The position numbers and the translations under genes are program-made. The notes under the pieces were generated by a model, which had not been told where the DNA came from, did not search any database, and saw only the letters and a program-made list of their open reading frames with translations. A stretch of DNA of 64,000 nt from Nitrospira sp. GTDB taxonomy: Bacteria; Nitrospirota; Nitrospiria; Nitrospirales; Nitrospiraceae. This document shows positions 1 to 64,000 of this stretch, piece by piece (the first letter of the stretch is position 1; every line of letters starts with the position of its first letter). Location: NCBI GenBank assembly GCA_025360665.1, contig JANYBU010000288.1, positions 5,855 through 69,854 on the forward strand. Reading direction: 5' to 3'.

Positions 1-4
1 GTAC

Positions 5-874
5 TCATTGCGCCATCGTCTCCACGAGGTTGAGTACCTGCTCTTTGAGACTGAGCAATGTGTCAATATCGTTGGGGTAGAGATTAAGATCGCCAAAGAC
101 ATTATGGTCACGAAGCGTACCGTCATCGAAGGAACCGGGAACGAGTATGTAGGTCGCCAGTCGGTCTGCCAGGCAGGTGATCATCACTACCTGCCGATGC
201 GAGGGTGCCTGTTCATAGACCCCATAGTAGGCGATGGCCTCAGCCACCTGTGCAGGCAAGGCCCATTCATTGGCGATCAAGATGCCCACTCGAGAATGAT
301 AGCCGTCGAGGAAGGAGAGGATCGCGTTGGGCTCGAGTGGCATATGCAGCTCCGCAGCAATGGTCGTGACGGTCTTGAGCACGACTGGTTTTCCAACAGC
401 ATGCAGGAGCCCGCAGAGGTAGGCGCTTTCCACATTGTACCGCTGTAGGCGTGCGATTTCTTTGGCGTAGACTCCGCTCGCCAGCGCGTGGCGCCAGAGC
501 TGCCGAATGTCCGCTTCATAGCCTGGAATTTTGGCGGCCACATTCTTCAGAGAAACCGTGACGGCAATCTCCGACAGCTGATTCACGCCGAGCATGGCGA
601 CGGCATGCTGGAGCGACACGATCGGAGTCCGAGGCATATAGGCCGGTGAGTTGGCAATTCTCAGCACATGGGCTGCCAATGCCTGGTCTTGGTGGATGAG
701 GGTTGACAGACGGGCAGCGTCTGCCGATGGATCACTGGCCAGGGCCATGACCCGGCCGGCGACTTGTGGGAGCACCGGAAGCTCGATCCGATCCTTGTCG
801 ATCCGTTCGACTAAGGCCTGTTCGACCTGTTCCGGTATTCCCACGTTGTGAGAGTGACCTAGTTCTGTATCCAT
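5..874 (-). CDS. HDOD-domain signalling protein
   Basis: 289-aa ORF. The segment LPVLPQVAGRVMALASDPSADAARLSTLIHQDQALAAHVLRIANSPAY and the later LLHAVGKPV are typical of HDOD (HD-related output domain) proteins. Confidence 0.8.
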   Translation of the reverse strand: MDTELGHSHNVGIPEQVEQALVERIDKDRIELPVLPQVAGRVMALASDPSADAARLSTLIHQDQALAAHVLRIANSPAYMPRTPIVSLQHAVAMLGVNQLSEIAVTVSLKNVAAKIPGYEADIRQLWRHALASGVYAKEIARLQRYNVESAYLCGLLHAVGKPVVLKTVTTIAAELHMPLEPNAILSFLDGYHSRVGILIANEWALPAQVAEAIAYYGVYEQAPSHRQVVMITCLADRLATYILVPGSFDDGTLRDHNVFGDLNLYPNDIDTLLSLKEQVLNLVETMAQ

Positions 875-929
875 GGAGCGAGTCAGTCCTCAGTGCCGAT
901 TGGTGTTCACGGTAAGTCCGTACATGCTT

Positions 930-956
930 TTATCGGCAGAATGTCTCGGAACTGTA
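930..956 (-). promoter_or_regulatory. Candidate sigma28 (FliA) promoter for the HDOD gene
   Basis: The minus strand reads TACA-N15-GCCGATAA. The -10 matches the enteric sigma28 consensus GCCGATAA, but the -35 is weaker. It lies about 56 nt upstream of the ATG at 874. Confidence 0.35.
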
Positions 957-1467
957 ATTTGTTGAAGAGTATATAGACTGCCGGATTTCCGCAGTCACAG
1001 GGGCCATCCCTTCGAGAGCGACTCTGTCTCTAATGCCTATACCGCATGCGCCTGACCTGTTATTAGGGGCGGCGAGCGGGATTGTTTGTCTTTTTGGTGC
1101 GTGTGTGAGGTGGGATGATAATACGTAGGTTGTTTGATGTCAGCATTCAGTGCATTTATTTATTCGTTTCCTTGCCCATATTTTGTCTTTCCTAGAGACA
1201 TGCCTAGGGCCGATTAGCATTATTGCTATAAGTAGCACATGTATTTAATATTCCTATTAAGTGATGCCGGAATCTGATCGTGAGGCTAACCCTTGTATCA
1301 CCGTTCTCTTCTTCCTTCCTTCAACTCATGGATGCGTGAGTATCTCCGTATCTGGTCGACCTCGATTCAAAAAGACTCGCACGTAGATAGGCATCTGGCG
1401 CATCGAGAACAGGCGTGCTCGGTGTCGTTCTCCGTGCACTTGAAAACCTTCACTAAGGAGGACGCTC

Positions 1468-2175
1468 TTGATAAGGCCTAGCACGGAAGCAGTCAGGGTG
1501 TTGATCGTGGACGATCACGAAGTCGTTCGAGTGGGATTGCAGACCCTGCTGAGTCGACAGGCCAGTATCAATGTCGTCGGTGAAGCTGCCACTGTTGAAG
1601 ATGCCGTTCGTGACGCCTGCTACCTCAAGCCCGACGTGGTGCTCATGGATGTCCGTTTGTCCGGCGGCAGCGGAGTGGACGCCTGCCGTGCCATCAGGGA
1701 TTCCTGTCCCGCCACACGTGTGCTCTTTCTCACCTCCTATCAGGACGATGAGGCGGTGCTCGCTGCGGTCATTGGAGGGGCGTCCGGCTATCTGTTGAAA
1801 CACGTGAATGCCGAGGTGTTGCTGCGAGCTATTCATTCCGTGGCTCAGGGGCAGTCGATCCTCGATCCGGCCATTACTCAGCCTCTCTTGACTCGTATGC
1901 GGTTGCAGAAAAATGAGATATCCGAGCCCGATCGGACGACCCTCTCCACCCAGCAGCAGCGTGTCCTCGCGCTCGTGGCTGAGGGGAAGACGAACAAGGA
2001 GATTGGCGTATCGCTCGAATTGAGCGATAAGACCGTGAAGAACTATATCCGGTTCATCTTTCAGAAGTTGAAAGTGACCCGGCGTGCTCAGGCTGCGGCC
2101 TTTTTCATCCGCGACTTCCCCAAGGAGAAGCGGTCAGACCTTCAGCCGACGCTGAAGAAGGAAAGGGTGTGCTGA
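1468..2175 (+). CDS. NarL/FixJ-family response regulator (receiver + LuxR-type HTH)
   Basis: 235 aa. Receiver motifs are VLIVDDHEVVR, VVLMDVRLSGGSG and LLKH. The C-terminal LuxR HTH reads LSTQQQRVLALVAEGKTNKEIGVSLELSDKTVKNYIRFIFQKL. An AAGGAGG RBS precedes a TTG start. Confidence 0.9.
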   Translation: MIRPSTEAVRVLIVDDHEVVRVGLQTLLSRQASINVVGEAATVEDAVRDACYLKPDVVLMDVRLSGGSGVDACRAIRDSCPATRVLFLTSYQDDEAVLAAVIGGASGYLLKHVNAEVLLRAIHSVAQGQSILDPAITQPLLTRMRLQKNEISEPDRTTLSTQQQRVLALVAEGKTNKEIGVSLELSDKTVKNYIRFIFQKLKVTRRAQAAAFFIRDFPKEKRSDLQPTLKKERVC

Positions 2176-2763
2176 AATTAGGGTCACGTGTCGAGATTGC
2201 TTGACCGAGATCCCTCACGTCCGTGGCATTCTGCGAAGAGCCTCCACCCCTCACACAAGAAGTCGGCATCGGTAGTCTGTAGACTTCGCCCTTCTCAGTT
2301 ATTCTCCTTCTCCTCAGGGTCGTTCATTCCAGTGCCGCAGGGCCTTGGCAGTAGAGTTCGCACTGCTGTTGAAGCGGACTTACCTAGACGCCTCGCCCGG
2401 CAATCAATTCAGACGGCTGGCAGAACGTTTTGTCACGAGCATAGAGCCGAGTAGCCCATGCTGTGGCGAATAGTCCTACCATAGTAGATGATTGGGCCTA
2501 GTATATTAGAGTGGATAGCATACTGGCTCTATTATGCTAGGTGTAAAATACGATTAGCGTATGAGCTATTAGGCACTTTCAGTTATAGGAATCTCATCTA
2601 CGCTTAGTATCGATGCCCGTCCTGTATTTCCTGACAACTCAACGTAGCACAAAACGCTCATGCATACCCCCCCCACGCACGGGGCTACTGATCGTTGCGA
2701 GGATTCTATGCCCGAGTATGCCACCGTCGTCATATGTCATCACCTTTCATGAGGAGCACGCGT

Positions 2764-4173
2764 ATGAGTGTATTGTCTATTCTTGTGGTCGAGGACGATG
2801 AAGGGGTGCAGAGCCTGCTTCGCAGGTTGTTGGCGCAAGAAGGCCATCAGGTCACGGTTGTCGGGAACGGACAGGATGCCATTCGAGTGGCCCAAGAGAT
2901 TCCCGTTCACGTGTTGCTGACGGATTTGAAACTGCCTGATATCGATGGCCTGGCCGTCCTGGAGCGCATCCTTCAGATCGATCCTAAGGTTCTCGGTATT
3001 GTGATGACCGGCTACGGCTCGATTGACGTTGCCATCAAGGCCATGAAGGTCGGCGCATTCGATTTTCTCATAAAACCATTCGACAGCGAGGTCGTCGTAG
3101 CCTCGATTAATAAAGCGTTGGAGGCGCATCGTCGCAGCCAGGACACTCGTGGGTCGCGGAAATCTGTGCGCGTTCCTTATCGGGCGGAGCAGTTAGTCGG
3201 CACCAGCGAACCGATTCGGCGTGTCCTGGATTTCGTCGCGAAGGTTGCAGACCACGACAGCACAGTCTTGATTCAAGGAGAGAGTGGGACCGGCAAGGAG
3301 TTGGTCGCGCGGATGCTGCACTTCAACAGTGTACGCAAAGACCGTCCGTTCGTTCCCGTCAACTGTGGGGCCATTCCCGAAAACCTGCTTGAATCCGAGT
3401 TGTTCGGCCATGAGAAGGGTGCGTTTACCGGCGCCGCCCAGATGCGAATCGGACGCTTTGAATTGGCGCACGGCGGGACGATCTTCCTCGACGAAATCGG
3501 CGAGTTGAGCCTCGGGCTACAAGTGAAACTCCTTCGCGTGCTGCAAGAGCGTTCGTTCGAACGAGTGGGGGGTACGCGAACGATCGACGTGGATGTCCGC
3601 GTCGTCGCCGCCACCAATCAAGATTTGGAGCAGGCCGTCCAGCAGAAGCGCTTCCGAAATGATCTGTACTACCGCCTAAATGTGATTCCGATTACCACGC
3701 CCTCGCTGAAGGAGCGACGGAGTGATATCCCGCAATTGGTGCATCATTTCATGGAGAGATTGAATCGCACGAAGCAAACTGCCATTACAGGCTGTTCCCC
3801 GGATGCGATGACCTGTCTGATGGAACATCACTGGCCTGGAAATATTCGTGAGTTGGAAAACATGATCGAGCGCCTCGTGGTGTTGAAACAATCAGGGGCC
3901 ATCGAGGTTGCTGATCTTCCCGAGCGCGTCTTCCCTAGGCCTGCGGCGTTGGAACCGACGGAGGAACATTTCATCGGATTTACTGATCAGGGGGTCAGTC
4001 TGTCACGAGAACTCGAACAGTTCGAAAACCGCCTCATCGTTGGCGCACTTCGACGGGCCAACGGGATCACCAGCAAAGCTGCCCAGTTGCTCCAGGTAAA
4101 CCGCACCACGCTCGTCGAGAAATTGAAGCGGAAAGGGTTTGCCACGAAGGCTCAGGGCTGTCTTGCCGTCTAG
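2764..4173 (+). CDS. Sigma54-dependent response regulator (NtrC family; FleQ/FlrA-like candidate master regulator)
   Basis: Receiver (ILVVEDDEG..., LLTDLKLPDIDG, LIKPF), AAA+ domain (GESGTGKE, GAFTGA in EKGAFTGA, VRVVAATN) and a C-terminal Fis-type HTH. I place the start at ATG 2764 (MSVLSILVVEDD) behind a GAGGAG RBS, rather than at the track start 2695. Confidence 0.9.
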   Translation: MSVLSILVVEDDEGVQSLLRRLLAQEGHQVTVVGNGQDAIRVAQEIPVHVLLTDLKLPDIDGLAVLERILQIDPKVLGIVMTGYGSIDVAIKAMKVGAFDFLIKPFDSEVVVASINKALEAHRRSQDTRGSRKSVRVPYRAEQLVGTSEPIRRVLDFVAKVADHDSTVLIQGESGTGKELVARMLHFNSVRKDRPFVPVNCGAIPENLLESELFGHEKGAFTGAAQMRIGRFELAHGGTIFLDEIGELSLGLQVKLLRVLQERSFERVGGTRTIDVDVRVVAATNQDLEQAVQQKRFRNDLYYRLNVIPITTPSLKERRSDIPQLVHHFMERLNRTKQTAITGCSPDAMTCLMEHHWPGNIRELENMIERLVVLKQSGAIEVADLPERVFPRPAALEPTEEHFIGFTDQGVSLSRELEQFENRLIVGALRRANGITSKAAQLLQVNRTTLVEKLKRKGFATKAQGCLAV

Positions 4174-4484
4174 CGAGGGATCACCGACAGATCGTTTAAT
4201 AGATTTCTTCCAAGGGGAATATTCCATCGCCAGCACCGCTGCGAAGCGTGAACCGGAAGGCGTAAGCATGACGCCCTCGGTGGCGTGTGTAGGTCTGCTG
4301 CGACTAGTTGCTCTGCGCGTGAACTGCTCCCGCCGAATCTCTCATCCCTCCGCCTGGTTCTCCCTGTCAATCGGTTGACCAGTCTCATAGGCGAAGCGTT
4401 GAAGTTTTGACGCTCATCACGAAGGTGCAGCGGACAAGGTCACAGTTTCCTGCGCAGAATGCGTATTTACTCGCATGTCCTAAA

Positions 4485-4500
4485 GGGCACAGAAATTGCT
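4485..4500 (+). promoter_or_regulatory. Candidate sigma54 -24/-12 promoter (GGGCAC-N5-TTGCT)
   Basis: gGGCACagaaaTTGCt has correct GG-N10-GC spacing. It sits only about 12 nt before the ATG of the TPR gene, so the transcript would have almost no leader. Confidence 0.4.
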
Positions 4501-4511
4501 GAACCCTTCAC

Positions 4512-6674
4512 ATGTCTATGCGAATCACGACATCTTGTAATTGGTTGTTAGCCTGTCTGCTTACGCAGGGTCTCTTGCTGGACGCCGCTGCTGCCGCTGA
4601 CACGAGACCGTTACCCCCTGCGACATCACCCATCCACGCACAACCGGTTCAGACCAGTTCTCCGGCTTCCTCATCACGGCTTACGCTGCCCGATGAGGGA
4701 CCCCGCTACGACCATATTGAGGAGGGACTAGACTCCTTGCAGTTCCAGGAGACGGTTGCGTTATTCACACACGGGCAGTATGCCATGGCTCGCGCGGGAT
4801 TTGCCGCACTCGTCAAACACGATCCGGACAGCGTGCTGGTGCCTTCGGCGAAGGCCTTCTTGGCCGAACTCACTCTACTCGAGGACCAGACCGGGCATGG
4901 ACGGTCAGAAGCCATTACGCAATATCGTGCACTGATTCGTCTGTACCCGAAGGACCCGAATACCTCGCGTGCACTCTGGCGGATCGGTGACCTCTATGTC
5001 GAGATGGGATGGTTCCAGGAGGCCATTGTCGCCTATGAATATGCCACATCGCGCGTGTTGGCTCGCGCTGACGCAGACCGATCCATGCTCAGTTTGGGCG
5101 TCACACTCGAGTCACGGGAGCGCTGGGCGGACGCGGAACGGGCCTTCGAGACGGTCCGGAAACGCACGACCGACGATCGCGTCTTGATGCGGGCGACACT
5201 GGGCCTGGCCAAGGCCCTGTGCGTGCTGCAGCGCAAGCGAGAGGCACAACCGCTGTACGACATGCTCTATCAGCGTTGGCCGGAATTTCTCAGGAGCGAT
5301 CCGCAGGGCTTGCAGCAGTATGGCGAAGTCCTCGTGGGCACGGACCAGCTGCAACGGGCTCGTGCCGTCGATACGCTTCTGTATAACCTGTATCCGTCGT
5401 CCCAGTATGCCGGCGCTGCACTCGTTCGTCTCGGGGATAGCCACCGCCGACTGGGTTTGCAAAAACAGGCGGAGATGTTCTACCTCGCCGCCCAGGCGCA
5501 GTACGCCGGCACGACGGAAGCAGGGATCGCCCGCATGCATCTGGCACGGACTGAACAGGAGATGGCGGTGTCGGCGGGCGAGTCCTTCTTGAAGAAAAAG
5601 GTGGAGGGCATGATCCGGGGAGCCAGCGCCTCCTACCTGGAGTCATCCGCAGGCGAGACCCTCTATAAGACCATTGCCAAGGAACATCCGCATGACTTCC
5701 TCGGCAGCGAGGCGCTCTTCCAGTTGGCCGCGCACCACGAATTAGGAAGTGCGCCATCACGTGCCATCCAGACCTATCTCGACGTGACTCGGCGGGCGGG
5801 TGTTGTCGAGCATGATCCGTGGCCTCAAGCGGCCAGACTCCGTCTTGCCGTGATGTTGAAACCCCAGTTGGAAGCCGCGCTCAAGGCCAAGAACGATATC
5901 CAGGTGGCCATACTGTTCCATAGCCACGGACAGGCTCCGGAACAACACTACATAGGAACGCGTCTTTTGCTGGAGGTGGCCGATACGCATCGCCGCCTGG
6001 GGTTCTCTGCAGAAGCTGCGCGTCTCTATCAAACGTTGGTACGGGATCGGAAGGCGGCTCCGCTCCACGAGTCCGCGCTCATCGGTCTTGGTGAAAGTTA
6101 TTTGGATCAACGAGAGTCCGCGGCGGCTCGGAACGTGTTCGAGAGTTTCCGCCTCCAGTATCCGCAGAGTCCACAGTCGATACTGGTCTTGCGACAGTTG
6201 ATCACGGCCATGCTTGAGCAAGGAGACCGCCACAGCGCGATTAGGTTGATGCGACAGTGGCTTCGAGCGCACCCCCGCGAACAGGAACGAGGCTGGATGC
6301 AGCTTGCGCTGGCGAAAACGCTTGCGGACGATCACCAAACCGGAGAAGCCGTGGCGGCATTCGAAGAAGCCGCACGCCACAAATTTATGCAGTCGCAGAG
6401 CGATCGCCTCATGTTTGCAGACCTCTTGACGTCGCTCAACAAACATGAACAGGCAGTGGATCTCTATCAACGGATCCTGGCCTCCCATCCGGTGCCGGAT
6501 GAGGCCGAGTGGGCGCGGCTGCAGATCGTCCGAAACCTGGCTACCCAGAAGCTGCATGGCCCAGTGCGCGCCGTGCTGACGCCCGGCGCAGGAACTGGCG
6601 ACCCACTTCTGTATCGGGCAGCGGCAGCGATACAGGCTAGTCTCCGCGTCACCACCGAGAAGGAAGGAGGATGA
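4512..6674 (+). CDS. Exported TPR-repeat protein
   Basis: 720 aa. N-terminal signal peptide (MSMRITTSCNWLLACLLTQGLLLDAAAAAD). Repeated A/Y/L-rich helical-pair patterns typical of TPR (AITQYRALIRLYPKDPNTSRALWRIGDLYVEMGWFQEAIVAYEYA). The stop abuts the downstream kinase start. Confidence 0.75.
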   Translation: MSMRITTSCNWLLACLLTQGLLLDAAAAADTRPLPPATSPIHAQPVQTSSPASSSRLTLPDEGPRYDHIEEGLDSLQFQETVALFTHGQYAMARAGFAALVKHDPDSVLVPSAKAFLAELTLLEDQTGHGRSEAITQYRALIRLYPKDPNTSRALWRIGDLYVEMGWFQEAIVAYEYATSRVLARADADRSMLSLGVTLESRERWADAERAFETVRKRTTDDRVLMRATLGLAKALCVLQRKREAQPLYDMLYQRWPEFLRSDPQGLQQYGEVLVGTDQLQRARAVDTLLYNLYPSSQYAGAALVRLGDSHRRLGLQKQAEMFYLAAQAQYAGTTEAGIARMHLARTEQEMAVSAGESFLKKKVEGMIRGASASYLESSAGETLYKTIAKEHPHDFLGSEALFQLAAHHELGSAPSRAIQTYLDVTRRAGVVEHDPWPQAARLRLAVMLKPQLEAALKAKNDIQVAILFHSHGQAPEQHYIGTRLLLEVADTHRRLGFSAEAARLYQTLVRDRKAAPLHESALIGLGESYLDQRESAAARNVFESFRLQYPQSPQSILVLRQLITAMLEQGDRHSAIRLMRQWLRAHPREQERGWMQLALAKTLADDHQTGEAVAAFEEAARHKFMQSQSDRLMFADLLTSLNKHEQAVDLYQRILASHPVPDEAEWARLQIVRNLATQKLHGPVRAVLTPGAGTGDPLLYRAAAAIQASLRVTTEKEGG

Positions 6675-6675
6675 T

Positions 6676-7983
6676 GTGATGAACGCACACCCTGTTCCGG
6701 CAATCACGGATAGCGATTTGCTGCACGAAGCCTTTCGGAGTTTCGACGATGCGGCGGCGACGTTGCAACAATCCTATCAGACGTTGACGTCTCGGCTGGA
6801 GCAGCTCGACGTGGAACTGGCTGACCGCAACGAGGCGCTGCGGCAGAATTTGTGCGCGAACGAACAGTTACGCGAGCATTTAACGGCGATTGTCGAGTCC
6901 CTTTCGACCGGCTTGCTCGTCATGGATGAAGCAGGAATCATCACCCGCTGCAACCAGGCAGGCACGCAATTGCTCGGACTGGCCCACGAACAGATCGTCG
7001 GACACTCTTTAGCCGTTTGTCTCAAAGAGGCCCGCTTGGACGGCGACGTGTATCCCCTGACCACGCAGCAGGGGGCGGCCGTTTCACTTTCCCAACGAGC
7101 CTTGCAGACAAGCGACGGGCGCCATGCCGGGAGCTTGGCGTTGATTCAGGATGTCACGGCGGTACGAGAACTGGAAGACCGGCTGCAACGCCGCAATCGT
7201 TTGGCGGCCATGGGCGAGATGGTCGGGCGGATTGCCCATGAAATTCGGAACCCGCTCGGCAGTATCGAACTGTTCGCGTCGATGCTGCACCGCGATTTGA
7301 ACGACGCGCCGGGGCTGCGAAGATACGCCGAGCATATCTCGTCGTCTGTCCACATGATGAATCGTCTCTTGACGAATCTTCTGGTCTATACCAAGCCCGA
7401 TTGTTCACATGGAGCGCGGCATGAGACGGAAGCCCTCATGCTGGATGCCTTGACCTTAGCCGCCCATGCCGTCGCCGGCGCCAGAGTCGACATTCGCCTG
7501 GATGTCGATCCTCTGGCACCTCATATCTGGTGCGATGCGGGGCAGATGAAACAAGTGCTCCTCAACTTGATTCTGAACGGCATTCACGCCATGCCGGACG
7601 GTGGAACGCTGACGCTGTCGGCAAGATTGACAGCAGAACCGGCTCCCGGTGTACCGGGTATGTGTCTTTCGGTTTCGGATACCGGTGTCGGCATCCCGGC
7701 GGCGCAGCGCTCGAGGATTTTCGATCCCTTTTTCACCACCAGGGATGAAGGCACCGGGTTAGGACTCGCCATTGTCCACGCGATTGTCGAAGGGCATCGT
7801 GGCCGAATCGACGTCGACAGTGTGGAGGGACGCGGCACCACGTTCTCGATCGCCCTCCCGAATCATCAAGAACCGAGCCGCGTGCCGATACGCGAATCGC
7901 CCGCCATGGCGTCCGGCGACGAGTACAGCGCGGCTGAAATGCTTGATGAGCGACTGCTTGTTGAAGAGGAGACCTCTGCATGA
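6676..7983 (+). CDS. Soluble PAS sensor histidine kinase (FleS/FlrB-like)
   Basis: 435 aa with no TM segment. PAS-like segment (LSTGLLVMDEAGIITRCNQAG), H-box (MVGRIAHEIRNPLGSI), and HATPase N and G boxes (LLNLILNGIHAM, DTGVGIP, GTGLGLAIV). Confidence 0.85.
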   Translation: MMNAHPVPAITDSDLLHEAFRSFDDAAATLQQSYQTLTSRLEQLDVELADRNEALRQNLCANEQLREHLTAIVESLSTGLLVMDEAGIITRCNQAGTQLLGLAHEQIVGHSLAVCLKEARLDGDVYPLTTQQGAAVSLSQRALQTSDGRHAGSLALIQDVTAVRELEDRLQRRNRLAAMGEMVGRIAHEIRNPLGSIELFASMLHRDLNDAPGLRRYAEHISSSVHMMNRLLTNLLVYTKPDCSHGARHETEALMLDALTLAAHAVAGARVDIRLDVDPLAPHIWCDAGQMKQVLLNLILNGIHAMPDGGTLTLSARLTAEPAPGVPGMCLSVSDTGVGIPAAQRSRIFDPFFTTRDEGTGLGLAIVHAIVEGHRGRIDVDSVEGRGTTFSIALPNHQEPSRVPIRESPAMASGDEYSAAEMLDERLLVEEETSA

Positions 7984-9386
7984 CCGACCACAACACAGAA
8001 TGCCCTATGACGGATGTTCCTGCGCAGGCGGAACGAATTTTGATCGTCGACGATGATCCATCCATGCGGACCGCTTTAATGGAGTCTGTCCGTCGTCTAG
8101 GCTTTGACGTGCAGGGTGCGATAGATGGCGCCGATGCCGTCGAGCGGGTTAGCCGCTATAAGCCCTGGCTGGTCGTGACCGATTTGAAGATGCCCCGGCT
8201 CGGCGGACTCGATCTGATTAAGGAGATCAAGAGCCGTTCGCCGCACACGTTGATGGTGCTGATGACCGCCTATGGGACGGTGGAAACCGCCGTGGAGGCC
8301 ATGAAATACGGAGCGAGCGATTACATTCTCAAGCCGTTCTCCACCGACTTGCTGGAGCGAGTCATCGCCAACCTGAAAGCACGCGGAGCGGATGCGTCGA
8401 TGTCACCGTCTGCGCCGATCGACCAGCGGTCTATCCTGACACAAGATCCCGGCATGGTCCGGCTGCTCAGCACCGTTGAGGGCGTCGCCGCGAGCCAAGC
8501 GACCGTCCTCATTCATGGAGAAAGCGGCACAGGGAAGGAACTGCTGGCTCGCTTTATTCACAGCCGAAGCCCACGTGCGCACCGTCCGTTTATTGCTGTG
8601 AATTGCGCGGCGTTACCGGACGGACTCTTGGAGAGCGAACTATTCGGCCATGAGCGGGGGGCGTTTACCGGTGCCATCATGAAGAAAATCGGCAAGTTTG
8701 AGATGGCGCACACCGGCACCTTGTTGTTGGATGAAATCAGCGAAATAAACATGGGCCTGCAGGCCAAGTTGCTCCGCGTGATCCAGGAACGGGAGGTGGA
8801 TCGAGTCGGAGGGCGTGAGCCGGTATCCGTGAACATTCGTGTCATCGCCACGACAAACCGCTCGCTCTACCACGAAGTGGAGCAGGGCCGGTTTCGGGAA
8901 GATTTGTATTACCGTTTGAATGTCTTCCCCATCACGGTGCCTCCGTTACGGGAGCGGCCCGCGGACATTCCGTTGCTCGTGAGGCATTTCGTGGCCGTCT
9001 CAGCGGCTCGCAATGGTCTTCCGCAACCGACGATATCGGAGGCGGCGTACGCCATGCTCCAGGACAGACGATGGAAAGGGAACGTGCGCGAACTGGAGAA
9101 TGTCATGGAACGTGCCGTGCTCTTAGCCGGGAACGGGCCGATTCTCCCGAGCCACGTATTGCTGGACTTCGTCGGACAACCGGTATCATGCGCGCCAGTC
9201 CCATCTGTGCCACTGCCTTCTGCCAACGGGTCGTTGTGGGAAATGGAGCGCGAGTTGATTTTTCAAACCTTGGCGCGAGTCAACGAGAATCGTACGCATG
9301 CGGCGAAGGAACTGGGCATCAGCATTCGAACCTTGCGGAACAAGCTTCGAGAATATCGAGGGACAAGTTGTCAGGTCTTGGCATAA
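7980..9386 (+). CDS. Sigma54-dependent response regulator (FleR/FlrC-like)
   Basis: 468 aa. Receiver (ILIVDDDPS, LVVTDLKMPRLGG, ILKPF), AAA+ domain (GESGTGKE, ERGAFTGA) and C-terminal HTH (HAAKELGISIRTLRNKL). An ATGA overlap with the kinase stop suggests translational coupling. Confidence 0.9.
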   Translation: MTDHNTECPMTDVPAQAERILIVDDDPSMRTALMESVRRLGFDVQGAIDGADAVERVSRYKPWLVVTDLKMPRLGGLDLIKEIKSRSPHTLMVLMTAYGTVETAVEAMKYGASDYILKPFSTDLLERVIANLKARGADASMSPSAPIDQRSILTQDPGMVRLLSTVEGVAASQATVLIHGESGTGKELLARFIHSRSPRAHRPFIAVNCAALPDGLLESELFGHERGAFTGAIMKKIGKFEMAHTGTLLLDEISEINMGLQAKLLRVIQEREVDRVGGREPVSVNIRVIATTNRSLYHEVEQGRFREDLYYRLNVFPITVPPLRERPADIPLLVRHFVAVSAARNGLPQPTISEAAYAMLQDRRWKGNVRELENVMERAVLLAGNGPILPSHVLLDFVGQPVSCAPVPSVPLPSANGSLWEMERELIFQTLARVNENRTHAAKELGISIRTLRNKLREYRGTSCQVLA

Positions 9387-9496
9387 CCCAACGGTCCACC
9401 ATGGCGTGGGTAGAAAATGGTCAGCATTTACTGCCGATGGGCAGATGTGGCTATCGGCGGTCTCTGCCGGCGCGATGGCCTTCAGCCGGTCGTCGA

Positions 9497-9512
9497 TGGC
9501 ATCCCGATTGCA
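9497..9512 (+). promoter_or_regulatory. Sigma54 promoter upstream of flgB (TGGCAT-N5-TTGCA)
   Basis: TGGCATcccgaTTGCA has exact GG-N10-GC spacing. It is intergenic, about 50 nt upstream of the flgB ATG. Confidence 0.75.
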
Positions 9513-9560
9513 CCTATGACGGCTATGTCGGCGGATACGATAACTGGGGGGGAAAGCATC

Positions 9561-9968
9561 ATGACGCTTTTTGATCGCACCATGCAATTGGTCCATCGCA
9601 CACTAGATTTGCGGCAAGCCAGGCAGCGGGTCATTGCCTCGAATATTGCGAACGAAGAAACCCCCGGCTATCGCGCCGCCGATTTCAATTTTCTCGACTC
9701 GCTGCAAGCGGCTCAGCGCGGCCAAGGACCGGTGACGCTCGCGGTGACGCAGGGCAAACACTTCGGTCCACGCGGAGAGGGGCTTCAACGGGTTGTCGGG
9801 AAACTCAGCGACGTGCCTGCGGGAGACCTTCCCTTGGATGCCAACTCAGTGAACATGGAGTTGGAAATGGCCAAAATGTCCGACAACGCAATGCAGTACA
9901 ACGGCGCCGCGGCGATCATGGCCATCCGGTTTCGGCAACTGATGGGTGCGATCCGCGACGCGCGATAG
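9561..9968 (+). CDS. flgB: Flagellar proximal rod protein FlgB
   Basis: 135 aa from ATG 9561 (MTLFDRTMQLVHRTLDLRQARQRVIASNIANEETPGYRA), with the conserved rod N-terminal SNIAN motif. The track start 9417 precedes the sigma54 promoter, so I reject it. Confidence 0.9.
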   Translation: MTLFDRTMQLVHRTLDLRQARQRVIASNIANEETPGYRAADFNFLDSLQAAQRGQGPVTLAVTQGKHFGPRGEGLQRVVGKLSDVPAGDLPLDANSVNMELEMAKMSDNAMQYNGAAAIMAIRFRQLMGAIRDAR

Positions 9969-10038
9969 CAACAAATTCACGCCATCAGCTATCAGCTCTG
10001 ACCTATAAGCTGACCGCCGATAGCAAGGAGGCTTTACT

Positions 10039-10488
10039 ATGGATATGACCGACAGCATGGCGGTGTCCGTTACCGCCTTAGATGCCCAACGCCGCCGACT
10101 TAACGTGATCTCCAGTAACCTGGCGAACGCCCAGTCTACACATACGCCGGGAGGAGGCCCCTATAAACGTCGGGATGTGGTCTTCCAGTCCACGCCTGTT
10201 GCCAGTCCCTTTCAGCGTACGTTGCGGCAGTTGGCGACGGGGCCTGGCGCCCATGCGCTCGATGGAGTGAAGGTGCTGCGCGTGCAGGAAGACTCAAAGC
10301 CCGGGCAGGTGGTTTATGATCCGCGCCATCCTGACGCCGACAAAAAAGGGTTCGTCAAGATGCCGAACGTCAATGTTATGGAAGAAATGGTGAACATGAT
10401 CGGGGCATCCCGCTCCTACGAAGCCAACGTGCAAGCGATTAACGCGACCCGCGCCATGTGGAATAAGGCGCTGGAGATCGGGAGGTAG
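10039..10488 (+). CDS. flgC: Flagellar proximal rod protein FlgC
   Basis: 149 aa. LNVISSNLANAQST... and C-terminal MPNVNVMEEMVNMIGASRSYEANVQAI are hallmark FlgC segments. Confidence 0.95.
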   Translation: MDMTDSMAVSVTALDAQRRRLNVISSNLANAQSTHTPGGGPYKRRDVVFQSTPVASPFQRTLRQLATGPGAHALDGVKVLRVQEDSKPGQVVYDPRHPDADKKGFVKMPNVNVMEEMVNMIGASRSYEANVQAINATRAMWNKALEIGR

Positions 10489-10490
10489 TC

Positions 10491-10796
10491 ATGGATCAGA
10501 TCAAAGCGATCACGTTTCCGACACCGTCCTTCGGGGACGGTGCCACCGTGTCTCATGCCATGGGTGGTGTGCCCTCAAGTGGATTTATGGATACGCTGCA
10601 GCATGCAATCAGTAAGGCCAATGACATCCAGCTGGAAGCGAGTCAGGCGACCGAGGCGCTGATGACCGGACAGACACAAAATGTCCATCAGACGATGGTC
10701 GCGTTACAGGAAGCGGATGTGTCCTTCCAGCTGATGATGCAGATCAGGAACAAACTGGTGTCGGCCTACGAAGACATTCAGCGGATGCAAATCTAA
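10491..10796 (+). CDS. fliE: Flagellar hook-basal body protein FliE
   Basis: 101 aa. The C-terminal VHQTMVALQEADVSFQLMMQIRNKLVSAYEDIQRMQI is typical of FliE. It sits between flgC and fliF. Confidence 0.9.
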   Translation: MDQIKAITFPTPSFGDGATVSHAMGGVPSSGFMDTLQHAISKANDIQLEASQATEALMTGQTQNVHQTMVALQEADVSFQLMMQIRNKLVSAYEDIQRMQI

Positions 10797-10830
10797 GCGT
10801 CATATCTTGTAGCGAGGAGTAGGGTCGTCC

Positions 10831-12399
10831 ATGCTGTCTATGCTTTCCAAGTTTTCCATCAATCAACGCATGATCATTCTGGTTGCGCTTGCCGGCTCGA
10901 TAGCCGGACTGATCGCCGTCATCTTGTGGACGCAACAGCCCGACATGCAGGTGCTATTTACCAACCTCAATCCAGAGGACGCGGCAGGGATTGTGGATAA
11001 GTTGAAAGAAACGAAGGTGCCGTACGAGACGACAGGCGGGGGCACGACCGTGCTGGTCCCCAGCGCGCAAGTTCATGAGTTGCGATTGCAATTGGCCACC
11101 CAGGGGCTCCCGCACGGAGGTGGAGTGGGATTTGAAATCTTCGATCGATCGTCGATCGGAACGTCTGATTTCGTCCAGAAGCTCAATTATCGTCGTGCGC
11201 TGCAAGGCGAGCTGGCACGGACCATTGCGCAAATGCCGGAGATTGAACGAGCCCGCGTTCACCTTGCCACCCCGGAACGGCGATTATTTGGAAACGACGA
11301 CAATCGCGCACGCGCCTCGATCGTGGTGTCATTGCGAAACGGACAAGCCCTTGCCAAGACTCAAGTGAACGGGATCGTTCACCTCGTGGCCAGCAGCGTT
11401 GAGGGTCTTCAAGTCAAGGATGTCACCATTGTGGATGGCCATGGACGGCTCCTCTCGTGGGCAGCCGGGGGCGACGACGCTGCAGGACTCACCGGCTCGC
11501 AGTTGGAATATCAGCGGACGGTTGAGAAGGATATCGAAACGCGTATCCAAACGATGTTGGAGCGAATCGTCGGACAGAATAAAGCGGTGGTGCGGGTATC
11601 CAGCGTGCTCGATTTTCGAAAAATTGAAACGACGGAAGAGCGGTACGATCCGAACAGTCAAGTCGTTCGGAGCGAACAGCGAGGACAGGAAAAGTCGAAT
11701 GGCGTCAATGGCGTATCCGGTGGCGTGCCCGGCGTCCAGTCGAATGTGCCGCCCGCGACAGACCAAGAGCCGCCTCAAACGAGTTCGACCAGCAATCAAA
11801 CCAAGAACGAAACCGTGAACTACGAAATCAGCCGGACCGTTTCCCGCATCGTGGAATCCAGCGGCAGCATTAAGCAACTCTCTGTGGCGGTGCTCGTGGA
11901 CGGCATTTACGAAGGGGCCAAGGCGTCTGCAGACAGGACATCCGTAGCTGACCAAGCCAAGAAGTATGTCGCACGGTCTGAAGAAGACATGAAGCGTATC
12001 GAGGAAATCGTGAAAAAAGCGATGGGCTACTCGGCAGAGCGTCAGGATCAAGTCCAGGTGACCAACGTGCAATTTGACATCGGGACTGAAGAACCTTCTG
12101 CTCAGGGCATCGAGGCCGCGGCAGATGCGACAAATCCCTTCATGCCCTATCTTCGCTACGGAGTTGGCGGAGTGTTCTTTCTCCTGCTTCTCTTCATGGT
12201 CGTGCGTCCGCTTTTGAACATGCTGGGGGCGACGGGGGCATCATCCGGTGAGGGGAACACGCCGACGCTACCCGCGTCGGTCAGCCAGGTCGAAGCGGCA
12301 TTGGAGGGAAGGCCGCGCTCGCAGCTCATTGAGATGGCCCGCAGCAATCCCGATACGACGGCTGTGGTCGTCAAACAATGGTTGAAGTCTCCTCAGTAG
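10831..12399 (+). CDS. fliF: Flagellar MS-ring protein FliF
   Basis: 522 aa. N-terminal TM segment, conserved LKETKVPYE...GGTTVLVP...ELRLQLATQGLP and RALQGELARTI, and a C-terminal TM segment. Confidence 0.95.
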   Translation: MLSMLSKFSINQRMIILVALAGSIAGLIAVILWTQQPDMQVLFTNLNPEDAAGIVDKLKETKVPYETTGGGTTVLVPSAQVHELRLQLATQGLPHGGGVGFEIFDRSSIGTSDFVQKLNYRRALQGELARTIAQMPEIERARVHLATPERRLFGNDDNRARASIVVSLRNGQALAKTQVNGIVHLVASSVEGLQVKDVTIVDGHGRLLSWAAGGDDAAGLTGSQLEYQRTVEKDIETRIQTMLERIVGQNKAVVRVSSVLDFRKIETTEERYDPNSQVVRSEQRGQEKSNGVNGVSGGVPGVQSNVPPATDQEPPQTSSTSNQTKNETVNYEISRTVSRIVESSGSIKQLSVAVLVDGIYEGAKASADRTSVADQAKKYVARSEEDMKRIEEIVKKAMGYSAERQDQVQVTNVQFDIGTEEPSAQGIEAAADATNPFMPYLRYGVGGVFFLLLLFMVVRPLLNMLGATGASSGEGNTPTLPASVSQVEAALEGRPRSQLIEMARSNPDTTAVVVKQWLKSPQ

Positions 12400-12414
12400 T
12401 AGAGAGTTATAGGG

Positions 12415-13407
12415 ATGGCCATACAATTATCCGGTGAACAGAAAGCCGCGATTCTTCTGCGAGCGATCGGTGAAGATGCCGCGGCGCTGGTCATGAAGAA
12501 CCTCGACCCAAAGGAGATCCGCAAACTGGGAACCTTCATGAGCGACACAGCGCATATTACGCAGGAGGAAGAACTGAGCGTGATGGAGGATTTTCAGAAG
12601 GCCAGTGCGGCCGGCGAGGTGTCGTTTCACGGGAAAGAATACATCAAAACCATTCTGACGAAGGCCCTCGGTCCTGAAAAGGCCGCCCGCCTTCTTGAAT
12701 CCATGAATAGCAGAGTCTATCCAGGACTCGACGCATTGAAGTGGGTGGATGCGAAGAGCGTGTCCCAAATGATCAAGACTGAGCACCCGCAAACGATTTC
12801 CCTCATCATGGCGAATATGGAGCCGGAGCAGGCCAGTCAGGTCATGGTCGGTTTGCCCGCTGAGCTGCGGGCGGATGTGGCCCTGCGGTTGGCAACGATG
12901 GAGGAGGTGCAGCCGGAGGTGCTCGAGGAACTCAGCAGCTCGCTGCAAGACATCCTGGTTGCCAGCACCGGTGCCCATGCCACGAGCCTCGGCGGTGCCA
13001 AGGCGATCGCGAACATTCTTACTCGACTGGATAAAAACACCGAGGGCGGCATTATGACGAAGATCGCGGAGCGGAATCAGACCTTGGCCGATGCGATCCG
13101 CGCCTTGATGTTCGTGTTCGACGATCTGACCAAGCTCGACGATCGTGGGATGCAAGAGCTGATGAAAGAAGTCAGCAAAGAAGATCTTCCCGTAGCGCTT
13201 CGCGGTGCGAGTCCGGACGTCAAAGACAAGTTTCTGAAGAATATGTCGAGCCGAGCCGCCGAAATGTTGAAAGAGGATATGGAGGTGCGAGGACCGGCGA
13301 AGGTGAAGGATGTGGAGAGGGCCCAGCAGAATATCCTCAAGGTGTGCCGCAAACTGGAAGAGGAAGGCCGCATTGTAATTGTCGGTGCTGGGGAGGCGTT
13401 GGTATAA
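12415..13407 (+). CDS. fliG: Flagellar motor switch protein FliG
   Basis: 330 aa. LSGEQKAAILLRAIGEDAAA, the EHPQTISLIMANM motif and the C-terminal MSSRAAEMLKEDME torque-helix region. Confidence 0.95.
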   Translation: MAIQLSGEQKAAILLRAIGEDAAALVMKNLDPKEIRKLGTFMSDTAHITQEEELSVMEDFQKASAAGEVSFHGKEYIKTILTKALGPEKAARLLESMNSRVYPGLDALKWVDAKSVSQMIKTEHPQTISLIMANMEPEQASQVMVGLPAELRADVALRLATMEEVQPEVLEELSSSLQDILVASTGAHATSLGGAKAIANILTRLDKNTEGGIMTKIAERNQTLADAIRALMFVFDDLTKLDDRGMQELMKEVSKEDLPVALRGASPDVKDKFLKNMSSRAAEMLKEDMEVRGPAKVKDVERAQQNILKVCRKLEEEGRIVIVGAGEALV

Positions 13408-14457
13408 ATGACCAGTCCTTTGAGCATGGAGTCCACCGTTTCCCAGCCCGCATCGCGTGCCACGTGGCAGCGAGACGCCTCTATCTTAGTCGTCGACGAT
13501 GAGGTATCGATCCAGAAGTTGCTGGCCGCGATGTTACAGTCGGATGGGTATCGCGTCCGCGCGGTTGGATCGGCGCGAGAGGCGCTCGCGGCGCTAAAGA
13601 CTGCTCCTGCCTCGCTCTTGATCACCGATGTCAAACTGCCGGACCAGGATGGTATCGGTTTACTCCAGCAGGCCTGTGAGCTCGATAGGCGCATGATCGG
13701 CGTCGTCATGACCGGATATGCCAGCGTCGACATCGCCGTTCAAGCCATGAAGGCCGGTGCTGCGGAGTTTCTGATGAAACCCTTCCAGAACGATGTGGTG
13801 TTGTTGACGGTCAAGCGGCTGCTCGAGCTCTACCGCCTGCGAGTCGAAAATGCTGTTCTGAAACAGGCAGTGGTTCGTGACGGAGGCTTGCGTCTTCAGA
13901 ACCTTGCGTTGACCGATTTCGGCACAGGCCAACAGTTCATCGGCACCAGTGGCCCCTCGGACTACGACCAAGGCATTGCCGAGGGCGAACGAAGAGCGGG
14001 CGTGCGAGACGCAGCCGTCCAGCGAGGGGAGCAGACTGTGTTTGCCAACGCAGTCCACCAACTTGATGAGGTCTGGAGGTCGTTCGGTCAGACGATGGAA
14101 GCAGACGTGACGGCATTGGCCTTCAGCTTGGCGACACGCATCTTGCGGGACACCGTTGCCGAACGTCAGGATGTCGTGAGGGCGCAACTGAAAGCCGCCT
14201 TGGCCACGATCCGCGAATCAGGTGTCGTGACAGTGCGAACCCATCCCTCCGATGTCCCCGTCCTTGAAGCGGCGCGCCCGGAGTTGAGCCGCGATCGAGA
14301 GCCGTCATTAGTGCTGAACATTGAAGGCGATGCGTCTCTCTCTCGGGGAAGTTGTGTGGTGCACACGACGAATCGACTGGTCGATGCTTCGTTGGACACG
14401 CAGTTGCTGCGGCTCGGCGAAGTCTTACAGAAGCGAGGACGCGGTGCAGCTCGTTGA
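13408..14457 (+). CDS. fliH: Receiver-domain-FliH fusion (flagellar export ATPase regulator with N-terminal CheY-like REC)
   Basis: 349 aa in the fliH slot, between fliG and fliI. The N-terminal ~120 aa form a complete receiver (ILVVDDEVS, LLITDVKLPDQDG, VVMTGY, LMKPF). The C-terminal part is FliH/YscL-like (VVTVRTHPSDVPVLEAARPEL...LVLNIEGDASLSRGSCVVHTTNRLVDASLDTQL). Confidence 0.8.
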   Translation: MTSPLSMESTVSQPASRATWQRDASILVVDDEVSIQKLLAAMLQSDGYRVRAVGSAREALAALKTAPASLLITDVKLPDQDGIGLLQQACELDRRMIGVVMTGYASVDIAVQAMKAGAAEFLMKPFQNDVVLLTVKRLLELYRLRVENAVLKQAVVRDGGLRLQNLALTDFGTGQQFIGTSGPSDYDQGIAEGERRAGVRDAAVQRGEQTVFANAVHQLDEVWRSFGQTMEADVTALAFSLATRILRDTVAERQDVVRAQLKAALATIRESGVVTVRTHPSDVPVLEAARPELSRDREPSLVLNIEGDASLSRGSCVVHTTNRLVDASLDTQLLRLGEVLQKRGRGAAR

Positions 14458-15751
14458 TCTGATTGAACAGACGGATCCCCTCGCCGTCTCCGGTCGTGTG
14501 GCCCAAGCGGTCGGGATTGTGATCGAGGGATATGGTCCTATGACATCGGTGGGAGAATTGTGCGAAGTCACGCGCGAGGACGGGGAGGGCACTGTGCTGG
14601 CCGAGGTGGTCGGGTTTCGCGGAGACCGTGTGCTACTGATGCCGCTTGGGGAGATGCGGGGGATTGGCCCAGGTAGCCGGCTGTTGATGAAAGGGCACTG
14701 CGCGTCGGTTCCGGTCGGCCCGCATCTGCTTGGCCGAGTGCTGGATGGGCTTGGTGAGCCACTCGATGGAAAGGGGCCCCTGGTTACCGAGCGCCAGTAT
14801 CCGCTCCATGCGGCACCGCTCAATCCGCTCCAGCGCGCGCGCATTACGAAACCGCTCGACCTCGGTGTCCGGGCGATCAATGCCTGTTTGACTTGCGGCC
14901 TGGGTCAAAAGATCGGGATCTTTGCCAGTGCAGGTGTGGGAAAGAGCGTCCTTCTCGGCATGATGAGCCGCTACACCAGAGCCGACGTGAACGTCATTGC
15001 GCTGATCGGCGAACGAGGTAGGGAAGTGAATGAATTCCTTGAGCGTGACCTGACCCCGGCCGCGCTCCAGCGGTCGGTCGTCATCGTTGCGACGTCGGAT
15101 CAACCGCCGCTGGTGCGGTTGCGGGGCGCGTTGATTGCGACCGCCATCGCGGAATATTTTCGTGATTGCGGCAAACAGGTCCTCCTCATGATGGATTCGC
15201 TGACCCGGTTGGCCCACAGCCAGCGTGAAGTGGGGCTCGCCATTGGTGAACCGCCCACCACAAAAGGGTATACGCCATCGGTCTTCACGTTTCTTCCAAA
15301 GCTCCTGGAGCGAGTCGGGACGGGGCCTGGCTCCGGCACGATCACCGGCCTCTATACTGTGCTCATGGATAGCGACGAACTCGCCGATCCCATCGCAGAA
15401 ACGGTCCGGTCGATCCTCGACGGGCATATCGTGCTCTCGCGGCAATTGGCCGCGCGCAACCATTTTCCCGCGATCGATCTGCTCAACAGCACCAGCCGTG
15501 TCATGAAAGACATCGTGAGTCGCGAGCATTATGCCGCGGCTCGGTCCACAGTCGAGCTGATGGCCCGCTACCAACAGTCGGAAGATCTCATTCTCCTGGG
15601 TGCCTATAAGGCCGGGACGAACAAGGCGCTCGATCAGGCCGTGACGGCGCAGGACGGGATCAATGCCTTTCTTCGTCAGGAGATCGAGCAGCCGGCCGAC
15701 CTCGGGGCATCGGTCCAGGACTTACTTGCCCTGGTGAAGAGCACAGTATGA
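14444..15751 (+). CDS. fliI: Flagellum-specific ATPase FliI
   Basis: Walker A (FASAGVGKS), Walker B (VLLMMDSLTR) and a typical FliI/T3SS ATPase body. I propose a GTG start at 14444 behind GAGGA, giving about 435 aa. The track start 14321 lies deep inside fliH. Confidence 0.9.
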   Translation: MQLVDLIEQTDPLAVSGRVAQAVGIVIEGYGPMTSVGELCEVTREDGEGTVLAEVVGFRGDRVLLMPLGEMRGIGPGSRLLMKGHCASVPVGPHLLGRVLDGLGEPLDGKGPLVTERQYPLHAAPLNPLQRARITKPLDLGVRAINACLTCGLGQKIGIFASAGVGKSVLLGMMSRYTRADVNVIALIGERGREVNEFLERDLTPAALQRSVVIVATSDQPPLVRLRGALIATAIAEYFRDCGKQVLLMMDSLTRLAHSQREVGLAIGEPPTTKGYTPSVFTFLPKLLERVGTGPGSGTITGLYTVLMDSDELADPIAETVRSILDGHIVLSRQLAARNHFPAIDLLNSTSRVMKDIVSREHYAAARSTVELMARYQQSEDLILLGAYKAGTNKALDQAVTAQDGINAFLRQEIEQPADLGASVQDLLALVKSTV

Positions 15752-16191
15752 AACTCGACGTGATACGACGCTATCGCGCACAAGTGGAAGGTGTCGTGCG
15801 TATGGAACTTCTTGTGTCTCGCCAGAAACTCCAGGGCGCGGAAACCCATTGTCAGGCACTCGACGTACAGACGGAGGTGACGGCCGAGCGGTATCGTACC
15901 AAAGTCAGTGCAGGGATGGTGGTGGAGGAATTTATCGAGTGGCAGGCGACGTGTGACGCCGAGGCCGCCCTGCTCACGCAAGCCCGGCAGGTTGAAGGCC
16001 GGCTTCGTGACGAGTGGCATCAGAAGCAGAACGACTTGCGGGACGCCATGCAGGAGCGTCGGACGCTCGATCGGCTGGCGGATCGAGTACGCCTGCAACA
16101 TCAGACCTTGCAGCACCGGGTCGAGCAAGCGCAAATGGATGAGGCCGCGCGTCGCACGAGTGCGATAGGCGGCCTGCACAATCCTTTATGA
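15748..16191 (+). CDS. fliJ: Flagellar export chaperone-like protein FliJ
   Basis: 147 aa, charged coiled-coil composition, ATGA overlap with the fliI stop, and the canonical position after fliI. Confidence 0.7.
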   Translation: MKLDVIRRYRAQVEGVVRMELLVSRQKLQGAETHCQALDVQTEVTAERYRTKVSAGMVVEEFIEWQATCDAEAALLTQARQVEGRLRDEWHQKQNDLRDAMQERRTLDRLADRVRLQHQTLQHRVEQAQMDEAARRTSAIGGLHNPL

Positions 16192-16955
16192 GCAGGCATA
16201 TGATGGATCAGCGTCGCGATCGCATCAGCATCACACGCCCTCGGGCGGACGGATATCGACGCCCGCTCATGGGGTGGGGAAAGCAGCTCTGGTCTGTGGG
16301 GGTCTTGGTTGGTGTGATCATGGCGCTGAGCTGGACGTTGGTCCAGCTCAGCCACGATTCTTTTGCTCAGACGACAATACTTCCTGGTACTCGGACGGCC
16401 CTCCCCGTTGCCGTCGATTCTGAGAATCCTTCCTCACGGTCAGTGTCACCGGAAGAGACCAAGACCGCGGGGCCTGAGTCATCACCGGCGCCGCTCGTGC
16501 AGGCCCAGGGCCCTGCGCTCAATGTACCGGAGGAAGTGGTCGCCATGCTCCAACAGCGTCAAGAGGACTTGGAAGGTCGCGAGAAGGCCGTTCGGACGGC
16601 AGAGGAGCGGCTCATGACTCTCAGGGCTGAACTTGAGCAGATATTGAGTAAAGTCGAGGCCGCAGAACAGCGGCGTTTAGGCCTCAAGGAACAGCAGGAG
16701 AAAGCCGCTACGGGGCAGAGCGCGGCACAGAAGAAACAAGCGGTCGAACTGCACAATCAAAAATACGCACAGCTGACCAAGATGTATGAAAGCATGCCCG
16801 CCGAAGAGGCGGCGGCACGAATCGAGCGGATGCCGGACCGGAAAGCGCTTGAGATTCTTCGGCTCCTGAAAGGTAAAATCGCTGGATCGATTCTCGCACA
16901 AGTGAAAGTCGACCGTGCCGCGAAACTCACCGAACAACTTCTTCTCAACCCCTGA
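16188..16955 (+). CDS. Flagellar-operon membrane protein with MgtE_N/MotE-like C-terminal domain (ylxF/flbB slot)
   Basis: 255 aa. One TM segment (LWSVGVLVGVIMALSWTLV), a coiled-coil middle and a C-terminal MPAEEAAARIERMPDRKALEILRLLKGKIAGSILAQV segment. It has the same position as Bacillus ylxF, between fliJ and fliK. Confidence 0.6.
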   Translation: MSRHMMDQRRDRISITRPRADGYRRPLMGWGKQLWSVGVLVGVIMALSWTLVQLSHDSFAQTTILPGTRTALPVAVDSENPSSRSVSPEETKTAGPESSPAPLVQAQGPALNVPEEVVAMLQQRQEDLEGREKAVRTAEERLMTLRAELEQILSKVEAAEQRRLGLKEQQEKAATGQSAAQKKQAVELHNQKYAQLTKMYESMPAEEAAARIERMPDRKALEILRLLKGKIAGSILAQVKVDRAAKLTEQLLLNP

Positions 16956-17087
16956 CCTGCTCATTTTTCCCGTTCTCCCGCGGTATTCTTTGCCTGACCA
17001 TTCGGCAACTTTTTCCCCTGCCGGTCTTCCTGCATCCTCGACAGAATGAAACCCTACGCCAATCGACATGTGACGTGCCATTCTGTA

Positions 17088-17102
17088 TGGCACGAGGCTT
17101 GA
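17088..17102 (+). promoter_or_regulatory. Weak sigma54-like element upstream of fliK (TGGCAC-N5-TTGA)
   Basis: TGGCACgaggcTTGA has a perfect -24 but lacks the GC doublet in the -12. The TGGCAC is half of a palindrome, GTGCCA-N7-TGGCAC (17075-17093). Confidence 0.3.
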
Positions 17103-17156
17103 AATGGTCTTGGCCCGACGCCGTTCATCGACTTACCACAGGGACGCCGAGGATAT

Positions 17157-18992
17157 ATGGACTTTGGACAACTCAGCACACAGATCGGCACACAACCAGT
17201 CGGTGGCGAACTGAAGGCCTCCGGTGGTGGAGGCCCGCTCGGAGTGCCTTCGCGCGCGCGCGAATTCTCAACTGTTTTTCATGCCGTCTCAGATAAGACC
17301 GGCGGCAGCAGGGGGGCGAAACCTCGTGCCCCTCAAGCTGAAGTCGATGACAGGCCAGCCACCGCAACGCCAGCTGTTCATCGCACCGCGTCGCATAAAG
17401 CCGACGACAACAGGGGAGGGAAGCCTCGTGATCCTCAAGCTAAGACTGATGACGGGCCATCCACCGCGACGCCAGCTGTTCATCGCACCGCGTCGCATAA
17501 GGCCGACGGCAGCACGGATGCGGAGTCTCGCGATCCTCAATCTAAGACTGATGGCGGGCCATCCACGACGATGTCTGATGTTTCCACCATCGCGTCGCAT
17601 GAGACATCCTCTAGCACGGACACAGAGTCTCGCGCCTCTCAGTCTGCGACCGGTGATACCCCATCTACGACAACGTCAGGTTCTGATCCCCTGCTGCTTT
17701 CGCTCCTTGGAGCCTCGATCGTGACGCCGGCATCCACGGTCGCTTCCACGCAGGAGGCTGGCAGTACGGACGTATCAACGAGCCAAGGCGAGGGGCTCTC
17801 AGGTATCTCCGGAACGCCGGCGATTCAGCCGATCGCTCAGCCAGCTGAGGGGGTCACAAGTGCGGTGAGTTCGGAGACCGGGTTCAGTGATCGTGCCGGT
17901 CGCAATACAACATCGGCCACGGGGGATGCTGTTGCCGCCTTATCTTCGCCGATGATTGAGAGTCAACCACTCTCTGCGGGAACCGATAGGATTACACCGG
18001 TTGTTGAGAAATCAGACAGCAGCCACCCTCTCACAGTCGGGCAGGTTCAGGAGGCTGAGAGCAGCGGTCCTCATCAGAAACTCTCGATCATGGCGCATTC
18101 GAAGGAGAGCCTGCCTCAGGCCCTGGTTCCATCAGGACAGGTCACTGCAAATGGACAAGACCCTGCTCAGCTGGCCACTACGGTGACGACTCAGCCGACT
18201 GACAAAAAGGGTGAGGGGGTTGCGGTACAGCCTGACCGGTCATTGGCGCAACAGATTCTGGGGAAGGCCGAGCCCTCGCTTCATCAAAGAAATATGCCTG
18301 CAGAATCCTCTGAGACTCAAAAAGTGGCAGCCTTGTCCGGTCACACGCAGACGGAAGGGCAGGGCTTCAACCAGGCGTCCGACGGTCAGAGGAAGGAAGA
18401 GGGCCTGAAGTGGTTCTCTCATGTCGACCTTCAATCGGCAGAGGCATCGTTGCGCCAGCCACAGGAATCGGTGGCCGAGCCACTCGACGCAGGTCGGCAG
18501 TCGCTCTCCTATCAACAGGGCCAAGGCGGCACACCGTCGAGCATCCAGTCCGTCCCCACGGCGACGGCTCCCCCGCCGTCTCAGGCGAACCGGCTCAGCC
18601 CGGATCCTGAGACCGCACCTGCTCCACTTACGCATAGCGTCCAGTTCGACTTGGCTCCGGCAGACTTCGGCCAACTTCGTGTGCGGGTCGTCCTGTCCGA
18701 CCAAACGGTCCATACGCATCTGTCGACCGACCGCGCCGAACTCGGCCAGATGCTCACGAGCCAGCAGGAGCAATTGAGCACGCAGTTGTCTGCCGCCGGG
18801 TTGGATTTAGGGCGTTTCCAAGTTCAGGTCGATCAGGGGAGAACGAACCAATCCGGGCAGGAGTGGCAGTCCCAGTCCCAGTCCCAGAGCGACACCTCCC
18901 AACAGCAGCGAGATTCTCGGCAGCAGGATGACTCTCCTGAGACTCCGGTTCCTTCGCAAAAGCGAACCGGCATGCTCAGCTTATTTGCATAA
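17157..18992 (+). CDS. fliK: Flagellar hook-length control protein FliK
   Basis: 611 aa, rich in Pro/Ser/Thr/Gln. C-terminal FliK_C-like region (FGQLRVRVVLSDQTVHTHLSTDRAELGQMLTSQQEQLSTQLSAAGLDL). It is located before flgD. Confidence 0.85.
   Translation: MDFGQLSTQIGTQPVGGELKASGGGGPLGVPSRAREFSTVFHAVSDKTGGSRGAKPRAPQAEVDDRPATATPAVHRTASHKADDNRGGKPRDPQAKTDDGPSTATPAVHRTASHKADGSTDAESRDPQSKTDGGPSTTMSDVSTIASHETSSSTDTESRASQSATGDTPSTTTSGSDPLLLSLLGASIVTPASTVASTQEAGSTDVSTSQGEGLSGISGTPAIQPIAQPAEGVTSAVSSETGFSDRAGRNTTSATGDAVAALSSPMIESQPLSAGTDRITPVVEKSDSSHPLTVGQVQEAESSGPHQKLSIMAHSKESLPQALVPSGQVTANGQDPAQLATTVTTQPTDKKGEGVAVQPDRSLAQQILGKAEPSLHQRNMPAESSETQKVAALSGHTQTEGQGFNQASDGQRKEEGLKWFSHVDLQSAEASLRQPQESVAEPLDAGRQSLSYQQGQGGTPSSIQSVPTATAPPPSQANRLSPDPETAPAPLTHSVQFDLAPADFGQLRVRVVLSDQTVHTHLSTDRAELGQMLTSQQEQLSTQLSAAGLDLGRFQVQVDQGRTNQSGQEWQSQSQSQSDTSQQQRDSRQQDDSPETPVPSQKRTGMLSLFA
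17322..17680 (+). repeat. About 3.5 in-frame tandem copies of a 102-nt (34-aa) unit inside fliK
   Basis: Units start at 17322, 17424, 17526 and 17628. Copies 1 and 2 share an identical core, acgccagctgttcatcgcaccgcgtcgcataa (TPAVHRTASHKAD). Copies 3 and 4 are progressively diverged. Confidence 0.9.
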
Positions 18993-19015
18993 CGTGTGAT
19001 TCAAGGAGACGCATT

Positions 19016-19687
19016 ATGAGCACTGTCAGTGATACGACATCGTCCACGGCCACGCTCGCATCCGCGGCCACGCCAGCACAGACAACGCTGAAACAAGCAG
19101 ATCTCGGCAAGACCGACTTTCTCAACCTGCTCGTGGCACAGTTGAAGAACCAGGACCCATTGAAGCCGATGGACAGCTCGTCATTCGTTGCGGAATTGGC
19201 CCAGTTCAGCCAACTCGAACAAAGCTCAAATCAAAGCGCGCTACTCCAGAAAGGCCTCGACGCGCAGAGCGCGAGTTTGCAGTATTCGTTGTTGCAATTG
19301 GTCGGACGAGACGTGAGCACCCAGGGCGCGGTGATTCAATTGGGTACCACGCCGGCGACGCTTGATTATAGTCTCGGCACAGATGCCGCGTCGGTCAGCC
19401 TGTCCATTCTGAATGCGTCGAACCAGGTCATCCGCGCGGGAACGCTCGGGCCGAAGGGAGCCGGTGCACAACAAGTAGTGTGGGATGGGCAAGATCAGAA
19501 TGGCACGACGATGCCGCCAGGGAACTATACGTATGCGATTAAGGCCCTTGATGCTCAGGGTCAGGCAGTGCCTGTGACGACGACGTCGAACCTGACGGTC
19601 ACCGGTATTCGAGTAGTAGGGGGACAGCCTCAGCTTGCAGCCGGCGATCAAACGATTGATCCCAGCTCCGTCATCGAATTTCACTGA
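19016..19687 (+). CDS. flgD: Hook capping/assembly protein FlgD
   Basis: 223 aa. FLNLLVAQLKNQDPLKPMDSSSFVAELAQFSQLEQ (FlgD N domain) plus a C-terminal Ig-like segment (VWDGQDQNGTTMPPGNYTYAIKA). Confidence 0.95.
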   Translation: MSTVSDTTSSTATLASAATPAQTTLKQADLGKTDFLNLLVAQLKNQDPLKPMDSSSFVAELAQFSQLEQSSNQSALLQKGLDAQSASLQYSLLQLVGRDVSTQGAVIQLGTTPATLDYSLGTDAASVSLSILNASNQVIRAGTLGPKGAGAQQVVWDGQDQNGTTMPPGNYTYAIKALDAQGQAVPVTTTSNLTVTGIRVVGGQPQLAAGDQTIDPSSVIEFH

Positions 19688-19746
19688 GACGACAGGGACA
19701 AGACGGCATCATTATTGTCACAGGGTTCAAAAGGAGGTATTAGGTC

Positions 19747-21483
19747 ATGGGTATTATGTCCTCGTTATTTGCCGGTGTGAGCGGTCTCAACGCCAATGGC
19801 ACCGCCCTATCGGTGATTGGGAACAATATTGCCAATATGTCCACGGTGGGGTTCAAGTCCAGCAAAGCGAGCTTCGCCGATCTGATCAGTTCCTCTATTT
19901 CAGGCGGATCCGGCGCTGTCCAGACGGGAATCGGCGTGGCGCTGACCTCAGTGGAAGGCAACTTCTCACAAGGTTCCTTGGCGACCTCGTCGAACGTCCT
20001 CGATATGGCAATTGACGGTAACGGATTCTTCGTGGTGAAAGATGCCCAGGGAGGAACCTTTTACAGCCGAGCAGGGTCGTTCCGGTTGGACAAGAATAAC
20101 AATGTCGTCGATCCCAGTGGTTTCGAGTTGCAAGGATTTCTCGCTGACACCAACGGGACGATTACCGGGTCGATCGGCAATGTGGCCCTTCCCTCCACCA
20201 CCGCATCGCCCAAAGCGACGGACCAGGCGTTTCTTGCCGCAAACTTGAACTCGGCGACGGCGGTCACGGGGGTGAAAGGAGCTCTCGTCGGCTCCGCAAC
20301 GTCCGCCACGACCTCCGCAGCCGGCAATCTTTCGTTTAACATTAATCTGAACGGCGACGGCGTTCAGACCGTGACCGTGGCTGCCGGTTCGACCGGTGCG
20401 GCCTTAGCCGCGCTGATTCAGAACGCCGTGCGGGGCTTGACGCCTGCCGATCCGTTCCTCACCGCAGCCTATTCGGGCTTCACCGCCTCGGTCAATGCGT
20501 CAGGGACCTTCACCTTCACTTCAGGACTCGCCGGAAAGACAGATAATAGTACCACGGGCATCGGAACAGTCGTCATCGCTGCCAACGGCGCCGACACCTT
20601 GGCCGCGAACCTTAATATGCTAGCCGGTACCTCCACGACTGGCACGGACTTCGCCATATCCAATCCGACTGGGACCTCGGACTTCTCTACCTCCATGACC
20701 GTGTATGATTCCCTTGGGAATGGCCACCTCCTGACGACGTACTTTACCAATGTCGGGCGCAATACCTGGAACTATAATGTGACGGCGAACAGCAACGATG
20801 TGGTGACGGCCAACTATAATGCAGCCAACATGGATGCCACGCTCGGGATCACCAGGGTCGGGGCGGGGACCCTGACTTTTGGGACGAATGGCACGTTGGA
20901 CCGGGAGAGTGTGGCCCTCCGGTTCAATAACAATACGGCTGCTGGTGCAGCCGGGGCGGTGCCTGGACAGCTCCAGGTCGACTTTAACGGAGCGACGGCG
21001 AATCAGCTGATCACGTATAACTTTGGCACCAGCGTAACGACGGAAGGCGGGAATGGACTGGATGGCACGACCCAGTTTGGCTCCCAATCGGCGGTGGTCC
21101 AACTGACTCAAGATGGCTATGCGGCCGGCTCCCTCCAGGCCTTCTCGGTTGATGGGAACGGCATCATCAATGGACGATTTTCCAATGGCCAGCTGAGGGC
21201 GTTGGCCCAGGTCGTGTTGGCACGATTTCCTGACCCGCTTGGATTGACCAGAACCGGTAACAATACGTTTGCGCAGTCCGGTAACTCAGGGCAACCGGTG
21301 ACGGGCGTGCCGGAGAATGCGGGATTGGGGAAATTAAAATCCAACACGCTGGAACTGTCCAATGTCGACTTGGGCGAAAGTTTTATTGACATGATCGCAG
21401 CCCAACGAGGTTTCCAAGCCAACTCCCGCGTCATCACGACAGCAGACGAGATTCTCCAAGAGCTCGTCAACCTCAAACGGTAG
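19747..21483 (+). CDS. flgE: Flagellar hook protein FlgE
   Basis: 578 aa. N-terminal MSSLFAGVSGLNANGTALSVIGNNIANMSTVGFK, C-terminal LELSNVDLGESFIDMIAAQRGFQANSRVITTADEILQELVNLKR, and a large central insert. Confidence 0.95.
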   Translation: MGIMSSLFAGVSGLNANGTALSVIGNNIANMSTVGFKSSKASFADLISSSISGGSGAVQTGIGVALTSVEGNFSQGSLATSSNVLDMAIDGNGFFVVKDAQGGTFYSRAGSFRLDKNNNVVDPSGFELQGFLADTNGTITGSIGNVALPSTTASPKATDQAFLAANLNSATAVTGVKGALVGSATSATTSAAGNLSFNINLNGDGVQTVTVAAGSTGAALAALIQNAVRGLTPADPFLTAAYSGFTASVNASGTFTFTSGLAGKTDNSTTGIGTVVIAANGADTLAANLNMLAGTSTTGTDFAISNPTGTSDFSTSMTVYDSLGNGHLLTTYFTNVGRNTWNYNVTANSNDVVTANYNAANMDATLGITRVGAGTLTFGTNGTLDRESVALRFNNNTAAGAAGAVPGQLQVDFNGATANQLITYNFGTSVTTEGGNGLDGTTQFGSQSAVVQLTQDGYAAGSLQAFSVDGNGIINGRFSNGQLRALAQVVLARFPDPLGLTRTGNNTFAQSGNSGQPVTGVPENAGLGKLKSNTLELSNVDLGESFIDMIAAQRGFQANSRVITTADEILQELVNLKR

Positions 21484-21737
21484 ACCCCAGCTATGGGTGG
21501 GTCATGCGCCGCCGCGCGCGTGACCCAGCTCATGGGGCCATCCCGTTCCCCACAAGACAATACCTTCGTCATGACTCTGTCTCCTGGCCAGTGGTCCCGC
21601 GTCAGGATATTGACAACGTCAATCGTCTGGCAGCCTGTCGTATCTCCCCGCGTGCTTCGTTTGCCCTGTCACGAGGAATCACCGCATCTGGTACAGCGTT
21701 TCTCGCATGGCGCGCATGATGCCGTGCGAGATTCTTG

Positions 21738-21753
21738 TGGCATACGCATTGCA
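21738..21753 (+). promoter_or_regulatory. Sigma54 promoter upstream of fliL (TGGCAT-N5-TTGCA)
   Basis: TGGCATacgcaTTGCA has exact spacing. It is about 43 nt upstream of ATG 21795, inside the 311-nt flgE-fliL spacer. Confidence 0.75.
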
Positions 21754-21794
21754 AACTCCCCGTTCCTGTCATCGTTCGACTGGAGGAGGATCTT

Positions 21795-22367
21795 ATGGCA
21801 GATGCAGCAGCAGCCGCCGAAGCTGACAAAGCATCGGTATCCGGCCCGATCGGGATTTCCATGAAAATGGTTATCGTCATTGGAGTGGCCGCACTCGTAC
21901 TTGGTCTTGGGGGGGCCTTCGCGCTTTTCAAGCTCATGGCAGGAGGGCATGGGGGCGAGGAGGCGAAAACAGAGGCCAGCCCGGCGAAAGCGGAGAGTCA
22001 TGGCGAAGCTGAACACAAACCCGCTGCAGCCGAGACGAAACAGGGAGCAGCAAAGGTCCCAGGCCCGGGGGTGATATTCGATGTAGAGCCCTTCATCGTC
22101 AACTTGGCCGATGCCCAGGAAGTCCGATATCTCAAACTGACTGTGAAGCTGGAGTTGGATAGTCATGAGGCGCCGGATGAACTGGCTAATCGAATCCCCC
22201 AGATACGCGACACGATTCTCGTGCTCTTGACCAGTAAGGACTCCGCGTCGATCCGAACCACCCAGGGGAAGTTCCAGTTGCGCGACGAAATTACGCAACG
22301 GGTCAACAGCCTGCTCCCCAAGCCGGCGGTCCACACGGTGTATTTCACTGAATTCGTCGTGCAATAG
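21795..22367 (+). CDS. fliL: Flagellar basal-body-associated protein FliL
   Basis: 190 aa from ATG 21795 (GGAGGAGG RBS). One TM segment (MVIVIGVAALVLGLGGAFALF), then VIFDVEPFIVNLAD...RYLKLTVKLELD, typical of FliL. The track start 21735 would overlap the promoter. Confidence 0.9.
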   Translation: MADAAAAAEADKASVSGPIGISMKMVIVIGVAALVLGLGGAFALFKLMAGGHGGEEAKTEASPAKAESHGEAEHKPAAAETKQGAAKVPGPGVIFDVEPFIVNLADAQEVRYLKLTVKLELDSHEAPDELANRIPQIRDTILVLLTSKDSASIRTTQGKFQLRDEITQRVNSLLPKPAVHTVYFTEFVVQ

Positions 22368-22387
22368 CCAAGAGGAGGATTCGTCAT

Positions 22388-23362
22388 ATGGAAAAAATCC
22401 TCTCCCAAGACGAAATCGATGCGCTCCTAAAGGGTGTAGTGTCCGGCGAGGTTGAAGCAACACCGCAGGGCGCAGCGGCCGCCGCGACGGGGGCCAAGCA
22501 GTTCGATTTGTTCAATCAAGAACGGATTATTCGCGGGCGTATGCCGACGCTCGAGCTGATCAACGATCGCTTCATTCGTCGCCAAGCGGTTTCGTGGGGG
22601 ACAGCGCTTCATGACACCATCGAATTTGTCGTCGTCGGCACACAAATCACCAAATTCGGCGAATTCCTCAAGAAAGTCCCCATGCCGTCCTCGATGAACG
22701 TGTTTCATATGGAACCGCTCCGCAGCAACGGGCTTTTCGTGATGGACGCGTTTCTTGTCTATCTGATTGTGGATTACTTTTTCGGAGGCAAAGGGCAGAC
22801 GCACGTCAAACCGGAAGGTCGCGATTTCACTCCCATTCAGTTGCGCGTCATCAAGAAGCTGGTTGAGCAAGCCTTCCTCGATCTCGAAAAAGCCTGGGAG
22901 GCACTGATGCCGGTCAAGATCCAGCATGTGCGCTCGGAAAGTAATCCCCAATTTGCGATGGTGGTTTCCACATCCGAGATCGTCGCTGTCGTGACCCTGC
23001 AAGTTCTGATCGGCGAAACTGCGCGCGATCTGTTTATCGTCTATCCCTACTCCATGCTCGAACCCATCAAAGAAAAACTCTATTCAGGGCTGGTCTCCGA
23101 TCATGTCGAGCAAGACGGAGGGTGGGCGGGCCGGTTTCGCGAGAGATTGCAAGACTGCCCGCTCAATATCACCGTTCGGCTCGGCACGGTCTCCGTCAAG
23201 GTGCGAGACGTTTTAAACTTTACGCCGGGGGACGTTATTGTGCTGGATCAACGGCCGGGCGATCCACTGGATTGTTATGTCGAGGGATACCTGAAGTTTC
23301 AAGGCAGTCCGGGTGTGTTCAAGGGCAACCATGCCTGTCGTGTGGCAAAGGTCATAACGTAA
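22388..23362 (+). CDS. fliM: Flagellar motor switch protein FliM
   Basis: 324 aa. N-terminal LSQDEIDALL (CheY-P binding-type motif) and a conserved FliM middle domain. Confidence 0.95.
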   Translation: MEKILSQDEIDALLKGVVSGEVEATPQGAAAAATGAKQFDLFNQERIIRGRMPTLELINDRFIRRQAVSWGTALHDTIEFVVVGTQITKFGEFLKKVPMPSSMNVFHMEPLRSNGLFVMDAFLVYLIVDYFFGGKGQTHVKPEGRDFTPIQLRVIKKLVEQAFLDLEKAWEALMPVKIQHVRSESNPQFAMVVSTSEIVAVVTLQVLIGETARDLFIVYPYSMLEPIKEKLYSGLVSDHVEQDGGWAGRFRERLQDCPLNITVRLGTVSVKVRDVLNFTPGDVIVLDQRPGDPLDCYVEGYLKFQGSPGVFKGNHACRVAKVIT

Positions 23363-23385
23363 GCGAGCCCTGTCGCTGAGGAGAA

Positions 23386-23748
23386 TTGTCTATGGCAGAC
23401 ATCGAAGTTACGAAGCCCGAATCGAGCGCGTCCCCCCTTCCGGCGGCGTCGTTTCCGTCTGTCGATAATGGGGGAGCAGTGCCGGCTCAAAAAAACCTGG
23501 ATTTCATCCTCGATATTCCCATGCAGGTGACCGTGCAGGTGGGGTCAACCAAGATGGCGATTCGTGATCTGCTTCAGCTCGGACAAGGGTCCGTGGTCGA
23601 ACTGGAAAAGCTTGCGGGCGAGGCGATGGAAGTGTTGGTCAATAACAAGCTGGTTGCGCGAGGCGAAGTGGTGGTAGTGAACGAGAAATACGGCATCCGG
23701 CTGACCGATGTCATCAGTACGGTCGAGCGGGTTCAGCAACTCGGATAG
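23386..23748 (+). CDS. fliN: Flagellar motor switch protein FliN
   Basis: 120 aa. The SpoA-type domain reads LDFILDIPMQVTVQVGSTKMAIRDLLQLGQGSVVELEKLAGEAMEVLVNNKLVARGEVVVVNEKYGIRLTDV. Confidence 0.95.
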   Translation: MSMADIEVTKPESSASPLPAASFPSVDNGGAVPAQKNLDFILDIPMQVTVQVGSTKMAIRDLLQLGQGSVVELEKLAGEAMEVLVNNKLVARGEVVVVNEKYGIRLTDVISTVERVQQLG

Positions 23749-23770
23749 GAAGAGGGGGGACGAAGACGGC

Positions 23771-24175
23771 ATGGTCGATTTTTGGGACAGTTTCTTGCGG
23801 ATGGCTTCCGCCCTCGCCCTTGTCCTGGCTCTTATCGCCGGGCTGGTCGCTCTGGTTCGCCGGTTTGCGGGCACCCGCTTGTTTGCCGGCACTCGCTTGT
23901 TTGCGCCTGTGACCACACCAATCGTCCAGGTGCTCGGCAGCGGCTACATTGGCCCGCGCAAAACGATCTCGCTCGTATCAGTGGCCGGAGAGTTCCTGAT
24001 TGTCGGCGCGACCTCGACTGACCTGGTCTCATTTGGGCGGATCACCGATCAGGAGCAGGTCCGGCAATTGTTATCGAAGGGGGCTTCCGGCACGTCAATG
24101 GTCTCTCCAGGGCTTTCATCGGGCCTTCCAGCCCAGGCGTCTACAGAGATGAAAGGCGGCCATGCCACTGCGTGA
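23771..24175 (+). CDS. fliO: Flagellar export apparatus protein FliO
   Basis: About 134 aa from ATG 23771. A single TM segment ([19 protein letters not shown]), then [21 protein letters not shown], typical of FliO. It sits between fliN and fliP. Confidence 0.75.
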
Positions 24176-24968
24176 TCGTTGGCTGACGGTACCGGCTCTT
24201 TCTCCTCGACGCCGGCATGAGTACCGGACGCGTGTACTTTTCGGCGCACTGATGGTGTGTTTGTGTCTTGGCCTCGCACACGATGCCGCGGGCGGGACCA
24301 ACCCGTCTGTCACCATCGATTTGGGACAAACCGGTCCGAAGCAAACCGCTGTTGTTTTTCAAATCCTCGCGCTGTTAACGGTGCTCTCGCTCGCGCCGGC
24401 GTTCTTTATCATGGTCACGTCCTTTACCAGAATCGTTATCGTGCTCTCATTCCTCCGCCAGGCGTTGGGGACGCAGCAAGTGCCCCCGAACCAAGTCCTG
24501 ATCAGTTTGGCCTTGTTCCTCACAGTCTTCGTCATGGCTCCGGTAGGGCAGACAGTGTATAGCCAGGCGGTCGGGCCGCTGCTTGCCGAACAGATTTCCT
24601 ATGAGGAGGCTTGGGGAAAAGGCATTCAGCCGATTCGCGCCTTCATGCTGAGACAGGTCCGCGATAAGGATCTGGAGCTCTTCATCGATCTCAGCAAGAT
24701 TCCGAAGCCGGAAACGGTCGATCAGGTGCCCATTCATGTGGTGATTCCTGCCTTTATTTTGAGCGAATTGAGGGTCTCGTTTCAAATCGGGTTCTTGATT
24801 TACATTCCGTTTCTGATCATCGACATGGTGGTGGCCAGCATTCTGATGGCCATGGGCATGATGATGCTGCCGCCGGTCATGATATCCCTCCCGTTCAAAC
24901 TCATTCTCTTTGTGCTGGCCGACGGGTGGTATCTGATCGTCGGGTCACTGGTGAGAAGCTTTCAATGA
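24162..24968 (+). CDS. fliP: Flagellar export gate protein FliP
   Basis: 268 aa. Conserved [36 protein letters not shown] and [29 protein letters not shown]. Confidence 0.95.
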
Positions 24969-25080
24969 GCAAGCGAGAGGTGGGAGATCAGAGGCAAGGT
25001 GGTGTGCGCTTCGAGGATGTTCCCAGCGTCTCAAGCCACGAGTCTCGAGCCTTAAGCGAGATTCGAGAGGAGCGAGCGAG

Positions 25081-25350
25081 ATGACTCCTGAGATGGTGAC
25101 AGAGCTAGGCCGTCAGGCGTTAGAAACCACGCTTCTCGTGTCCGCGCCCATTCTGGGCCTTAGTTTGGTCGTCGGACTTGCGGTCAGTATCCTGCAGGCC
25201 ATGACGCAACTGAACGAAGCTACCCTGACGTTTGTCCCCAAGGTGCTGGCCGTGTTCGCCGCTATCGTCGTGTTCATGCCATGGATGTTGGGCGTGTTGA
25301 CGTCGTTCATGACGCAGATATTCAGCAGTATTCCAAACTACGTGCACTGA
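25081..25350 (+). CDS. fliQ: Flagellar export gate protein FliQ
   Basis: 89 aa with two TM segments. AILQAMTQLNEATLTFVPK matches the FliQ signature. Confidence 0.95.
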   Translation: MTPEMVTELGRQALETTLLVSAPILGLSLVVGLAVSILQAMTQLNEATLTFVPKVLAVFAAIVVFMPWMLGVLTSFMTQIFSSIPNYVH

Positions 25351-25370
25351 CGCAGGCCATCAAGAGAGCC

Positions 25371-26159
25371 ATGAACTTTACGCAACCGCTGCATATTCTA
25401 CTGCCTGAGTTTCAGTCCTTCCTCGTCGTGGCTTCCCGTACCGGAGGGATCGTGGCGGCCATTCCTATGTTAAGCGGACGCACCGTTCCCCCTCGGGTCA
25501 AAGTGGCACTCGTGCTTATGCTGGCCCTCGTGTTGGCCCCGGCGATTCAACTCCCTCCGACTCCACCGGACGCCGCTGCCATGACGGCGGGTCTTGCGAG
25601 TGAATTGTTGATTGGCTTCGTGATCGGTATGGCCGTCCGATTACTCTTTTCAGCGCTCGAGGTTGCCGGAGAACTTGCCGGAAGCCAGATGGGGTTCAGC
25701 ATCGTCCAATTATTGGATCCGATGACGTCAGTATCGACGCCGATGGTCGGGCAATTGTTTACCGTCATCGGGTCGTTGGTCTTCCTCTCGCTGAATGCCC
25801 ACATGATGGTTGTGGCCGCCATTGTGTCCAGCTACGAGTCCATTCCGCCGTTCGGCGCGACCCTTTCGCCTGCCGTCGGGGAGGAAGTGCTGCATCTGTC
25901 GCAACATATGTTTGTGGTGGCGGTGAAGCTGGCGGGACCGGTTCTCGTGGCCGTAGCCCTCATTAATATTTTACTGGCCATGTTGGGGCGAGCCGTCACG
26001 CAGATCAATATCTTCGTGCTCAGTTTTCCTCTGACCATCGCTGCCGGGTTACTGGTCTTGGGCTTGGCCTTGCCCTTCATGGTCTCGCTGTTCGAACGGG
26101 AATTCATCGGATTGCACGAGACGATCGACGGGCTCTTGAGGGTCTTGGGGCATGGCTGA
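25371..26159 (+). CDS. fliR: Flagellar export gate protein FliR
   Basis: About 262 aa from ATG 25371, polytopic. AGELAGSQMGFSIVQLLDP is typical of FliR. Confidence 0.9.
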   Translation: MNFTQPLHILLPEFQSFLVVASRTGGIVAAIPMLSGRTVPPRVKVALVLMLALVLAPAIQLPPTPPDAAAMTAGLASELLIGFVIGMAVRLLFSALEVAGELAGSQMGFSIVQLLDPMTSVSTPMVGQLFTVIGSLVFLSLNAHMMVVAAIVSSYESIPPFGATLSPAVGEEVLHLSQHMFVVAVKLAGPVLVAVALINILLAMLGRAVTQINIFVLSFPLTIAAGLLVLGLALPFMVSLFEREFIGLHETIDGLLRVLGHG

Positions 26160-27240
26160 CGATAAAGATAACAAGACAGAACCGGCGAGTGAGAAACGAA
26201 AAGCGGATGCCCGCCTGGAGGGCAACATCGCGGTCAGCCGCGATGTGACCACTGCGGCCATGCAGGTCGCAGGGCTCGGGCTGTTATTTTTCCTGATCCG
26301 CCCCGGTGTGCAACAACTGACCGATGTGATCCGCGTGGGGTTGTCTGGGTCGTTTGATCGAATGCTCCAGGCGAGTCTTACGGTCGATCAGATTCATGCA
26401 TTGGTCGTGCAGGTCGGCATCACCACCATATTGCTTATGCTTCCGTTGTTGGGTGTCCTCGCGCTCGCAGGAGTCGGTGCATCGCTCGCACAGACGGGGT
26501 TTTTGTGGAAGTCCACGTTGCCGTTTGACATCTCGCGATTGAATCCGATGAAAGGGTTTTCTCGACTCGTGTCGCTCCGGTCTCTCTCGGAGCTGATCAA
26601 AGCCCTGCTCAAAATCTCGGTTATCGCCGGCATTGGGGTGTTCGTCCTTCGAGGGGAGATCGGACGTCTTCCTGAACTCGTGGAATATGACGTGTGGGGA
26701 CTCATGACCGTCATGGGATGGCTGACGCTCAAGGTCGCCGTCTCGGTCACCGGCGCGATCGTCGTCGTCGCGGGAGCGGACTATTTCTATCAACGGTTCG
26801 AATGGGAACGCTCGCTGCGAATGTCCCATGCAGAGGTGAAGGAAGAACATCGCAGTTCGGAAGGTGACCCGCAGATCAAGAGCCGTGTGCGGAGCATGCA
26901 GCGGGAGATGATGAAGAAACGCATGATGGCCGCAGTGCCGACGGCGGACGTCGTCGTGACCAACCCGACGCACCTTGCCGTCGCGCTCAAATACGACACC
27001 GCGCGCCCTGGTGCACCCATTGTCGTCGCCAAGGGGGCTGGCCATCTGGCGGAGCGAATTCGTGAAGTGGCCAGGCAGCATGGCGTGTCAGTGGTGGAGA
27101 ATAAGTTTGTTGCCCGCACGCTCTACAAACTCGTGGAGATCGGCAAGGAAATTCCTGCCGATCTCTATCTGGCGGTGGCAGAAATTTTGGCATTTGTCTA
27201 TCGCGCACGGGGTTTCACGCCTAAACAGGCGCCACGGTAA
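26152..27240 (+). CDS. flhB: Flagellar export switch protein FlhB
   Basis: 362 aa. N-terminal KTEPASEKRKADARLEGNIA, four TM segments and the NPTH autocleavage site (VVTNPTHLAVAL). Confidence 0.95.
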   Translation: MADDKDNKTEPASEKRKADARLEGNIAVSRDVTTAAMQVAGLGLLFFLIRPGVQQLTDVIRVGLSGSFDRMLQASLTVDQIHALVVQVGITTILLMLPLLGVLALAGVGASLAQTGFLWKSTLPFDISRLNPMKGFSRLVSLRSLSELIKALLKISVIAGIGVFVLRGEIGRLPELVEYDVWGLMTVMGWLTLKVAVSVTGAIVVVAGADYFYQRFEWERSLRMSHAEVKEEHRSSEGDPQIKSRVRSMQREMMKKRMMAAVPTADVVVTNPTHLAVALKYDTARPGAPIVVAKGAGHLAERIREVARQHGVSVVENKFVARTLYKLVEIGKEIPADLYLAVAEILAFVYRARGFTPKQAPR

Positions 27241-27252
27241 GGCATCACTATT

Positions 27253-29349
27253 ATGGCGAACGAGACGATGGCCCTCTCCCCAAAGTCGATCATTAAGCAC
27301 CCCGACATTCTGTTGTCGATAGGCGTGGTGTCGGTGATCATGGTCATGCTCCTGCCGCTTCCCCGGTTTCTCTTAGATCTGCTTCTGGCCTTTAACATTA
27401 CGGTGTCGGTCATCGTCTTGCTCGTCGCCTTGCAAGTGCGGCGGCCCATCGAATTCTCGGCCTTTCCTTCCGTGCTCTTGATGGTCACACTGCTGCGCCT
27501 GTCCCTCAATATCGCGTCGACACGTCTCATTCTGTTGCACGGCAACGAAGGAGCCAGCGCGGCGGGGGAGGTGATTCGGGCGTTCGGGAATTTCGTCGTC
27601 GGCGGAAACTACACGGTCGGTCTTGTGGTCTTTGCGATCCTTGTCATCATCAATTTTGTCGTCGTGACGAAAGGCGCTGGCCGCGTGGCCGAAGTGGCGG
27701 CGCGGTTCACCTTGGACGCGATGCCTGGTAAACAGATGAGTATCGATGCCGATCTGAATGCCGGCCTGATCAACGAGACGGAAGCGAGGCGGCGTCGCCG
27801 TGAGATCGCAGAAGAAGCCGATTTCTACGGTTCCATGGACGGCGCCAGCAAGTTCGTCCGAGGCGACGCCACGGCGGCGGTCATCATCGTATTCGTGAAC
27901 ATCGTCGGCGGATTGGCGATCGGTGTCCTGCAGCAGGGCATGAGTCCCGGCTTGGCCGCGCAAACCTACACGCTTTTGACGGTGGGTGAGGGCCTTGTCG
28001 CACAAATTCCTGCGCTGATCGTCTCGACCGCGGCGGGCATCATTGTGACTCGTGCCGCCTCTGACGGCGATCTCGGGTTCGATATTATGAGGCAAGTACT
28101 GGTGTCGCCGAAGGCGGTGGGAACCGCGGCCGGGATTCTGTTGGCGCTCGGACTCATCCCCGGCCTGCCCCATCTGGCGTTCCTTGGTCTGGGCGGTGCC
28201 GCCGCTTGGTTGTCCTATCGGCTCTCCCGTCAGAACGATCAAGCGGCACCGTCGACGCCGGTTCCTGCGGCGGGCGTCAAGGTGGAAGAGGCGTCGTCCC
28301 ACGTCGCACCGTTCGATTTGATGGAAGTCCAGGTCGGCTACGGCCTGATTGGCTTGGTCGAGGGCACGCATGGGACTGCGCTTCTGGAGCGCATCAAAGG
28401 GCTGCGCAAACAGTTCGCGGAGACGATGGGCTTTCTTCTGCCGCCGATCCATATTCGTGACAATCTACAGTTACGTCCCAACGAGTATGCCGTCATGCTC
28501 AAGGGGGTGGAACTCTCGAAATCCGATGTGTTGCCGTCGCACGTGCTGGCGATCGACCCAGGAACGGCCCAGCGCGGTGTCATCCAGGGTGTGGCAACGA
28601 AGGAACCGGCCTTTGGGTTACCCGCATTATGGGTGCCGGAGTCAATGCGAGAGCAGGCGCAACTGGCCGGCTATACCGTCGTCGATGCCACCTCGGCCAT
28701 CGCCACACATTTATCTGAAATCATCAAGCGTCACGGACATGAATTGTTGGGCCGCCAAGAGGTGCAGGCGTTGCTGGACGAGACTGCCAAGGCTCATCCC
28801 AGATTGGTCGAGGAATTGATTCCCACGTTGTTGTCGTTGGGAACGGTGGTGCGTATCCTGGGGAACCTGCTGCGTGAAGGCATTCCGATCCGCGATCTCC
28901 GTTCCATCCTCGAAGCGATCGCGGATCATGCCACGGGGACGAAAGACCCCGAACTCCTCACGGAAATGGCGCGGCAATCGTTGTCGCGCACGATCACGCG
29001 CCAGCATCAAGCTCCGGACGGCACGCTGCCCGTGATCACGTTGGATCCGAGGCTGGATCGGTCGTTGAACGAGCAGGTCGCGGCGCTTCCGCAAGGGGGC
29101 ACGCTAAATTTGGACCCCGGCACCTCCCAGAGGTTGTTGACGGCCCTGAAACAGGCGGCGGAACGAGTCGCGGCTCGAGGCCAGCAGCCGGTCGTGCTCT
29201 GTTCCCCGGCGTTGCGCCGGCATATCCGCCGCTTGACCGACCGGATCCTTCATACGGTGCCGGTGCTGGGCCTCAATGAGATCGATGCGATGGTCCAGCT
29301 GCAATCGCTAGAAACGATCAGGTTGGATGTCGAACTCCCACGACTGTGA
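27253..29349 (+). CDS. flhA: Flagellar export gate protein FlhA
   Basis: 698 aa. Conserved FPSVLLMVTLLRLSLNIASTRLIL, FTLDAMPGKQMSIDADLNAG and a cytoplasmic C-terminal domain. Confidence 0.95.
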   Translation: MANETMALSPKSIIKHPDILLSIGVVSVIMVMLLPLPRFLLDLLLAFNITVSVIVLLVALQVRRPIEFSAFPSVLLMVTLLRLSLNIASTRLILLHGNEGASAAGEVIRAFGNFVVGGNYTVGLVVFAILVIINFVVVTKGAGRVAEVAARFTLDAMPGKQMSIDADLNAGLINETEARRRRREIAEEADFYGSMDGASKFVRGDATAAVIIVFVNIVGGLAIGVLQQGMSPGLAAQTYTLLTVGEGLVAQIPALIVSTAAGIIVTRAASDGDLGFDIMRQVLVSPKAVGTAAGILLALGLIPGLPHLAFLGLGGAAAWLSYRLSRQNDQAAPSTPVPAAGVKVEEASSHVAPFDLMEVQVGYGLIGLVEGTHGTALLERIKGLRKQFAETMGFLLPPIHIRDNLQLRPNEYAVMLKGVELSKSDVLPSHVLAIDPGTAQRGVIQGVATKEPAFGLPALWVPESMREQAQLAGYTVVDATSAIATHLSEIIKRHGHELLGRQEVQALLDETAKAHPRLVEELIPTLLSLGTVVRILGNLLREGIPIRDLRSILEAIADHATGTKDPELLTEMARQSLSRTITRQHQAPDGTLPVITLDPRLDRSLNEQVAALPQGGTLNLDPGTSQRLLTALKQAAERVAARGQQPVVLCSPALRRHIRRLTDRILHTVPVLGLNEIDAMVQLQSLETIRLDVELPRL

Positions 29350-29357
29350 GGTGAGCG

Positions 29358-30710
29358 ATGAAGATTAAATTATTTCATGCCGAAACCATGCACGAGGCCA
29401 TCCGCGACATCAAGGCCGAGTTGGGGCCTGATGCCATCATCCTGTCCACCAAGCGCGTGCGTCAAGGGAGCTTGCCGTTCGGCCTATTCGGCCGACCGCT
29501 GCTGGAAGTAACCGCGGCGACCGATCGTGAGACCCAGGAGTTTGCGCCCCTCTCTCCGCCGACCATGCCTGTGGCTCCGCACGACGTAGGGTCGGCTGCG
29601 CCTACGCAAGTGCCTTCGCCTGTGTTTCAGGATACCCTGAGCGCATTACTCCGTACCTCAGACAGCACCGCGTCTCGCACCAGGCTTGCCGTCCCCATAG
29701 CGGCACCGGTCGCACCGACGCAATCGCGCACTCTGTCGACGGAGCGCGTGCATCGTCTGAAAAACGAACTCTATGATCTGCATCGGCGGCTGACCTTTTC
29801 CTTGCCCGATGACGCGCCGGCGATCGGCACAGGTTTTCCCGCGCCGATCGCACGGGCCTGCCGTCAGTTGATTACCCAAGGACTGCGCCCTTCCAGCGCC
29901 GAGAGTCTCTGCCTTGCGCTTCATCGCCGGCTCGCGCCGGAGACGGCCTGTTCAGATGGCGAGATTCAGGAGATGCTGCACCTTCTCCTCGTTGAACCCA
30001 TTCGGGTCAGTGGGCCCCTCCTGAATCGCGGGGACGAATACAACGTCGTTATGTTCGTTGGCCCGAGTGGGGTTGGCAAGACTACGGCGATCGTGAAGCT
30101 CGCGGCTCACTATCGCCTGGAGGAGCACAAATCAGTCGTGCTGATCACTCTTGATAGCTGTCGCATGGCGGCGGTCGAACACCTCCGCACGTATGCGAAT
30201 GTCTTGGGTATCCCACTCGAAACCGCGCAGACCACGGCCGACGTGATCGACGGCATACGCCGTCATCGCGGAGCCGATCTCATTCTCATCGATACGCCAG
30301 GGTTTGGTGCAAATGAGACGGCACGGCTCACCAATCTTGGCGGGCTCAAAGACTCGTACGGCCCGATCGAGACGCATCTGGTCTTATCCGCGAATACGCG
30401 CATGCAGGATCTCCGTCGCACGCTGGCGCGGTATGACGTCTGTGCGCCGTCCCGTCTGCTCTTTACCAGGCTGGACGAGACGTTGGAATACGGGAATCTC
30501 TTCGAACTGGCCTACCAGACGACCTTGCCCCTGTCCTATTGGGGAACTGGTCAGCAGGTGCCGGAAGATCTCGAGCTGGCGCAGCCTGGACGGTTGGCCG
30601 ATCTGTTGCTTGAGCGTAGTTCTGTCCGCTTCACATCACCAGGCCTCTCGTCATCCATTGAACGCGACTCGGTTGTGTCTTTGGGTGGAACGACGCCACA
30701 ACCAGCGTAG
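29358..30710 (+). CDS. flhF: SRP-like GTPase FlhF (flagellar placement)
   Basis: 450 aa. N-terminal MKIKLFHAETMHEAIRDIKAELGPDAIILS and a GTPase domain (GPSGVGKTTAIVKLAA, LIDTPG, TRLDET). Confidence 0.9.
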   Translation: MKIKLFHAETMHEAIRDIKAELGPDAIILSTKRVRQGSLPFGLFGRPLLEVTAATDRETQEFAPLSPPTMPVAPHDVGSAAPTQVPSPVFQDTLSALLRTSDSTASRTRLAVPIAAPVAPTQSRTLSTERVHRLKNELYDLHRRLTFSLPDDAPAIGTGFPAPIARACRQLITQGLRPSSAESLCLALHRRLAPETACSDGEIQEMLHLLLVEPIRVSGPLLNRGDEYNVVMFVGPSGVGKTTAIVKLAAHYRLEEHKSVVLITLDSCRMAAVEHLRTYANVLGIPLETAQTTADVIDGIRRHRGADLILIDTPGFGANETARLTNLGGLKDSYGPIETHLVLSANTRMQDLRRTLARYDVCAPSRLLFTRLDETLEYGNLFELAYQTTLPLSYWGTGQQVPEDLELAQPGRLADLLLERSSVRFTSPGLSSSIERDSVVSLGGTTPQPA

Positions 30711-30724
30711 GAGGGAGGCTCCGC

Positions 30725-31585
30725 ATGAAGAACATGTTCAGCGAACAGGAGGCAGCGATGCCGACAATGGCTCAAGGGAGCCTGTGCACCCATGTGATTA
30801 CAGTGACGAGCGGAAAGGGCGGGGTTGGGAAAACGAATGTGGTCGTCAACCTTGCAGTGGGGTTGGCGCGAACCGGGAAACGAGTGCTGGTACTGGATGC
30901 GGACTTGGGACTGGGCAATATCGATGTGCTCTTGGGATTGGTGCCTCGGTATACGTTGGAGCATGTCCTGTGTGGATCACACCACCTGTCCGACATTATC
31001 ATCCAAGGTCCGGCTGGAATCCAGGTGTTGCCGGCAGGCTCCGGCCTGCCTCAGCTCACCTCCTTGACCGATTCCCAGCAACTGGTCCTTCAAAGTGAGC
31101 TGGAGCGTGTGGCTGACACCGTGGATGTACTGCTGATCGACACCGGAGCCGGTGTGTCTCCGACTGTCACCTATTTCGCCTCAGCAGCCCAGGAGACCAT
31201 CGTCGTCATCTCGCCGGAACCGACGTCCCTGACCGACGCCTATGCGTTGATAAAAGTGCTCTGCCGGCAGCATCGCGAGCGACGATTTAAAGTGCTGGTC
31301 AATATGGTGAAAAGTCAACGCGATGCGACTCAGACATTCCGCAAGATCGATGCGGCAGCGGATCGTTTCCTGCATATCAACCTGGAGTATCTGGGCTATA
31401 TCCCGTTCGATGATTACCTGCCGATGGCTGTCCTTCAGCAGAAGGCGGTGACAGAGTGTTTTCCCGGTTCACCCGCCAGCCAAGCTTTTCTCCAGTTGGC
31501 GAAAAAGGTTGCAGAGTGGCCCGATCCTCAGCTGCCGAAGAGTACCATGCAATTCCTGTGGCGCCAATTGATCCACACGTCCTAG
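30725..31585 (+). CDS. flhG: MinD/ParA-type ATPase FlhG (FleN/YlxH)
   Basis: 286 aa with a deviant Walker A (TSGKGGVGKT). It sits directly after flhF and before fliA. Confidence 0.9.
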   Translation: MKNMFSEQEAAMPTMAQGSLCTHVITVTSGKGGVGKTNVVVNLAVGLARTGKRVLVLDADLGLGNIDVLLGLVPRYTLEHVLCGSHHLSDIIIQGPAGIQVLPAGSGLPQLTSLTDSQQLVLQSELERVADTVDVLLIDTGAGVSPTVTYFASAAQETIVVISPEPTSLTDAYALIKVLCRQHRERRFKVLVNMVKSQRDATQTFRKIDAAADRFLHINLEYLGYIPFDDYLPMAVLQQKAVTECFPGSPASQAFLQLAKKVAEWPDPQLPKSTMQFLWRQLIHTS

Positions 31586-31627
31586 AGGGATTCCCATGTT
31601 GATACGAACACAGAAAGCATACTGATT

Positions 31628-32377
31628 ATGGATAATATTGCAACACAACCAAGTCGAGCGGTAGGCCCCGCACTCGAAGTGCAGCGTGAACGGATCATCA
31701 AAGAGTTCGCGCATATTGTGAAGGCGATGGCCCATCGTCTGGCCTTCCGCTTGCCGGCCTATATGGACGCGGAAGACCTCGTCTCAGTCGGCGTCATTGG
31801 ATTGATGGATGCGATGGATAAGTACGACCCTACTCGGGAAGCCAAGTTTAAGACCTATGCGGAGTTTCGTATTCGGGGTGCCATGCTGGATGAAATTCGT
31901 TCCATGGACTGGATTCCTCGTTCGGTTCACGAGCGTGTCTCGTTGTTGCAACGCACGCACACCGAGCTCATGAACAGACTCGGCCGACCACCGACAGATG
32001 AGGAAGTCGCGGCACAATTAAAGATGACCCAAGTCGAGCTCGACGATTTTCTTTCGCGCGCGCGCGGAGCTGTGCTGGTCAGTTTGGACGATATCCAGGT
32101 GAACGAACCGGACGGGCAGAAGATTCTCACCATGCTCGCCGACACACGTCAGCCCGACCCGCTCGCCACCATGCTCGGTGAACGGGTACGCACGACGGTG
32201 ACCAATGCGATCCAGCAATTGCCGGAGAAGGAACGTCTCGTGCTCACCCTGTACTACTATGAAGAGCTCACGATGAAGGAAATCGGCCGCATTCTGAAAG
32301 TCACAGAATCTCGCGTGTGTCAGATCCATACCAAAGCGGTCTTGCACCTCAAGGGGAGCCTTCACGTGCTGCGATGA
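31628..32377 (+). CDS. fliA: Flagellar sigma factor sigma28 (FliA)
   Basis: 249 aa. Region 2 (KFKTYAEFRIRGAMLDEIR) and region 4 HTH (LTMKEIGRILKVTESRVCQIHTKAVLHLK). It occupies the canonical position after flhG. Confidence 0.9.
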   Translation: MDNIATQPSRAVGPALEVQRERIIKEFAHIVKAMAHRLAFRLPAYMDAEDLVSVGVIGLMDAMDKYDPTREAKFKTYAEFRIRGAMLDEIRSMDWIPRSVHERVSLLQRTHTELMNRLGRPPTDEEVAAQLKMTQVELDDFLSRARGAVLVSLDDIQVNEPDGQKILTMLADTRQPDPLATMLGERVRTTVTNAIQQLPEKERLVLTLYYYEELTMKEIGRILKVTESRVCQIHTKAVLHLKGSLHVLR

Positions 32378-32390
32378 GTGCCGACCTGCC

Positions 32391-32428
32391 GCTCCCCCGT
32401 GCCTACCGTGATGGTGGCGTGGGGGAGC
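32391..32428 (+). terminator. GC-rich hairpin after fliA
   Basis: GCTCCCCCGTGCC (32391-32403) pairs with GGCGTGGGGGAGC (32416-32428) as a 13-bp stem including two G-U pairs. A T-containing tract follows. It begins 14 nt after the fliA stop. Confidence 0.5.
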
Positions 32429-32480
32429 CGTAGTGTTCGTTCGATGCCGCTGTTGCTCGTTGCGCTGTGTCCCTCGGCCC

Positions 32481-32506
32481 TCAAGTCCTCCTGCCATCAG
32501 CCGAAA
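32481..32506 (+). promoter_or_regulatory. Sigma28-like promoter upstream of the degenerate GGDEF gene
   Basis: cCTCAAG-tcctcctgccatca-GCCGAAA has TCAA-N15 spacing. The -10 differs from GCCGATA at one position. It has the same CTCAAG -35 as five other sites in the window. Confidence 0.45.
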
Positions 32507-32628
32507 CAGTCAGTGGTTGATTGTTCACTGACACGTATTCGGAATCCTTGACGATCCACATGCCCGCGTACATTGAACGGTTCTTGTCTCCTTCGAATGC
32601 CATGTTGGCAGGTGAGGGGGTGGGTGCT

Positions 32629-33327
32629 ATGGCCATGTCTCCTTTTCTACTGGGCCTCATCGGGCTCTGCCTTCTCAGTCTCCTGATCCTGGGAGGACTG
32701 TGGCTCAAAGGCCAACATCCGAAGCATGGATTCCGTCGCGGTAGGTCTACGGAGAAACCTATAGAGATGTCATCAACCTATGACAGCGTGACGGGCTTGC
32801 CTACCAGACGGTTGTTCGGGACGTTACTCGAACAATCGGTCGGTCGTGCCGCAAAAACCGGACGATCCATCGCGCTGCTCGTGGTAGAGCTGGAACACTT
32901 TCGGATGGTGGCAGAGAGTCAAGGCCAAGCGAATAGCAATGTGCTCGTTCGCGTCCAGGCAGCCAGGGTCAAGGGCGTCTTGCGTTCCACGGAAACGATC
33001 GGGCGGCTGGCGCAGGATCAATTCGCGATGATTCTCGACAACCTCACTTCCCCTGATGAGGTAACGGCCATTGTGGCGAAACTGCAGGCGACGGTGGGGC
33101 TACCTCTCACCTTGGACGGACATGAGCTGTTCCTGACCTGCCGGATTGGTGTCGCACTGTACCCGGAGGATGCCAGGGAACATGAGGGGTTGATCACACA
33201 GGCCATCCAAGCAGTGAGGACAGCGAAGTCTGAGGGGCAGGCCGTTCGATTTACCTCGCCCACCGTTTCGTCAGCCGCCTCTCAGTCAATCCCCGTGGCG
33301 TCCTCATTCGTCGATCTTCGCCCCTAA
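32629..33327 (+). CDS. Membrane-anchored degenerate GGDEF-domain protein
   Basis: One TM segment (SPFLLGLIGLCLLSLLILGGLW), then a GGDEF fold (YDSVTGLPTRRLF...ALLVVELEHFRMV...). The active-site GG(D/E)EF is replaced by AQDQF (nt 33010-33024), and the I-site RxxD is replaced by RSTE. I prefer the start at ATG 32629 behind GGTGAGGGGG. Alternatives are 32521 and 32560. Confidence 0.8.
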   Translation: MAMSPFLLGLIGLCLLSLLILGGLWLKGQHPKHGFRRGRSTEKPIEMSSTYDSVTGLPTRRLFGTLLEQSVGRAAKTGRSIALLVVELEHFRMVAESQGQANSNVLVRVQAARVKGVLRSTETIGRLAQDQFAMILDNLTSPDEVTAIVAKLQATVGLPLTLDGHELFLTCRIGVALYPEDAREHEGLITQAIQAVRTAKSEGQAVRFTSPTVSSAASQSIPVASSFVDLRP

Positions 33328-33371
33328 CGCTCCTATTCATGCGCGTGTCTGTTGCATTCGACGGGACGCGC

Positions 33372-33411
33372 GAAGGTGAACGGTTCGAGGTTGAAGCTCC
33401 AGGCTTCCTAA
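33372..33411 (+). terminator. Perfect 11-bp hairpin after the GGDEF gene
   Basis: GGTTCGAGGTT (33372-33382), an 18-nt loop, then AACCTCGAACC (33401-33411). No clear U-tract. GAACT/CGAAC-rich sequence related to the palindromic element family follows. Confidence 0.4.
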
Positions 33412-33683
33412 ACCTCGAACCCAGAACTCCGAACATCGAACTGCGGCCATGCATGATCCAGTTCTCCTGTCTATCTTGCGCGTTCCGCCTTTCTTGCCGC
33501 CGCTAACCCGTAATATTTTTCCCACTCCGGCAATATTTTCCTAGCCCTGCTTATCCATCCCGCATTTTTCCCTCGATGACCGCCGGATCCATTTGAACGC
33601 TGCTCGTGCCATCGCATGGAATTCACAGTGCATGGACTGGCTGGCCGCTCACGTGACTTGCTGAACAACAGGCGGCAGACAGA

Positions 33684-33698
33684 TGGCATGCATGTTGC
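33684..33698 (+). promoter_or_regulatory. Sigma54 promoter upstream of flgF (TGGCAT-N5-TTGC)
   Basis: TGGCATgcatgTTGC has exact spacing. It is about 41 nt upstream of ATG 33739 (AAGGAG RBS). Confidence 0.7.
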
Positions 33699-33738
33699 GA
33701 TATGGCTTGGCGTCATCGCCACGCAAGGAGCTACAGAG

Positions 33739-34509
33739 ATGAATCGAGCAATCTATCCCATTCTTTCCGGCGCATTGGCGCAAGAGCGCCAGATGCAGGT
33801 CTTCGCCAATAATATGGCGAACGTCAATACTGCCGGATTCAAACAGGATGACCAGGCCTTTACATCCGTCATGGCCCGTGCCCAGGTGTCGGGGTCGGCG
33901 CTGGCGAATCCGGTCGGGTTCGGTCAGCAGATAGGCGTGCGACCGGCTGGTTCAGCCGAGAGGGTTTTCGTCGCGCCCCATGCCATGCACACGTCGTTCG
34001 AGGCAGGCCGGATCAGAATCACCGGGAATCCTCTCGATACGGCAATTCAGGGGAGCGGATTTTTTGAGGTGAAGACGCCTCAGGGAGTTCGCTATACCAG
34101 GAACGGCATGTTCTCGCTGGACTCGCAACGCCGGTTGGTCACGAATCTGGGATATCCGGTGATGGGCACAAAGGGAGAAATCAAGGTGCCGCCTGGCACG
34201 ATCGAGGTCAGTGCGCAAGGGGCGATTAATGTTGATGGACAACCGGTCGCGACGATCAAGGTGATGGAGTTTCCTGACGACCGAATGCCGCAGAAAAATC
34301 CAGAAGGGTTTCTGTCATTGGACAACGGCAAGCTGGCCAAGAACCCACAAATCCAGGCGGGGCATATCGAGGAGTCGAACGTCAATTCGGTCGGCGAGAT
34401 GGTCAAGATGATCCAGGGAATGCGGAATTATGAGTCGAGCCAGAAGCTGATTCAGACCATCGACCACATGGCGGAAATTGCCATTCAGGATGTCGGGAAG
34501 GTGCTGTAA
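33739..34509 (+). CDS. flgF: Flagellar proximal rod protein FlgF
   Basis: 256 aa from ATG 33739 (MNRAIYPILSGALAQERQMQVFANNMANVNTAGFK). The C-terminal GHIEESNVNSVGEMVKMIQGMRNYESSQKLIQ is typical. The track start 33616 precedes the promoter. Confidence 0.9.
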   Translation: MNRAIYPILSGALAQERQMQVFANNMANVNTAGFKQDDQAFTSVMARAQVSGSALANPVGFGQQIGVRPAGSAERVFVAPHAMHTSFEAGRIRITGNPLDTAIQGSGFFEVKTPQGVRYTRNGMFSLDSQRRLVTNLGYPVMGTKGEIKVPPGTIEVSAQGAINVDGQPVATIKVMEFPDDRMPQKNPEGFLSLDNGKLAKNPQIQAGHIEESNVNSVGEMVKMIQGMRNYESSQKLIQTIDHMAEIAIQDVGKVL

Positions 34510-34513
34510 GACC

Positions 34514-34574
34514 GTAAGCGTATCTCGTTGCGCGTTGTTTGTCAGATTCGGAAGAACGCGCCTCACGCTTCACG
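34514..34574. repeat. Short member of the GTGAAGCG...CGCTTCAC palindromic element family (flgF-flgG spacer)
   Basis: GTAAGCGTATCTCG ... stem GCGCGTT/AACGCGC ... CACGCTTCACG. The left end matches element A (45201-45214) in AAGCGTATCTCG. Confidence 0.6.
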
Positions 34575-34601
34575 AACCATGAGAGACGTAGGAGGGTTTC
34601 T

Positions 34602-35393
34602 ATGATTCGAGCCATGTGGACGGCGGCCACCGGAATGACTGCCCAGCAGATCAACGTTGACACCATTGCCAATAACCTGGCGAACGTCAATACTAACGCG
34701 TTCAAGCGAAGCAGGGCGGAGTTTGCCGACTTGCTCTACCAAACCACTCGGCTCCCTGGGACGAGCGCATCGAACGTCGGGGTCTTTCCTGTCGGGATCC
34801 AGGTCGGCGCAGGGGTTCGTCCCGTCACAGTGGCGAAAGAGTGGATTCAGGGCAACATGCGCCAGACCAACAACGACCTGGATCTCGCGATCGATGGGGC
34901 GGGATTTTTTCAAGTCCAGCGCTCTGACGGCTCGGTCATGTACACCCGGAACGGCTCGTTCAAGCGGGACAATACCGGGAACCTAGTGACGGGAGACGGA
35001 GACATGCTCAATCCCGTGATCACCATTCCATCCGGCGCGCTCTCGATCTCCATCGGCCAGGACGGGACGGTGTCTGCGCTGTTGCCCGGCGTCACGCAGG
35101 CTTCGCAGGTCGGTCAGATTCAGCTGACCCGGTTCGATAACCCATCAGGACTCGTGGCGATGGGGAGCAATCTGTTTCTCGACAGTTTCGCATCCGGCCC
35201 TCCGCTCCAAGGGACTGGTGGCTTCACAACGGGTTTTGGAACTGTGCAGCAGGGATTTCTGGAAAGTTCGAACGTCAATTTGGCAGAAGACATGGTGAAT
35301 ATGATCATCGCCCAACGCAGCTATGAGGTGAACTCAAAAACCATTCAAGCTGCGGACGAAATGATGTCGATCGCGAACAATCTCAGACGGTAA
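34602..35393 (+). CDS. flgG: Flagellar distal rod protein FlgG
   Basis: 263 aa from ATG 34602 (GGAGGG RBS). MIRAMWTAATGMTAQQINVDTIANNLANVNTNAFK and C-terminal LESSNVNLAEDMVNMIIAQRSYEVNSKTIQAADEMM. Confidence 0.95.
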   Translation: MIRAMWTAATGMTAQQINVDTIANNLANVNTNAFKRSRAEFADLLYQTTRLPGTSASNVGVFPVGIQVGAGVRPVTVAKEWIQGNMRQTNNDLDLAIDGAGFFQVQRSDGSVMYTRNGSFKRDNTGNLVTGDGDMLNPVITIPSGALSISIGQDGTVSALLPGVTQASQVGQIQLTRFDNPSGLVAMGSNLFLDSFASGPPLQGTGGFTTGFGTVQQGFLESSNVNLAEDMVNMIIAQRSYEVNSKTIQAADEMMSIANNLRR

Positions 35394-35429
35394 GAGAGAT
35401 CGCCTGTCACGTACAGAGGAGCTTCCGAT

Positions 35430-36233
35430 ATGAAATCACGACGTCTGTATGCATTGGTTTTGCTGACACTCATCCTCGCCAGTCCCTATCCTGCGCGCGC
35501 GGAATCTGTCGATCGTGTCTCTTCAGCGGTGCGTGTGGCGCAGGGGTCTGAGTTCCGCGCCATGAAGCGTGGCCCTGCTCTCGCCCCAGCGGTTCACCAG
35601 TTGCACCCAGACGACATTCAACGAAGCATCCTGCGTTTTCTTGAGCAGGAAATGGCGGGACAGGTGCGCGCGATTCATGCCACGATGGTGGACCCGCAAG
35701 AACCGATCCAGGTACCGCCCGGCAGCATGGGATTGACGATCACCCCGCACGGACTTGACGAGGGCCTCGGGCGTCGGACCTTTCATGTTCAGATCAATGC
35801 GAACGGCAGGCCGTGGCAGACGATCGATGCCACCGCGGATATCGGGGCATCCGTCGATGCCGTCGTGCCGATCAGGGTCATCAAGGTTGACGATCTGATC
35901 GACGCGGAGGACGTGACCATCCAGCGAATCAAACTGAGAGAGTTAAACCATCAGTTGGCGACAAACCTGAACGATGTCATTGGGAGAAGTGCGGCGCGTC
36001 CGTTGCCGGCCAACATGCCGATTCGTTTGGGGACGGTCAAGAATCCCTACGCCGTTCGCAAGGGCGATCGTGTGGCCATTGAGGCGAGGCACGGGGGCCT
36101 CTCGATTCAGGTGACCGGCGTGACCAAGTCGAATGGAGAGCTCGGCCAGTCCATTACGGTGGCCAACGTTGATTCCGGTAAAGAATTGCGCGCGAAGATT
36201 GTCGCGCCGGGAGTCGTGCGTGTTGAGTATTAG
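35430..36233 (+). CDS. flgA: P-ring assembly chaperone FlgA
   Basis: 267 aa. Signal peptide, then a C-terminal SAF/ChapFlgA segment (VRKGDRVAIEARHGGLSIQVTGVTKSNGELGQSITVANVDSGKELRAKIVAPGVVRV). Confidence 0.9.
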   Translation: MKSRRLYALVLLTLILASPYPARAESVDRVSSAVRVAQGSEFRAMKRGPALAPAVHQLHPDDIQRSILRFLEQEMAGQVRAIHATMVDPQEPIQVPPGSMGLTITPHGLDEGLGRRTFHVQINANGRPWQTIDATADIGASVDAVVPIRVIKVDDLIDAEDVTIQRIKLRELNHQLATNLNDVIGRSAARPLPANMPIRLGTVKNPYAVRKGDRVAIEARHGGLSIQVTGVTKSNGELGQSITVANVDSGKELRAKIVAPGVVRVEY

Positions 36234-36930
36234 CCGCTGTCACAGGTCTGTCCGGCTGGCTATCGCGCTGAGCGTCGCGTTCGTCAACGCCGGGTGCTAC
36301 CTTCATGCCTCGCCCAATGTGGCCAACAAACTGACGGTCCCTCCCTTGCCGCCTCCCAAAACCCTCGGCTCGCTTTGGCAAGAAGAAAACGGGCGTGCCT
36401 ACCTGTATGAAGATCTGCGAGCCATGCGGGTCGGCGATATCCTGACGATAAAGATTGTAGAAAAGCATGCGGGGTCCAAGTCAGCCGACACGAGCGCGGA
36501 ACGACAATCGACGTTGAATCATTCGTTAAGCGGATCCGCGATCGGGTACATCGGTATTCCCGGGGTTCGGCTCGGTGGCGAGGCAATGCGGGGGATGGGG
36601 ATTAATGCCAACGCGTCGAACAAGTTTGGCGGCAAAGGGGCCACCAACCGTGAAGATACGCTGACTGGGACAATTTCCACCATTGTGACCGAGGTCCTGC
36701 CGAACGGGGATCTGCGAGTTGAAGGTAAGAGGGAAGTTACCGTCAACAGCGAGACGCAGTTGATGACGATCAGCGGCATCGTCCGACGCGTGGACGTCGA
36801 CACCAAGAACACGGTGTTGTCGAGCGCCATTGCTGATGCGAAAATTGAATACTCCGGTTTGGGCGTTGTGGATGACGTTCAACGGCCTGGATGGCTGGTT
36901 CGGGTGTTCGACTGGATCTCTCCCTTCTGA
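36220..36930 (+). CDS. flgH: Flagellar L-ring lipoprotein FlgH
   Basis: About 236 aa. Lipobox (AFVNAGC), then GSLWQEE...YEDLRAMRVGDILTIKIVE and NREDTLTGTISTIVTEVLPNGDLRVEGKREV. I place the start at GTG 36220 or TTG 36223. The track start 36133 lies inside flgA. Confidence 0.9.
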   Translation: MLSISRCHRSVRLAIALSVAFVNAGCYLHASPNVANKLTVPPLPPPKTLGSLWQEENGRAYLYEDLRAMRVGDILTIKIVEKHAGSKSADTSAERQSTLNHSLSGSAIGYIGIPGVRLGGEAMRGMGINANASNKFGGKGATNREDTLTGTISTIVTEVLPNGDLRVEGKREVTVNSETQLMTISGIVRRVDVDTKNTVLSSAIADAKIEYSGLGVVDDVQRPGWLVRVFDWISPF

Positions 36931-36934
36931 TGCC

Positions 36935-37213
36935 ATGGAGGTGAAGAGCGTGAAGCACAACATGAGATGGGCGGCAGGCATCTCCTGGGAGGAGTGGCAC
37001 CGCATGGTCGTGATGCGATCTTTGAAAATGATGGTCATGAGCGGGGTCGTCCGTCGGGCCAATCTTAATCCCCCGCTGGTTCACTTCGACTCAGCGGAGG
37101 GTGGATCGGATGGGCAGGGAGGGGATCAACCCTCTGCGGACAGCCTGGCGGAACCAGGTTGGCTCGCCAGAATGTTTTTTAGTCGGGAGTACCTCTTGCG
37201 CCGACACCATTGA
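36935..37213 (+). other. Possible 92-aa ORF filling the flgH-flgI spacer (unsupported hypothetical)
   Basis: ATG 36935 follows the flgH stop by 4 nt, and the stop TGA 37211-37213 overlaps the flgI TTG start. G/C is enriched at codon position 3, but the protein (MEVKSVKHNMRWAAGISWEEW...) has no recognisable motif. Confidence 0.25.
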
Positions 37214-38379
37214 CGATGAACACGTTACAGGACACCATCACTATGACCATCGCGAAGCTCAGTATCGTTGCCGCACTTCTCGTTACGATGATTGGGGTGA
37301 CACCGGCTTGGGCCGTTCGGATCAAAGACCTGGGCTCCTTCGAAGGCGTTCGGGAGAACCAATTGATCGGCTATGGGCTCGTCGTCGGCTTGGATCGTAC
37401 CGGGGACCAAGTCATCGGCGGTCAGTTCACGATCCAAGCCATGATGTCGATGTTGAATAAGATGGGTGTCAACCTCGTGATCAATCCGATCCAGTTGCTG
37501 ACGCGTAACATCGCCTCGGTGATGGTGACGGCCAAATTACCGCCCTTTGCCAAGCCAGGTTTGACGGTCGATGTCCTCGTCTCTTCGATGGCTAATGCGA
37601 AGAGTTTGCAAGGTGGTACCTTGTTACTCACTCCGCTGAAGGCAGCGAATCAGCAAGTCTACGCCGTGGCGCAAGGACCGGTTTCGATCGGGGGGTTCTT
37701 GGGAGGAACGGGGGGACCGGGCGGTTCCACCGTGACCAAAAATCATCAGTCAGCCGGGAGTGTGCCTGGTGGGGCCATCATCGAAAAGGAGGTGGCCATT
37801 GATGTGGAATCGTGGGAAACCGTATCGGTGCTCCTGCGTCAACCGGATTTCACGACGGCGATTAGGACGACCGAAGCCATCGACGGCGTCTTCGGGAAGG
37901 GGAGTGCGACCGCCGTCAATGCAGGGTTGGTACGGGCAACCATTCCTGAAAGTTTTCGCGGCCGGGTCGTGGAATACATCGCTACGATCGAAGGGTTGGA
38001 CGTTGCCGTCGACATGTCGGCAAGAGTGGTTGTGAATGAACGAACCGGCACCGTAGTCCTCGGAGAACATGTCCGTATCTCCACCTGCGCCATCTCTCAT
38101 GGCAACCTCACAATCTCGGTCAAGAATACGCTCAATGTGTCGCAGCCCCCCGCTTCCTTGCTTGGTGGGCCTTCTGGTGGACAGACGACCGTGACTGAGG
38201 ATGTTCAGACTGAGGCGAAGGAGCAGGAGTCCAGATTGATGGTGGTGGATGAAACGGTGACGCTCGGAGAGGTGGTGCGAGCACTGAATGCGGTCGGGGT
38301 GACTCCGAGGGACTTGGTCGCAATTTTGTCAGCTCTTCGATCAGCAGGTGCCCTTCAGGCGAATCTTGATATTATATAG
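37210..38379 (+). CDS. flgI: Flagellar P-ring protein FlgI
   Basis: 389 aa. Signal peptide, then RIKDLGSFEGVRENQLIGYGLVVGLDRTGD and the FlgI body. An alternative start is ATG 37216. Confidence 0.95.
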   Translation: MTMNTLQDTITMTIAKLSIVAALLVTMIGVTPAWAVRIKDLGSFEGVRENQLIGYGLVVGLDRTGDQVIGGQFTIQAMMSMLNKMGVNLVINPIQLLTRNIASVMVTAKLPPFAKPGLTVDVLVSSMANAKSLQGGTLLLTPLKAANQQVYAVAQGPVSIGGFLGGTGGPGGSTVTKNHQSAGSVPGGAIIEKEVAIDVESWETVSVLLRQPDFTTAIRTTEAIDGVFGKGSATAVNAGLVRATIPESFRGRVVEYIATIEGLDVAVDMSARVVVNERTGTVVLGEHVRISTCAISHGNLTISVKNTLNVSQPPASLLGGPSGGQTTVTEDVQTEAKEQESRLMVVDETVTLGEVVRALNAVGVTPRDLVAILSALRSAGALQANLDII

Positions 38380-38401
38380 ATAGCGTATGATATTATTATA
38401 G

Positions 38402-38857
38402 ATGTACATCTACACGCAGGAATCAGAGGGCTTTATCTTGAATCACGATCTTACAGGGCTCAGTTCTATAAGACAGACGGCTGATGCTCAATTGAGCTTC
38501 TCGCAGCCTGCAATACTAAGAACGCAGGAGCGGCAAGCAGGGATGGCCTCTCTCAATAATGCCGCGCAGGAATTTGAAAGTTATTTTATCGCTAATCTAT
38601 TGAAAGTTATGAGAGAAACGGTTCCAAAAGTGGCTGTAGACAATAAAGGCGGCGCCTATTTTTACTCGTTTTACGACCAGGAGATCGGCCGCCTAGCAGC
38701 AGAGTCTGGCGGGCTTGGATTGGCCAGATTGATTCATGAATATACGGAAAAAAACTCATTTCTCCCCTCAAGTTTTCAGGCTCACAAGCCGATAGAGGAG
38801 CCGACAGGTATTAATGCCCCAGTTCCAGTAGCACGCACTCAGAGTATTCGGGGCTAA
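38402..38857 (+). CDS. flgJ: Rod-binding FlgJ-like protein (single domain, no muramidase)
   Basis: 151 aa. AAQEFESYFIANLLKVMRETVPK...FYSFYDQEIGRLAAESGGLGLARLI matches the FlgJ N-terminal rod-binding domain. No glucosaminidase or peptidase domain follows. The gene looks AT-richer than its neighbours by eye. Confidence 0.8.
   Translation: MYIYTQESEGFILNHDLTGLSSIRQTADAQLSFSQPAILRTQERQAGMASLNNAAQEFESYFIANLLKVMRETVPKVAVDNKGGAYFYSFYDQEIGRLAAESGGLGLARLIHEYTEKNSFLPSSFQAHKPIEEPTGINAPVPVARTQSIRG
38768..38794 (+). promoter_or_regulatory. Sigma28 promoter upstream of flgM (inside the 3' end of flgJ)
   Basis: cCTCAAG-ttttcaggctcacaa-GCCGATAGAG (TCAA-N16-GCCGATA). flgM carries a sigma28-dependent promoter in the enteric paradigm. 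Confidence 0.65.
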
Positions 38858-38879
38858 TTGAGGGAGAGGAGACAAGGTT

Positions 38880-39182
38880 ATGCAGATCTCAGGTCATGGC
38901 AGAGCCGATCATCTTGCCACACTGCTGCTCGGTGCCCAGGAGGGCGCTCCGGTCGGGCCGAATCGTCGCACATCTAGCGATGGTCGCAAAGATCGCGTGC
39001 AGATCTCTCAGCAGGCGAAGGAGATTCAACGGATTAGGGCCTTAGCGGATCAGCCGGACGCCGCACGTGAAGCACGCATCGAGCAGATTAGCCGGTCGGT
39101 GGAGGCCGGCACGTACAATGTTGCAGGGCGCAAGGTCGGGGATGCGGTCATTCGTCACGCATTGACCGACGCGGCGCTCTAA
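38880..39182 (+). CDS. flgM: Anti-sigma28 factor FlgM
   Basis: 100 aa. C-terminal RIEQISRSVEAGTYNVAGRKVGDAVIRHAL is typical of FlgM. It sits upstream of flgN. Confidence 0.85.
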   Translation: MQISGHGRADHLATLLLGAQEGAPVGPNRRTSSDGRKDRVQISQQAKEIQRIRALADQPDAAREARIEQISRSVEAGTYNVAGRKVGDAVIRHALTDAAL

Positions 39183-39272
39183 TCCGTCCTCTCTCTGTTT
39201 CGGGGAACCGATCTGAGCAGAAGGCGGCAGAGGCCCATACTGACTGAGACGAAACCCGACAGAAAGAGGCAC

Positions 39273-39782
39273 ATGTCCAACACCGCGTCCGCTGCCGCTT
39301 CCATTCTCGATATCTTCACTCGTGAAGAAGCCCACTGCGATCTGCTGCATCAGACCCTGCAACAGGAACGGAACGCCATCCGCCGGCTGTCCGTAACAGA
39401 ATTCCCCACGCTCAACGAGCAGCGGCTCAGCAATCTCCAACAGCTCCAATCTTTAGAGTCTGAACGTGCGGCAGTGGTTAATCGCTTCGCCGATGCCTGG
39501 GGCCTTCCCCGCACAACTGTCACGTTGCAGGCCATCATCGATCGGCTCGACATGGGGGACAAGCAAAACGTCGAGCGATGCCACGAGCGGCTCGCGGAGA
39601 AAGTCCGTGTGTTGCGCCAAGAAACCGCTGTGAATGGGTTGCTCGTGGCCGGCATCCAAACGCTGTGCCGCAAGGCGATGCATCTCACAGGCGAGGCCCT
39701 TCCGAAGCGGGACACCTATTCAGCGTCCGGGGAATCTCAACGCGTAGGGATCGGTGGCACCATGCTCAGGCAAAGAGGATAA
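39273..39782 (+). CDS. flgN: FlgN-family export chaperone (for FlgK/FlgL)
   Basis: 169 aa, helical. The FlgN-like N-terminus reads LLHQTLQQERNAIRRLSVTEFPTLNEQRLSNLQQLQSLE. It sits between flgM and flgK. Confidence 0.7.
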   Translation: MSNTASAAASILDIFTREEAHCDLLHQTLQQERNAIRRLSVTEFPTLNEQRLSNLQQLQSLESERAAVVNRFADAWGLPRTTVTLQAIIDRLDMGDKQNVERCHERLAEKVRVLRQETAVNGLLVAGIQTLCRKAMHLTGEALPKRDTYSASGESQRVGIGGTMLRQRG

Positions 39783-39791
39783 AGACGCATC

Positions 39792-41816
39792 ATGGGACTC
39801 GATGGATTACTCGATATCGGAAAAAGCGCACTCAGTGTCGCGCAACAGGCGCTGACAGTTACCGGTCACAACGTCGCCAATATCAACACGCCGGGCTATT
39901 CCCGGCAGGAGGCGGTAGTAACCGAACGGTCTCCGGTGGGTGGAAATCCAGGCCAGGTGGGAACCGGCGTCCAGGTCACACAGATCCGGCGCATCGTCGA
40001 CAGTTTTATCAACCGGGAAATTACGGCTTCCAATTCAGTGATCGGTCAACTCAACATCTCCAATGATCAATTGTCCCAGATCCAGAATATTTTCGGCGAT
40101 TCCAATAATCAAGGGATCGGCACGCAACTGACCGATTTTTTCAGTAGTCTCCAGGATGTTGCCTCAAGCCCCTCCGACGTCACCCCGCGCTCGGTGCTGC
40201 TGTCTAAAGCGAACTTTCTCACCAGCGGGTTTAATCAAGTGGCCGGCGAACTGTCTGCGCGTCGGAGCTCCGTGAACGATCAAGTGAAACAGACGATCAC
40301 CGAAATCAACAGCCTGACTTCGCAGATTGCAGAGCTGAACGGAAAGATCGTGTCCGCAGAGATGACAGGACAGAATGCCAACGATTTGCGCGATCAACGG
40401 GATCAGGCCATCAACGACCTGGCACAGCGCGTTGACATCTCGGTGATCGACGGGGGAAACGGTGCGGTATCCGTGTTTGTCGGGCGGGGTCAGGTGGTCG
40501 TCGAAAATACTATTTCGCGCAACCTGGTCGGCGTGGCCACGCTGGACAACGGTGGCATGGCGAACGTCCAATACGACATGGGGAATGGCAAGTCGATAGA
40601 CATTTCCTCGCTCATTTCAGGTGGCAAGCTCGCAGGTCTTCTCACGATCCGCGACACGATTATCCCGGGGCTTCAAACCTCCTTCGATAAGCTCTCGGCC
40701 AGCCTCGTGAACGAGGTCAACCAGATCCATCGGCAAGGGTACGGGCTCGACGGGTCGACGGGGCTCGATTTCTTCTCGCCGCTCACCGTGACGACGCATG
40801 ACAAGTCTACCAATCAGGGCAGCGCCACTCTCGCGAGCGGACCGATTACCGCGAACAGCCTGCTGACACTTCAGGATTACGAAATCAAATTTTCGACCCC
40901 GACCAGTTACTCCATCGTCAATACGACGACTGGGGCGACCATCAAGGGGAACTATACCGGCACCCCTGTCACGGCACCGAGCGCGGATGTGCCGGTGAAC
41001 ATCGTGACAGGAACCAACGACACAGTAGCGGTCACCGTTGATGGAACCGCGTCCGGAACGATCACCTTGACAGGGGCTGCCTCGCCGGGACAATCGTACA
41101 CGAGTGGAGCCTCCCTGGCGGCGGAGTTGCAAACGAAGATTAATGCGGATGCCACCCTCTCAGCGGCGGGGAAAAGTGTCGCGGTCACCTATGACACGAC
41201 GACCAGCCGCTTCATTATCACTTCGAACGCCTCGACAGCGGCCTCCGCGGTCAATGTCACCGGGGGGACTGCGCAAGCCACACTTGGGCTTAGCGCTGGA
41301 ACCAGCACGGCCGCGTCAGGAACCTATGCCGGCCCACAAACATTCGCGATCGACGGTATACAGGTGACCTTAAGCGGGACAGCCGCGACCAATGACGTGT
41401 TCTCCTTCAATTCCTACAGCGATACGGCTAAGTCGATCAGCATGTCACTGACGAGCGCCGGCAAGGTCGCCGCGTCTTCAACCAGGGCCGGTGTTCCCGG
41501 TAATAACGATATTGTGATGGCGCTGGTCGCCTTGCAAACAAAAGCCTTATCCACCCTTGGCAGTGCTACGTTCAACGACGCCTATCGAACTGCCGCCACC
41601 GGCGTGGGAGTGGCGGCTCAATCCGCGAATGGCAAACTCCAGGCCCAAACGATGCTGCAAGAGCAATTAGACTCGTTCAGGGCCCAGTCGTCCGGCGTCT
41701 CGATCGATGAGGAACTGGTCAATGTCATGAAGTATCAGCGTGCATTTGAGGCGGCATCCCGGCTCATTATCGCGACGGACGAGATGCTACAAACGTTGCT
41801 GGACTTGAAGAAGTAA
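39792..41816 (+). CDS. flgK: Hook-filament junction protein 1 FlgK
   Basis: 674 aa. N-terminal LLDIGKSALSVAQQALTVTGHNVANINTPGYSRQ and C-terminal SGVSIDEELVNVMKYQRAFEAASRLIIATDEMLQTLLDL. Confidence 0.95.
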   Translation: MGLDGLLDIGKSALSVAQQALTVTGHNVANINTPGYSRQEAVVTERSPVGGNPGQVGTGVQVTQIRRIVDSFINREITASNSVIGQLNISNDQLSQIQNIFGDSNNQGIGTQLTDFFSSLQDVASSPSDVTPRSVLLSKANFLTSGFNQVAGELSARRSSVNDQVKQTITEINSLTSQIAELNGKIVSAEMTGQNANDLRDQRDQAINDLAQRVDISVIDGGNGAVSVFVGRGQVVVENTISRNLVGVATLDNGGMANVQYDMGNGKSIDISSLISGGKLAGLLTIRDTIIPGLQTSFDKLSASLVNEVNQIHRQGYGLDGSTGLDFFSPLTVTTHDKSTNQGSATLASGPITANSLLTLQDYEIKFSTPTSYSIVNTTTGATIKGNYTGTPVTAPSADVPVNIVTGTNDTVAVTVDGTASGTITLTGAASPGQSYTSGASLAAELQTKINADATLSAAGKSVAVTYDTTTSRFIITSNASTAASAVNVTGGTAQATLGLSAGTSTAASGTYAGPQTFAIDGIQVTLSGTAATNDVFSFNSYSDTAKSISMSLTSAGKVAASSTRAGVPGNNDIVMALVALQTKALSTLGSATFNDAYRTAATGVGVAAQSANGKLQAQTMLQEQLDSFRAQSSGVSIDEELVNVMKYQRAFEAASRLIIATDEMLQTLLDLKK

Positions 41817-41833
41817 CGCAGAGAGATGAGGCT

Positions 41834-44302
41834 ATGAGAGTCACCGAACAACAGACCTACAACCTTCTGGTCAATAGCATTCAGCGTGCTAGAGCGAAGG
41901 CGCTGGCGACGCAGGTGCAAATTTCATCCGGCAAGAAAGTAGTCCAACCGTCTGATGACGCCAGCGCGTTTGACCGCATCGTGTCGACCAAAGCCTCGAT
42001 TGGGAAAGTTGACCAACACGTCCGCAACCTTGACGTCGCCACGACTCGCCTTGACCTGACGGACAGCACGTTGAGCGGTGTGACAAACGTCCTGGCACGG
42101 ATCAAGGAACTCGCCGTTCAGTTTGCCAGCAGCACGAATGGTCCTTCCGACCGGGAGATCGGCGCGCAGGAAGTGAAACAGCTCTTCCTCCAGCTCCAAC
42201 AACTTGGGAACACTGAATATGCCGGGGGGCAATCGGTCTTCAGCGGCACCAGCCGGAATGGGCGTGCCACGGGTGTCTCCATTACCGCCCCCGTCGCACT
42301 GACAAGCGGCACCAATGATTCACTGATTGTTAAGGTCGATGGGACTACGTCCGGAACGATTACCCTCGGGACCGCATCACTGAGCGGTTCCGGATTGGCC
42401 GCACTCGTACAAAGCAAGATTAATGCGGATGCCACCCTGTCAGCGGCAGGAAAAAGCGTAACGGTGACCTTCGACACCGATCATCTCGTCGTCACATCAA
42501 ACAATAACGGCCAGACGTCCTCAGTCGAAGTTATCGGCGGAAGCGGCCTCACGAGTCTCGGCTTCAACGGCGGCAGCACGACCACGGGGTTTTCTCCCTT
42601 TGCCCTCCGCGCTTCGACGAGTGTCGGTGCGCGGAATACGGTCGGCGGCGCCGCGATCTCGCAAGGGACGGTGCAGAACCAGAACGCCGCCACCCTCAAC
42701 GACTATCTGGTGAAGTTCAGCGCCGCGACCACATTCGATGTCTACAACGTTTCCACGGCCGTGAATGTCGTGGCGAACAGCACGAATACCGGAGGCGCGG
42801 TGAAGAGCGACAGCGGCGTGGTCGATACCAGCCGCGTGACACTGGACAACTACGAGGTACGATTGAAGAATATCTATACGGTGACGGCCGGGACCAATGA
42901 CGGGATTCAATTCGATCCCGGCACGGGCCCGGTGACGGCAACGCTGGCCCCCGGCGTGTATACCGGCGCCCAACTTGCTGTCCAGGTTAAGGCCGCCATG
43001 GAGGCGGTAAGCGGGGGGACGACCTACACGGTCGGCTTTAACGAGACCACCGGCAAGTTTGATATCACAAACAATGGGAGCAACGCGACGGCTCTGAGCC
43101 TTCTGTACTCCAACGCGGCTTCGACAGCCAAGTCATTGCTTGGTTCGTCCGGAACCGACCAAAGCGCCATTGCGGTTGGTAGCACCGCGACGAGCAATGT
43201 GGATACGACCGGGTTGGCCGGAGTATCCAAGCAATCGAACGTGTACGATACCACCCTCGCGACCAACATCTTCAACATCACCTCGTCCAATAACAAGTTG
43301 ATCGTCAACGATACGGCGGGTGGGGCCGGAGCCGATACGACGATTACACTGTCTCTTGGCAGCTATACCGGGGCGCAGCTGGCGACGGAGTTGGCGACGC
43401 AGTTGAACGCAAGCCGAGCCGCTGCCAATACGGTCGCCTACACGGTGTCATCCGGATCCGTTACGGCCGGCCGGTTCACGATCAACAACCCAGCCGGCAA
43501 TGCCAATTCGCTCATCATAAAGTTCGGCAATGCCGGCTCCACCGCCGCGCAGATCCTGGGCTCGACGGCCGCCACCGTGACGGAGACCGTGGGGGCCTCT
43601 GCCTCCACGCTGAACCACGATGCGGGCTATACGACGTATCTGTCCGGCGCGAGCATCGACTTCGACGGGCTTCGGGTCGTCCTGCAGGATGGGACAACGG
43701 GACCGCGCAACGGGGACGTGTTCACTGTCGCGCAAGCACGGAAAACGGTATTGTCGAATCAGTCCTATGTCTCCGGCGGCGCGATCGACATAGAGGGTCT
43801 GCGGTTCTCGCTTCGCGACGGCGCGACGGCTTCGGCAAGCGGCGATCTGTTCACGGTCCAGACGGGAGTGCAATACCAGGGCAATTCGGGACTGCAAACC
43901 ATCGAGATCGGCGACGGGCAGACGGTCAAGACCAATATGCCAGGGAATCAGATTTTTAGCGGCCCTACAACCGACCTCTTCAACTCCGTGAAAAACCTCG
44001 CCGCAGCGTTGAACGGCAACTATGGGGGGGGGATTCAACAAAGCTTAACCAACGTCGATGCAGCGGTGGATCAGGTCGCTATTGCGCAGGGTGAAGTCGG
44101 TGCGTTGTCCAATCAGCTCGTAACGACTAAGACAAGCCTCGATGACACCAAGACCTTTCTCACGACCATTCTCTCCAACAACGAAGATGTCGATCTGGTG
44201 GCAGCCATTTCGGAGTTGACGCTCCAGCAGCAAGCCATTCAAGCAGCGGGGGCAACCCTCAATCGTATTTTCGAAAGCTCCCTTCTCAACTTCTTGAAAT
44301 AA
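41834..44302 (+). CDS. flgL: Hook-filament junction protein 3 FlgL (unusually long, 822 aa)
   Basis: N-terminal MRVTEQQTYNLLVNSIQRARAKALATQVQISSGKKVVQPSDDASAF and C-terminal NEDVDLVAAISELTLQQQAIQAAGATLNRIFESSLLNFL are FlgL/flagellin-superfamily termini. It follows flgK. The central ~550 aa consist of repeated modules. Confidence 0.85.
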   Translation: MRVTEQQTYNLLVNSIQRARAKALATQVQISSGKKVVQPSDDASAFDRIVSTKASIGKVDQHVRNLDVATTRLDLTDSTLSGVTNVLARIKELAVQFASSTNGPSDREIGAQEVKQLFLQLQQLGNTEYAGGQSVFSGTSRNGRATGVSITAPVALTSGTNDSLIVKVDGTTSGTITLGTASLSGSGLAALVQSKINADATLSAAGKSVTVTFDTDHLVVTSNNNGQTSSVEVIGGSGLTSLGFNGGSTTTGFSPFALRASTSVGARNTVGGAAISQGTVQNQNAATLNDYLVKFSAATTFDVYNVSTAVNVVANSTNTGGAVKSDSGVVDTSRVTLDNYEVRLKNIYTVTAGTNDGIQFDPGTGPVTATLAPGVYTGAQLAVQVKAAMEAVSGGTTYTVGFNETTGKFDITNNGSNATALSLLYSNAASTAKSLLGSSGTDQSAIAVGSTATSNVDTTGLAGVSKQSNVYDTTLATNIFNITSSNNKLIVNDTAGGAGADTTITLSLGSYTGAQLATELATQLNASRAAANTVAYTVSSGSVTAGRFTINNPAGNANSLIIKFGNAGSTAAQILGSTAATVTETVGASASTLNHDAGYTTYLSGASIDFDGLRVVLQDGTTGPRNGDVFTVAQARKTVLSNQSYVSGGAIDIEGLRFSLRDGATASASGDLFTVQTGVQYQGNSGLQTIEIGDGQTVKTNMPGNQIFSGPTTDLFNSVKNLAAALNGNYGGGIQQSLTNVDAAVDQVAIAQGEVGALSNQLVTTKTSLDDTKTFLTTILSNNEDVDLVAAISELTLQQQAIQAAGATLNRIFESSLLNFLK

Positions 44303-44315
44303 GAGGTGGCGTCCC

Positions 44316-44341
44316 TCAAGAATTGTTGAAAGAGGCCGATA
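44316..44341 (+). promoter_or_regulatory. Sigma28 promoter upstream of csrA-fliW
   Basis: cCTCAAG-aattgttgaaagag-GCCGATAC (TCAA-N15-GCCGATA) starts 14 nt after the flgL stop, about 115 nt upstream of the csrA ATG. Confidence 0.65.
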
Positions 44342-44346
44342 CTATG

Positions 44347-44428
44347 TTCGCTGGCGTCGTTCGTTTTCTCGCGTTTCGGGTTGTTTGACGAACTAGAAAC
44401 AAGCAAATCGAAACTTGAAACGTGCAAG
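44347..44428. repeat. GTTTC/GAAAC heptad element within the predicted csrA 5' leader
   Basis: GGCGTCGTTCGTTTTCTCGCGTTTCGGGTTG ... GAACTAGAAACAAGCAAATCGAAACTTGAAACG. The left arm aligns with element B (51836-51870). The right arm carries GAAAC at 7-nt multiples. Confidence 0.55.
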
Positions 44429-44455
44429 CTGTGGCATTTGCCAGGGAAGGCATCA

Positions 44456-44701
44456 ATGTTGGTCCTTACGCGTCGGCGTGGAGAAGGCGTCACGATCGGC
44501 CCAACTATCCGGGTGGTCGTGCTCGGAATCAAGGGTGGCCAGATTCGTTTAGGGATCGAAGCGCCCCCTACGGTCGAGATCCATCGAGACGAAGTCTGTG
44601 CCAGAATTCAAGAAGAAAACCAATCGGCAGCCTGTACCGGGGTGGTTCCACTGGCTGCCTTCCGGCGTTTCCTGCCTACCGGGCGACGCTCAATTGCGTG
44701 A
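44456..44701 (+). CDS. csrA: Carbon storage regulator CsrA (flagellar-type)
   Basis: 81 aa from ATG 44456. MLVLTRRRGEGVTIGPTIRVVVLGIKGGQIRLGIEAPPTVEIHRDEV is the CsrA signature. The track start 44381 is an upstream extension. Confidence 0.95.
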   Translation: MLVLTRRRGEGVTIGPTIRVVVLGIKGGQIRLGIEAPPTVEIHRDEVCARIQEENQSAACTGVVPLAAFRRFLPTGRRSIA

Positions 44702-44710
44702 GGTACGATC

Positions 44711-45190
44711 ATGAAGTTTTCTTCGACTCGCTTCGGTGCACTTGAGGTGCCTGACAGCGCGATTCTGACCTTTCCCTCCGGCATCCTGGGATTTCCGGAC
44801 TGGAGCCGCTACGTCATTCTGGATTACGACACCGACGCGCCGTTCAAGTGGCTTCATTGTATTGAGGAATCAAGTCTGGCATTCGTCGTGCTCGATCCCG
44901 TCCTGTTCCATGCGAATTATCGGGTAGAGATCCCGGATGAAGTCTTGGCGGAAGTGAAGGGCACTGCTGCGGACGCTTTGACTCTGGCTGTCATTCTGAC
45001 CATTCCATCGGAGGATCCAGGCCGTATCACGGCAAATCTTCGCGGGCCACTCCTCATGAACCCCTCCACCAAGCTGTGTAAGCAGATGGTCCTCTCAGAC
45101 GAGTACCCAACCCGCTATCCGATTTTTGCCATGCCGAGTGTGCGCCAGTCCGTACAGACAGAGTCACGGTCCGAAGCCATTCCCGCCTAA
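44711..45190 (+). CDS. fliW: Flagellar assembly factor FliW (CsrA antagonist)
   Basis: 159 aa. FPSGILGFPDWSRYVILDYDTDAPFKWLHCIEESSLAFVVLDP... matches the FliW family. It is adjacent to csrA. Confidence 0.9.
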   Translation: MKFSSTRFGALEVPDSAILTFPSGILGFPDWSRYVILDYDTDAPFKWLHCIEESSLAFVVLDPVLFHANYRVEIPDEVLAEVKGTAADALTLAVILTIPSEDPGRITANLRGPLLMNPSTKLCKQMVLSDEYPTRYPIFAMPSVRQSVQTESRSEAIPA

Positions 45191-45194
45191 AAAT

Positions 45195-45317
45195 CCCTCG
45201 TGAAGCGTATCTCGTGAAACGCAGTTCGCGAACGACGTTTCAGGTTTCTAGTTTCTCGTTGTCGCGGAGGTAGAAACGCGCAACTCGAAACTTGCTCGAG
45301 AGATACGCTTCACGGGG
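45195..45317. repeat. ~120-nt palindromic element A (likely bidirectional terminator between fliW and the hybrid kinase)
   Basis: A perfect 15-bp outer stem, CGTGAAGCGTATCTC (45199-45213) with GAGATACGCTTCACG (45300-45314). Inner arms carry three tandem nnGTTTC heptads (45236-45256) facing GAAAC repeats (45273-45293). The element is flanked by AAAAA and TTTTT. Confidence 0.75.
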
Positions 45318-45320
45318 TTT

Positions 45321-48197
45321 TTATGCAGCGGGCCTTCTGGCGTCGCGTTGGCGCCTGCGCTGCGCTTCCAGAATCCGAACAAGGCGAAGCACCGCAGCCT
45401 CAAGCTGGGTGTAGATCATCGGGGCATCGAGCAGCGTGCCGAGCCGTCCGAGTGCTTCCAACTGGCCGGCGGCCAAGACGACTTCCGGTGCGCAGAGATT
45501 CCCGGCGGTGCCTTTCAAGAGGTGGGCGGCTTCTTCGATGGCCCGTTGATCTCTACTGGCCAAGGTGGCGCGGATGTTCTCCAACATGGGCTGATAGCGC
45601 TGGAGAAACAGACCAATCAGCTGGTCCAACAGCTCCCGATCGCCGCCGATGTTTCGTAACATCGTGGCCCTATCAAAGATCACCGGGATGGCTTCAGCGC
45701 TATGCTCTGCGTTGGGGTGTGTGGCAATGCCGTCATCCGTGGCCTGCGAATGCCTGGATACCGGAATCCATCGATCGAGGATTCCTTTGAGGTCTTCTTT
45801 TCGTAGGGGCTTCGTTAAATAATCGTCCATACCGGCGGCGAGACAGCGCTCTCGATCTCCTTGCATGGCATTGGCCGTCAACGCGATGATCGGAATATGG
45901 CGTGCCAGGGTCGAGTCGGCTGCGGCAGATTCCTGAGCGGTTGCTTCACGCTGGCGAATGAGTCTGGTCGCCTCGAATCCATCGACGAGCGGCATCTGAC
46001 AGTCCATCAGGACCACGGCATAGGAGCCACGGCCCAATGCGGCCAGCGCTTCTTGACCGTTTTCCACGACGTCCGATTGGTAGCCGAGTTTCTCTAACAT
46101 GCGAACGGTCAGTTTCTGATTGATGAGATTGTCTTCAGCCACCAGGACGCGCGGGGCCGACAGTGTTTCTGCGAGGGTATGCCGTGTGATGAGCAGGGGG
46201 GCAGGCGCGATAACCGCTCTTGGCTTCCCTTCATTCACAAGTCCTGACAATCCCAGCACGGTTCTCAAACAGTTCGAGAGTTGATCGTGGCGGACTGGTT
46301 TGGTGAGATACGCGACGAATCCGGCTTGGCGCGCCAGTTCCGCATGCCCTCGCTGAACGAGTGAGGTGAGGATCACGAGACGGATGAGCGATCCAACAGG
46401 ATGGGCCTTCAGTTCTTTGGCGAGTTGTAATCCATCCTTGCCTGGCATCAACATATCGACGATGGCCACATCATAGAACAAGCCGTTCTCCGCTCGCTGC
46501 TCGATCAGCGCCATGGCTGCGGTGGCATCTGGGGCTTGATCGTCGACCATGCCCCATCCTGTGACCAGGTGATGGACAATCATCCTGTTCGATTCATTGT
46601 CGTCTACGATTAGTACGCGACGTGCGGTCAAATCGGCCGACGGCACGATGGCCAAGGGGGACGTCGTTTGTTTGAGGAAGTGAGCGGTGCACCAGAATGT
46701 GCTGCCGTGACCCGATCGACTGGTGATGCCGACGCTGCCGCCCATTTGTTCGGTGAGCTGTTTCGAAATCGCGAGCCCTAAACCGGTGCCCCCGTATTTG
46801 CGGGACGTCGAACTATCAGCTTGGGTAAACGGTTGGAAGAGGCGAGCCTGCACCTCCGGGGGGATACCGATGCCGCTATCGGTGACTTCGAACCGGATGA
46901 CCACCGCGTCGGCCAAGTCCTTCTCTAGAAAGGCTTGAACCGTCACGTCGCCCTTTTCAGTAAACTTGATCGCATTGCCGACGAAGTTCGTGAGAATCTG
47001 ACGGAGTCGCCCCGGATCGCCGCGGAGACCGGTCGGTACGGACGCATGCACCAGGCCGGTGATTTCCAGTCCTTTGGTCTGCGCCCGCTCCGCAAATTGA
47101 CCCAAGACATTTTCCACCGTCGTGCGAAGATTGAAGTCGATACATTCCAGTTCCAGTTTGCCGGCTTCGATCTTGCCGTACTCAAGAATATCGTTAATCA
47201 AGTTCAGTAAGGCCTCGCCGCACTGTCGAATCGTTTCGATATAGGATTGTTGTTCCTCCGAAGGCTCCGTATCCATCAATAAGTCCGTCATCCCAATGAC
47301 TCCATTCATCGGCGTCCGCAACTCGTGGCTCACGGTCGCCAGGAACGACGCCTTCACGCGAGCGGCATCCTGTGCTTCCTGGAGCGCCTGATCCAATTGA
47401 CGGTTGTTGTTGCGAAGGTGCTCGGCTGCCCGGCACAGCTCCTCTTGGGCCGCCTTGACCTCGGTCATATCCACCGCATACCCTCGGACCAATTGATGAG
47501 AAGGGACTGGGCAGAAAATCCACGTGAAACTTGCCTGAGGTAAGCAGACGTCCTCCCCCCGTATTTCCTGTCCTGATTCGAGGCAGCGTTGAACGAGCAG
47601 CGACAGTTCACGAGGAACCACGGCGGGAAATCCATGGGTGTCGTAGCCAAACTGCTTCAGCAACTGCGTCATCGCAGGATTCGCATAGATGAGGCTCGCA
47701 TCGGCGTCCAACTCGATAACAGGGGAAGGACTTTCTTCCGCCACGCGCACTAGGCGGTCGCGATCTTGCTGCAGCTCTCTCTCGTGAGTCAGGTCACGTA
47801 TCATCAACACCCCACCGGTGTCTCCCTGTGTGTCCAGTGGGGCATAGGTCCATTCAACCGGATATGATTCGTGTGTGGGGCCTGTGAGCGTCGTCTGGGC
47901 TTTTTGTATGGGGAGACGATCGGGAAGGGACTCGTGAATGCGTGTCACGATGTTGTGGCCGGATGTCCCAGGTCGCTGTCGCAATACTTCTTGGAGCGGT
48001 TTCGATGCGCAGAACTCAGCCGAGTGTCCCACGAGGCGGGCGGCTTCAGCGTTCACAGACAAGATGCGAAGCCGACTATCGAGCAGCACCATCCCGATCG
48101 GGAGCCTATCCAGCGTCGCATGGTTCAGAAAGTTCTGGAGCTTGGATGATCTCGAAGGGCGAGATGCCCTGGTGCGAATCTTTGTTGGAGGTTTCAT
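45321..48197 (-). CDS. Hybrid sensor histidine kinase (PAS-HisKA-HATPase-REC-REC-HPt)
   Basis: 958 aa. PAS-like segments, H-box SHELRTPMNGVIG, HATPase (GGTGLGLAISK), two receivers (VAIVDMLMPGKDG; VVLMDCQMPLVDG) and a C-terminal HPt (AHLLKGTAGNL). Confidence 0.9.
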   Translation of the reverse strand: MKPPTKIRTRASRPSRSSKLQNFLNHATLDRLPIGMVLLDSRLRILSVNAEAARLVGHSAEFCASKPLQEVLRQRPGTSGHNIVTRIHESLPDRLPIQKAQTTLTGPTHESYPVEWTYAPLDTQGDTGGVLMIRDLTHERELQQDRDRLVRVAEESPSPVIELDADASLIYANPAMTQLLKQFGYDTHGFPAVVPRELSLLVQRCLESGQEIRGEDVCLPQASFTWIFCPVPSHQLVRGYAVDMTEVKAAQEELCRAAEHLRNNNRQLDQALQEAQDAARVKASFLATVSHELRTPMNGVIGMTDLLMDTEPSEEQQSYIETIRQCGEALLNLINDILEYGKIEAGKLELECIDFNLRTTVENVLGQFAERAQTKGLEITGLVHASVPTGLRGDPGRLRQILTNFVGNAIKFTEKGDVTVQAFLEKDLADAVVIRFEVTDSGIGIPPEVQARLFQPFTQADSSTSRKYGGTGLGLAISKQLTEQMGGSVGITSRSGHGSTFWCTAHFLKQTTSPLAIVPSADLTARRVLIVDDNESNRMIVHHLVTGWGMVDDQAPDATAAMALIEQRAENGLFYDVAIVDMLMPGKDGLQLAKELKAHPVGSLIRLVILTSLVQRGHAELARQAGFVAYLTKPVRHDQLSNCLRTVLGLSGLVNEGKPRAVIAPAPLLITRHTLAETLSAPRVLVAEDNLINQKLTVRMLEKLGYQSDVVENGQEALAALGRGSYAVVLMDCQMPLVDGFEATRLIRQREATAQESAAADSTLARHIPIIALTANAMQGDRERCLAAGMDDYLTKPLRKEDLKGILDRWIPVSRHSQATDDGIATHPNAEHSAEAIPVIFDRATMLRNIGGDRELLDQLIGLFLQRYQPMLENIRATLASRDQRAIEEAAHLLKGTAGNLCAPEVVLAAGQLEALGRLGTLLDAPMIYTQLEAAVLRLVRILEAQRRRQRDARRPAA

Positions 48198-49537
48198 CAG
48201 GCCGCCTCCTCGTGAATACCGTCAAGAAACATGGCCACATTCACTCGTTCATGAACGGGATCCAGCACCTTCGTGATGGTTCGCATTGAAGCCCCTGTTG
48301 CCTGGGCTCCAAGATCGACGCGAATCGGCGTGAGATACGATCCCCCCTGTGGCCCAGTGATCACTTTCACGACCGGCTTGAGCCGCTGCGTGTGATTCAT
48401 CCCCACGACCACCGCCTGTTCTGCCGTGTTCAACAGGACTAGACTGCCGATCGGATACACGCCAAGACTGCCAATCATGGCTTGGATCAAATCCTTTGCA
48501 TACTGCCCTGTATCCCCAAGACGAAACAGCTGTCGGATAGCATCATGCGGCAGCATCGCCGGACGCCCTCCACGGCGGCTCACCATGCCGTCATAGGCGT
48601 CTACCAGGCCGACCAGTTGTGACAAGACTGAGAGGGAGTCTCCCTGGAGCTTGTGCGGGAACCCGCTCCCATTGCTGCACTCATGATGTTCCGCGACAAT
48701 TCGAACGACTGCCTTACGGTCCTCTTTTGCCTCCCGTAAGATCGCCAGTCCCAGTACTGGATGCTGTTGCATGAGCGTGCGCTCTTGCTCCGTGAGATCA
48801 TGGCTTTTACGGTACAGATTCCGCGGCAATCGGATATAGCCGATGTCGTGCAGCAACGCGCCGGCGCCGAGCGCTTCCAGCTTTCCCTCCGCAACCCCAT
48901 AGGCATGCGCCACAATGAGCGAGAGGGTACAGACATCGAGTGCGTGTGAGGCCAACGTGCGATCGAACCGCTTCATCTTTTGGAGAGAGAGAAGACTGAG
49001 CATGGCGGCGCCATCATCCAGCACACGGGAGAGTACATTCGTGACGACCATTCGCAACGTATCTGGGCGAGGTACGATGCCCGCTTCTAACTCTTCAAAC
49101 ATGCGCTCCATCGAACAGGTCGCTTCTGTGTAGGTCGCTTGGGCGGCCGCGGCATGCATCTGTGCGTTCGACGGCGAAGGCGCCTCTTCCTGCGTGACAG
49201 GCTGCTGCCGCTGCGCTGTTGTTCTCTCTGCGCTGTAGGCTGGCTGAGGAGCCTCTTCTGACAAGGCCGGCTTCACCTCCAGGCTTGGTTGGGGGGTGGC
49301 GGCTGCGTCCTGAGCGCTCGACGATGGCGGCGTGTCGCCTGACGGGACTGGCTCGACATCGAAACCTTGGCTAGGGTCGATCTTCACCTCTTTGATGCCA
49401 TGTCGTCGGAGGAGATCAATGTCCTCCTGGTGGCGGATGAGGCGTTTATGGAAGAGGAAGGGGGTCCGATGCCAAGGCAGGTCCACCTCAACCATGAACA
49501 TCCCCGGTCTGAGTTGATCGATCGTGATCGTTTTCAT
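48197..49537 (-). CDS. HD-GYP-domain c-di-GMP phosphodiesterase-type protein
   Basis: 446 aa. LLHDIGY (HD) and EHHECSNGSGFPHKL (a GYP-motif variant). Its stop overlaps the start of the hybrid kinase in an ATGA arrangement. Confidence 0.85.
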   Translation of the reverse strand: MKTITIDQLRPGMFMVEVDLPWHRTPFLFHKRLIRHQEDIDLLRRHGIKEVKIDPSQGFDVEPVPSGDTPPSSSAQDAAATPQPSLEVKPALSEEAPQPAYSAERTTAQRQQPVTQEEAPSPSNAQMHAAAAQATYTEATCSMERMFEELEAGIVPRPDTLRMVVTNVLSRVLDDGAAMLSLLSLQKMKRFDRTLASHALDVCTLSLIVAHAYGVAEGKLEALGAGALLHDIGYIRLPRNLYRKSHDLTEQERTLMQQHPVLGLAILREAKEDRKAVVRIVAEHHECSNGSGFPHKLQGDSLSVLSQLVGLVDAYDGMVSRRGGRPAMLPHDAIRQLFRLGDTGQYAKDLIQAMIGSLGVYPIGSLVLLNTAEQAVVVGMNHTQRLKPVVKVITGPQGGSYLTPIRVDLGAQATGASMRTITKVLDPVHERVNVAMFLDGIHEEAA

Positions 49538-49636
49538 GTGTCGTATCTATGATGCCGAACGATGTGTGCGTATAGGACTGCTGAACAGACTGATTGCATG
49601 ACCCTCCCGTGAGAGCGAGAGTCCTGCTCACTGTGC

Positions 49637-49663
49637 TATCGGGATAAATAGGGCAGAACTTGA
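49637..49663 (-). promoter_or_regulatory. Sigma28-like promoter for the HD-GYP/hybrid-kinase operon
   Basis: The minus strand reads gGTCAAG-ttctgccctatttat-CCCGATAGC (TCAA-N16-CCCGATA), about 100 nt upstream of ATG 49537. Confidence 0.4.
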
Positions 49664-49731
49664 CCCAATTGAAGGGGATTCCAGCTCAACGTGCTGTGCT
49701 GGTTACCGTGACGCCGGCCCATCGTATCACC

Positions 49732-49757
49732 TCAAGATTCTCATCTCGGCACCGATA
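49732..49757 (+). promoter_or_regulatory. Sigma28-like promoter for the second HD-GYP/PilZ unit
   Basis: cCTCAAG-attctcatctcggc-ACCGATAGAG (TCAA-N15-ACCGATA). It is divergent from the minus-strand site at 49637-49663. Confidence 0.5.
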
Positions 49758-49835
49758 GAGTTCATCAGAACCCGTTGCTCTTTGATGAGACTCGGTGCCG
49801 CCGCTGTCCCGCATCCTCAGAGGACCATGCGAAAC

Positions 49836-51057
49836 ATGCGAAAACGGATTTCCATTGATCAGCTGAAAATCGGCATGAAGGTCGAGAAACTCGACCGCTC
49901 CTGGTTGGCTACGCCGTTCTTGCGTCATAAGTTCACGATTACGTCCTCAGAACAAATCGAGCAACTGCACGCCAGCGGTGTCCAACTACTTGATGTCGAT
50001 GCTGACGACGCATACCAGGACTCCGGCTCGTTCATACCAGCTATGGCAGCGGAGACTGAAACCCCTCAGCCGGCATCTCTACCCCTGGAGCCCGAACCGT
50101 CAGCCACCCGTTTGCCGAAGAGCTGCCCGCAGCACAACAGGCCTACAAGAGCGCTAAATTGATCATTCAACAGGCCATGGAAGACATCCGGATGGGTCGC
50201 GCGCTGAACATGGAGGCGGTCAGTGAAGTTGTCGGGAGCATGGCTGACAGCATCCTGCGCAGCCCTGACGCGCTCACCAGTCTGACGCGCCTCAAACAGT
50301 TCGACGAATACACCTTTTTTCACTCCGTCAACACCTCCATCCTGGCACTCTCGGTCGGGAGACATCTCGGGTATAGGCGCGCGCCACTGCTTCAGCTGGG
50401 AACCGGCATGTTGTTGCACGACATCGGTAAAACGCAAATCCCGATCGAGATTCTGAACAAGCTGGGGCGCTACGAGGCCGACGAGTTCGAGATCATGAAG
50501 CAACATGTCCTACGCGGGGCGGAGATCCTGTCGCACACCACCGGCCTCACCGATATGTTTCTGAAGCCCACCCTGGAGCATCATGAGCGGGTTGACGGGA
50601 CTGGGTACCCCCATCAACGATCCAGAACAGACCTCAGTCAGTTTGGCCGTATTGCCGCCATTGTGGACATTTATGATGCCGTGACGAGCGACCGTTGTTA
50701 TCACAAAGGGAAAACACCGCACGATACCCTTCAGATTCTCTATCAATTGGGTACTCGGGGCCATGTGGACGGAGAGCTGGTCCAACAGTTCGTGCAGGTC
50801 GTGGGGGTCTATCCCGTCGGTTCATGTGTCTCGCTCAATACGGGCGAGAGGGCGATCGTGAAGCAAGTCAATCACCACGCTCCACTACAACCCCTGGTCG
50901 TGCTGATCACGGATGAAGAGGAGCACGTGCGATCTAGCCCCGCGACCTCGACCTCGCCGCGCAGCTCCAAAAACCGAATCGGACAATCGCGTCGATTCTT
51001 GATCCAACCACCTTGGGGGTCAATCCTTGCCACTATCTTGATAAGGACGCCACATGA
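49836..51057 (+). pseudogene. HD-GYP paralog interrupted by two single-base frameshifts
   Basis: It consists of three colinear pieces in three reading frames.
- The N-terminus (MRKRISIDQLKIGMKVEKLDRSWLATPFLRHKF...) parallels the start of ORF 48197-49537.
- The HD-GYP core (LLHDIGK, LEHHERVDGTGYP) lies in the frame of ORF 50159-51199.
- The tail (PRDLDLAAQLQKPNRTIASILDPTTLGVNPCHYLDKDAT*) is in the third frame and parallels RVDLGAQATGASMRTITKVLDPVHERVNVAMFLD.
- The shifts lie within 50060-50105 and 50930-50945, both in C-runs. Confidence 0.75.
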
Positions 51058-51797
51058 CGGAACCAGAGTATGCCCCCGCACGTTCGTCGATTCTCATGGT
51101 CGGACTACCGCTCCAGCTGGTGATCGGGTCCGGCCAAGGCAAAGTGAACTGTGGATCCACATTGCTGGGCTGGAAAGAGAGGGCCTGGCTGATTTGTGAA
51201 TGGCCGTTTCATTTCGGGCAAGCCGTCCCCTGCGAAGCGGGCACTCGGTGTCTCGTTCGCTATCTGGTAGACGGTAAGCTCATCGGCTATGAAAGCGAAG
51301 TCTGCACCACCCAGACTTCTCCTGTCCCACTCCTGTATCTTGCGTTTCCGAAGACCGTCGAAGAAATCCACCTCCGTAAACATGTGCGCGTCCCCAGCAA
51401 TGAGCCGCTACTCCTGATACGTGTCGATGGGAGGGGGGCGGTCTGTGTCGATTCGAAGGGGGTTTCGACGATGGGCGGCCTCGTCCAGGACCTCAGTGTG
51501 GCTGGGTGTCGAGTGGTGTTTCAGCAATCGCGTCTCATCTTCCTCCTGGGCTCCACCGTCCACCTGGAATTCGAGTTGATCGGAATCGGGCACGTGAGCA
51601 ATCTCACCGGCGTGATCAAGAACGTGGCTGAACATGAGAATACGAAATCCATCGGCATCGAGTTTTGCTTCGATGGGAAGGAGTGCATCGAGTATCGCGG
51701 ATGGGGAGGTAGCGTACAGAAAGCCATTGAGCATGCCGTGCTGCAAAAGCAGCATACGCTCGACATGGCGCCCGATACGGTATCTGAATCACCCTAA
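51054..51797 (+). CDS. YcgR-like PilZ-domain c-di-GMP receptor
   Basis: 247 aa. RxxxR (LRKHVRV) and DxSxxG (DLSVAGC) PilZ motifs follow an N-terminal PilZN-like half. The ATG overlaps the frame-restored stop of the HD-GYP paralog (ATGA). Confidence 0.8.
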   Translation: MTEPEYAPARSSILMVGLPLQLVIGSGQGKVNCGSTLLGWKERAWLICEWPFHFGQAVPCEAGTRCLVRYLVDGKLIGYESEVCTTQTSPVPLLYLAFPKTVEEIHLRKHVRVPSNEPLLLIRVDGRGAVCVDSKGVSTMGGLVQDLSVAGCRVVFQQSRLIFLLGSTVHLEFELIGIGHVSNLTGVIKNVAEHENTKSIGIEFCFDGKECIEYRGWGGSVQKAIEHAVLQKQHTLDMAPDTVSESP

Positions 51798-51829
51798 CCT
51801 GAGTTCGGCAGCCTGGGAAGCTCGTCATC

Positions 51830-51948
51830 CGTGAAGCGTCGTTCCGTTCGTCGCCGTCGGTTTCGGGCTTGGAGTTTCCAGTTCCGAGTTTCAAGTTGTC
51901 GTGAAACAGCCTCTGAAACTCGGAACTTGCAACATGAAACGCTTCACG
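51830..51948. repeat. ~120-nt palindromic element B downstream of the PilZ gene
   Basis: Outer 10-bp stem CGTGAAGCGT (51830-51839) with ACGCTTCACG (51939-51948). Inner perfect 14-bp stem AGTTCCGAGTTTCA (51880-51893) with TGAAACTCGGAACT (51914-51927). Both arms carry heptad-spaced GTTYC/GRAAC. Confidence 0.75.
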
Positions 51949-52182
51949 TAGTTCCAGTTTCCCCGTGCGCCCCCTCGCCCGATCGCCGCATGTCCCGGAA
52001 TCATCTTGCCCGCTGACCGGAAATTTTTGCCTGGCAAGGCCAGCGTACAGCCGGCTATTCCGACAAAACCCCCGTCATCCACGCTGCCACAGGCTTCTGC
52101 CTGCGGCACGCGAATTGAACTCCGCGACATGTCTCTGGGCCGTGTTATTCGGGTGGTGACGAACCAAGATCATACCGGGCGC

Positions 52183-52208
52183 TCAAGTTTTTTTCAGGCT
52201 TGTCGATA
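52183..52208 (+). promoter_or_regulatory. Sigma28-like promoter at the head of the glycosylation island
   Basis: gCTCAAG-tttttttcaggctt-GTCGATAGAG (TCAA-N15-GTCGATA). It is strikingly similar to the flgM site, including TTTTCAGGCT in the spacer and GATAGAG. It lies about 30 nt before the first island ORF. Confidence 0.5.
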
Positions 52209-52239
52209 GAGTAATTACTCACTGTATGAATGGTGGCCC

Positions 52240-52851
52240 TTGGCGAAAACCGTACAGAACTTTTACAGACCAACCCCCGCGAGGCGTGAACTGCTGGCAT
52301 TGCGGTCATTGGCTGAAATCGAACAGATCAGCCAGCACGAACTCGGCAGACAAATCGGGGTCAGCAGTGCCATGGCGCATAACTACGTACAAGCCTTGGT
52401 GGACCAGGGCTATGTCATGACGAGCGGCGAGACGAATCGGACTATGCGATACCTCGTGACGGCCACAGGGCGAAGGCGCTTGGCTACGCTGATGCAGGAG
52501 TACGCGAGTGAAATCGCGCGCATGTATTCAATCGCCAAGACCGAAGTGGAAAAGCGGCTCCACCAACTGTGGAAAGAAGGGATCCAGGCGATCGTGGTCT
52601 TCGGGGCAGCGGAGACGGGTGAGTTGATCTATAGCGCCGTGAAAGCCACTCCCATGCGTATCGTCGGCTGGGTCGATAACGATGTTGCGAAACATCAGCA
52701 ACGATTCGGATACCTGACCGTGTGCCCACCCGACACCATTGAATCTTGTCGCCCGGACGCGGTGCTCATTGCCTCCTCCGGCAAGACGGAGGACATCCAT
52801 CGGCAGCTGCGCCATCTTTCGAAGAAAGGGATCGCCGTTGTCACCCTCTAA
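52240..52851 (+). CDS. Winged-helix (MarR/TrmB-like) DNA-binding protein with C-terminal Rossmann-like domain
   Basis: 203 aa with a TTG start. wHTH segment ISQHELGRQIGVSSAMAHNYVQALVDQGYV. The C-terminal AIVVFGAAETGELIY...IVGWVDND...DAVLIAS pattern resembles nucleotide-binding N-domains seen in sugar-modifying enzymes. Confidence 0.6.
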   Translation: MAKTVQNFYRPTPARRELLALRSLAEIEQISQHELGRQIGVSSAMAHNYVQALVDQGYVMTSGETNRTMRYLVTATGRRRLATLMQEYASEIARMYSIAKTEVEKRLHQLWKEGIQAIVVFGAAETGELIYSAVKATPMRIVGWVDNDVAKHQQRFGYLTVCPPDTIESCRPDAVLIASSGKTEDIHRQLRHLSKKGIAVVTL

Positions 52852-53905
52852 GTGTGCCACACCGCCATATCGGGCAGGGGTCGTCGGGTTAGGCCAGATT
52901 GGCAATCTGTTCGATGAGGATCCCAAACGCGAGGAGATCTGGACCCATACGGGAGCCTACTTAGCGTTGCCCAATGTCACCCTAACAGCCGGAGCCGATT
53001 CAGATGAGGATCGTCGTCGCCGATTCCTCTCTCGCAGCGTCACTGCGAGCGCCTACGTGGACTACCGGTCTATGCTGCAAGCCGAGAACCTCCAGGTTGT
53101 GAGCATCTGTGCGCCGACCGCGCTGCATCACGAGATGGTTCTTGCCGGCGTGCGCGCCGGAGTCTGCGCAATCTTCTGCGAAAAGCCGCTGGCGTCGACG
53201 CCGGAACAGGCGGCAGAGATGGTCGAGGCCTGTCAGGCAGCCGGCGTGCTATTGGCTGTCAACCATACGCGGCGTTGGGAGCCTATTTATGTCCGGGCCA
53301 AACAGCTTCTGGCAGAAGGCGCGATCGGTCGCCTTGAAGCGATCGTCGGCTACTATCCGGGGAAAGTCTTCACGATGGGCACACACCTCTTCGACCTCAT
53401 GCGGTTCTTCGGGGGGGACGTCCAATGGGTCTGTGGCCAGTCGCCCGATCCTCGGCTGGCGTCAGATGAAGAAGGAAGCCTGTCCGGACAAATGCAGTTC
53501 CGCTCCGGCGCCACGGGATGCATCGTCGCAGGGTGGGACCGGACCAACCATGTGTTCGAACTGGATCTCTTCGGCAGTGCCGGGCGGTTGCGTCTCTCCG
53601 GAGATGGAGCCGCCATGAACCTCTGTCGATTCGAGGAGAGTCCACGCTACTCCGGTTATCGAGAGCTTGCGTCGGACGACGAGATCGGACGGTTCAGCCG
53701 CGAGGGGCAACCCCCGGTCAGCCGTCTTGTGACTGCGATGCGCGACGTCATCGATTGTATCGGCAGCGGGAAGCAGCCAGCCTGCAGCGGGCAAGATGGT
53801 CTCGCGGCGGTGGACATTGCCTGCGCGCTCTGCGAGTCGGTCAAGCACGGCAACAGTCGAGTGGCGCTGCCTCTCGTGGCATCATTATCGACATGTCAAA
53901 TCTAA
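52838..53905 (+). CDS. Gfo/Idh/MocA-family NAD(P)-dependent oxidoreductase
   Basis: RAGVVGLGQIGN near the N-terminus and the EKP motif (AIFCEKPLA). I propose a TTG start at 52838. The track start 52739 lies inside the upstream gene. Confidence 0.8.
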   Translation: MSPSKCATPPYRAGVVGLGQIGNLFDEDPKREEIWTHTGAYLALPNVTLTAGADSDEDRRRRFLSRSVTASAYVDYRSMLQAENLQVVSICAPTALHHEMVLAGVRAGVCAIFCEKPLASTPEQAAEMVEACQAAGVLLAVNHTRRWEPIYVRAKQLLAEGAIGRLEAIVGYYPGKVFTMGTHLFDLMRFFGGDVQWVCGQSPDPRLASDEEGSLSGQMQFRSGATGCIVAGWDRTNHVFELDLFGSAGRLRLSGDGAAMNLCRFEESPRYSGYRELASDDEIGRFSREGQPPVSRLVTAMRDVIDCIGSGKQPACSGQDGLAAVDIACALCESVKHGNSRVALPLVASLSTCQI

Positions 53906-53924
53906 ACAGAAGGAGGGTAGGCGA

Positions 53925-55238
53925 GTGAAGAGCATAGCCACAGCAAGTAAGTTAGCGCTCCTGGGAGGAAATCCCGTTCGCAGCAAGCCCTTTCCTCCGT
54001 ACCCCATCATCGGGGATGAGGAAAAGAAGGCGGTCATGGAGGTCATGGATTCAGGACATATCTCGAGCTTCTCGGCAAGCCGGCCTGGATTCCTGGGCGG
54101 CGAACGGGTCCAAGCGTTTGAGACAGCGTTTGCTGCCTATCATTCGATGGCCTATGGAGTCACTTTCAACTCGGCGACCTCCGGCCTGCATGCCGCCGTT
54201 GCGGCCTGCGGAGTCGGGCCCGGCGATGAAGTCATCGTTCCTCCCTACTCCTTTACGGCAACCGCCACAGCGGTGTTGCACCACAATGCCATTCCTGTCT
54301 TCGCCGACATCGATCCGGTGACGTTTTGTTTGGATCCCCACTCCTTCGAAGCGGCGATCACGCCACGCACGAAAGCCGTTATCCCCGTGCATCTGCTCGG
54401 CCATCCGGCCGAGATGGACCAGATCCTCGCCATCGCGCGGCGGCACAAGCTGAAAGTGATCGAGGATTGCGCACAGGCTCCGGGCGCGAAGTACAAGGGC
54501 CGCCTGGTCGGCACCATGGGAGACTGCGCCGTGTTCAGCTTCCAGGAAAGCAAGAACATGATGACCGGGGAAGGCGGGATGCTGATCATGAATGATCCGG
54601 ACCTGGCCGAACAGTCACGCATGGTGCGGAATCACGGGGAGACCGTCATTGCCGGGGAGGTTCGCAAATACCTGGCGCAGACGATCGGCTGGAACTACCG
54701 GATGACCGAAATCGAGGCCGCCATCGGTTTTGTCCAGTTGAAGAAGCTGGATGCCCAGAACGGCCATCGACGGGAGTTGGCCCGGTATCTGCTTGATCGG
54801 CTTCCGGCTGTGCCGGGACTCCGGTATCCGGTCGAGCAGGAACAGAACCACCATGTCTATCACGTATTCGGCATGACCTACGATGAGCAGCGGATCGGCA
54901 TTCCCCGGCAGCGGTTTATTCAGGCGCTCGTGGCCGAGGGCATTCCGGTCGGGTCCGGCTATCCCAGGCCGCTCTACCACAATCCACTCTTTCAAGAGCG
55001 GATGGCCTATGGGAAACAGGGTTGCCCCTTCACCTGCCATCTCTATCAAGGCACCGTGTCCTACGCCAAAGGTCTCTGTCCCGTGGCGGAAGACCTCTGT
55101 GCCCAATCGGCCCTCTGGACCTTCGTCGTCCGTCCGCCAGCCACGACCGTCGACATGGACGATATCATTCATGCGTTTGAGAAAGTGATCGAGGCCATTC
55201 CCGAACTCAAGGAGCAGAGCCATGAAATTACGGTCTAG
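53925..55238 (+). CDS. DegT/DnrJ/EryC1-family PLP-dependent sugar aminotransferase
   Basis: About 437 aa from GTG 53925 (AAGGAGGG RBS). LLGGNPVR..., SATSGLHAAVAA and the PLP-lysine context FSFQESKNMMTGEGGML. Confidence 0.9.
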   Translation: MKSIATASKLALLGGNPVRSKPFPPYPIIGDEEKKAVMEVMDSGHISSFSASRPGFLGGERVQAFETAFAAYHSMAYGVTFNSATSGLHAAVAACGVGPGDEVIVPPYSFTATATAVLHHNAIPVFADIDPVTFCLDPHSFEAAITPRTKAVIPVHLLGHPAEMDQILAIARRHKLKVIEDCAQAPGAKYKGRLVGTMGDCAVFSFQESKNMMTGEGGMLIMNDPDLAEQSRMVRNHGETVIAGEVRKYLAQTIGWNYRMTEIEAAIGFVQLKKLDAQNGHRRELARYLLDRLPAVPGLRYPVEQEQNHHVYHVFGMTYDEQRIGIPRQRFIQALVAEGIPVGSGYPRPLYHNPLFQERMAYGKQGCPFTCHLYQGTVSYAKGLCPVAEDLCAQSALWTFVVRPPATTVDMDDIIHAFEKVIEAIPELKEQSHEITV

Positions 55239-55947
55239 TGAGTCCCATGGAGTTGTCGGCGTTATTCATGCCCGCGGCGGTTCGAAACGCATCCCCTTGA
55301 AGAACATCAAGCTGCTCGCCGGGCGGCCGCTGATCTCCTACATGGTGGAGGCGGCGGTAGAGAGCCGGTTGCTGGATCGCGTGATTGTGTCGACCGACCA
55401 TCCAGACATTGCGCAGATTGCTCTCGAGTACGGGGCGGAAGTTCCGTTCATGAGGCCGGCCGACCTGGCGGAAGACATCGCCTCCGAGTTGGTCACCCAG
55501 CATGCCGTCCGGTTCATCGAGGAACAGGGCTATCGGGTATGCATCGCCTTGACGATGCAACCGACGACTCCATTCTGCACGAGCGAGGACATCGACGCCT
55601 GTATTGCCAAAATGTTGGAGACCGACTTGGACACCGTCTTTACCGCCTGCGAAATACACGAGCGACCGGAATGGATGTATCGCCTCAAAGGTGCGCTTGC
55701 ACTCCCCCTCACCGGCACCCTGGTGCAGGGCGATGCCGGAATCAGTCAGAAGCTGCCGAAGCTGTACATTCCGAATGGAGCGGTCTGGGCAACAAGACGA
55801 TCGATCTTGATGGAACAGAATCTCATTACCGGGCCGCACAGCGGGATCGTGATCATGTCACGGGAGCGGTCGGTTGATATCGACGAACCGGTGGACTTTA
55901 TCACGGCAGAGGCGATGGCGAATGAACTAATGAAAGTGAGGGCCTAA
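55222..55947 (+). CDS. Acylneuraminate (nonulosonate) cytidylyltransferase family (NeuA/LegF/PseF-like)
   Basis: 241 aa. The N-terminal motif VIHARGGSKRIPLKNIKLLAGRPLISY is characteristic of CMP-nonulosonic acid synthetases. Confidence 0.9.
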   Translation: MKLRSSESHGVVGVIHARGGSKRIPLKNIKLLAGRPLISYMVEAAVESRLLDRVIVSTDHPDIAQIALEYGAEVPFMRPADLAEDIASELVTQHAVRFIEEQGYRVCIALTMQPTTPFCTSEDIDACIAKMLETDLDTVFTACEIHERPEWMYRLKGALALPLTGTLVQGDAGISQKLPKLYIPNGAVWATRRSILMEQNLITGPHSGIVIMSRERSVDIDEPVDFITAEAMANELMKVRA

Positions 55948-55950
55948 GTC

Positions 55951-56196
55951 ATGGCGAAATTGATCGGCAATTATACCGTCTCGGGACAGCCAACAGAGAA
56001 CGCAAAGCCTGGTCAGCCAGATGCGACCGAGCGTGAGAAGGCCGAAGGCGCGCATCAGGCCACGGTGTCCGAGTTCGAACGCCGCGCGTTGGGGCGGCTC
56101 GGCGGCAGCATCGCCTTCGTTATGAAGGGTAAGAATGTCCTCTGGAGAGGGGAGAAGGCGACAGACTCGAGCAAAGGGACCGGCGATGAAAAGTAG
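55951..56196 (+). CDS. Small hypothetical protein (81 aa)
   Basis: An SD-like GTGAGGG lies 8 nt upstream. The ORF is tightly packed between island genes and overlaps the next start by 11 nt. No recognisable motif. Confidence 0.4.
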   Translation: MAKLIGNYTVSGQPTENAKPGQPDATEREKAEGAHQATVSEFERRALGRLGGSIAFVMKGKNVLWRGEKATDSSKGTGDEK

Positions 56197-57190
56197 TCTC
56201 GACCGATCCTGCTTGGACCTGGTTGCCCAAGCGACCTTTCAGAAAACGGCGGAGATCGGCTTCCAACACGCGAAGCAGAATTTGCCCTATATGAAACAAA
56301 CGGTCCTAGACGTGCCGCGTACCAGTCCTGAGAAAGGCACGTCGGCGATCAGCATGGCGGCGGGACCGAGCCTGCACCGGCGCCAGACCATCCAGACCAT
56401 TAAGAATCTCAACTATCGCGGAACCCTGATCGTCGCCGATGGGGCCATGGGCCATTGCCTGCGGAACGGCCTGATTCCCGATTACGTCGTATGCGTAGAC
56501 CCGCACCCGACCTGGATCATCCGTTGGTTCGGGGACCCGGATCTGGCCACGCGGGCGGATGACGATTACTTCCGCCGGCAGGATCTGGATCCGGCCCTCA
56601 ATACCAAAGAGCGGGAGCGCAACGACGAATTGATCCGTCTGGTCAACGAGCACGGTCCCAAGATCAAGGTCATCATGGCGACCTGTGTGGCACCGAATGT
56701 GGTCGCCCGTTGCCGGGACGCCGGCATGTCGCTCTACTGGTGGAACCCGATTTGCGACGACTACGACGTGCCGGACAGCCATACCAGGCGACTGTACGAC
56801 TTGACCGGTATGCCCTGCATGGTGACCGGTGGAAACGGCGGCGCGTCTGCGTGGATTTTTGCCAACGCCGTTCTGCAGAAGTCACCCGTGGCATTCGTCG
56901 GGATGGATCTCGGATATGCCCCAGGCACGCCGTTGTCGAAGACTCAGTACTACCATGAACTGATCAAGGTCTATCCGGAAGAGCGGCTCAGTGAGGCCTA
57001 CATCGAGATCCACAATCCGTACCTCAACGAAACCTGGTACACCGACCCGACCTACTACTGGTACCGGCAATGTTTTCTGGATGTCGTGAAACAATCGGGC
57101 TGGACCGCCTACAACTGTACGGAAGGCGGTACGTTATTCGGCGAAGGTATCGAGTGGATGGCGCTGGATCACTTCATCAAAGAACAGTAA
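56186..57190 (+). CDS. DUF115 / MptE-like (Maf-related) protein, short form
   Basis: About 334 aa from ATG 56186. ISMAAGPSL...GTLIVADGAMGHCLRNGLIPDYVVCVDPHP is the core of the motility-accessory-factor / MptE-like fold. Confidence 0.75.
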   Translation: MKSSLDRSCLDLVAQATFQKTAEIGFQHAKQNLPYMKQTVLDVPRTSPEKGTSAISMAAGPSLHRRQTIQTIKNLNYRGTLIVADGAMGHCLRNGLIPDYVVCVDPHPTWIIRWFGDPDLATRADDDYFRRQDLDPALNTKERERNDELIRLVNEHGPKIKVIMATCVAPNVVARCRDAGMSLYWWNPICDDYDVPDSHTRRLYDLTGMPCMVTGGNGGASAWIFANAVLQKSPVAFVGMDLGYAPGTPLSKTQYYHELIKVYPEERLSEAYIEIHNPYLNETWYTDPTYYWYRQCFLDVVKQSGWTAYNCTEGGTLFGEGIEWMALDHFIKEQ

Positions 57191-57244
57191 AGAAGCAGTC
57201 AGCCGCAGCGATGAGCTAAGAGCTGATAGCTCAAGGAGAAGAAG

Positions 57245-58846
57245 ATGGCCAAGGTCTTAATCATCAATCCCGTGATTCGCGCCGAAGACGATCCCCGGCA
57301 TGTGCCGTACGGATTGGCGCTGCTCGCAGCGGTCGCGAATCGGGAGGGGCATGAGATCCAAGTATTTGACGCCAACGGCTGGCGCCCGACCGACGAGGAA
57401 CTGATCGATGCCATTAGCGCGGATAGCTGGGATGTGATTGCCACCGGCGGCATCACGACAGCCTATGGGTACATGAAGAAGAGCGTCCAATTCGCCAGGC
57501 AATACGCGCCCGATGCGCTCATTATGATGGGCGGCGGCGCCTTGACCGCCATGCCGCGCGACATCATGGGCTTCTGCCCCCAGATCGATATCGGCGGCGT
57601 CGGAGAAGGCGTGATTACCTTTCCGGAGGTCTTGAAAAAGATCGACGAAGGCCGGACCCGGACGAGCAATTGGTCCGACGTCCAGGGCATCATCTGGCGC
57701 AGCGCGCAGGGCGAGATCCAACTCAATGAGGAGCGGCCTCTGCTTCAGGATATCGACAGCTTGCCGTTTCCGATGTACGAACTCTTCCCCCTTGATATCT
57801 ATTTCAAGAACTCCTGCATTTTATTGTCGGAAGAAGCCATGCTGGCGAAACGGCGGCTGGACATCAATATGTCTTACGGTTGCTCGCTCATCTGCCGCTT
57901 CTGCTTCCATCTGGGGCTGACTGGCGACATGAAATATACGGATACGGAGCAGGTGAACGGCGGCGACGTAGTGTTCAACAACGATCGCAACATCCGCTGG
58001 CACAGCCCTGAGTTCGTCGTTCGGCAAGTGAAGTACATGAAGGAACGGTTCAAGGTAGATTTCGTCTCCTTCCTCGACGAGAATCTCATGACCATGCACG
58101 TGTCGACAAAAAAGAAGTGGCTCTTCGAAATCTCCGATCTGTGGATTAAAGCGGGCCTCCAGCCCAGCTGTGTCCGGGACGGCGTGCCCCACGATCCCAA
58201 GACCTGCGACGGCGTGCATTGGGGCGGGACCAGCCACGCCACCCTGGCCTATCCGGAAGTGCTGCAAGCCATGCACAAGGCCGGTTGCACCTATCTGGAT
58301 TATGGTCTTGAGTCCTTCTCGGACCGCGTACTCAAGACGATTGGCAAGGGCGCGACGGTGAAGACGAACGAACGCTGTTTGAAGATCACGATGGAGGCAG
58401 GCATCAGGCCGATCCCCAACCAGATCGTGGGCTTCCCTGACGAGTTTTTCGACAGTCTGTACGACAACATGGCTTTCTGGGAACGGATCGGCATCATGGT
58501 CAAGCCGTTCTTTGCCACGCCCTATCCTGGTTCCGAGTGGTACTACACCTACAAGGACCAGATTTTGGAGCAATACGGCGGCGATTTGGAGGCCTTCATC
58601 CTCGATGTCGGGGACGCCACGAAGATCACGGCGGTGATCTGCCACAACTTCAATGCGATCGAATTGCTCGGCCTCCGGGAGTTGATGCTCCAGCACGATG
58701 TCAAACGGATCAAGGAATATGAGACGTACTGGCGCTCCATTCATGGCGAACCGCGGTTTGCCAAGGAGGTGTTGGCGGCCAAGGCGAAGGCTGAGGCAGC
58801 CCCGCAGCTGGTGCAACTGGAGCGGAAACTGGTCACGGCCGCTTAG
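57245..58846 (+). CDS. B12-binding-domain radical SAM enzyme
   Basis: 533 aa. The N-terminal cobalamin-binding-type Rossmann region reads KVLIINPV...VPYGLALLAAVANREGHEIQVFDAN...WDVIATGG. The radical SAM cluster motif CSLICRFC (CxxxCxxC) follows. Confidence 0.85.
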   Translation: MAKVLIINPVIRAEDDPRHVPYGLALLAAVANREGHEIQVFDANGWRPTDEELIDAISADSWDVIATGGITTAYGYMKKSVQFARQYAPDALIMMGGGALTAMPRDIMGFCPQIDIGGVGEGVITFPEVLKKIDEGRTRTSNWSDVQGIIWRSAQGEIQLNEERPLLQDIDSLPFPMYELFPLDIYFKNSCILLSEEAMLAKRRLDINMSYGCSLICRFCFHLGLTGDMKYTDTEQVNGGDVVFNNDRNIRWHSPEFVVRQVKYMKERFKVDFVSFLDENLMTMHVSTKKKWLFEISDLWIKAGLQPSCVRDGVPHDPKTCDGVHWGGTSHATLAYPEVLQAMHKAGCTYLDYGLESFSDRVLKTIGKGATVKTNERCLKITMEAGIRPIPNQIVGFPDEFFDSLYDNMAFWERIGIMVKPFFATPYPGSEWYYTYKDQILEQYGGDLEAFILDVGDATKITAVICHNFNAIELLGLRELMLQHDVKRIKEYETYWRSIHGEPRFAKEVLAAKAKAEAAPQLVQLERKLVTAA

Positions 58847-58855
58847 GAGGCACAG

Positions 58856-59911
58856 ATGGCATTCTCATGCGGTACAAAATTGCAGAGCATCAGAATCGGC
58901 GGTCGTGAAATCGGCGACGGCCAGCCGCCCTTCGTCATTGCCGAAGTCGGCATCAACCACAATGGGGACGTGAATCTGGCCAAACAGATGGTGTACGCGG
59001 CGAAAGAGGCCGGCGCCCACTGCATCAAGTTCCAGACCCACCTCACCGGCAAGGAGATGGTTCACACGCTGATGACGCCCGGCGCCATCAGCAAGGAGCC
59101 TCTGTGGAACATCATCGAACGGTGCGAACTCACGGCGGCGGAAGAACGGGCGGTGAAACAGCTCTGCGACGAGGTGGGTATCCTCTTCCTCTCGACCCCC
59201 TTTTCACGGGAGGCTGCCGATCAACTTGAGGAGTTGGGGATCCCTGCCTACAAGATAGGGTCCGGAGAGATCACCAATCTCCCGCTCATCGAACACGTCG
59301 CCAAGAAGGGCCTGCCGATGATTGTCTCAACCGGCATGACCGAGCTGGAAGAAATTGGGGAGACGGTCACGCTCATCGAGCGCTACGACGTACCGCTGAT
59401 TCTGTTGCAATGTACCTCGACCTATCCGACGGCCTACGCGGATGTGAAGTTGGGCGCCATCCAGGTCCTGCGAGAGCAATTCGGTGTGCCGGTCGGCCTG
59501 TCCGATCACTCGATCGGCATCTATACGGCCCTGGGCGCAGTAGCCAAAGGTGCCTGTGTGCTGGAGAAGCATTTCACCACCAGTCGGCAGTTGCCTGGGC
59601 CGGATCAGGGTCTCTCCCTCGAACCGCATGAACTCCGGGAGCTTGTGAAGGGCGCCGACGCCATCTACCAAGCGCTCGGCTCGGAGAAGGCCATCCTGGG
59701 AAAGGAGCGGCCGGTGTTGGGATTCGCCCGTGCGTCTGTCGTCGTCATTAAACCAGTAGCAGCCGGAGACCGGTTCACGGATGAAAATCTCTGGGTCAAA
59801 CGTCCGGCTGACGGCGAGATTCCCGCGCGTGAGTACAAGAAACTGCTCGGACGGGTGGCCAAGGTTCCCATGCAACCGGATCACCAAATCAAATGGAGTG
59901 AGATAGGGTGA
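58856..59911 (+). CDS. Nonulosonic acid synthase (NeuB/LegI/PseI family)
   Basis: 351 aa. PFVIAEVGINHNGDVNLAKQMVYAAKEAGAHCIKFQTH plus a C-terminal SAF domain. Confidence 0.9.
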   Translation: MAFSCGTKLQSIRIGGREIGDGQPPFVIAEVGINHNGDVNLAKQMVYAAKEAGAHCIKFQTHLTGKEMVHTLMTPGAISKEPLWNIIERCELTAAEERAVKQLCDEVGILFLSTPFSREAADQLEELGIPAYKIGSGEITNLPLIEHVAKKGLPMIVSTGMTELEEIGETVTLIERYDVPLILLQCTSTYPTAYADVKLGAIQVLREQFGVPVGLSDHSIGIYTALGAVAKGACVLEKHFTTSRQLPGPDQGLSLEPHELRELVKGADAIYQALGSEKAILGKERPVLGFARASVVVIKPVAAGDRFTDENLWVKRPADGEIPAREYKKLLGRVAKVPMQPDHQIKWSEIG

Positions 59912-60149
59912 TGGGGGCTGATGATCTTCTGTGTTCGCGCAACGAGCGGCCTCAGAAGGGTGGGGGAGCAGCCAGACCATCCTTCTTGCTCGCAGAACGC
60001 GCACGATGAAACGGTGCTCGTCCGATGCGCGCAGGGAAGTCCAGTCTGGCGGCTCCCCTTACGGTAAAGTGGGGAAATCAGAAAGCCCTCGCCTGACCAC
60101 CAAGTCGCAAATGTGAGAGTTCGATGAGAGGAAGGGAGAATACCCGAGC

Positions 60150-61343
60150 ATGCGTACCATCGCCATTGTCACCGAACGACGAGCGGATTACAGCCGGTTC
60201 AAGCCGATTCTCGAATTGATCCGGGAGGACCAGGATCTCGACTACAAGCTTATCGTGACCGGCATCTCTCTGATGGCGGAGCACGGACACGACATCGACG
60301 TGATCAAACGGGACGGATTTTCCATTGAAGCGACCCTGCCGATGTTTCGGGACCAGGCGCCGGATACCGGCGCCGAAATGACCAGGGCCATCGGACGGAT
60401 TCTTCCCGGGCTGGTCGATCTCTTCGAGCGTCTCCGTCCCGACCTCATTCTGTCGGGATTCGACATCGGGGCCAATTTCGCGGCGACCGTAGCCGGCGCC
60501 CATATGAACATCCCGGTCGCACATATTCAGGGGGGGGAGGTGACAGGGAGCATCGACGAGTCGCTTCGGCACGCGATGTCGAAATTCGCCCACCTACATT
60601 TTCCTGCCACGGAAGACGCGGCTCAGCGGTTGATCCGCATGGGGGAACATCCGAAATCCGTGTTCGTCGTCGGCTGCCCCTCGTTGGACGTGGTGCTACA
60701 CACGCCGGTCGCTCCCAAGGCCGAGGTGCTGACGGCGCACGGCCTCGATCCTCAGCAGCCCTATGTCGTCATTCTGCAGCATCCGGTGACGACGGAAGTC
60801 ACGAAGGCGGGACAGCAAATCCAAGAGACCTTGGCCGCCGTTCAAGAGATGCGGCTCCAGGGCGTGCTCATCTATCCGAACAACGATGCCGGCGCGCAAC
60901 AGATCATTCATCACATCAAGCAGAGCCGCATCACTGTCGTGCGCAGTCTGCCTCCGGAGGGGTTCGTCAATCTCGTGCGGTATGCCGCGGCGCTCGTTGG
61001 GAACTCCAGCAGCGGCATTCATGAAACCGCCAGTCTGGGTGTGCCGACCGTAAACGTCGGCACGAGGCAGCAGGGGCGGGAACGGCCGCTCAACGTCCTG
61101 GACACGGGCTATGACCGCGACGCCATCAAACAGGCGCTGGACGTGGCCCTCTACGACGAAACATTCAAGGGGAAAGTCGCTGAACGTGTGAATCTTTACG
61201 GCGATGGACATTCAGCGGAACGCATCGTCAGGATTCTGAAAACCGTATCGCTGGACAACCTCATTCAAAAAAGGTTTTACGATGGCGAACCAGACCATAG
61301 CGCTGATCGGCGGGACCGGATTTATCGGCCGGCATTTGCTTGA
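60150..61343 (+). CDS. Hydrolysing UDP/GDP-HexNAc 2-epimerase (NeuC/LegG family)
   Basis: 397 aa. IAIVTERRADYSRFKPIL..., HIQGGEVTGSIDESLRHAMSK and NSSSGIHE. The C-terminal ~20 codons overlap the next gene by 62 nt. Confidence 0.85.
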   Translation: MRTIAIVTERRADYSRFKPILELIREDQDLDYKLIVTGISLMAEHGHDIDVIKRDGFSIEATLPMFRDQAPDTGAEMTRAIGRILPGLVDLFERLRPDLILSGFDIGANFAATVAGAHMNIPVAHIQGGEVTGSIDESLRHAMSKFAHLHFPATEDAAQRLIRMGEHPKSVFVVGCPSLDVVLHTPVAPKAEVLTAHGLDPQQPYVVILQHPVTTEVTKAGQQIQETLAAVQEMRLQGVLIYPNNDAGAQQIIHHIKQSRITVVRSLPPEGFVNLVRYAAALVGNSSSGIHETASLGVPTVNVGTRQQGRERPLNVLDTGYDRDAIKQALDVALYDETFKGKVAERVNLYGDGHSAERIVRILKTVSLDNLIQKRFYDGEPDHSADRRDRIYRPAFA

Positions 61344-62184
61344 GGCGCTGACCGCACAACCAACGAGAGTGTTGGTGCATCGGGGCCAGCCTTCCTGGCT
61401 GAGCGGTCTTCAGCATGTCAAGCCGGTGCCGGGCGACATCTTCGATCCGTCCTCACTTGATCGATTCTTGAGCGGCTGTGAGGTGCTCATTAATTTGACG
61501 GGGCAGGTCGAAGGCCCGGTGGATCGGTATCTGGGCCTCAACGTGAGAGGCACCCTCAATCTGGCGCAGGCCTGTGCGCGACAGCATGTGCTGCGCGTGA
61601 TCCATGCCTCCTCCGCCCTCGTCTATGGCGATGCGCTCAATGCCGCGGAAGAGAGTCCCTGCCATCCGTTCTCGCCCTACGCCACCATGAAATGTGCGGC
61701 GGAAGAGATCATGTGTTCGCTGCTGGGTCCGACGGCACAGGTGATGTGTTTCAGACTGTCCAATGTCTACGGCCCGGCTCAGACGAAGGGACTGATCCCC
61801 TACCTATTGAACTGTATTCGCACCCGGCAGCGCATCTCTATCGATGCCGACGGCGCGCAAACCAGAGATTTTGTCTATGTGAAGGACGTCGCCGAGGCGT
61901 TTGCGAAAGCCCTTACGACGCCTGACTGGGCCGACCACATCAACATCGGGTCCGGTGTTCCCACCAGCGTCATCACGCTCCTGCGCCAGATTGAGGAAGT
62001 GCTGGAGCTTCCCGCCATCGGGCAGTATTGCCCGGAGCATACCGGCGGCGAGCGGCGAAATACCGTGTCGATCGAACGAGCCGCGTCCGTCCTGGCCTGG
62101 CGTGCCACGACCACCTTGGAAGAGGGATTGCGCGCGATACTGCGCTCCCAGACGCTCACAGTTCATCATGAGGTGGCGGCATGA
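61282..62184 (+). CDS. NAD-dependent sugar epimerase/dehydratase (extended SDR)
   Basis: 300 aa. N-terminal IGGTGFIGRHL and the catalytic YxxxK (YATMKCAAEE). Confidence 0.85.
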   Translation: MANQTIALIGGTGFIGRHLLEALTAQPTRVLVHRGQPSWLSGLQHVKPVPGDIFDPSSLDRFLSGCEVLINLTGQVEGPVDRYLGLNVRGTLNLAQACARQHVLRVIHASSALVYGDALNAAEESPCHPFSPYATMKCAAEEIMCSLLGPTAQVMCFRLSNVYGPAQTKGLIPYLLNCIRTRQRISIDADGAQTRDFVYVKDVAEAFAKALTTPDWADHINIGSGVPTSVITLLRQIEEVLELPAIGQYCPEHTGGERRNTVSIERAASVLAWRATTTLEEGLRAILRSQTLTVHHEVAA

Positions 62185-63251
62185 GGCAGTTTATTGAAGG
62201 CAAGACCATTCTCGTGACCGGGGGCACCGGCTCCATCGGGTCTGAGATCGTCCGGCAACTCTTGTCCTACGATCCCAAGATGGTCCGCGTCATTTCTCGC
62301 AGCGAGCACATGCAATATCAGTTGATCCAGGAACTGGGGCGTCTGCCGAACCTCGTCTGCTTCATCGGTGACGTGCGAGACCCCGAGCGTCTGAACCGGG
62401 CTTCGGTCGAGGCCGACGTCATCTTCCACGTGGCCGCGATGAAACATGTGCCGTTGTGTGAGTTCAACGCCTTTGAGGCCATCGAGTCGAATGTGATCGG
62501 CGCGCAGAACGTCATCAACGCTGCCATCACGAACAAAGTCAAACAGGTTGTCGCAATCAGCACGGATAAGGCCGTCAATCCGATGAATGTCATGGGCGCC
62601 ACCAAACTGCTGGCGGAAAAACTGTTTACGAGTGCGCACCATTATGCTGGTGTCAGTGGGACCAAATTTGCCTGCGTCCGGTTCGGCAATGTGCTGGGGT
62701 CCCGGGGTTCCGTCGTACCGGCCTGGATCGACCAGATCGTCAAAGGTCAGCCGGTGACGATTACCGATCCGGATATGACCCGTTTCTTCTTGTCGATCCC
62801 GCAAGCCGTGAGTCTGGTCTTCAAGGCCATGAATCGCATGGTGGGAGGGGAGATCTTCATTTTGAAGATGCCGGTGTTGCGCATGGGGGATTTGGCGGAG
62901 GCGGTCATTCAGCATTTTTCGCCGGATCAGGGTATCGATCCCACGGCCGTCGAACGGAAGGTCGTCGGCATTAGGCCAGGCGAGAAGATGTACGAACTCC
63001 TCATGACGGAAGACGAAGCCTCCATCGCGTTGGAGGTCGACGAGATGTTCATCATCCCGCCGCACATCGAGATCCCGCATCGTGGCTTAAAGCGCCGCAC
63101 CTACGAAGGGGCCCAGCCGGCGCCGGCGGCAGGGTATGACTCCCGGCGTGATCTGCCGCTGGGACGCCGGTCGATTCTGCACATGTTGCAAGAGGTGTTT
63201 CCTGAACGTGTTCGGCGTCCGACCCTCCATCGTGCAGCCCTCACGGCTTAG
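62181..63251 (+). CDS. Nucleotide-HexNAc 4,6-dehydratase (CapD/PglF/PseB/LegB family)
   Basis: 356 aa. LVTGGTGSIGSEI, FHVAAMKHVPLCE and STDKAVNPMNVMGATK. Confidence 0.85.
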   Translation: MRQFIEGKTILVTGGTGSIGSEIVRQLLSYDPKMVRVISRSEHMQYQLIQELGRLPNLVCFIGDVRDPERLNRASVEADVIFHVAAMKHVPLCEFNAFEAIESNVIGAQNVINAAITNKVKQVVAISTDKAVNPMNVMGATKLLAEKLFTSAHHYAGVSGTKFACVRFGNVLGSRGSVVPAWIDQIVKGQPVTITDPDMTRFFLSIPQAVSLVFKAMNRMVGGEIFILKMPVLRMGDLAEAVIQHFSPDQGIDPTAVERKVVGIRPGEKMYELLMTEDEASIALEVDEMFIIPPHIEIPHRGLKRRTYEGAQPAPAAGYDSRRDLPLGRRSILHMLQEVFPERVRRPTLHRAALTA

Positions 63252-63270
63252 CCTTAGCGAAAGGACTCCC

Positions 63271-64000
63271 ATGAGTTTCCTCGAACAGAATCTTGCCATC
63301 ATCGAAGCGCGCGATCCGGAGTTGGCTGCGCTCATGCGTAGCGACCTCGATTGCAGCCACATCGAGGTGCTCCCGTCTCAGCAGCCGGATGTGCCGACTG
63401 CGCGGGTGACGCTGCCATCCGGAGAACTGGTCCTCCTCCACAACATCGAAGACCCGATCGGCAGCGCCGTTCGTTCAGCTGAAACACACGACATGAAAGC
63501 GGAGAACGGGTCGGTGGTGCTCGGATTCGGATTGGGATATCTGGCCAGAGAGTTGGCGAGGAAGGCGAAAAAAAACCACACAATTGTCATATGCGAAGCG
63601 GACCCGGCGATGCTGAAAACGGCGCTCACCCAGGTCGATTTGCATGAGGTCTTGGAATCCAACTATGTCCGGATATTGGTGGGTGAGCAGATTCCCTTCC
63701 AGGACTGGATCTTTAGACTGGCGACCAAGTTTATGACGGCCAAGGTGGATGTCATTTCCTATGCCCCCTCTGTCCGCCTCAATCCGAAGGCCTATGGAGA
63801 GCTTGAGGCGATTGCGAAGAAGGAGTCCCTGGCCATCATTCTGAACCGGAATACGACGCTGAAAGCCGGCGCGCGCATGATGGAAAATATGCTGCTGAAC
63901 TTTCCGGATGTCCTGCGGTCGACCGGCGTGAATCATCTGGAAAAATTATTTCAGGGAAGACCGGCGGTGCTGGTGGCGGCGGGGCCTTCGTTGGAGAAGA
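63271..64000 (+). CDS. Motility accessory factor (Maf)-type protein, 5' partial (runs off the window)
   Basis: An open frame from ATG 63271 to the window end, absent from the ORF track. It reads MSFLEQNLAIIEARDPELAALM...VVLGFGLGYLARELA...LFQGRPAVLVAAGPSLEK. The N-terminal layout and GPSL motif are typical of Maf flagellin nonulosonate transferases. Confidence 0.75.
   Translation, partial: MSFLEQNLAIIEARDPELAALMRSDLDCSHIEVLPSQQPDVPTARVTLPSGELVLLHNIEDPIGSAVRSAETHDMKAENGSVVLGFGLGYLARELARKAKKNHTIVICEADPAMLKTALTQVDLHEVLESNYVRILVGEQIPFQDWIFRLATKFMTAKVDVISYAPSVRLNPKAYGELEAIAKKESLAIILNRNTTLKAGARMMENMLLNFPDVLRSTGVNHLEKLFQGRPAVLVAAGPSLEK

Follow-up and report, generated by a model that had tools for sequence, protein, structure and literature searches.

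Why should a radical SAM enzyme with a B12-binding domain be encoded in the middle of a gene set for a sialic-acid-like sugar? The classical legionaminic, pseudaminic and sialic acid pathways do not use such an enzyme, yet one was noticed in a 64,000-nt stretch of Nitrospira sp. DNA (assembly GCA_025360665.1, contig JANYBU010000288.1, positions 5,855 to 69,854 of the forward strand; hereafter the window). The earlier note, made from the sequence alone, proposed that the enzyme sits in a nonulosonic-acid/Maf glycosylation island and that the nonulosonate, or its N-acyl side chain, receives a radical-mediated modification such as C-methylation, yielding a derivative of the flagellar glycan. The observation itself proved to be correct. 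The interpretation, in contrast, was borne out only in part: the enzyme belongs to an uncharacterised clade and its linkage to nonulosonate genes is conserved, but it is not a lone insert, the module to which it belongs is not flagellum-specific, and nothing in the analysis shows what chemistry it performs. The enzyme forms an invariant trio with two previously unrecognised partner genes, and this trio recurs across many bacterial phyla, which makes it the best genetic candidate for the unexplained ten-carbon ulosonic acids recently detected in Magnetospirillum.

Organization of the locus

The reading frame of the enzyme starts at ATG, ends at TAG and is preceded by an AAGGAG motif 8 nt upstream of the start. 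It is separated by a 54-nt gap from the DUF115/MptE-like gene upstream and by 9 nt from neuB downstream, with a GGAGG motif overlapping the stop codon of the radical SAM gene. More than 1,500 homologous clusters exist, and this is therefore a real gene. The surrounding genes form a legionaminic-acid (Leg)-type nonulosonate set in an operon-like array (Table 1), which lies downstream of a large flagellar regulon. All five of the expected activities (4,6-dehydratase, aminotransferase, NeuC/LegG-type hydrolysing 2-epimerase, NeuB-type synthase and CMP-transferase) were recognised by Pfam and NCBIfam profiles. However, a tblastn search found no homologue of a PglD-like N-acetyltransferase or of a formyltransferase in the window or in eight Nitrospira loci, although such genes are present beside the trio in other phyla. 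The exact sugar made here can therefore not be read from the cluster.

Two points of the earlier note had to be corrected. First, the adjacent DUF115 protein, which the note had called Maf-like, is not a classical Maf and not the flagellin glycosyltransferase; the true long Maf is a separate gene that runs off the end of the window. Second, a conserved small gene lying between the CMP-transferase and the DUF115 gene had been missed.

Table 1. Features of the nonulosonate locus, in window coordinates (position 1 is the first letter of the 64,000-nt window)
Position	Strand	Length (aa)	Assignment	Supporting evidence
52240..52851	+	203	Winged-HTH (MarR-like) protein with a Rossmann-like C-terminal domain; probably a ligand-sensing regulator	Pfam HTH_24/MarR at residues 16-60; weak match of the C-terminal domain to Rex (5zz5, E=1e-3)
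52739..53905	+		GFO/IDH/MocA oxidoreductase; true start probably later than the listed TTG	Pfam GFO_IDH_MocA plus C-terminal domains; a homologue lies next to the trio in most loci
53796..55238	+		DegT/LegC-type sugar aminotransferase; N-terminal ~70 residues probably over-called	Pfam DegT_DnrJ_EryC1, 365 bits, residues 72-422; NCBIfam PseC and LegC below their cutoffs
55222..55947	+		CMP-nonulosonate synthetase (cytidylyltransferase)	Pfam CTP_transf_3; NCBIfam PseF-like 153 bits (cutoff 206)
55951..56196	+	81	Small conserved protein, no Pfam family, largely disordered (predicted)	GAGGG motif upstream of its ATG; AF2 pLDDT 53, one helix at 31-49
56186..57190	+	334	Short DUF115/MptE-like protein (Maf catalytic core only), from ATG 56186, the likely start; longest ORF starts at 56135	Pfam MptE-like 54.3 bits (cutoff 34.6); start overlaps the small-ORF stop by 11 nt
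57245..58846	+	533	Class-B (B12-binding domain) radical SAM enzyme	Pfam B12-binding, residues 11-129, 56.8 bits (cutoff 32.1); Pfam Radical_SAM, residues 207-405, 60.6 bits (cutoff 29.5)
58856..59911	+		NeuB-family nonulosonate synthase	Pfam NeuB 262 bits plus SAF; NCBIfam NeuB_NnaB 361 bits (cutoff 400) against PseI 264 bits
60150..61343	+		NeuC/LegG-type hydrolysing NDP-sugar 2-epimerase	NCBIfam NeuC_NnaA 372.7 bits (cutoff 235.9)
61282..62184	+	300	SDR-family NAD-dependent epimerase/dehydratase	Pfam Epimerase 147 bits
62181..63251	+		PseB/PglF-like NDP-GlcNAc 4,6-dehydratase	Pfam Polysacc_synt_2 354 bits; NCBIfam PseB 337 bits (cutoff 408)
63271..64000	+	243 (5' part)	True long Maf flagellin glycosyltransferase, running off the window	81% identical to 16487-19132 of locus L006 (881 aa, MptE-like at 152 bits, Maf_flag10_N and TPR repeats)

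The radical SAM enzyme

The CSLICRFC motif of the enzyme corresponds to C213-x3-C217-x2-C220, and all three cysteines are invariant in 76 homologues. The structure predicted by AF2 is confident (pLDDT 89, pTM 0.88) and shows alternating strands and helices over residues 3-134, as expected for a Rossmann-type B12 domain at the N-terminus. In a Foldseek search with this model, the best matches were OxsB, AprD4, TsrM, MgmA, CysS and TokK, which are all class-B enzymes. It should be noted that the binding of cobalamin is inferred here from a Pfam domain. AprD4 has a similar domain yet is reported not to use cobalamin, which shows that such a domain does not guarantee its use.

The enzyme belongs to a discrete clade, with one full-length representative at 686 bits, sister groups at 405-499 bits and a further drop to about 280 bits. 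No curated NCBIfam equivalog reached its cutoff. All 16 hits, among families such as BchE, HpnJ, HpnR, PhpK, BzaD, AprD4 and ApyD, were far below, the best being ApyD (97 bits against 750), BchE (88 against 481) and HpnJ (80 against 578). BchE (TIGR02026) gave a weak, near full-length alignment and HpnJ (TIGR03471), which acts on a sugar moiety, gave partial alignments, but there are no bacteriochlorophyll or hopanoid genes in any of the loci examined. An assignment to BchE, HpnJ or another bacteriochlorophyll or lipid family, which the earlier note had named as an outcome that would speak against its proposal, is thus rejected on both score and context. PADLOC gave no hits.

A search of solved structures with the single sequence returned only AprD4 (E=0.0046), while a profile returned six weak class-B hits; neither search was informative about the chemistry. 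The solved methylases TokK, CysS, TsrM and MgmA (Mmp10-type) share the three-part architecture, with an N-terminal Rossmann B12 domain, a radical SAM barrel with CxxxCxxC and a helical C-terminal domain (Foldseek probability 1.0, TM 0.54-0.59 normalised to the query; profile E-values of 9e-6 to 2e-5 for TokK, MgmA and CysS, whereas TsrM appeared only in the fold search). However, all solved relatives share only 13-17% identity with the enzyme. The substrates of these methylases are a carbapenem, a carrier-bound benzoate, tryptophan and a protein glutamine rather than sugars, and none is reported to need a DUF115 or small-protein partner. AprD4 (PDB 6FD2), the radical SAM 1,2-diol dehydratase of apramycin biosynthesis, acts on an aminosugar. 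It was the best sequence-profile hit in the PDB (E=5.6e-6) and had the highest target-normalised TM-score (0.73), but its identity is 16% and its NCBIfam model scores 20.8 bits against a cutoff of 500.

Conservation of the trio

The linkage of the enzyme to nonulosonate genes was examined in loci from other genomes. In 33 loci with at least 5 kb on both sides, the DUF115 protein was present in 33, the small protein in 32, NeuB in 31, the CMP-transferase in 30 and NeuC in 28. These loci span Nitrospirota, Methylomirabilota, Chloroflexota, Elusimicrobia, Acidobacteria, Binatia and Alphaproteobacteria, and outside Nitrospira the enzyme is 52-69% identical to the window protein. The trio is kept when the gene order is shuffled, as in loci L043 and L051, and the same arrangement appeared in 3 of 3 loci when sampling started from the small protein. 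Start/stop overlaps are common among the module genes (4-11 nt where overlapping), and the pairwise divergence of the radical SAM enzyme tracks that of NeuB, NeuC and the CMP-transferase (r = 0.92-0.97).

The possibility that the trio serves an unrelated process, such as a cofactor or lipid modification, and merely hitch-hikes in surface-glycan islands finds some support in locus L053, where it lies in a sulfated-glycan context with no NeuB within 10 kb, and in L051, which also lacks NeuB within range. Given the counts above for NeuB and the CMP-transferase across at least seven phyla, the overlapping start and stop codons, the correlated divergence and the homology of the DUF115 partner to the nonulosonate-transferring domain of Maf, this appears very unlikely. 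Many carriers have the module in polysaccharide or ABC-transporter contexts with no flagellar genes nearby, and hence it is not specific for the flagellum.

The two partner proteins

Alignment of the short DUF115 profile with a true Maf by hhalign gave 96% probability over 242 columns, matching Maf residues 190-452, i.e., the central domain, which uses CMP-nonulosonates. Profile hits in the PDB cover only the nucleotide-binding stretch (MptE 8sd5, E=8e-8; Maf 5mu5, E=0.018). The protein of 334-351 aa is much shorter than a Maf of about 600-900 aa. No Maf_flag10_N or TPR hit was found, NCBIfam PseD scored 37 bits against a cutoff of 670, and the protein lacks the N-terminal and the TPR/acceptor-binding domains, which are present in the separate Maf of the window and in L006. 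It also carries a unique conserved insertion (RWFGDP...DDYFRRQD...WWNP.YDD). Like Maf-2 of the tripartite Maf-2/GlfM system (bioRxiv 10.1101/2023.12.03.569772), it is paired with a small protein encoded in cis. A GlfM-like four-helix bundle was, however, rejected for the small protein, as the predicted structure shows one helix and disorder.

The small protein is conserved in four phyla, and its profile HMM found it in 49 of 53 loci. A database search returned 2,115 clusters, all 59-105 aa among the 120 listed and all unannotated. Natural fusions with the DUF115 protein were absent among these 120 hits; only one read-through ORF was found (locus L048), possibly an assembly artefact. The small protein has a conserved N-terminal GN[YF] motif and an invariant Ser53. 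Two short, highly conserved epitopes are joined by a variable acidic linker, which is the pattern of a recognition sequence plus a modification site. This raises the possibility that the small protein is itself the true substrate or a covalent carrier: the Maf-core enzyme would O-sialylate it, for example on Ser53, and the radical SAM enzyme would then modify either the peptide, as in RiPP maturation with an N-terminal GN[YF] core and a C-terminal recognition segment, or the tethered sugar. In favour of this view, the small protein is as tightly linked to the radical SAM enzyme as the DUF115 protein is, Maf enzymes glycosylate Ser/Thr of proteins while this DUF115 protein lacks an acceptor-binding domain of its own, the best NCBIfam hit of the enzyme (ApyD) is a RiPP enzyme with rSAM_ocin_1 also listed, and some class-B enzymes such as CysS act on peptides or carrier-bound substrates. 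On the other hand, no RRE/PqqD, protease or SPASM domain was found in the module proteins, and neither a precursor-recognition domain nor a peptidase or dedicated peptide exporter was detected by Pfam or NCBIfam in the trio or the adjacent genes of the window. The ApyD match covers only the region of the B12 domain, and the module is embedded in nucleotide-sugar and glycan-assembly operons in every phylum rather than in peptide-export clusters. The Tyr/Phe position and the C-terminal tail are not conserved as acceptor sites; a Ser-rich tail first considered as a glycosylation acceptor was rejected when it was not conserved in the larger sets. If the module makes the ten-carbon sugar discussed below, that sugar exists as a free CMP-activated species, which does not require a protein-tethered route. 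This explanation is thus not excluded, owing to the precursor-like layout of the small protein, but it seems unlikely.

Proposed chemistry

No paper linking a radical SAM enzyme to nonulosonate synthesis was found in searches covering nonulosonic, legionaminic and pseudaminic acids, NeuB, DUF115 and M. gryphiswaldense, and no radical or cobalamin-dependent step in the biosynthesis of these sugars is known. A chemical correlate exists nonetheless. Two papers report CMP-activated ulosonic acids with a backbone one CH2 longer than Leg/Pse in Magnetospirillum gryphiswaldense, with no gene assigned (PMC8157484; bioRxiv 10.64898/2026.04.20.719630). CMP-linked alpha-keto acids at m/z 679.198, 693.214 and 707.230 give a backbone marker of 311.10 instead of 297.09 and show one extra C-C cleavage. 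Magnetospirillum sp. ME-1 (CP015848.1) carries the complete module within a Leg-type operon. However, the correlate rests on this congener, whose enzyme is 53% identical to the window protein, and on MS-only chemistry from a preprint.

Taken together, the 533-aa protein is best explained as the catalytic subunit of a conserved, previously undescribed nonulosonate-tailoring module, consisting of three obligate parts, namely an intrinsically disordered protein of ~60-85 aa, a short DUF115 protein equivalent to the CMP-nonulosonate-binding catalytic core of Maf and the class-B radical SAM enzyme, and, usually, a wHTH-Rossmann regulator. In this view, the Leg-type pathway would make a 5,7-diamino-3,5,7,9-tetradeoxy-nonulosonate and activate it as the CMP-sugar, which the DUF115 core, helped by the small protein, would bind and present to the radical SAM enzyme. 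A 5'-deoxyadenosyl radical would then abstract a hydrogen atom from an unactivated carbon, most simply the terminal C9 methyl, and methylcobalamin would deliver a methyl group to give a ten-carbon ulosonic acid. In this Nitrospira, the separate long Maf would transfer the sugar to flagellin, whereas in other phyla the sugar would enter other surface glycans. The analysis itself establishes the domain architecture, the cluster motif, the fold class, the invariant trio and its linkage to nonulosonate genes, while the substrate, the stage at which the enzyme acts, the use of cobalamin, the methylation and the roles of the two partners are inferred.

Backbone C-methylation is the most likely chemistry, but it is unproven and can be put forward only tentatively. 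Most of the class-B families matched by NCBIfam are C- or P-methyltransferases, and precedents for the chemistry exist in Fom3, which methylates an unactivated sp3 carbon of a CMP-tagged phosphonate, and in GenK and GenD1, which C-methylate aminoglycoside sugars. These enzymes belong to antibiotic rather than surface-glycan pathways and have no known DUF115 or small-protein partners. Indeed, class-B methylases are not known to need such partners, and the obligate trio is therefore not explained by simple sugar methylation.

Furthermore, no sequence or structural feature found here separates methylases from non-methylating class-B enzymes, since AprD4 and OxsB (ring contraction) match as well as TsrM, CysS and TokK. 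The module may thus tailor the nonulosonate or its NDP-hexose precursor by an AprD4-like 1,2-diol dehydration leading to deoxygenation with a partner reductase, by an OxsB/HpnJ-like rearrangement of the carbon skeleton or by an epimerisation. Besides the rank of AprD4 and of OxsB, the top Foldseek hit, and the BchE and HpnJ alignments, the SDR or GFO oxidoreductase genes next to the trio in many loci would fit such chemistry. However, these matches are no better than those to the methylases, most characterised class-B enzymes are methylases, and no deoxygenated or rearranged nonulosonate is known, whereas a +CH2 backbone has been observed in a genus that carries the module. This alternative is considered doubtful.

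Methylation of an N-acyl side chain (for example acetyl to propionyl, or on an acetimidoyl or hydroxybutyryl group), the other option of the earlier note, is neither supported nor excluded. It shares the genomic linkage, N-acyl diversity is the commonest form of nonulosonate variation (PMC8157484), and iterative side-chain methylation occurs in the structural relatives TokK and CysS. However, the only available chemical correlate points to the backbone, as the marker fragment shifts after loss of all acyl groups. In addition, the N-acyl genes vary between loci (PglD-like, formyltransferase or none) while the enzyme is conserved across phyla, which argues for an invariant substrate feature. This reading seems improbable.

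A more far-reaching version, unlikely on present evidence although not ruled out, is that the trio is a new kind of sugar-tailoring machine, in which the ribosomally made, disordered mini-protein is an essential adaptor or a covalent carrier, in the latter case O-sialylated on Ser53 by the Maf-core enzyme, and that on this assembly the radical SAM enzyme extends the carbon chain of a sialic-acid-like sugar, possibly iteratively. Ten-carbon-and-longer "decosonic" acids would then be a widespread and overlooked class of bacterial surface sugars in Nitrospira, Rokubacteria, Chloroflexota, Elusimicrobia and magnetotactic bacteria.

Implications

Nonulosonic acids control flagellar assembly, phage recognition and immune recognition. 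For the ten-carbon ulosonic acids, the origin of which was left open by the two mass-spectrometry studies, the analysis supplies a concrete candidate gene set that is present in a cultivable Magnetospirillum and is found in many uncultured environmental phyla. If confirmed, the module would add a new enzymatic reaction to glycobiology, define a genomic marker for predicting higher-carbon sialic-like sugars and offer a biocatalyst for sugars that are very hard to synthesise. The result also corrects a likely pitfall of annotation, since a short DUF115 protein next to neuB is not necessarily the flagellin glycosyltransferase.

Regulatory elements and the fourth gene

No riboswitch or other structured RNA was found in the window, and a promoter and terminator scan of the operon region gave fewer sites than shuffled controls and none that was convincing. 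The winged-HTH gene is probably the fourth conserved component of the module, as its homologues sit immediately upstream of the small ORF, with a 4-nt overlap, in loci L052 and L058-L060. Its C-terminal domain was first considered as the substrate-binding domain of a sugar C-methyltransferase because of a Methyltransf_14 hit. However, this hit occurs only in the members of the Nitrospira lineage, and the profile matches MarR plus a Rex-like Rossmann domain, so that the protein was reassigned as a probable regulator.

The gene and its surroundings

The observation made in the earlier note, that a cobalamin-binding-domain radical SAM protein lies between a DUF115/Maf-like gene and the NeuB-family synthase, was confirmed. 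The open reading frame of the radical SAM protein (hereafter rSAM) starts at ATG and ends at TAG, with an AAGGAG motif 8 nt upstream of the start, and its stop codon overlaps the GGAGG Shine-Dalgarno sequence of the next gene, which starts 9 nt later. A Pfam search found a B12-binding domain at residues 11-129 (56.8 bits, cutoff 32.1) and a Radical_SAM domain at residues 207-405 (60.6 bits, cutoff 29.5). The CSLICRFC string corresponds to C213-x3-C217-x2-C220, of which all three cysteines are invariant in an alignment of 76 homologues. The same search showed that the upstream gene has a DUF115/MptE-like domain and that the downstream gene is a NeuB-family synthase. The closest relatives are Nitrospira MAGs at 84-95% identity.

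According to Pfam and NCBIfam, the surrounding array on the + strand is a Leg-type nonulosonate (NulO) pathway, consisting of a GFO/IDH/MocA oxidoreductase, a DegT aminotransferase, a CMP-transferase, NeuB, a NeuC-type hydrolysing 2-epimerase, an SDR and a PseB/PglF-like dehydratase. The NeuC-type epimerase passes its NCBIfam cutoff (372.7 against 235.9). The first ~45 kb of the window is a flagellar regulon running from fliF to fliW. The non-coding gap between neuB and the NeuC-type gene varies in length among the Nitrospira relatives and is absent in one of them (locus L011), and Rfam found nothing in it. The features with coordinates are collected in the table.

Features of the window, and of related loci (L numbers), with their coordinates
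Location	Strand	Feature	Length
Window 41834-44302	+	Protein with flagellin N- and C-terminal domains, directly after flgK	822 aa
Window 45321-51797		Signalling block (hybrid histidine kinase on the - strand)	
Window 52240-52851	+	wHTH (MarR-like) plus Rossmann-like protein, probable regulator	
Window 55951-56196		Small conserved protein, between the CMP-transferase and DUF115 genes	81 aa
Window 56186 (ATG)		Start of the short DUF115 gene indicated by homologues	334-351 aa
Window 57245-58846	+	B12-binding-domain radical SAM protein (rSAM)	533 aa
Window 59912-60149		Non-coding gap between neuB and the NeuC-type gene	238 nt
Window 63271-64000	+	5' end of the long Maf flagellin glycosyltransferase, running off the window	243 aa
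L006 (Nitrospira relative) 19239-20348		BNR-repeat (sialidase-like) protein directly after the Maf gene	369 aa
L035 (Rokubacteria) 7989-9992		Protein with a polysaccharide-deacetylase domain, between DUF115 and rSAM	667 aa
L048 (Nitrospirota MAG) 8721-9917		Small and DUF115 ORFs read as one continuous frame	
L051 (Nitrospira-related metagenome contig) 1-530		Second B12-binding radical SAM gene	549 aa
CP015848.1, 2.798-2.820 Mb		Module within a NulO operon of Magnetospirillum sp. ME-1	

Partner genes of the radical SAM enzyme

A small gene between the CMP-transferase and the DUF115 gene had been missed in the earlier note. Its product has no Pfam family, but it is conserved across phyla. The conserved features are an N-terminal [FYL]-L-[KR]-G-N-[YF] motif, an acidic linker of variable length and a second block, FE+KAL.+LGGSI.FV.K...W. 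In a diverse alignment of 16 sequences, L4, G6, N7, E43, L50, G51, G52, S53, I54, F56, V57 and W65 are invariant. A profile search returned 2,115 database clusters, of which at least 120 are 59-105 aa long and unannotated. The stop codon of the small gene overlaps by 11 nt the ATG that homologues indicate is the real start of the DUF115 gene. In locus L048 the two ORFs form a single frame, which is either a natural fusion or an assembly or frameshift artefact. An AF2 model based on a 54-sequence alignment predicts one helix (residues 31-49) and otherwise disorder, with a pLDDT of 53. The layout of the protein resembles that of a precursor peptide, and it has an invariant Ser in a GGS turn, which raises the possibility that it is the real substrate of the rSAM or a covalent carrier. 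However, the module contains no RRE, protease or SPASM domain, and this alternative is considered unlikely.

The adjacent DUF115 protein, labelled Maf-like in the earlier note, is not a classical Maf. Against solved structures it matches only over the ~60-residue nucleotide-binding segment, with the MptE kinase 8SD5 at E=8e-8 and Maf 5MU5 at E=0.018. A profile comparison showed that the whole protein equals the central domain (residues 190-452) of a true Maf, at 96% probability over 242 columns. It lacks the Maf N-terminal and TPR domains, and it has a unique, highly conserved acidic insertion. The genuine flagellin Maf is a different gene, absent from ORF lists because it runs off the window. 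Its encoded 243 aa are 81% identical to an 881-aa protein in relatives that has DUF115, a Maf N-terminal domain and TPR repeats.

Conservation of the module

Sixty related loci were collected from isolate genomes, MAGs and metagenomes. Among the 33 non-redundant loci with at least 5 kb on both sides of the rSAM, the short DUF115 gene was present in 33/33, the small protein in 32/33, NeuB in 31/33, the CMP-transferase in 30/33 and the NeuC-type epimerase in 28/33. The DUF115 gene usually ends within a few tens of nucleotides of the rSAM start, or overlaps it. In a subset of Rokubacteria (L035, and also L034, L036-L038, L040 and L047), a protein with a polysaccharide-deacetylase domain is inserted between the two. 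The trio persists when the gene order changes, being rSAM-DUF115-small in locus L043 and DUF115-rSAM-PglD-small in L051. In the latter contig, a second B12-binding radical SAM gene lies 9 kb upstream of the module, next to a methyltransferase. That the linkage to NulO genes is merely incidental is rated as very unlikely.

Independent sampling from the side of the small protein gave the same arrangement in 3 of 3 loci and exposed a fourth recurrent gene, encoding a wHTH plus Rossmann-like protein. Its homologue in the window, at 52240-52851, has a MarR-like wHTH and a weak Rex-like C-terminal domain. In Rokubacteria-type loci its homologues directly precede the small ORF, with a 4-nt overlap. 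It is best read as a probable ligand-sensing regulator and would be the fourth component of the module.

By the depositors' labels, the carriers include Nitrospirota, Methylomirabilota/Rokubacteria, Chloroflexota (Limnocylindria, Dehalococcoidia), Elusimicrobia, Acidobacteria, Binatia, and Alpha- and Gammaproteobacteria. One contig (L041) is labelled Nitrosotalea sp., a thaumarchaeal MAG, but it has the same gene context as Limnocylindria and Rokubacteria loci (L025, L049), and its rSAM is 63% identical to that of the window, as theirs are. It is probably a mis-binned bacterial contig and not an archaeal member.

Many of the contexts have flippase-type ABC transporters, Wzx/Wzy-like genes, glycosyltransferases or sulfotransferases, with no flagellar genes in the flanks retrieved. 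The module is therefore a general surface-glycan feature, and it is flagellar in this Nitrospira only because the cluster also carries a Maf. In a 1.44-Mb metagenome contig (L053), the trio sits with PAPS-synthesis genes (ATP sulfurylase, APS kinase), a sulfotransferase and a PP-binding protein, with no NeuB within 10 kb. Sulfotransferase-like genes also follow the trio in two other loci, L002 and L057.

The rSAM is the most conserved protein of the cluster. The median identity between Nitrospira and other phyla is 63%, against 38-46% for DUF115, NeuB, NeuC and the CMP-transferase. The pairwise divergences of all five are tightly correlated (r = 0.90-0.97), although this is partly confounded by species phylogeny.

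Placement of the enzyme

No NCBIfam equivalog comes near its cutoff, the scores being 97 against 750 for ApyD, 88 against 481 for BchE and 80 against 578 for HpnJ, with others lower. In an exhaustive search of 1.84 billion representatives, the family collapses to one full-length representative (686 bits), followed by sister groups at 405-499 bits (42-49% identity) and then by a tier at about 36-38% identity (about 270-290 bits). In total, 21,484 proteins match at E<=1e-3. The enzyme belongs to a discrete clade of the class-B superfamily.

The AF2 model is confident, with a pLDDT of 89 and a pTM of 0.88. A Foldseek search with this model returned every solved class-B enzyme at a similar distance, with query-normalised TM values of 0.54-0.63 and 13-17% identity: OxsB, AprD4, TsrM, MgmA, CysS and TokK. 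These neighbours include methylases as well as two non-methylases that act on a nucleoside or an aminosugar. The architecture is therefore established, whereas the chemistry is not and remains a matter of inference. Non-methylating radical chemistry on the sugar is retained as an alternative, albeit an unlikely one.

Outside evidence on the chemistry

In the literature searched, no paper was found that links a radical SAM enzyme to nonulosonate biosynthesis. Two papers are nevertheless relevant. Kleikamp et al. (PMC8157484) reported rare 'potential 10 C' ulosonic acids, notably in Magnetospirillum gryphiswaldense. The 2026 SugarBase preprint (10.64898/2026.04.20.719630) describes CMP-activated species at m/z 679.1983, 693.2139 and 707.2296, which are CH2 steps apart. 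After loss of all acyl groups, the DMB backbone marker of these species is 311.10 instead of the 297.09 of Leg/Pse, and the MS3 spectrum shows four C-C cleavages instead of three. The authors argue against O-methylation and name no gene. A one-carbon extension of an unactivated deoxy-sugar backbone is what a cobalamin-dependent radical SAM methylase would be expected to do. Methylation of an N-acyl side chain of the sugar is held to be a remote alternative.

The family is present in a cultured congener, Magnetospirillum sp. ME-1 (WP_085374024.1). There the gene order is dehydratase, DegT, NeuC, NeuB, formyltransferase, PtmE-like, a 575-aa unknown, CMP-transferase, small protein, DUF115, rSAM, and the two neighbours of the rSAM are 56 aa and 348 aa long. 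The chemical correlate rests on the presence of the module in this congener of M. gryphiswaldense, the species in which the sugars were reported, and this is the main gap in the argument. By contrast with the loci of other phyla, which encode them beside the trio, no PglD-like N-acetyltransferase, formyltransferase or PtmE-like nucleotidyltransferase was detectable at 52000-64000 of the window or in the Nitrospira loci L005-L016 and L048, which leaves the N-acylation step of the Nitrospira sugar unaccounted for.

Proposed role of the module

That the enzyme works in NulO or glycan metabolism at all is rated as highly likely. The best-supported reading of its role, which is tentative and held at somewhat less than even confidence, is that the trio tailors the Leg-type NulO. 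In this view, the Maf-core DUF115 protein, homologous to a CMP-NulO-using domain, would work with the small, predicted disordered protein to bind and present the activated sugar. The rSAM would then methylate an unactivated carbon to give a C10 ulosonic acid, which in this genome the separate Maf would put on flagellin. However, the obligate coupling of a Maf-core enzyme and a mini-protein to a class-B rSAM is not known to have a precedent, and neither this model nor any of its rivals fully explains it.

The interpretation given in the earlier note is partly supported. The note was right about the linkage to NulO genes and about the plausibility of C-methylation, but wrong or incomplete about the nature of the DUF115 neighbour, the small partner and the assumption that the module is flagellum-specific. 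The gene is a real, well-conserved member of a new and uncharacterised class-B radical SAM clade, inside a new three-to-four-gene module. This turns an open chemical question, the origin of higher-carbon sialic-like sugars, into a directly testable genetic hypothesis in a cultivable organism.

Other genes of the region

The protein with flagellin N- and C-terminal domains encoded directly after flgK is unusually long. It is either FlgL-like or a giant flagellin, and it is a possible glycosylation target. The signalling block that separates the flagellar genes from the sugar operon consists of a hybrid histidine kinase with PAS, two receiver domains and Hpt, two HD-GYP-type proteins and a YcgR/PilZ c-di-GMP flagellar brake. 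In Nitrospira relatives (L006, and also L007, L011 and L048), a BNR-repeat protein, sialidase-like in fold, is encoded directly after the Maf gene, just beyond the end of the window and thus next to the nonulosonate glycosylation operon.
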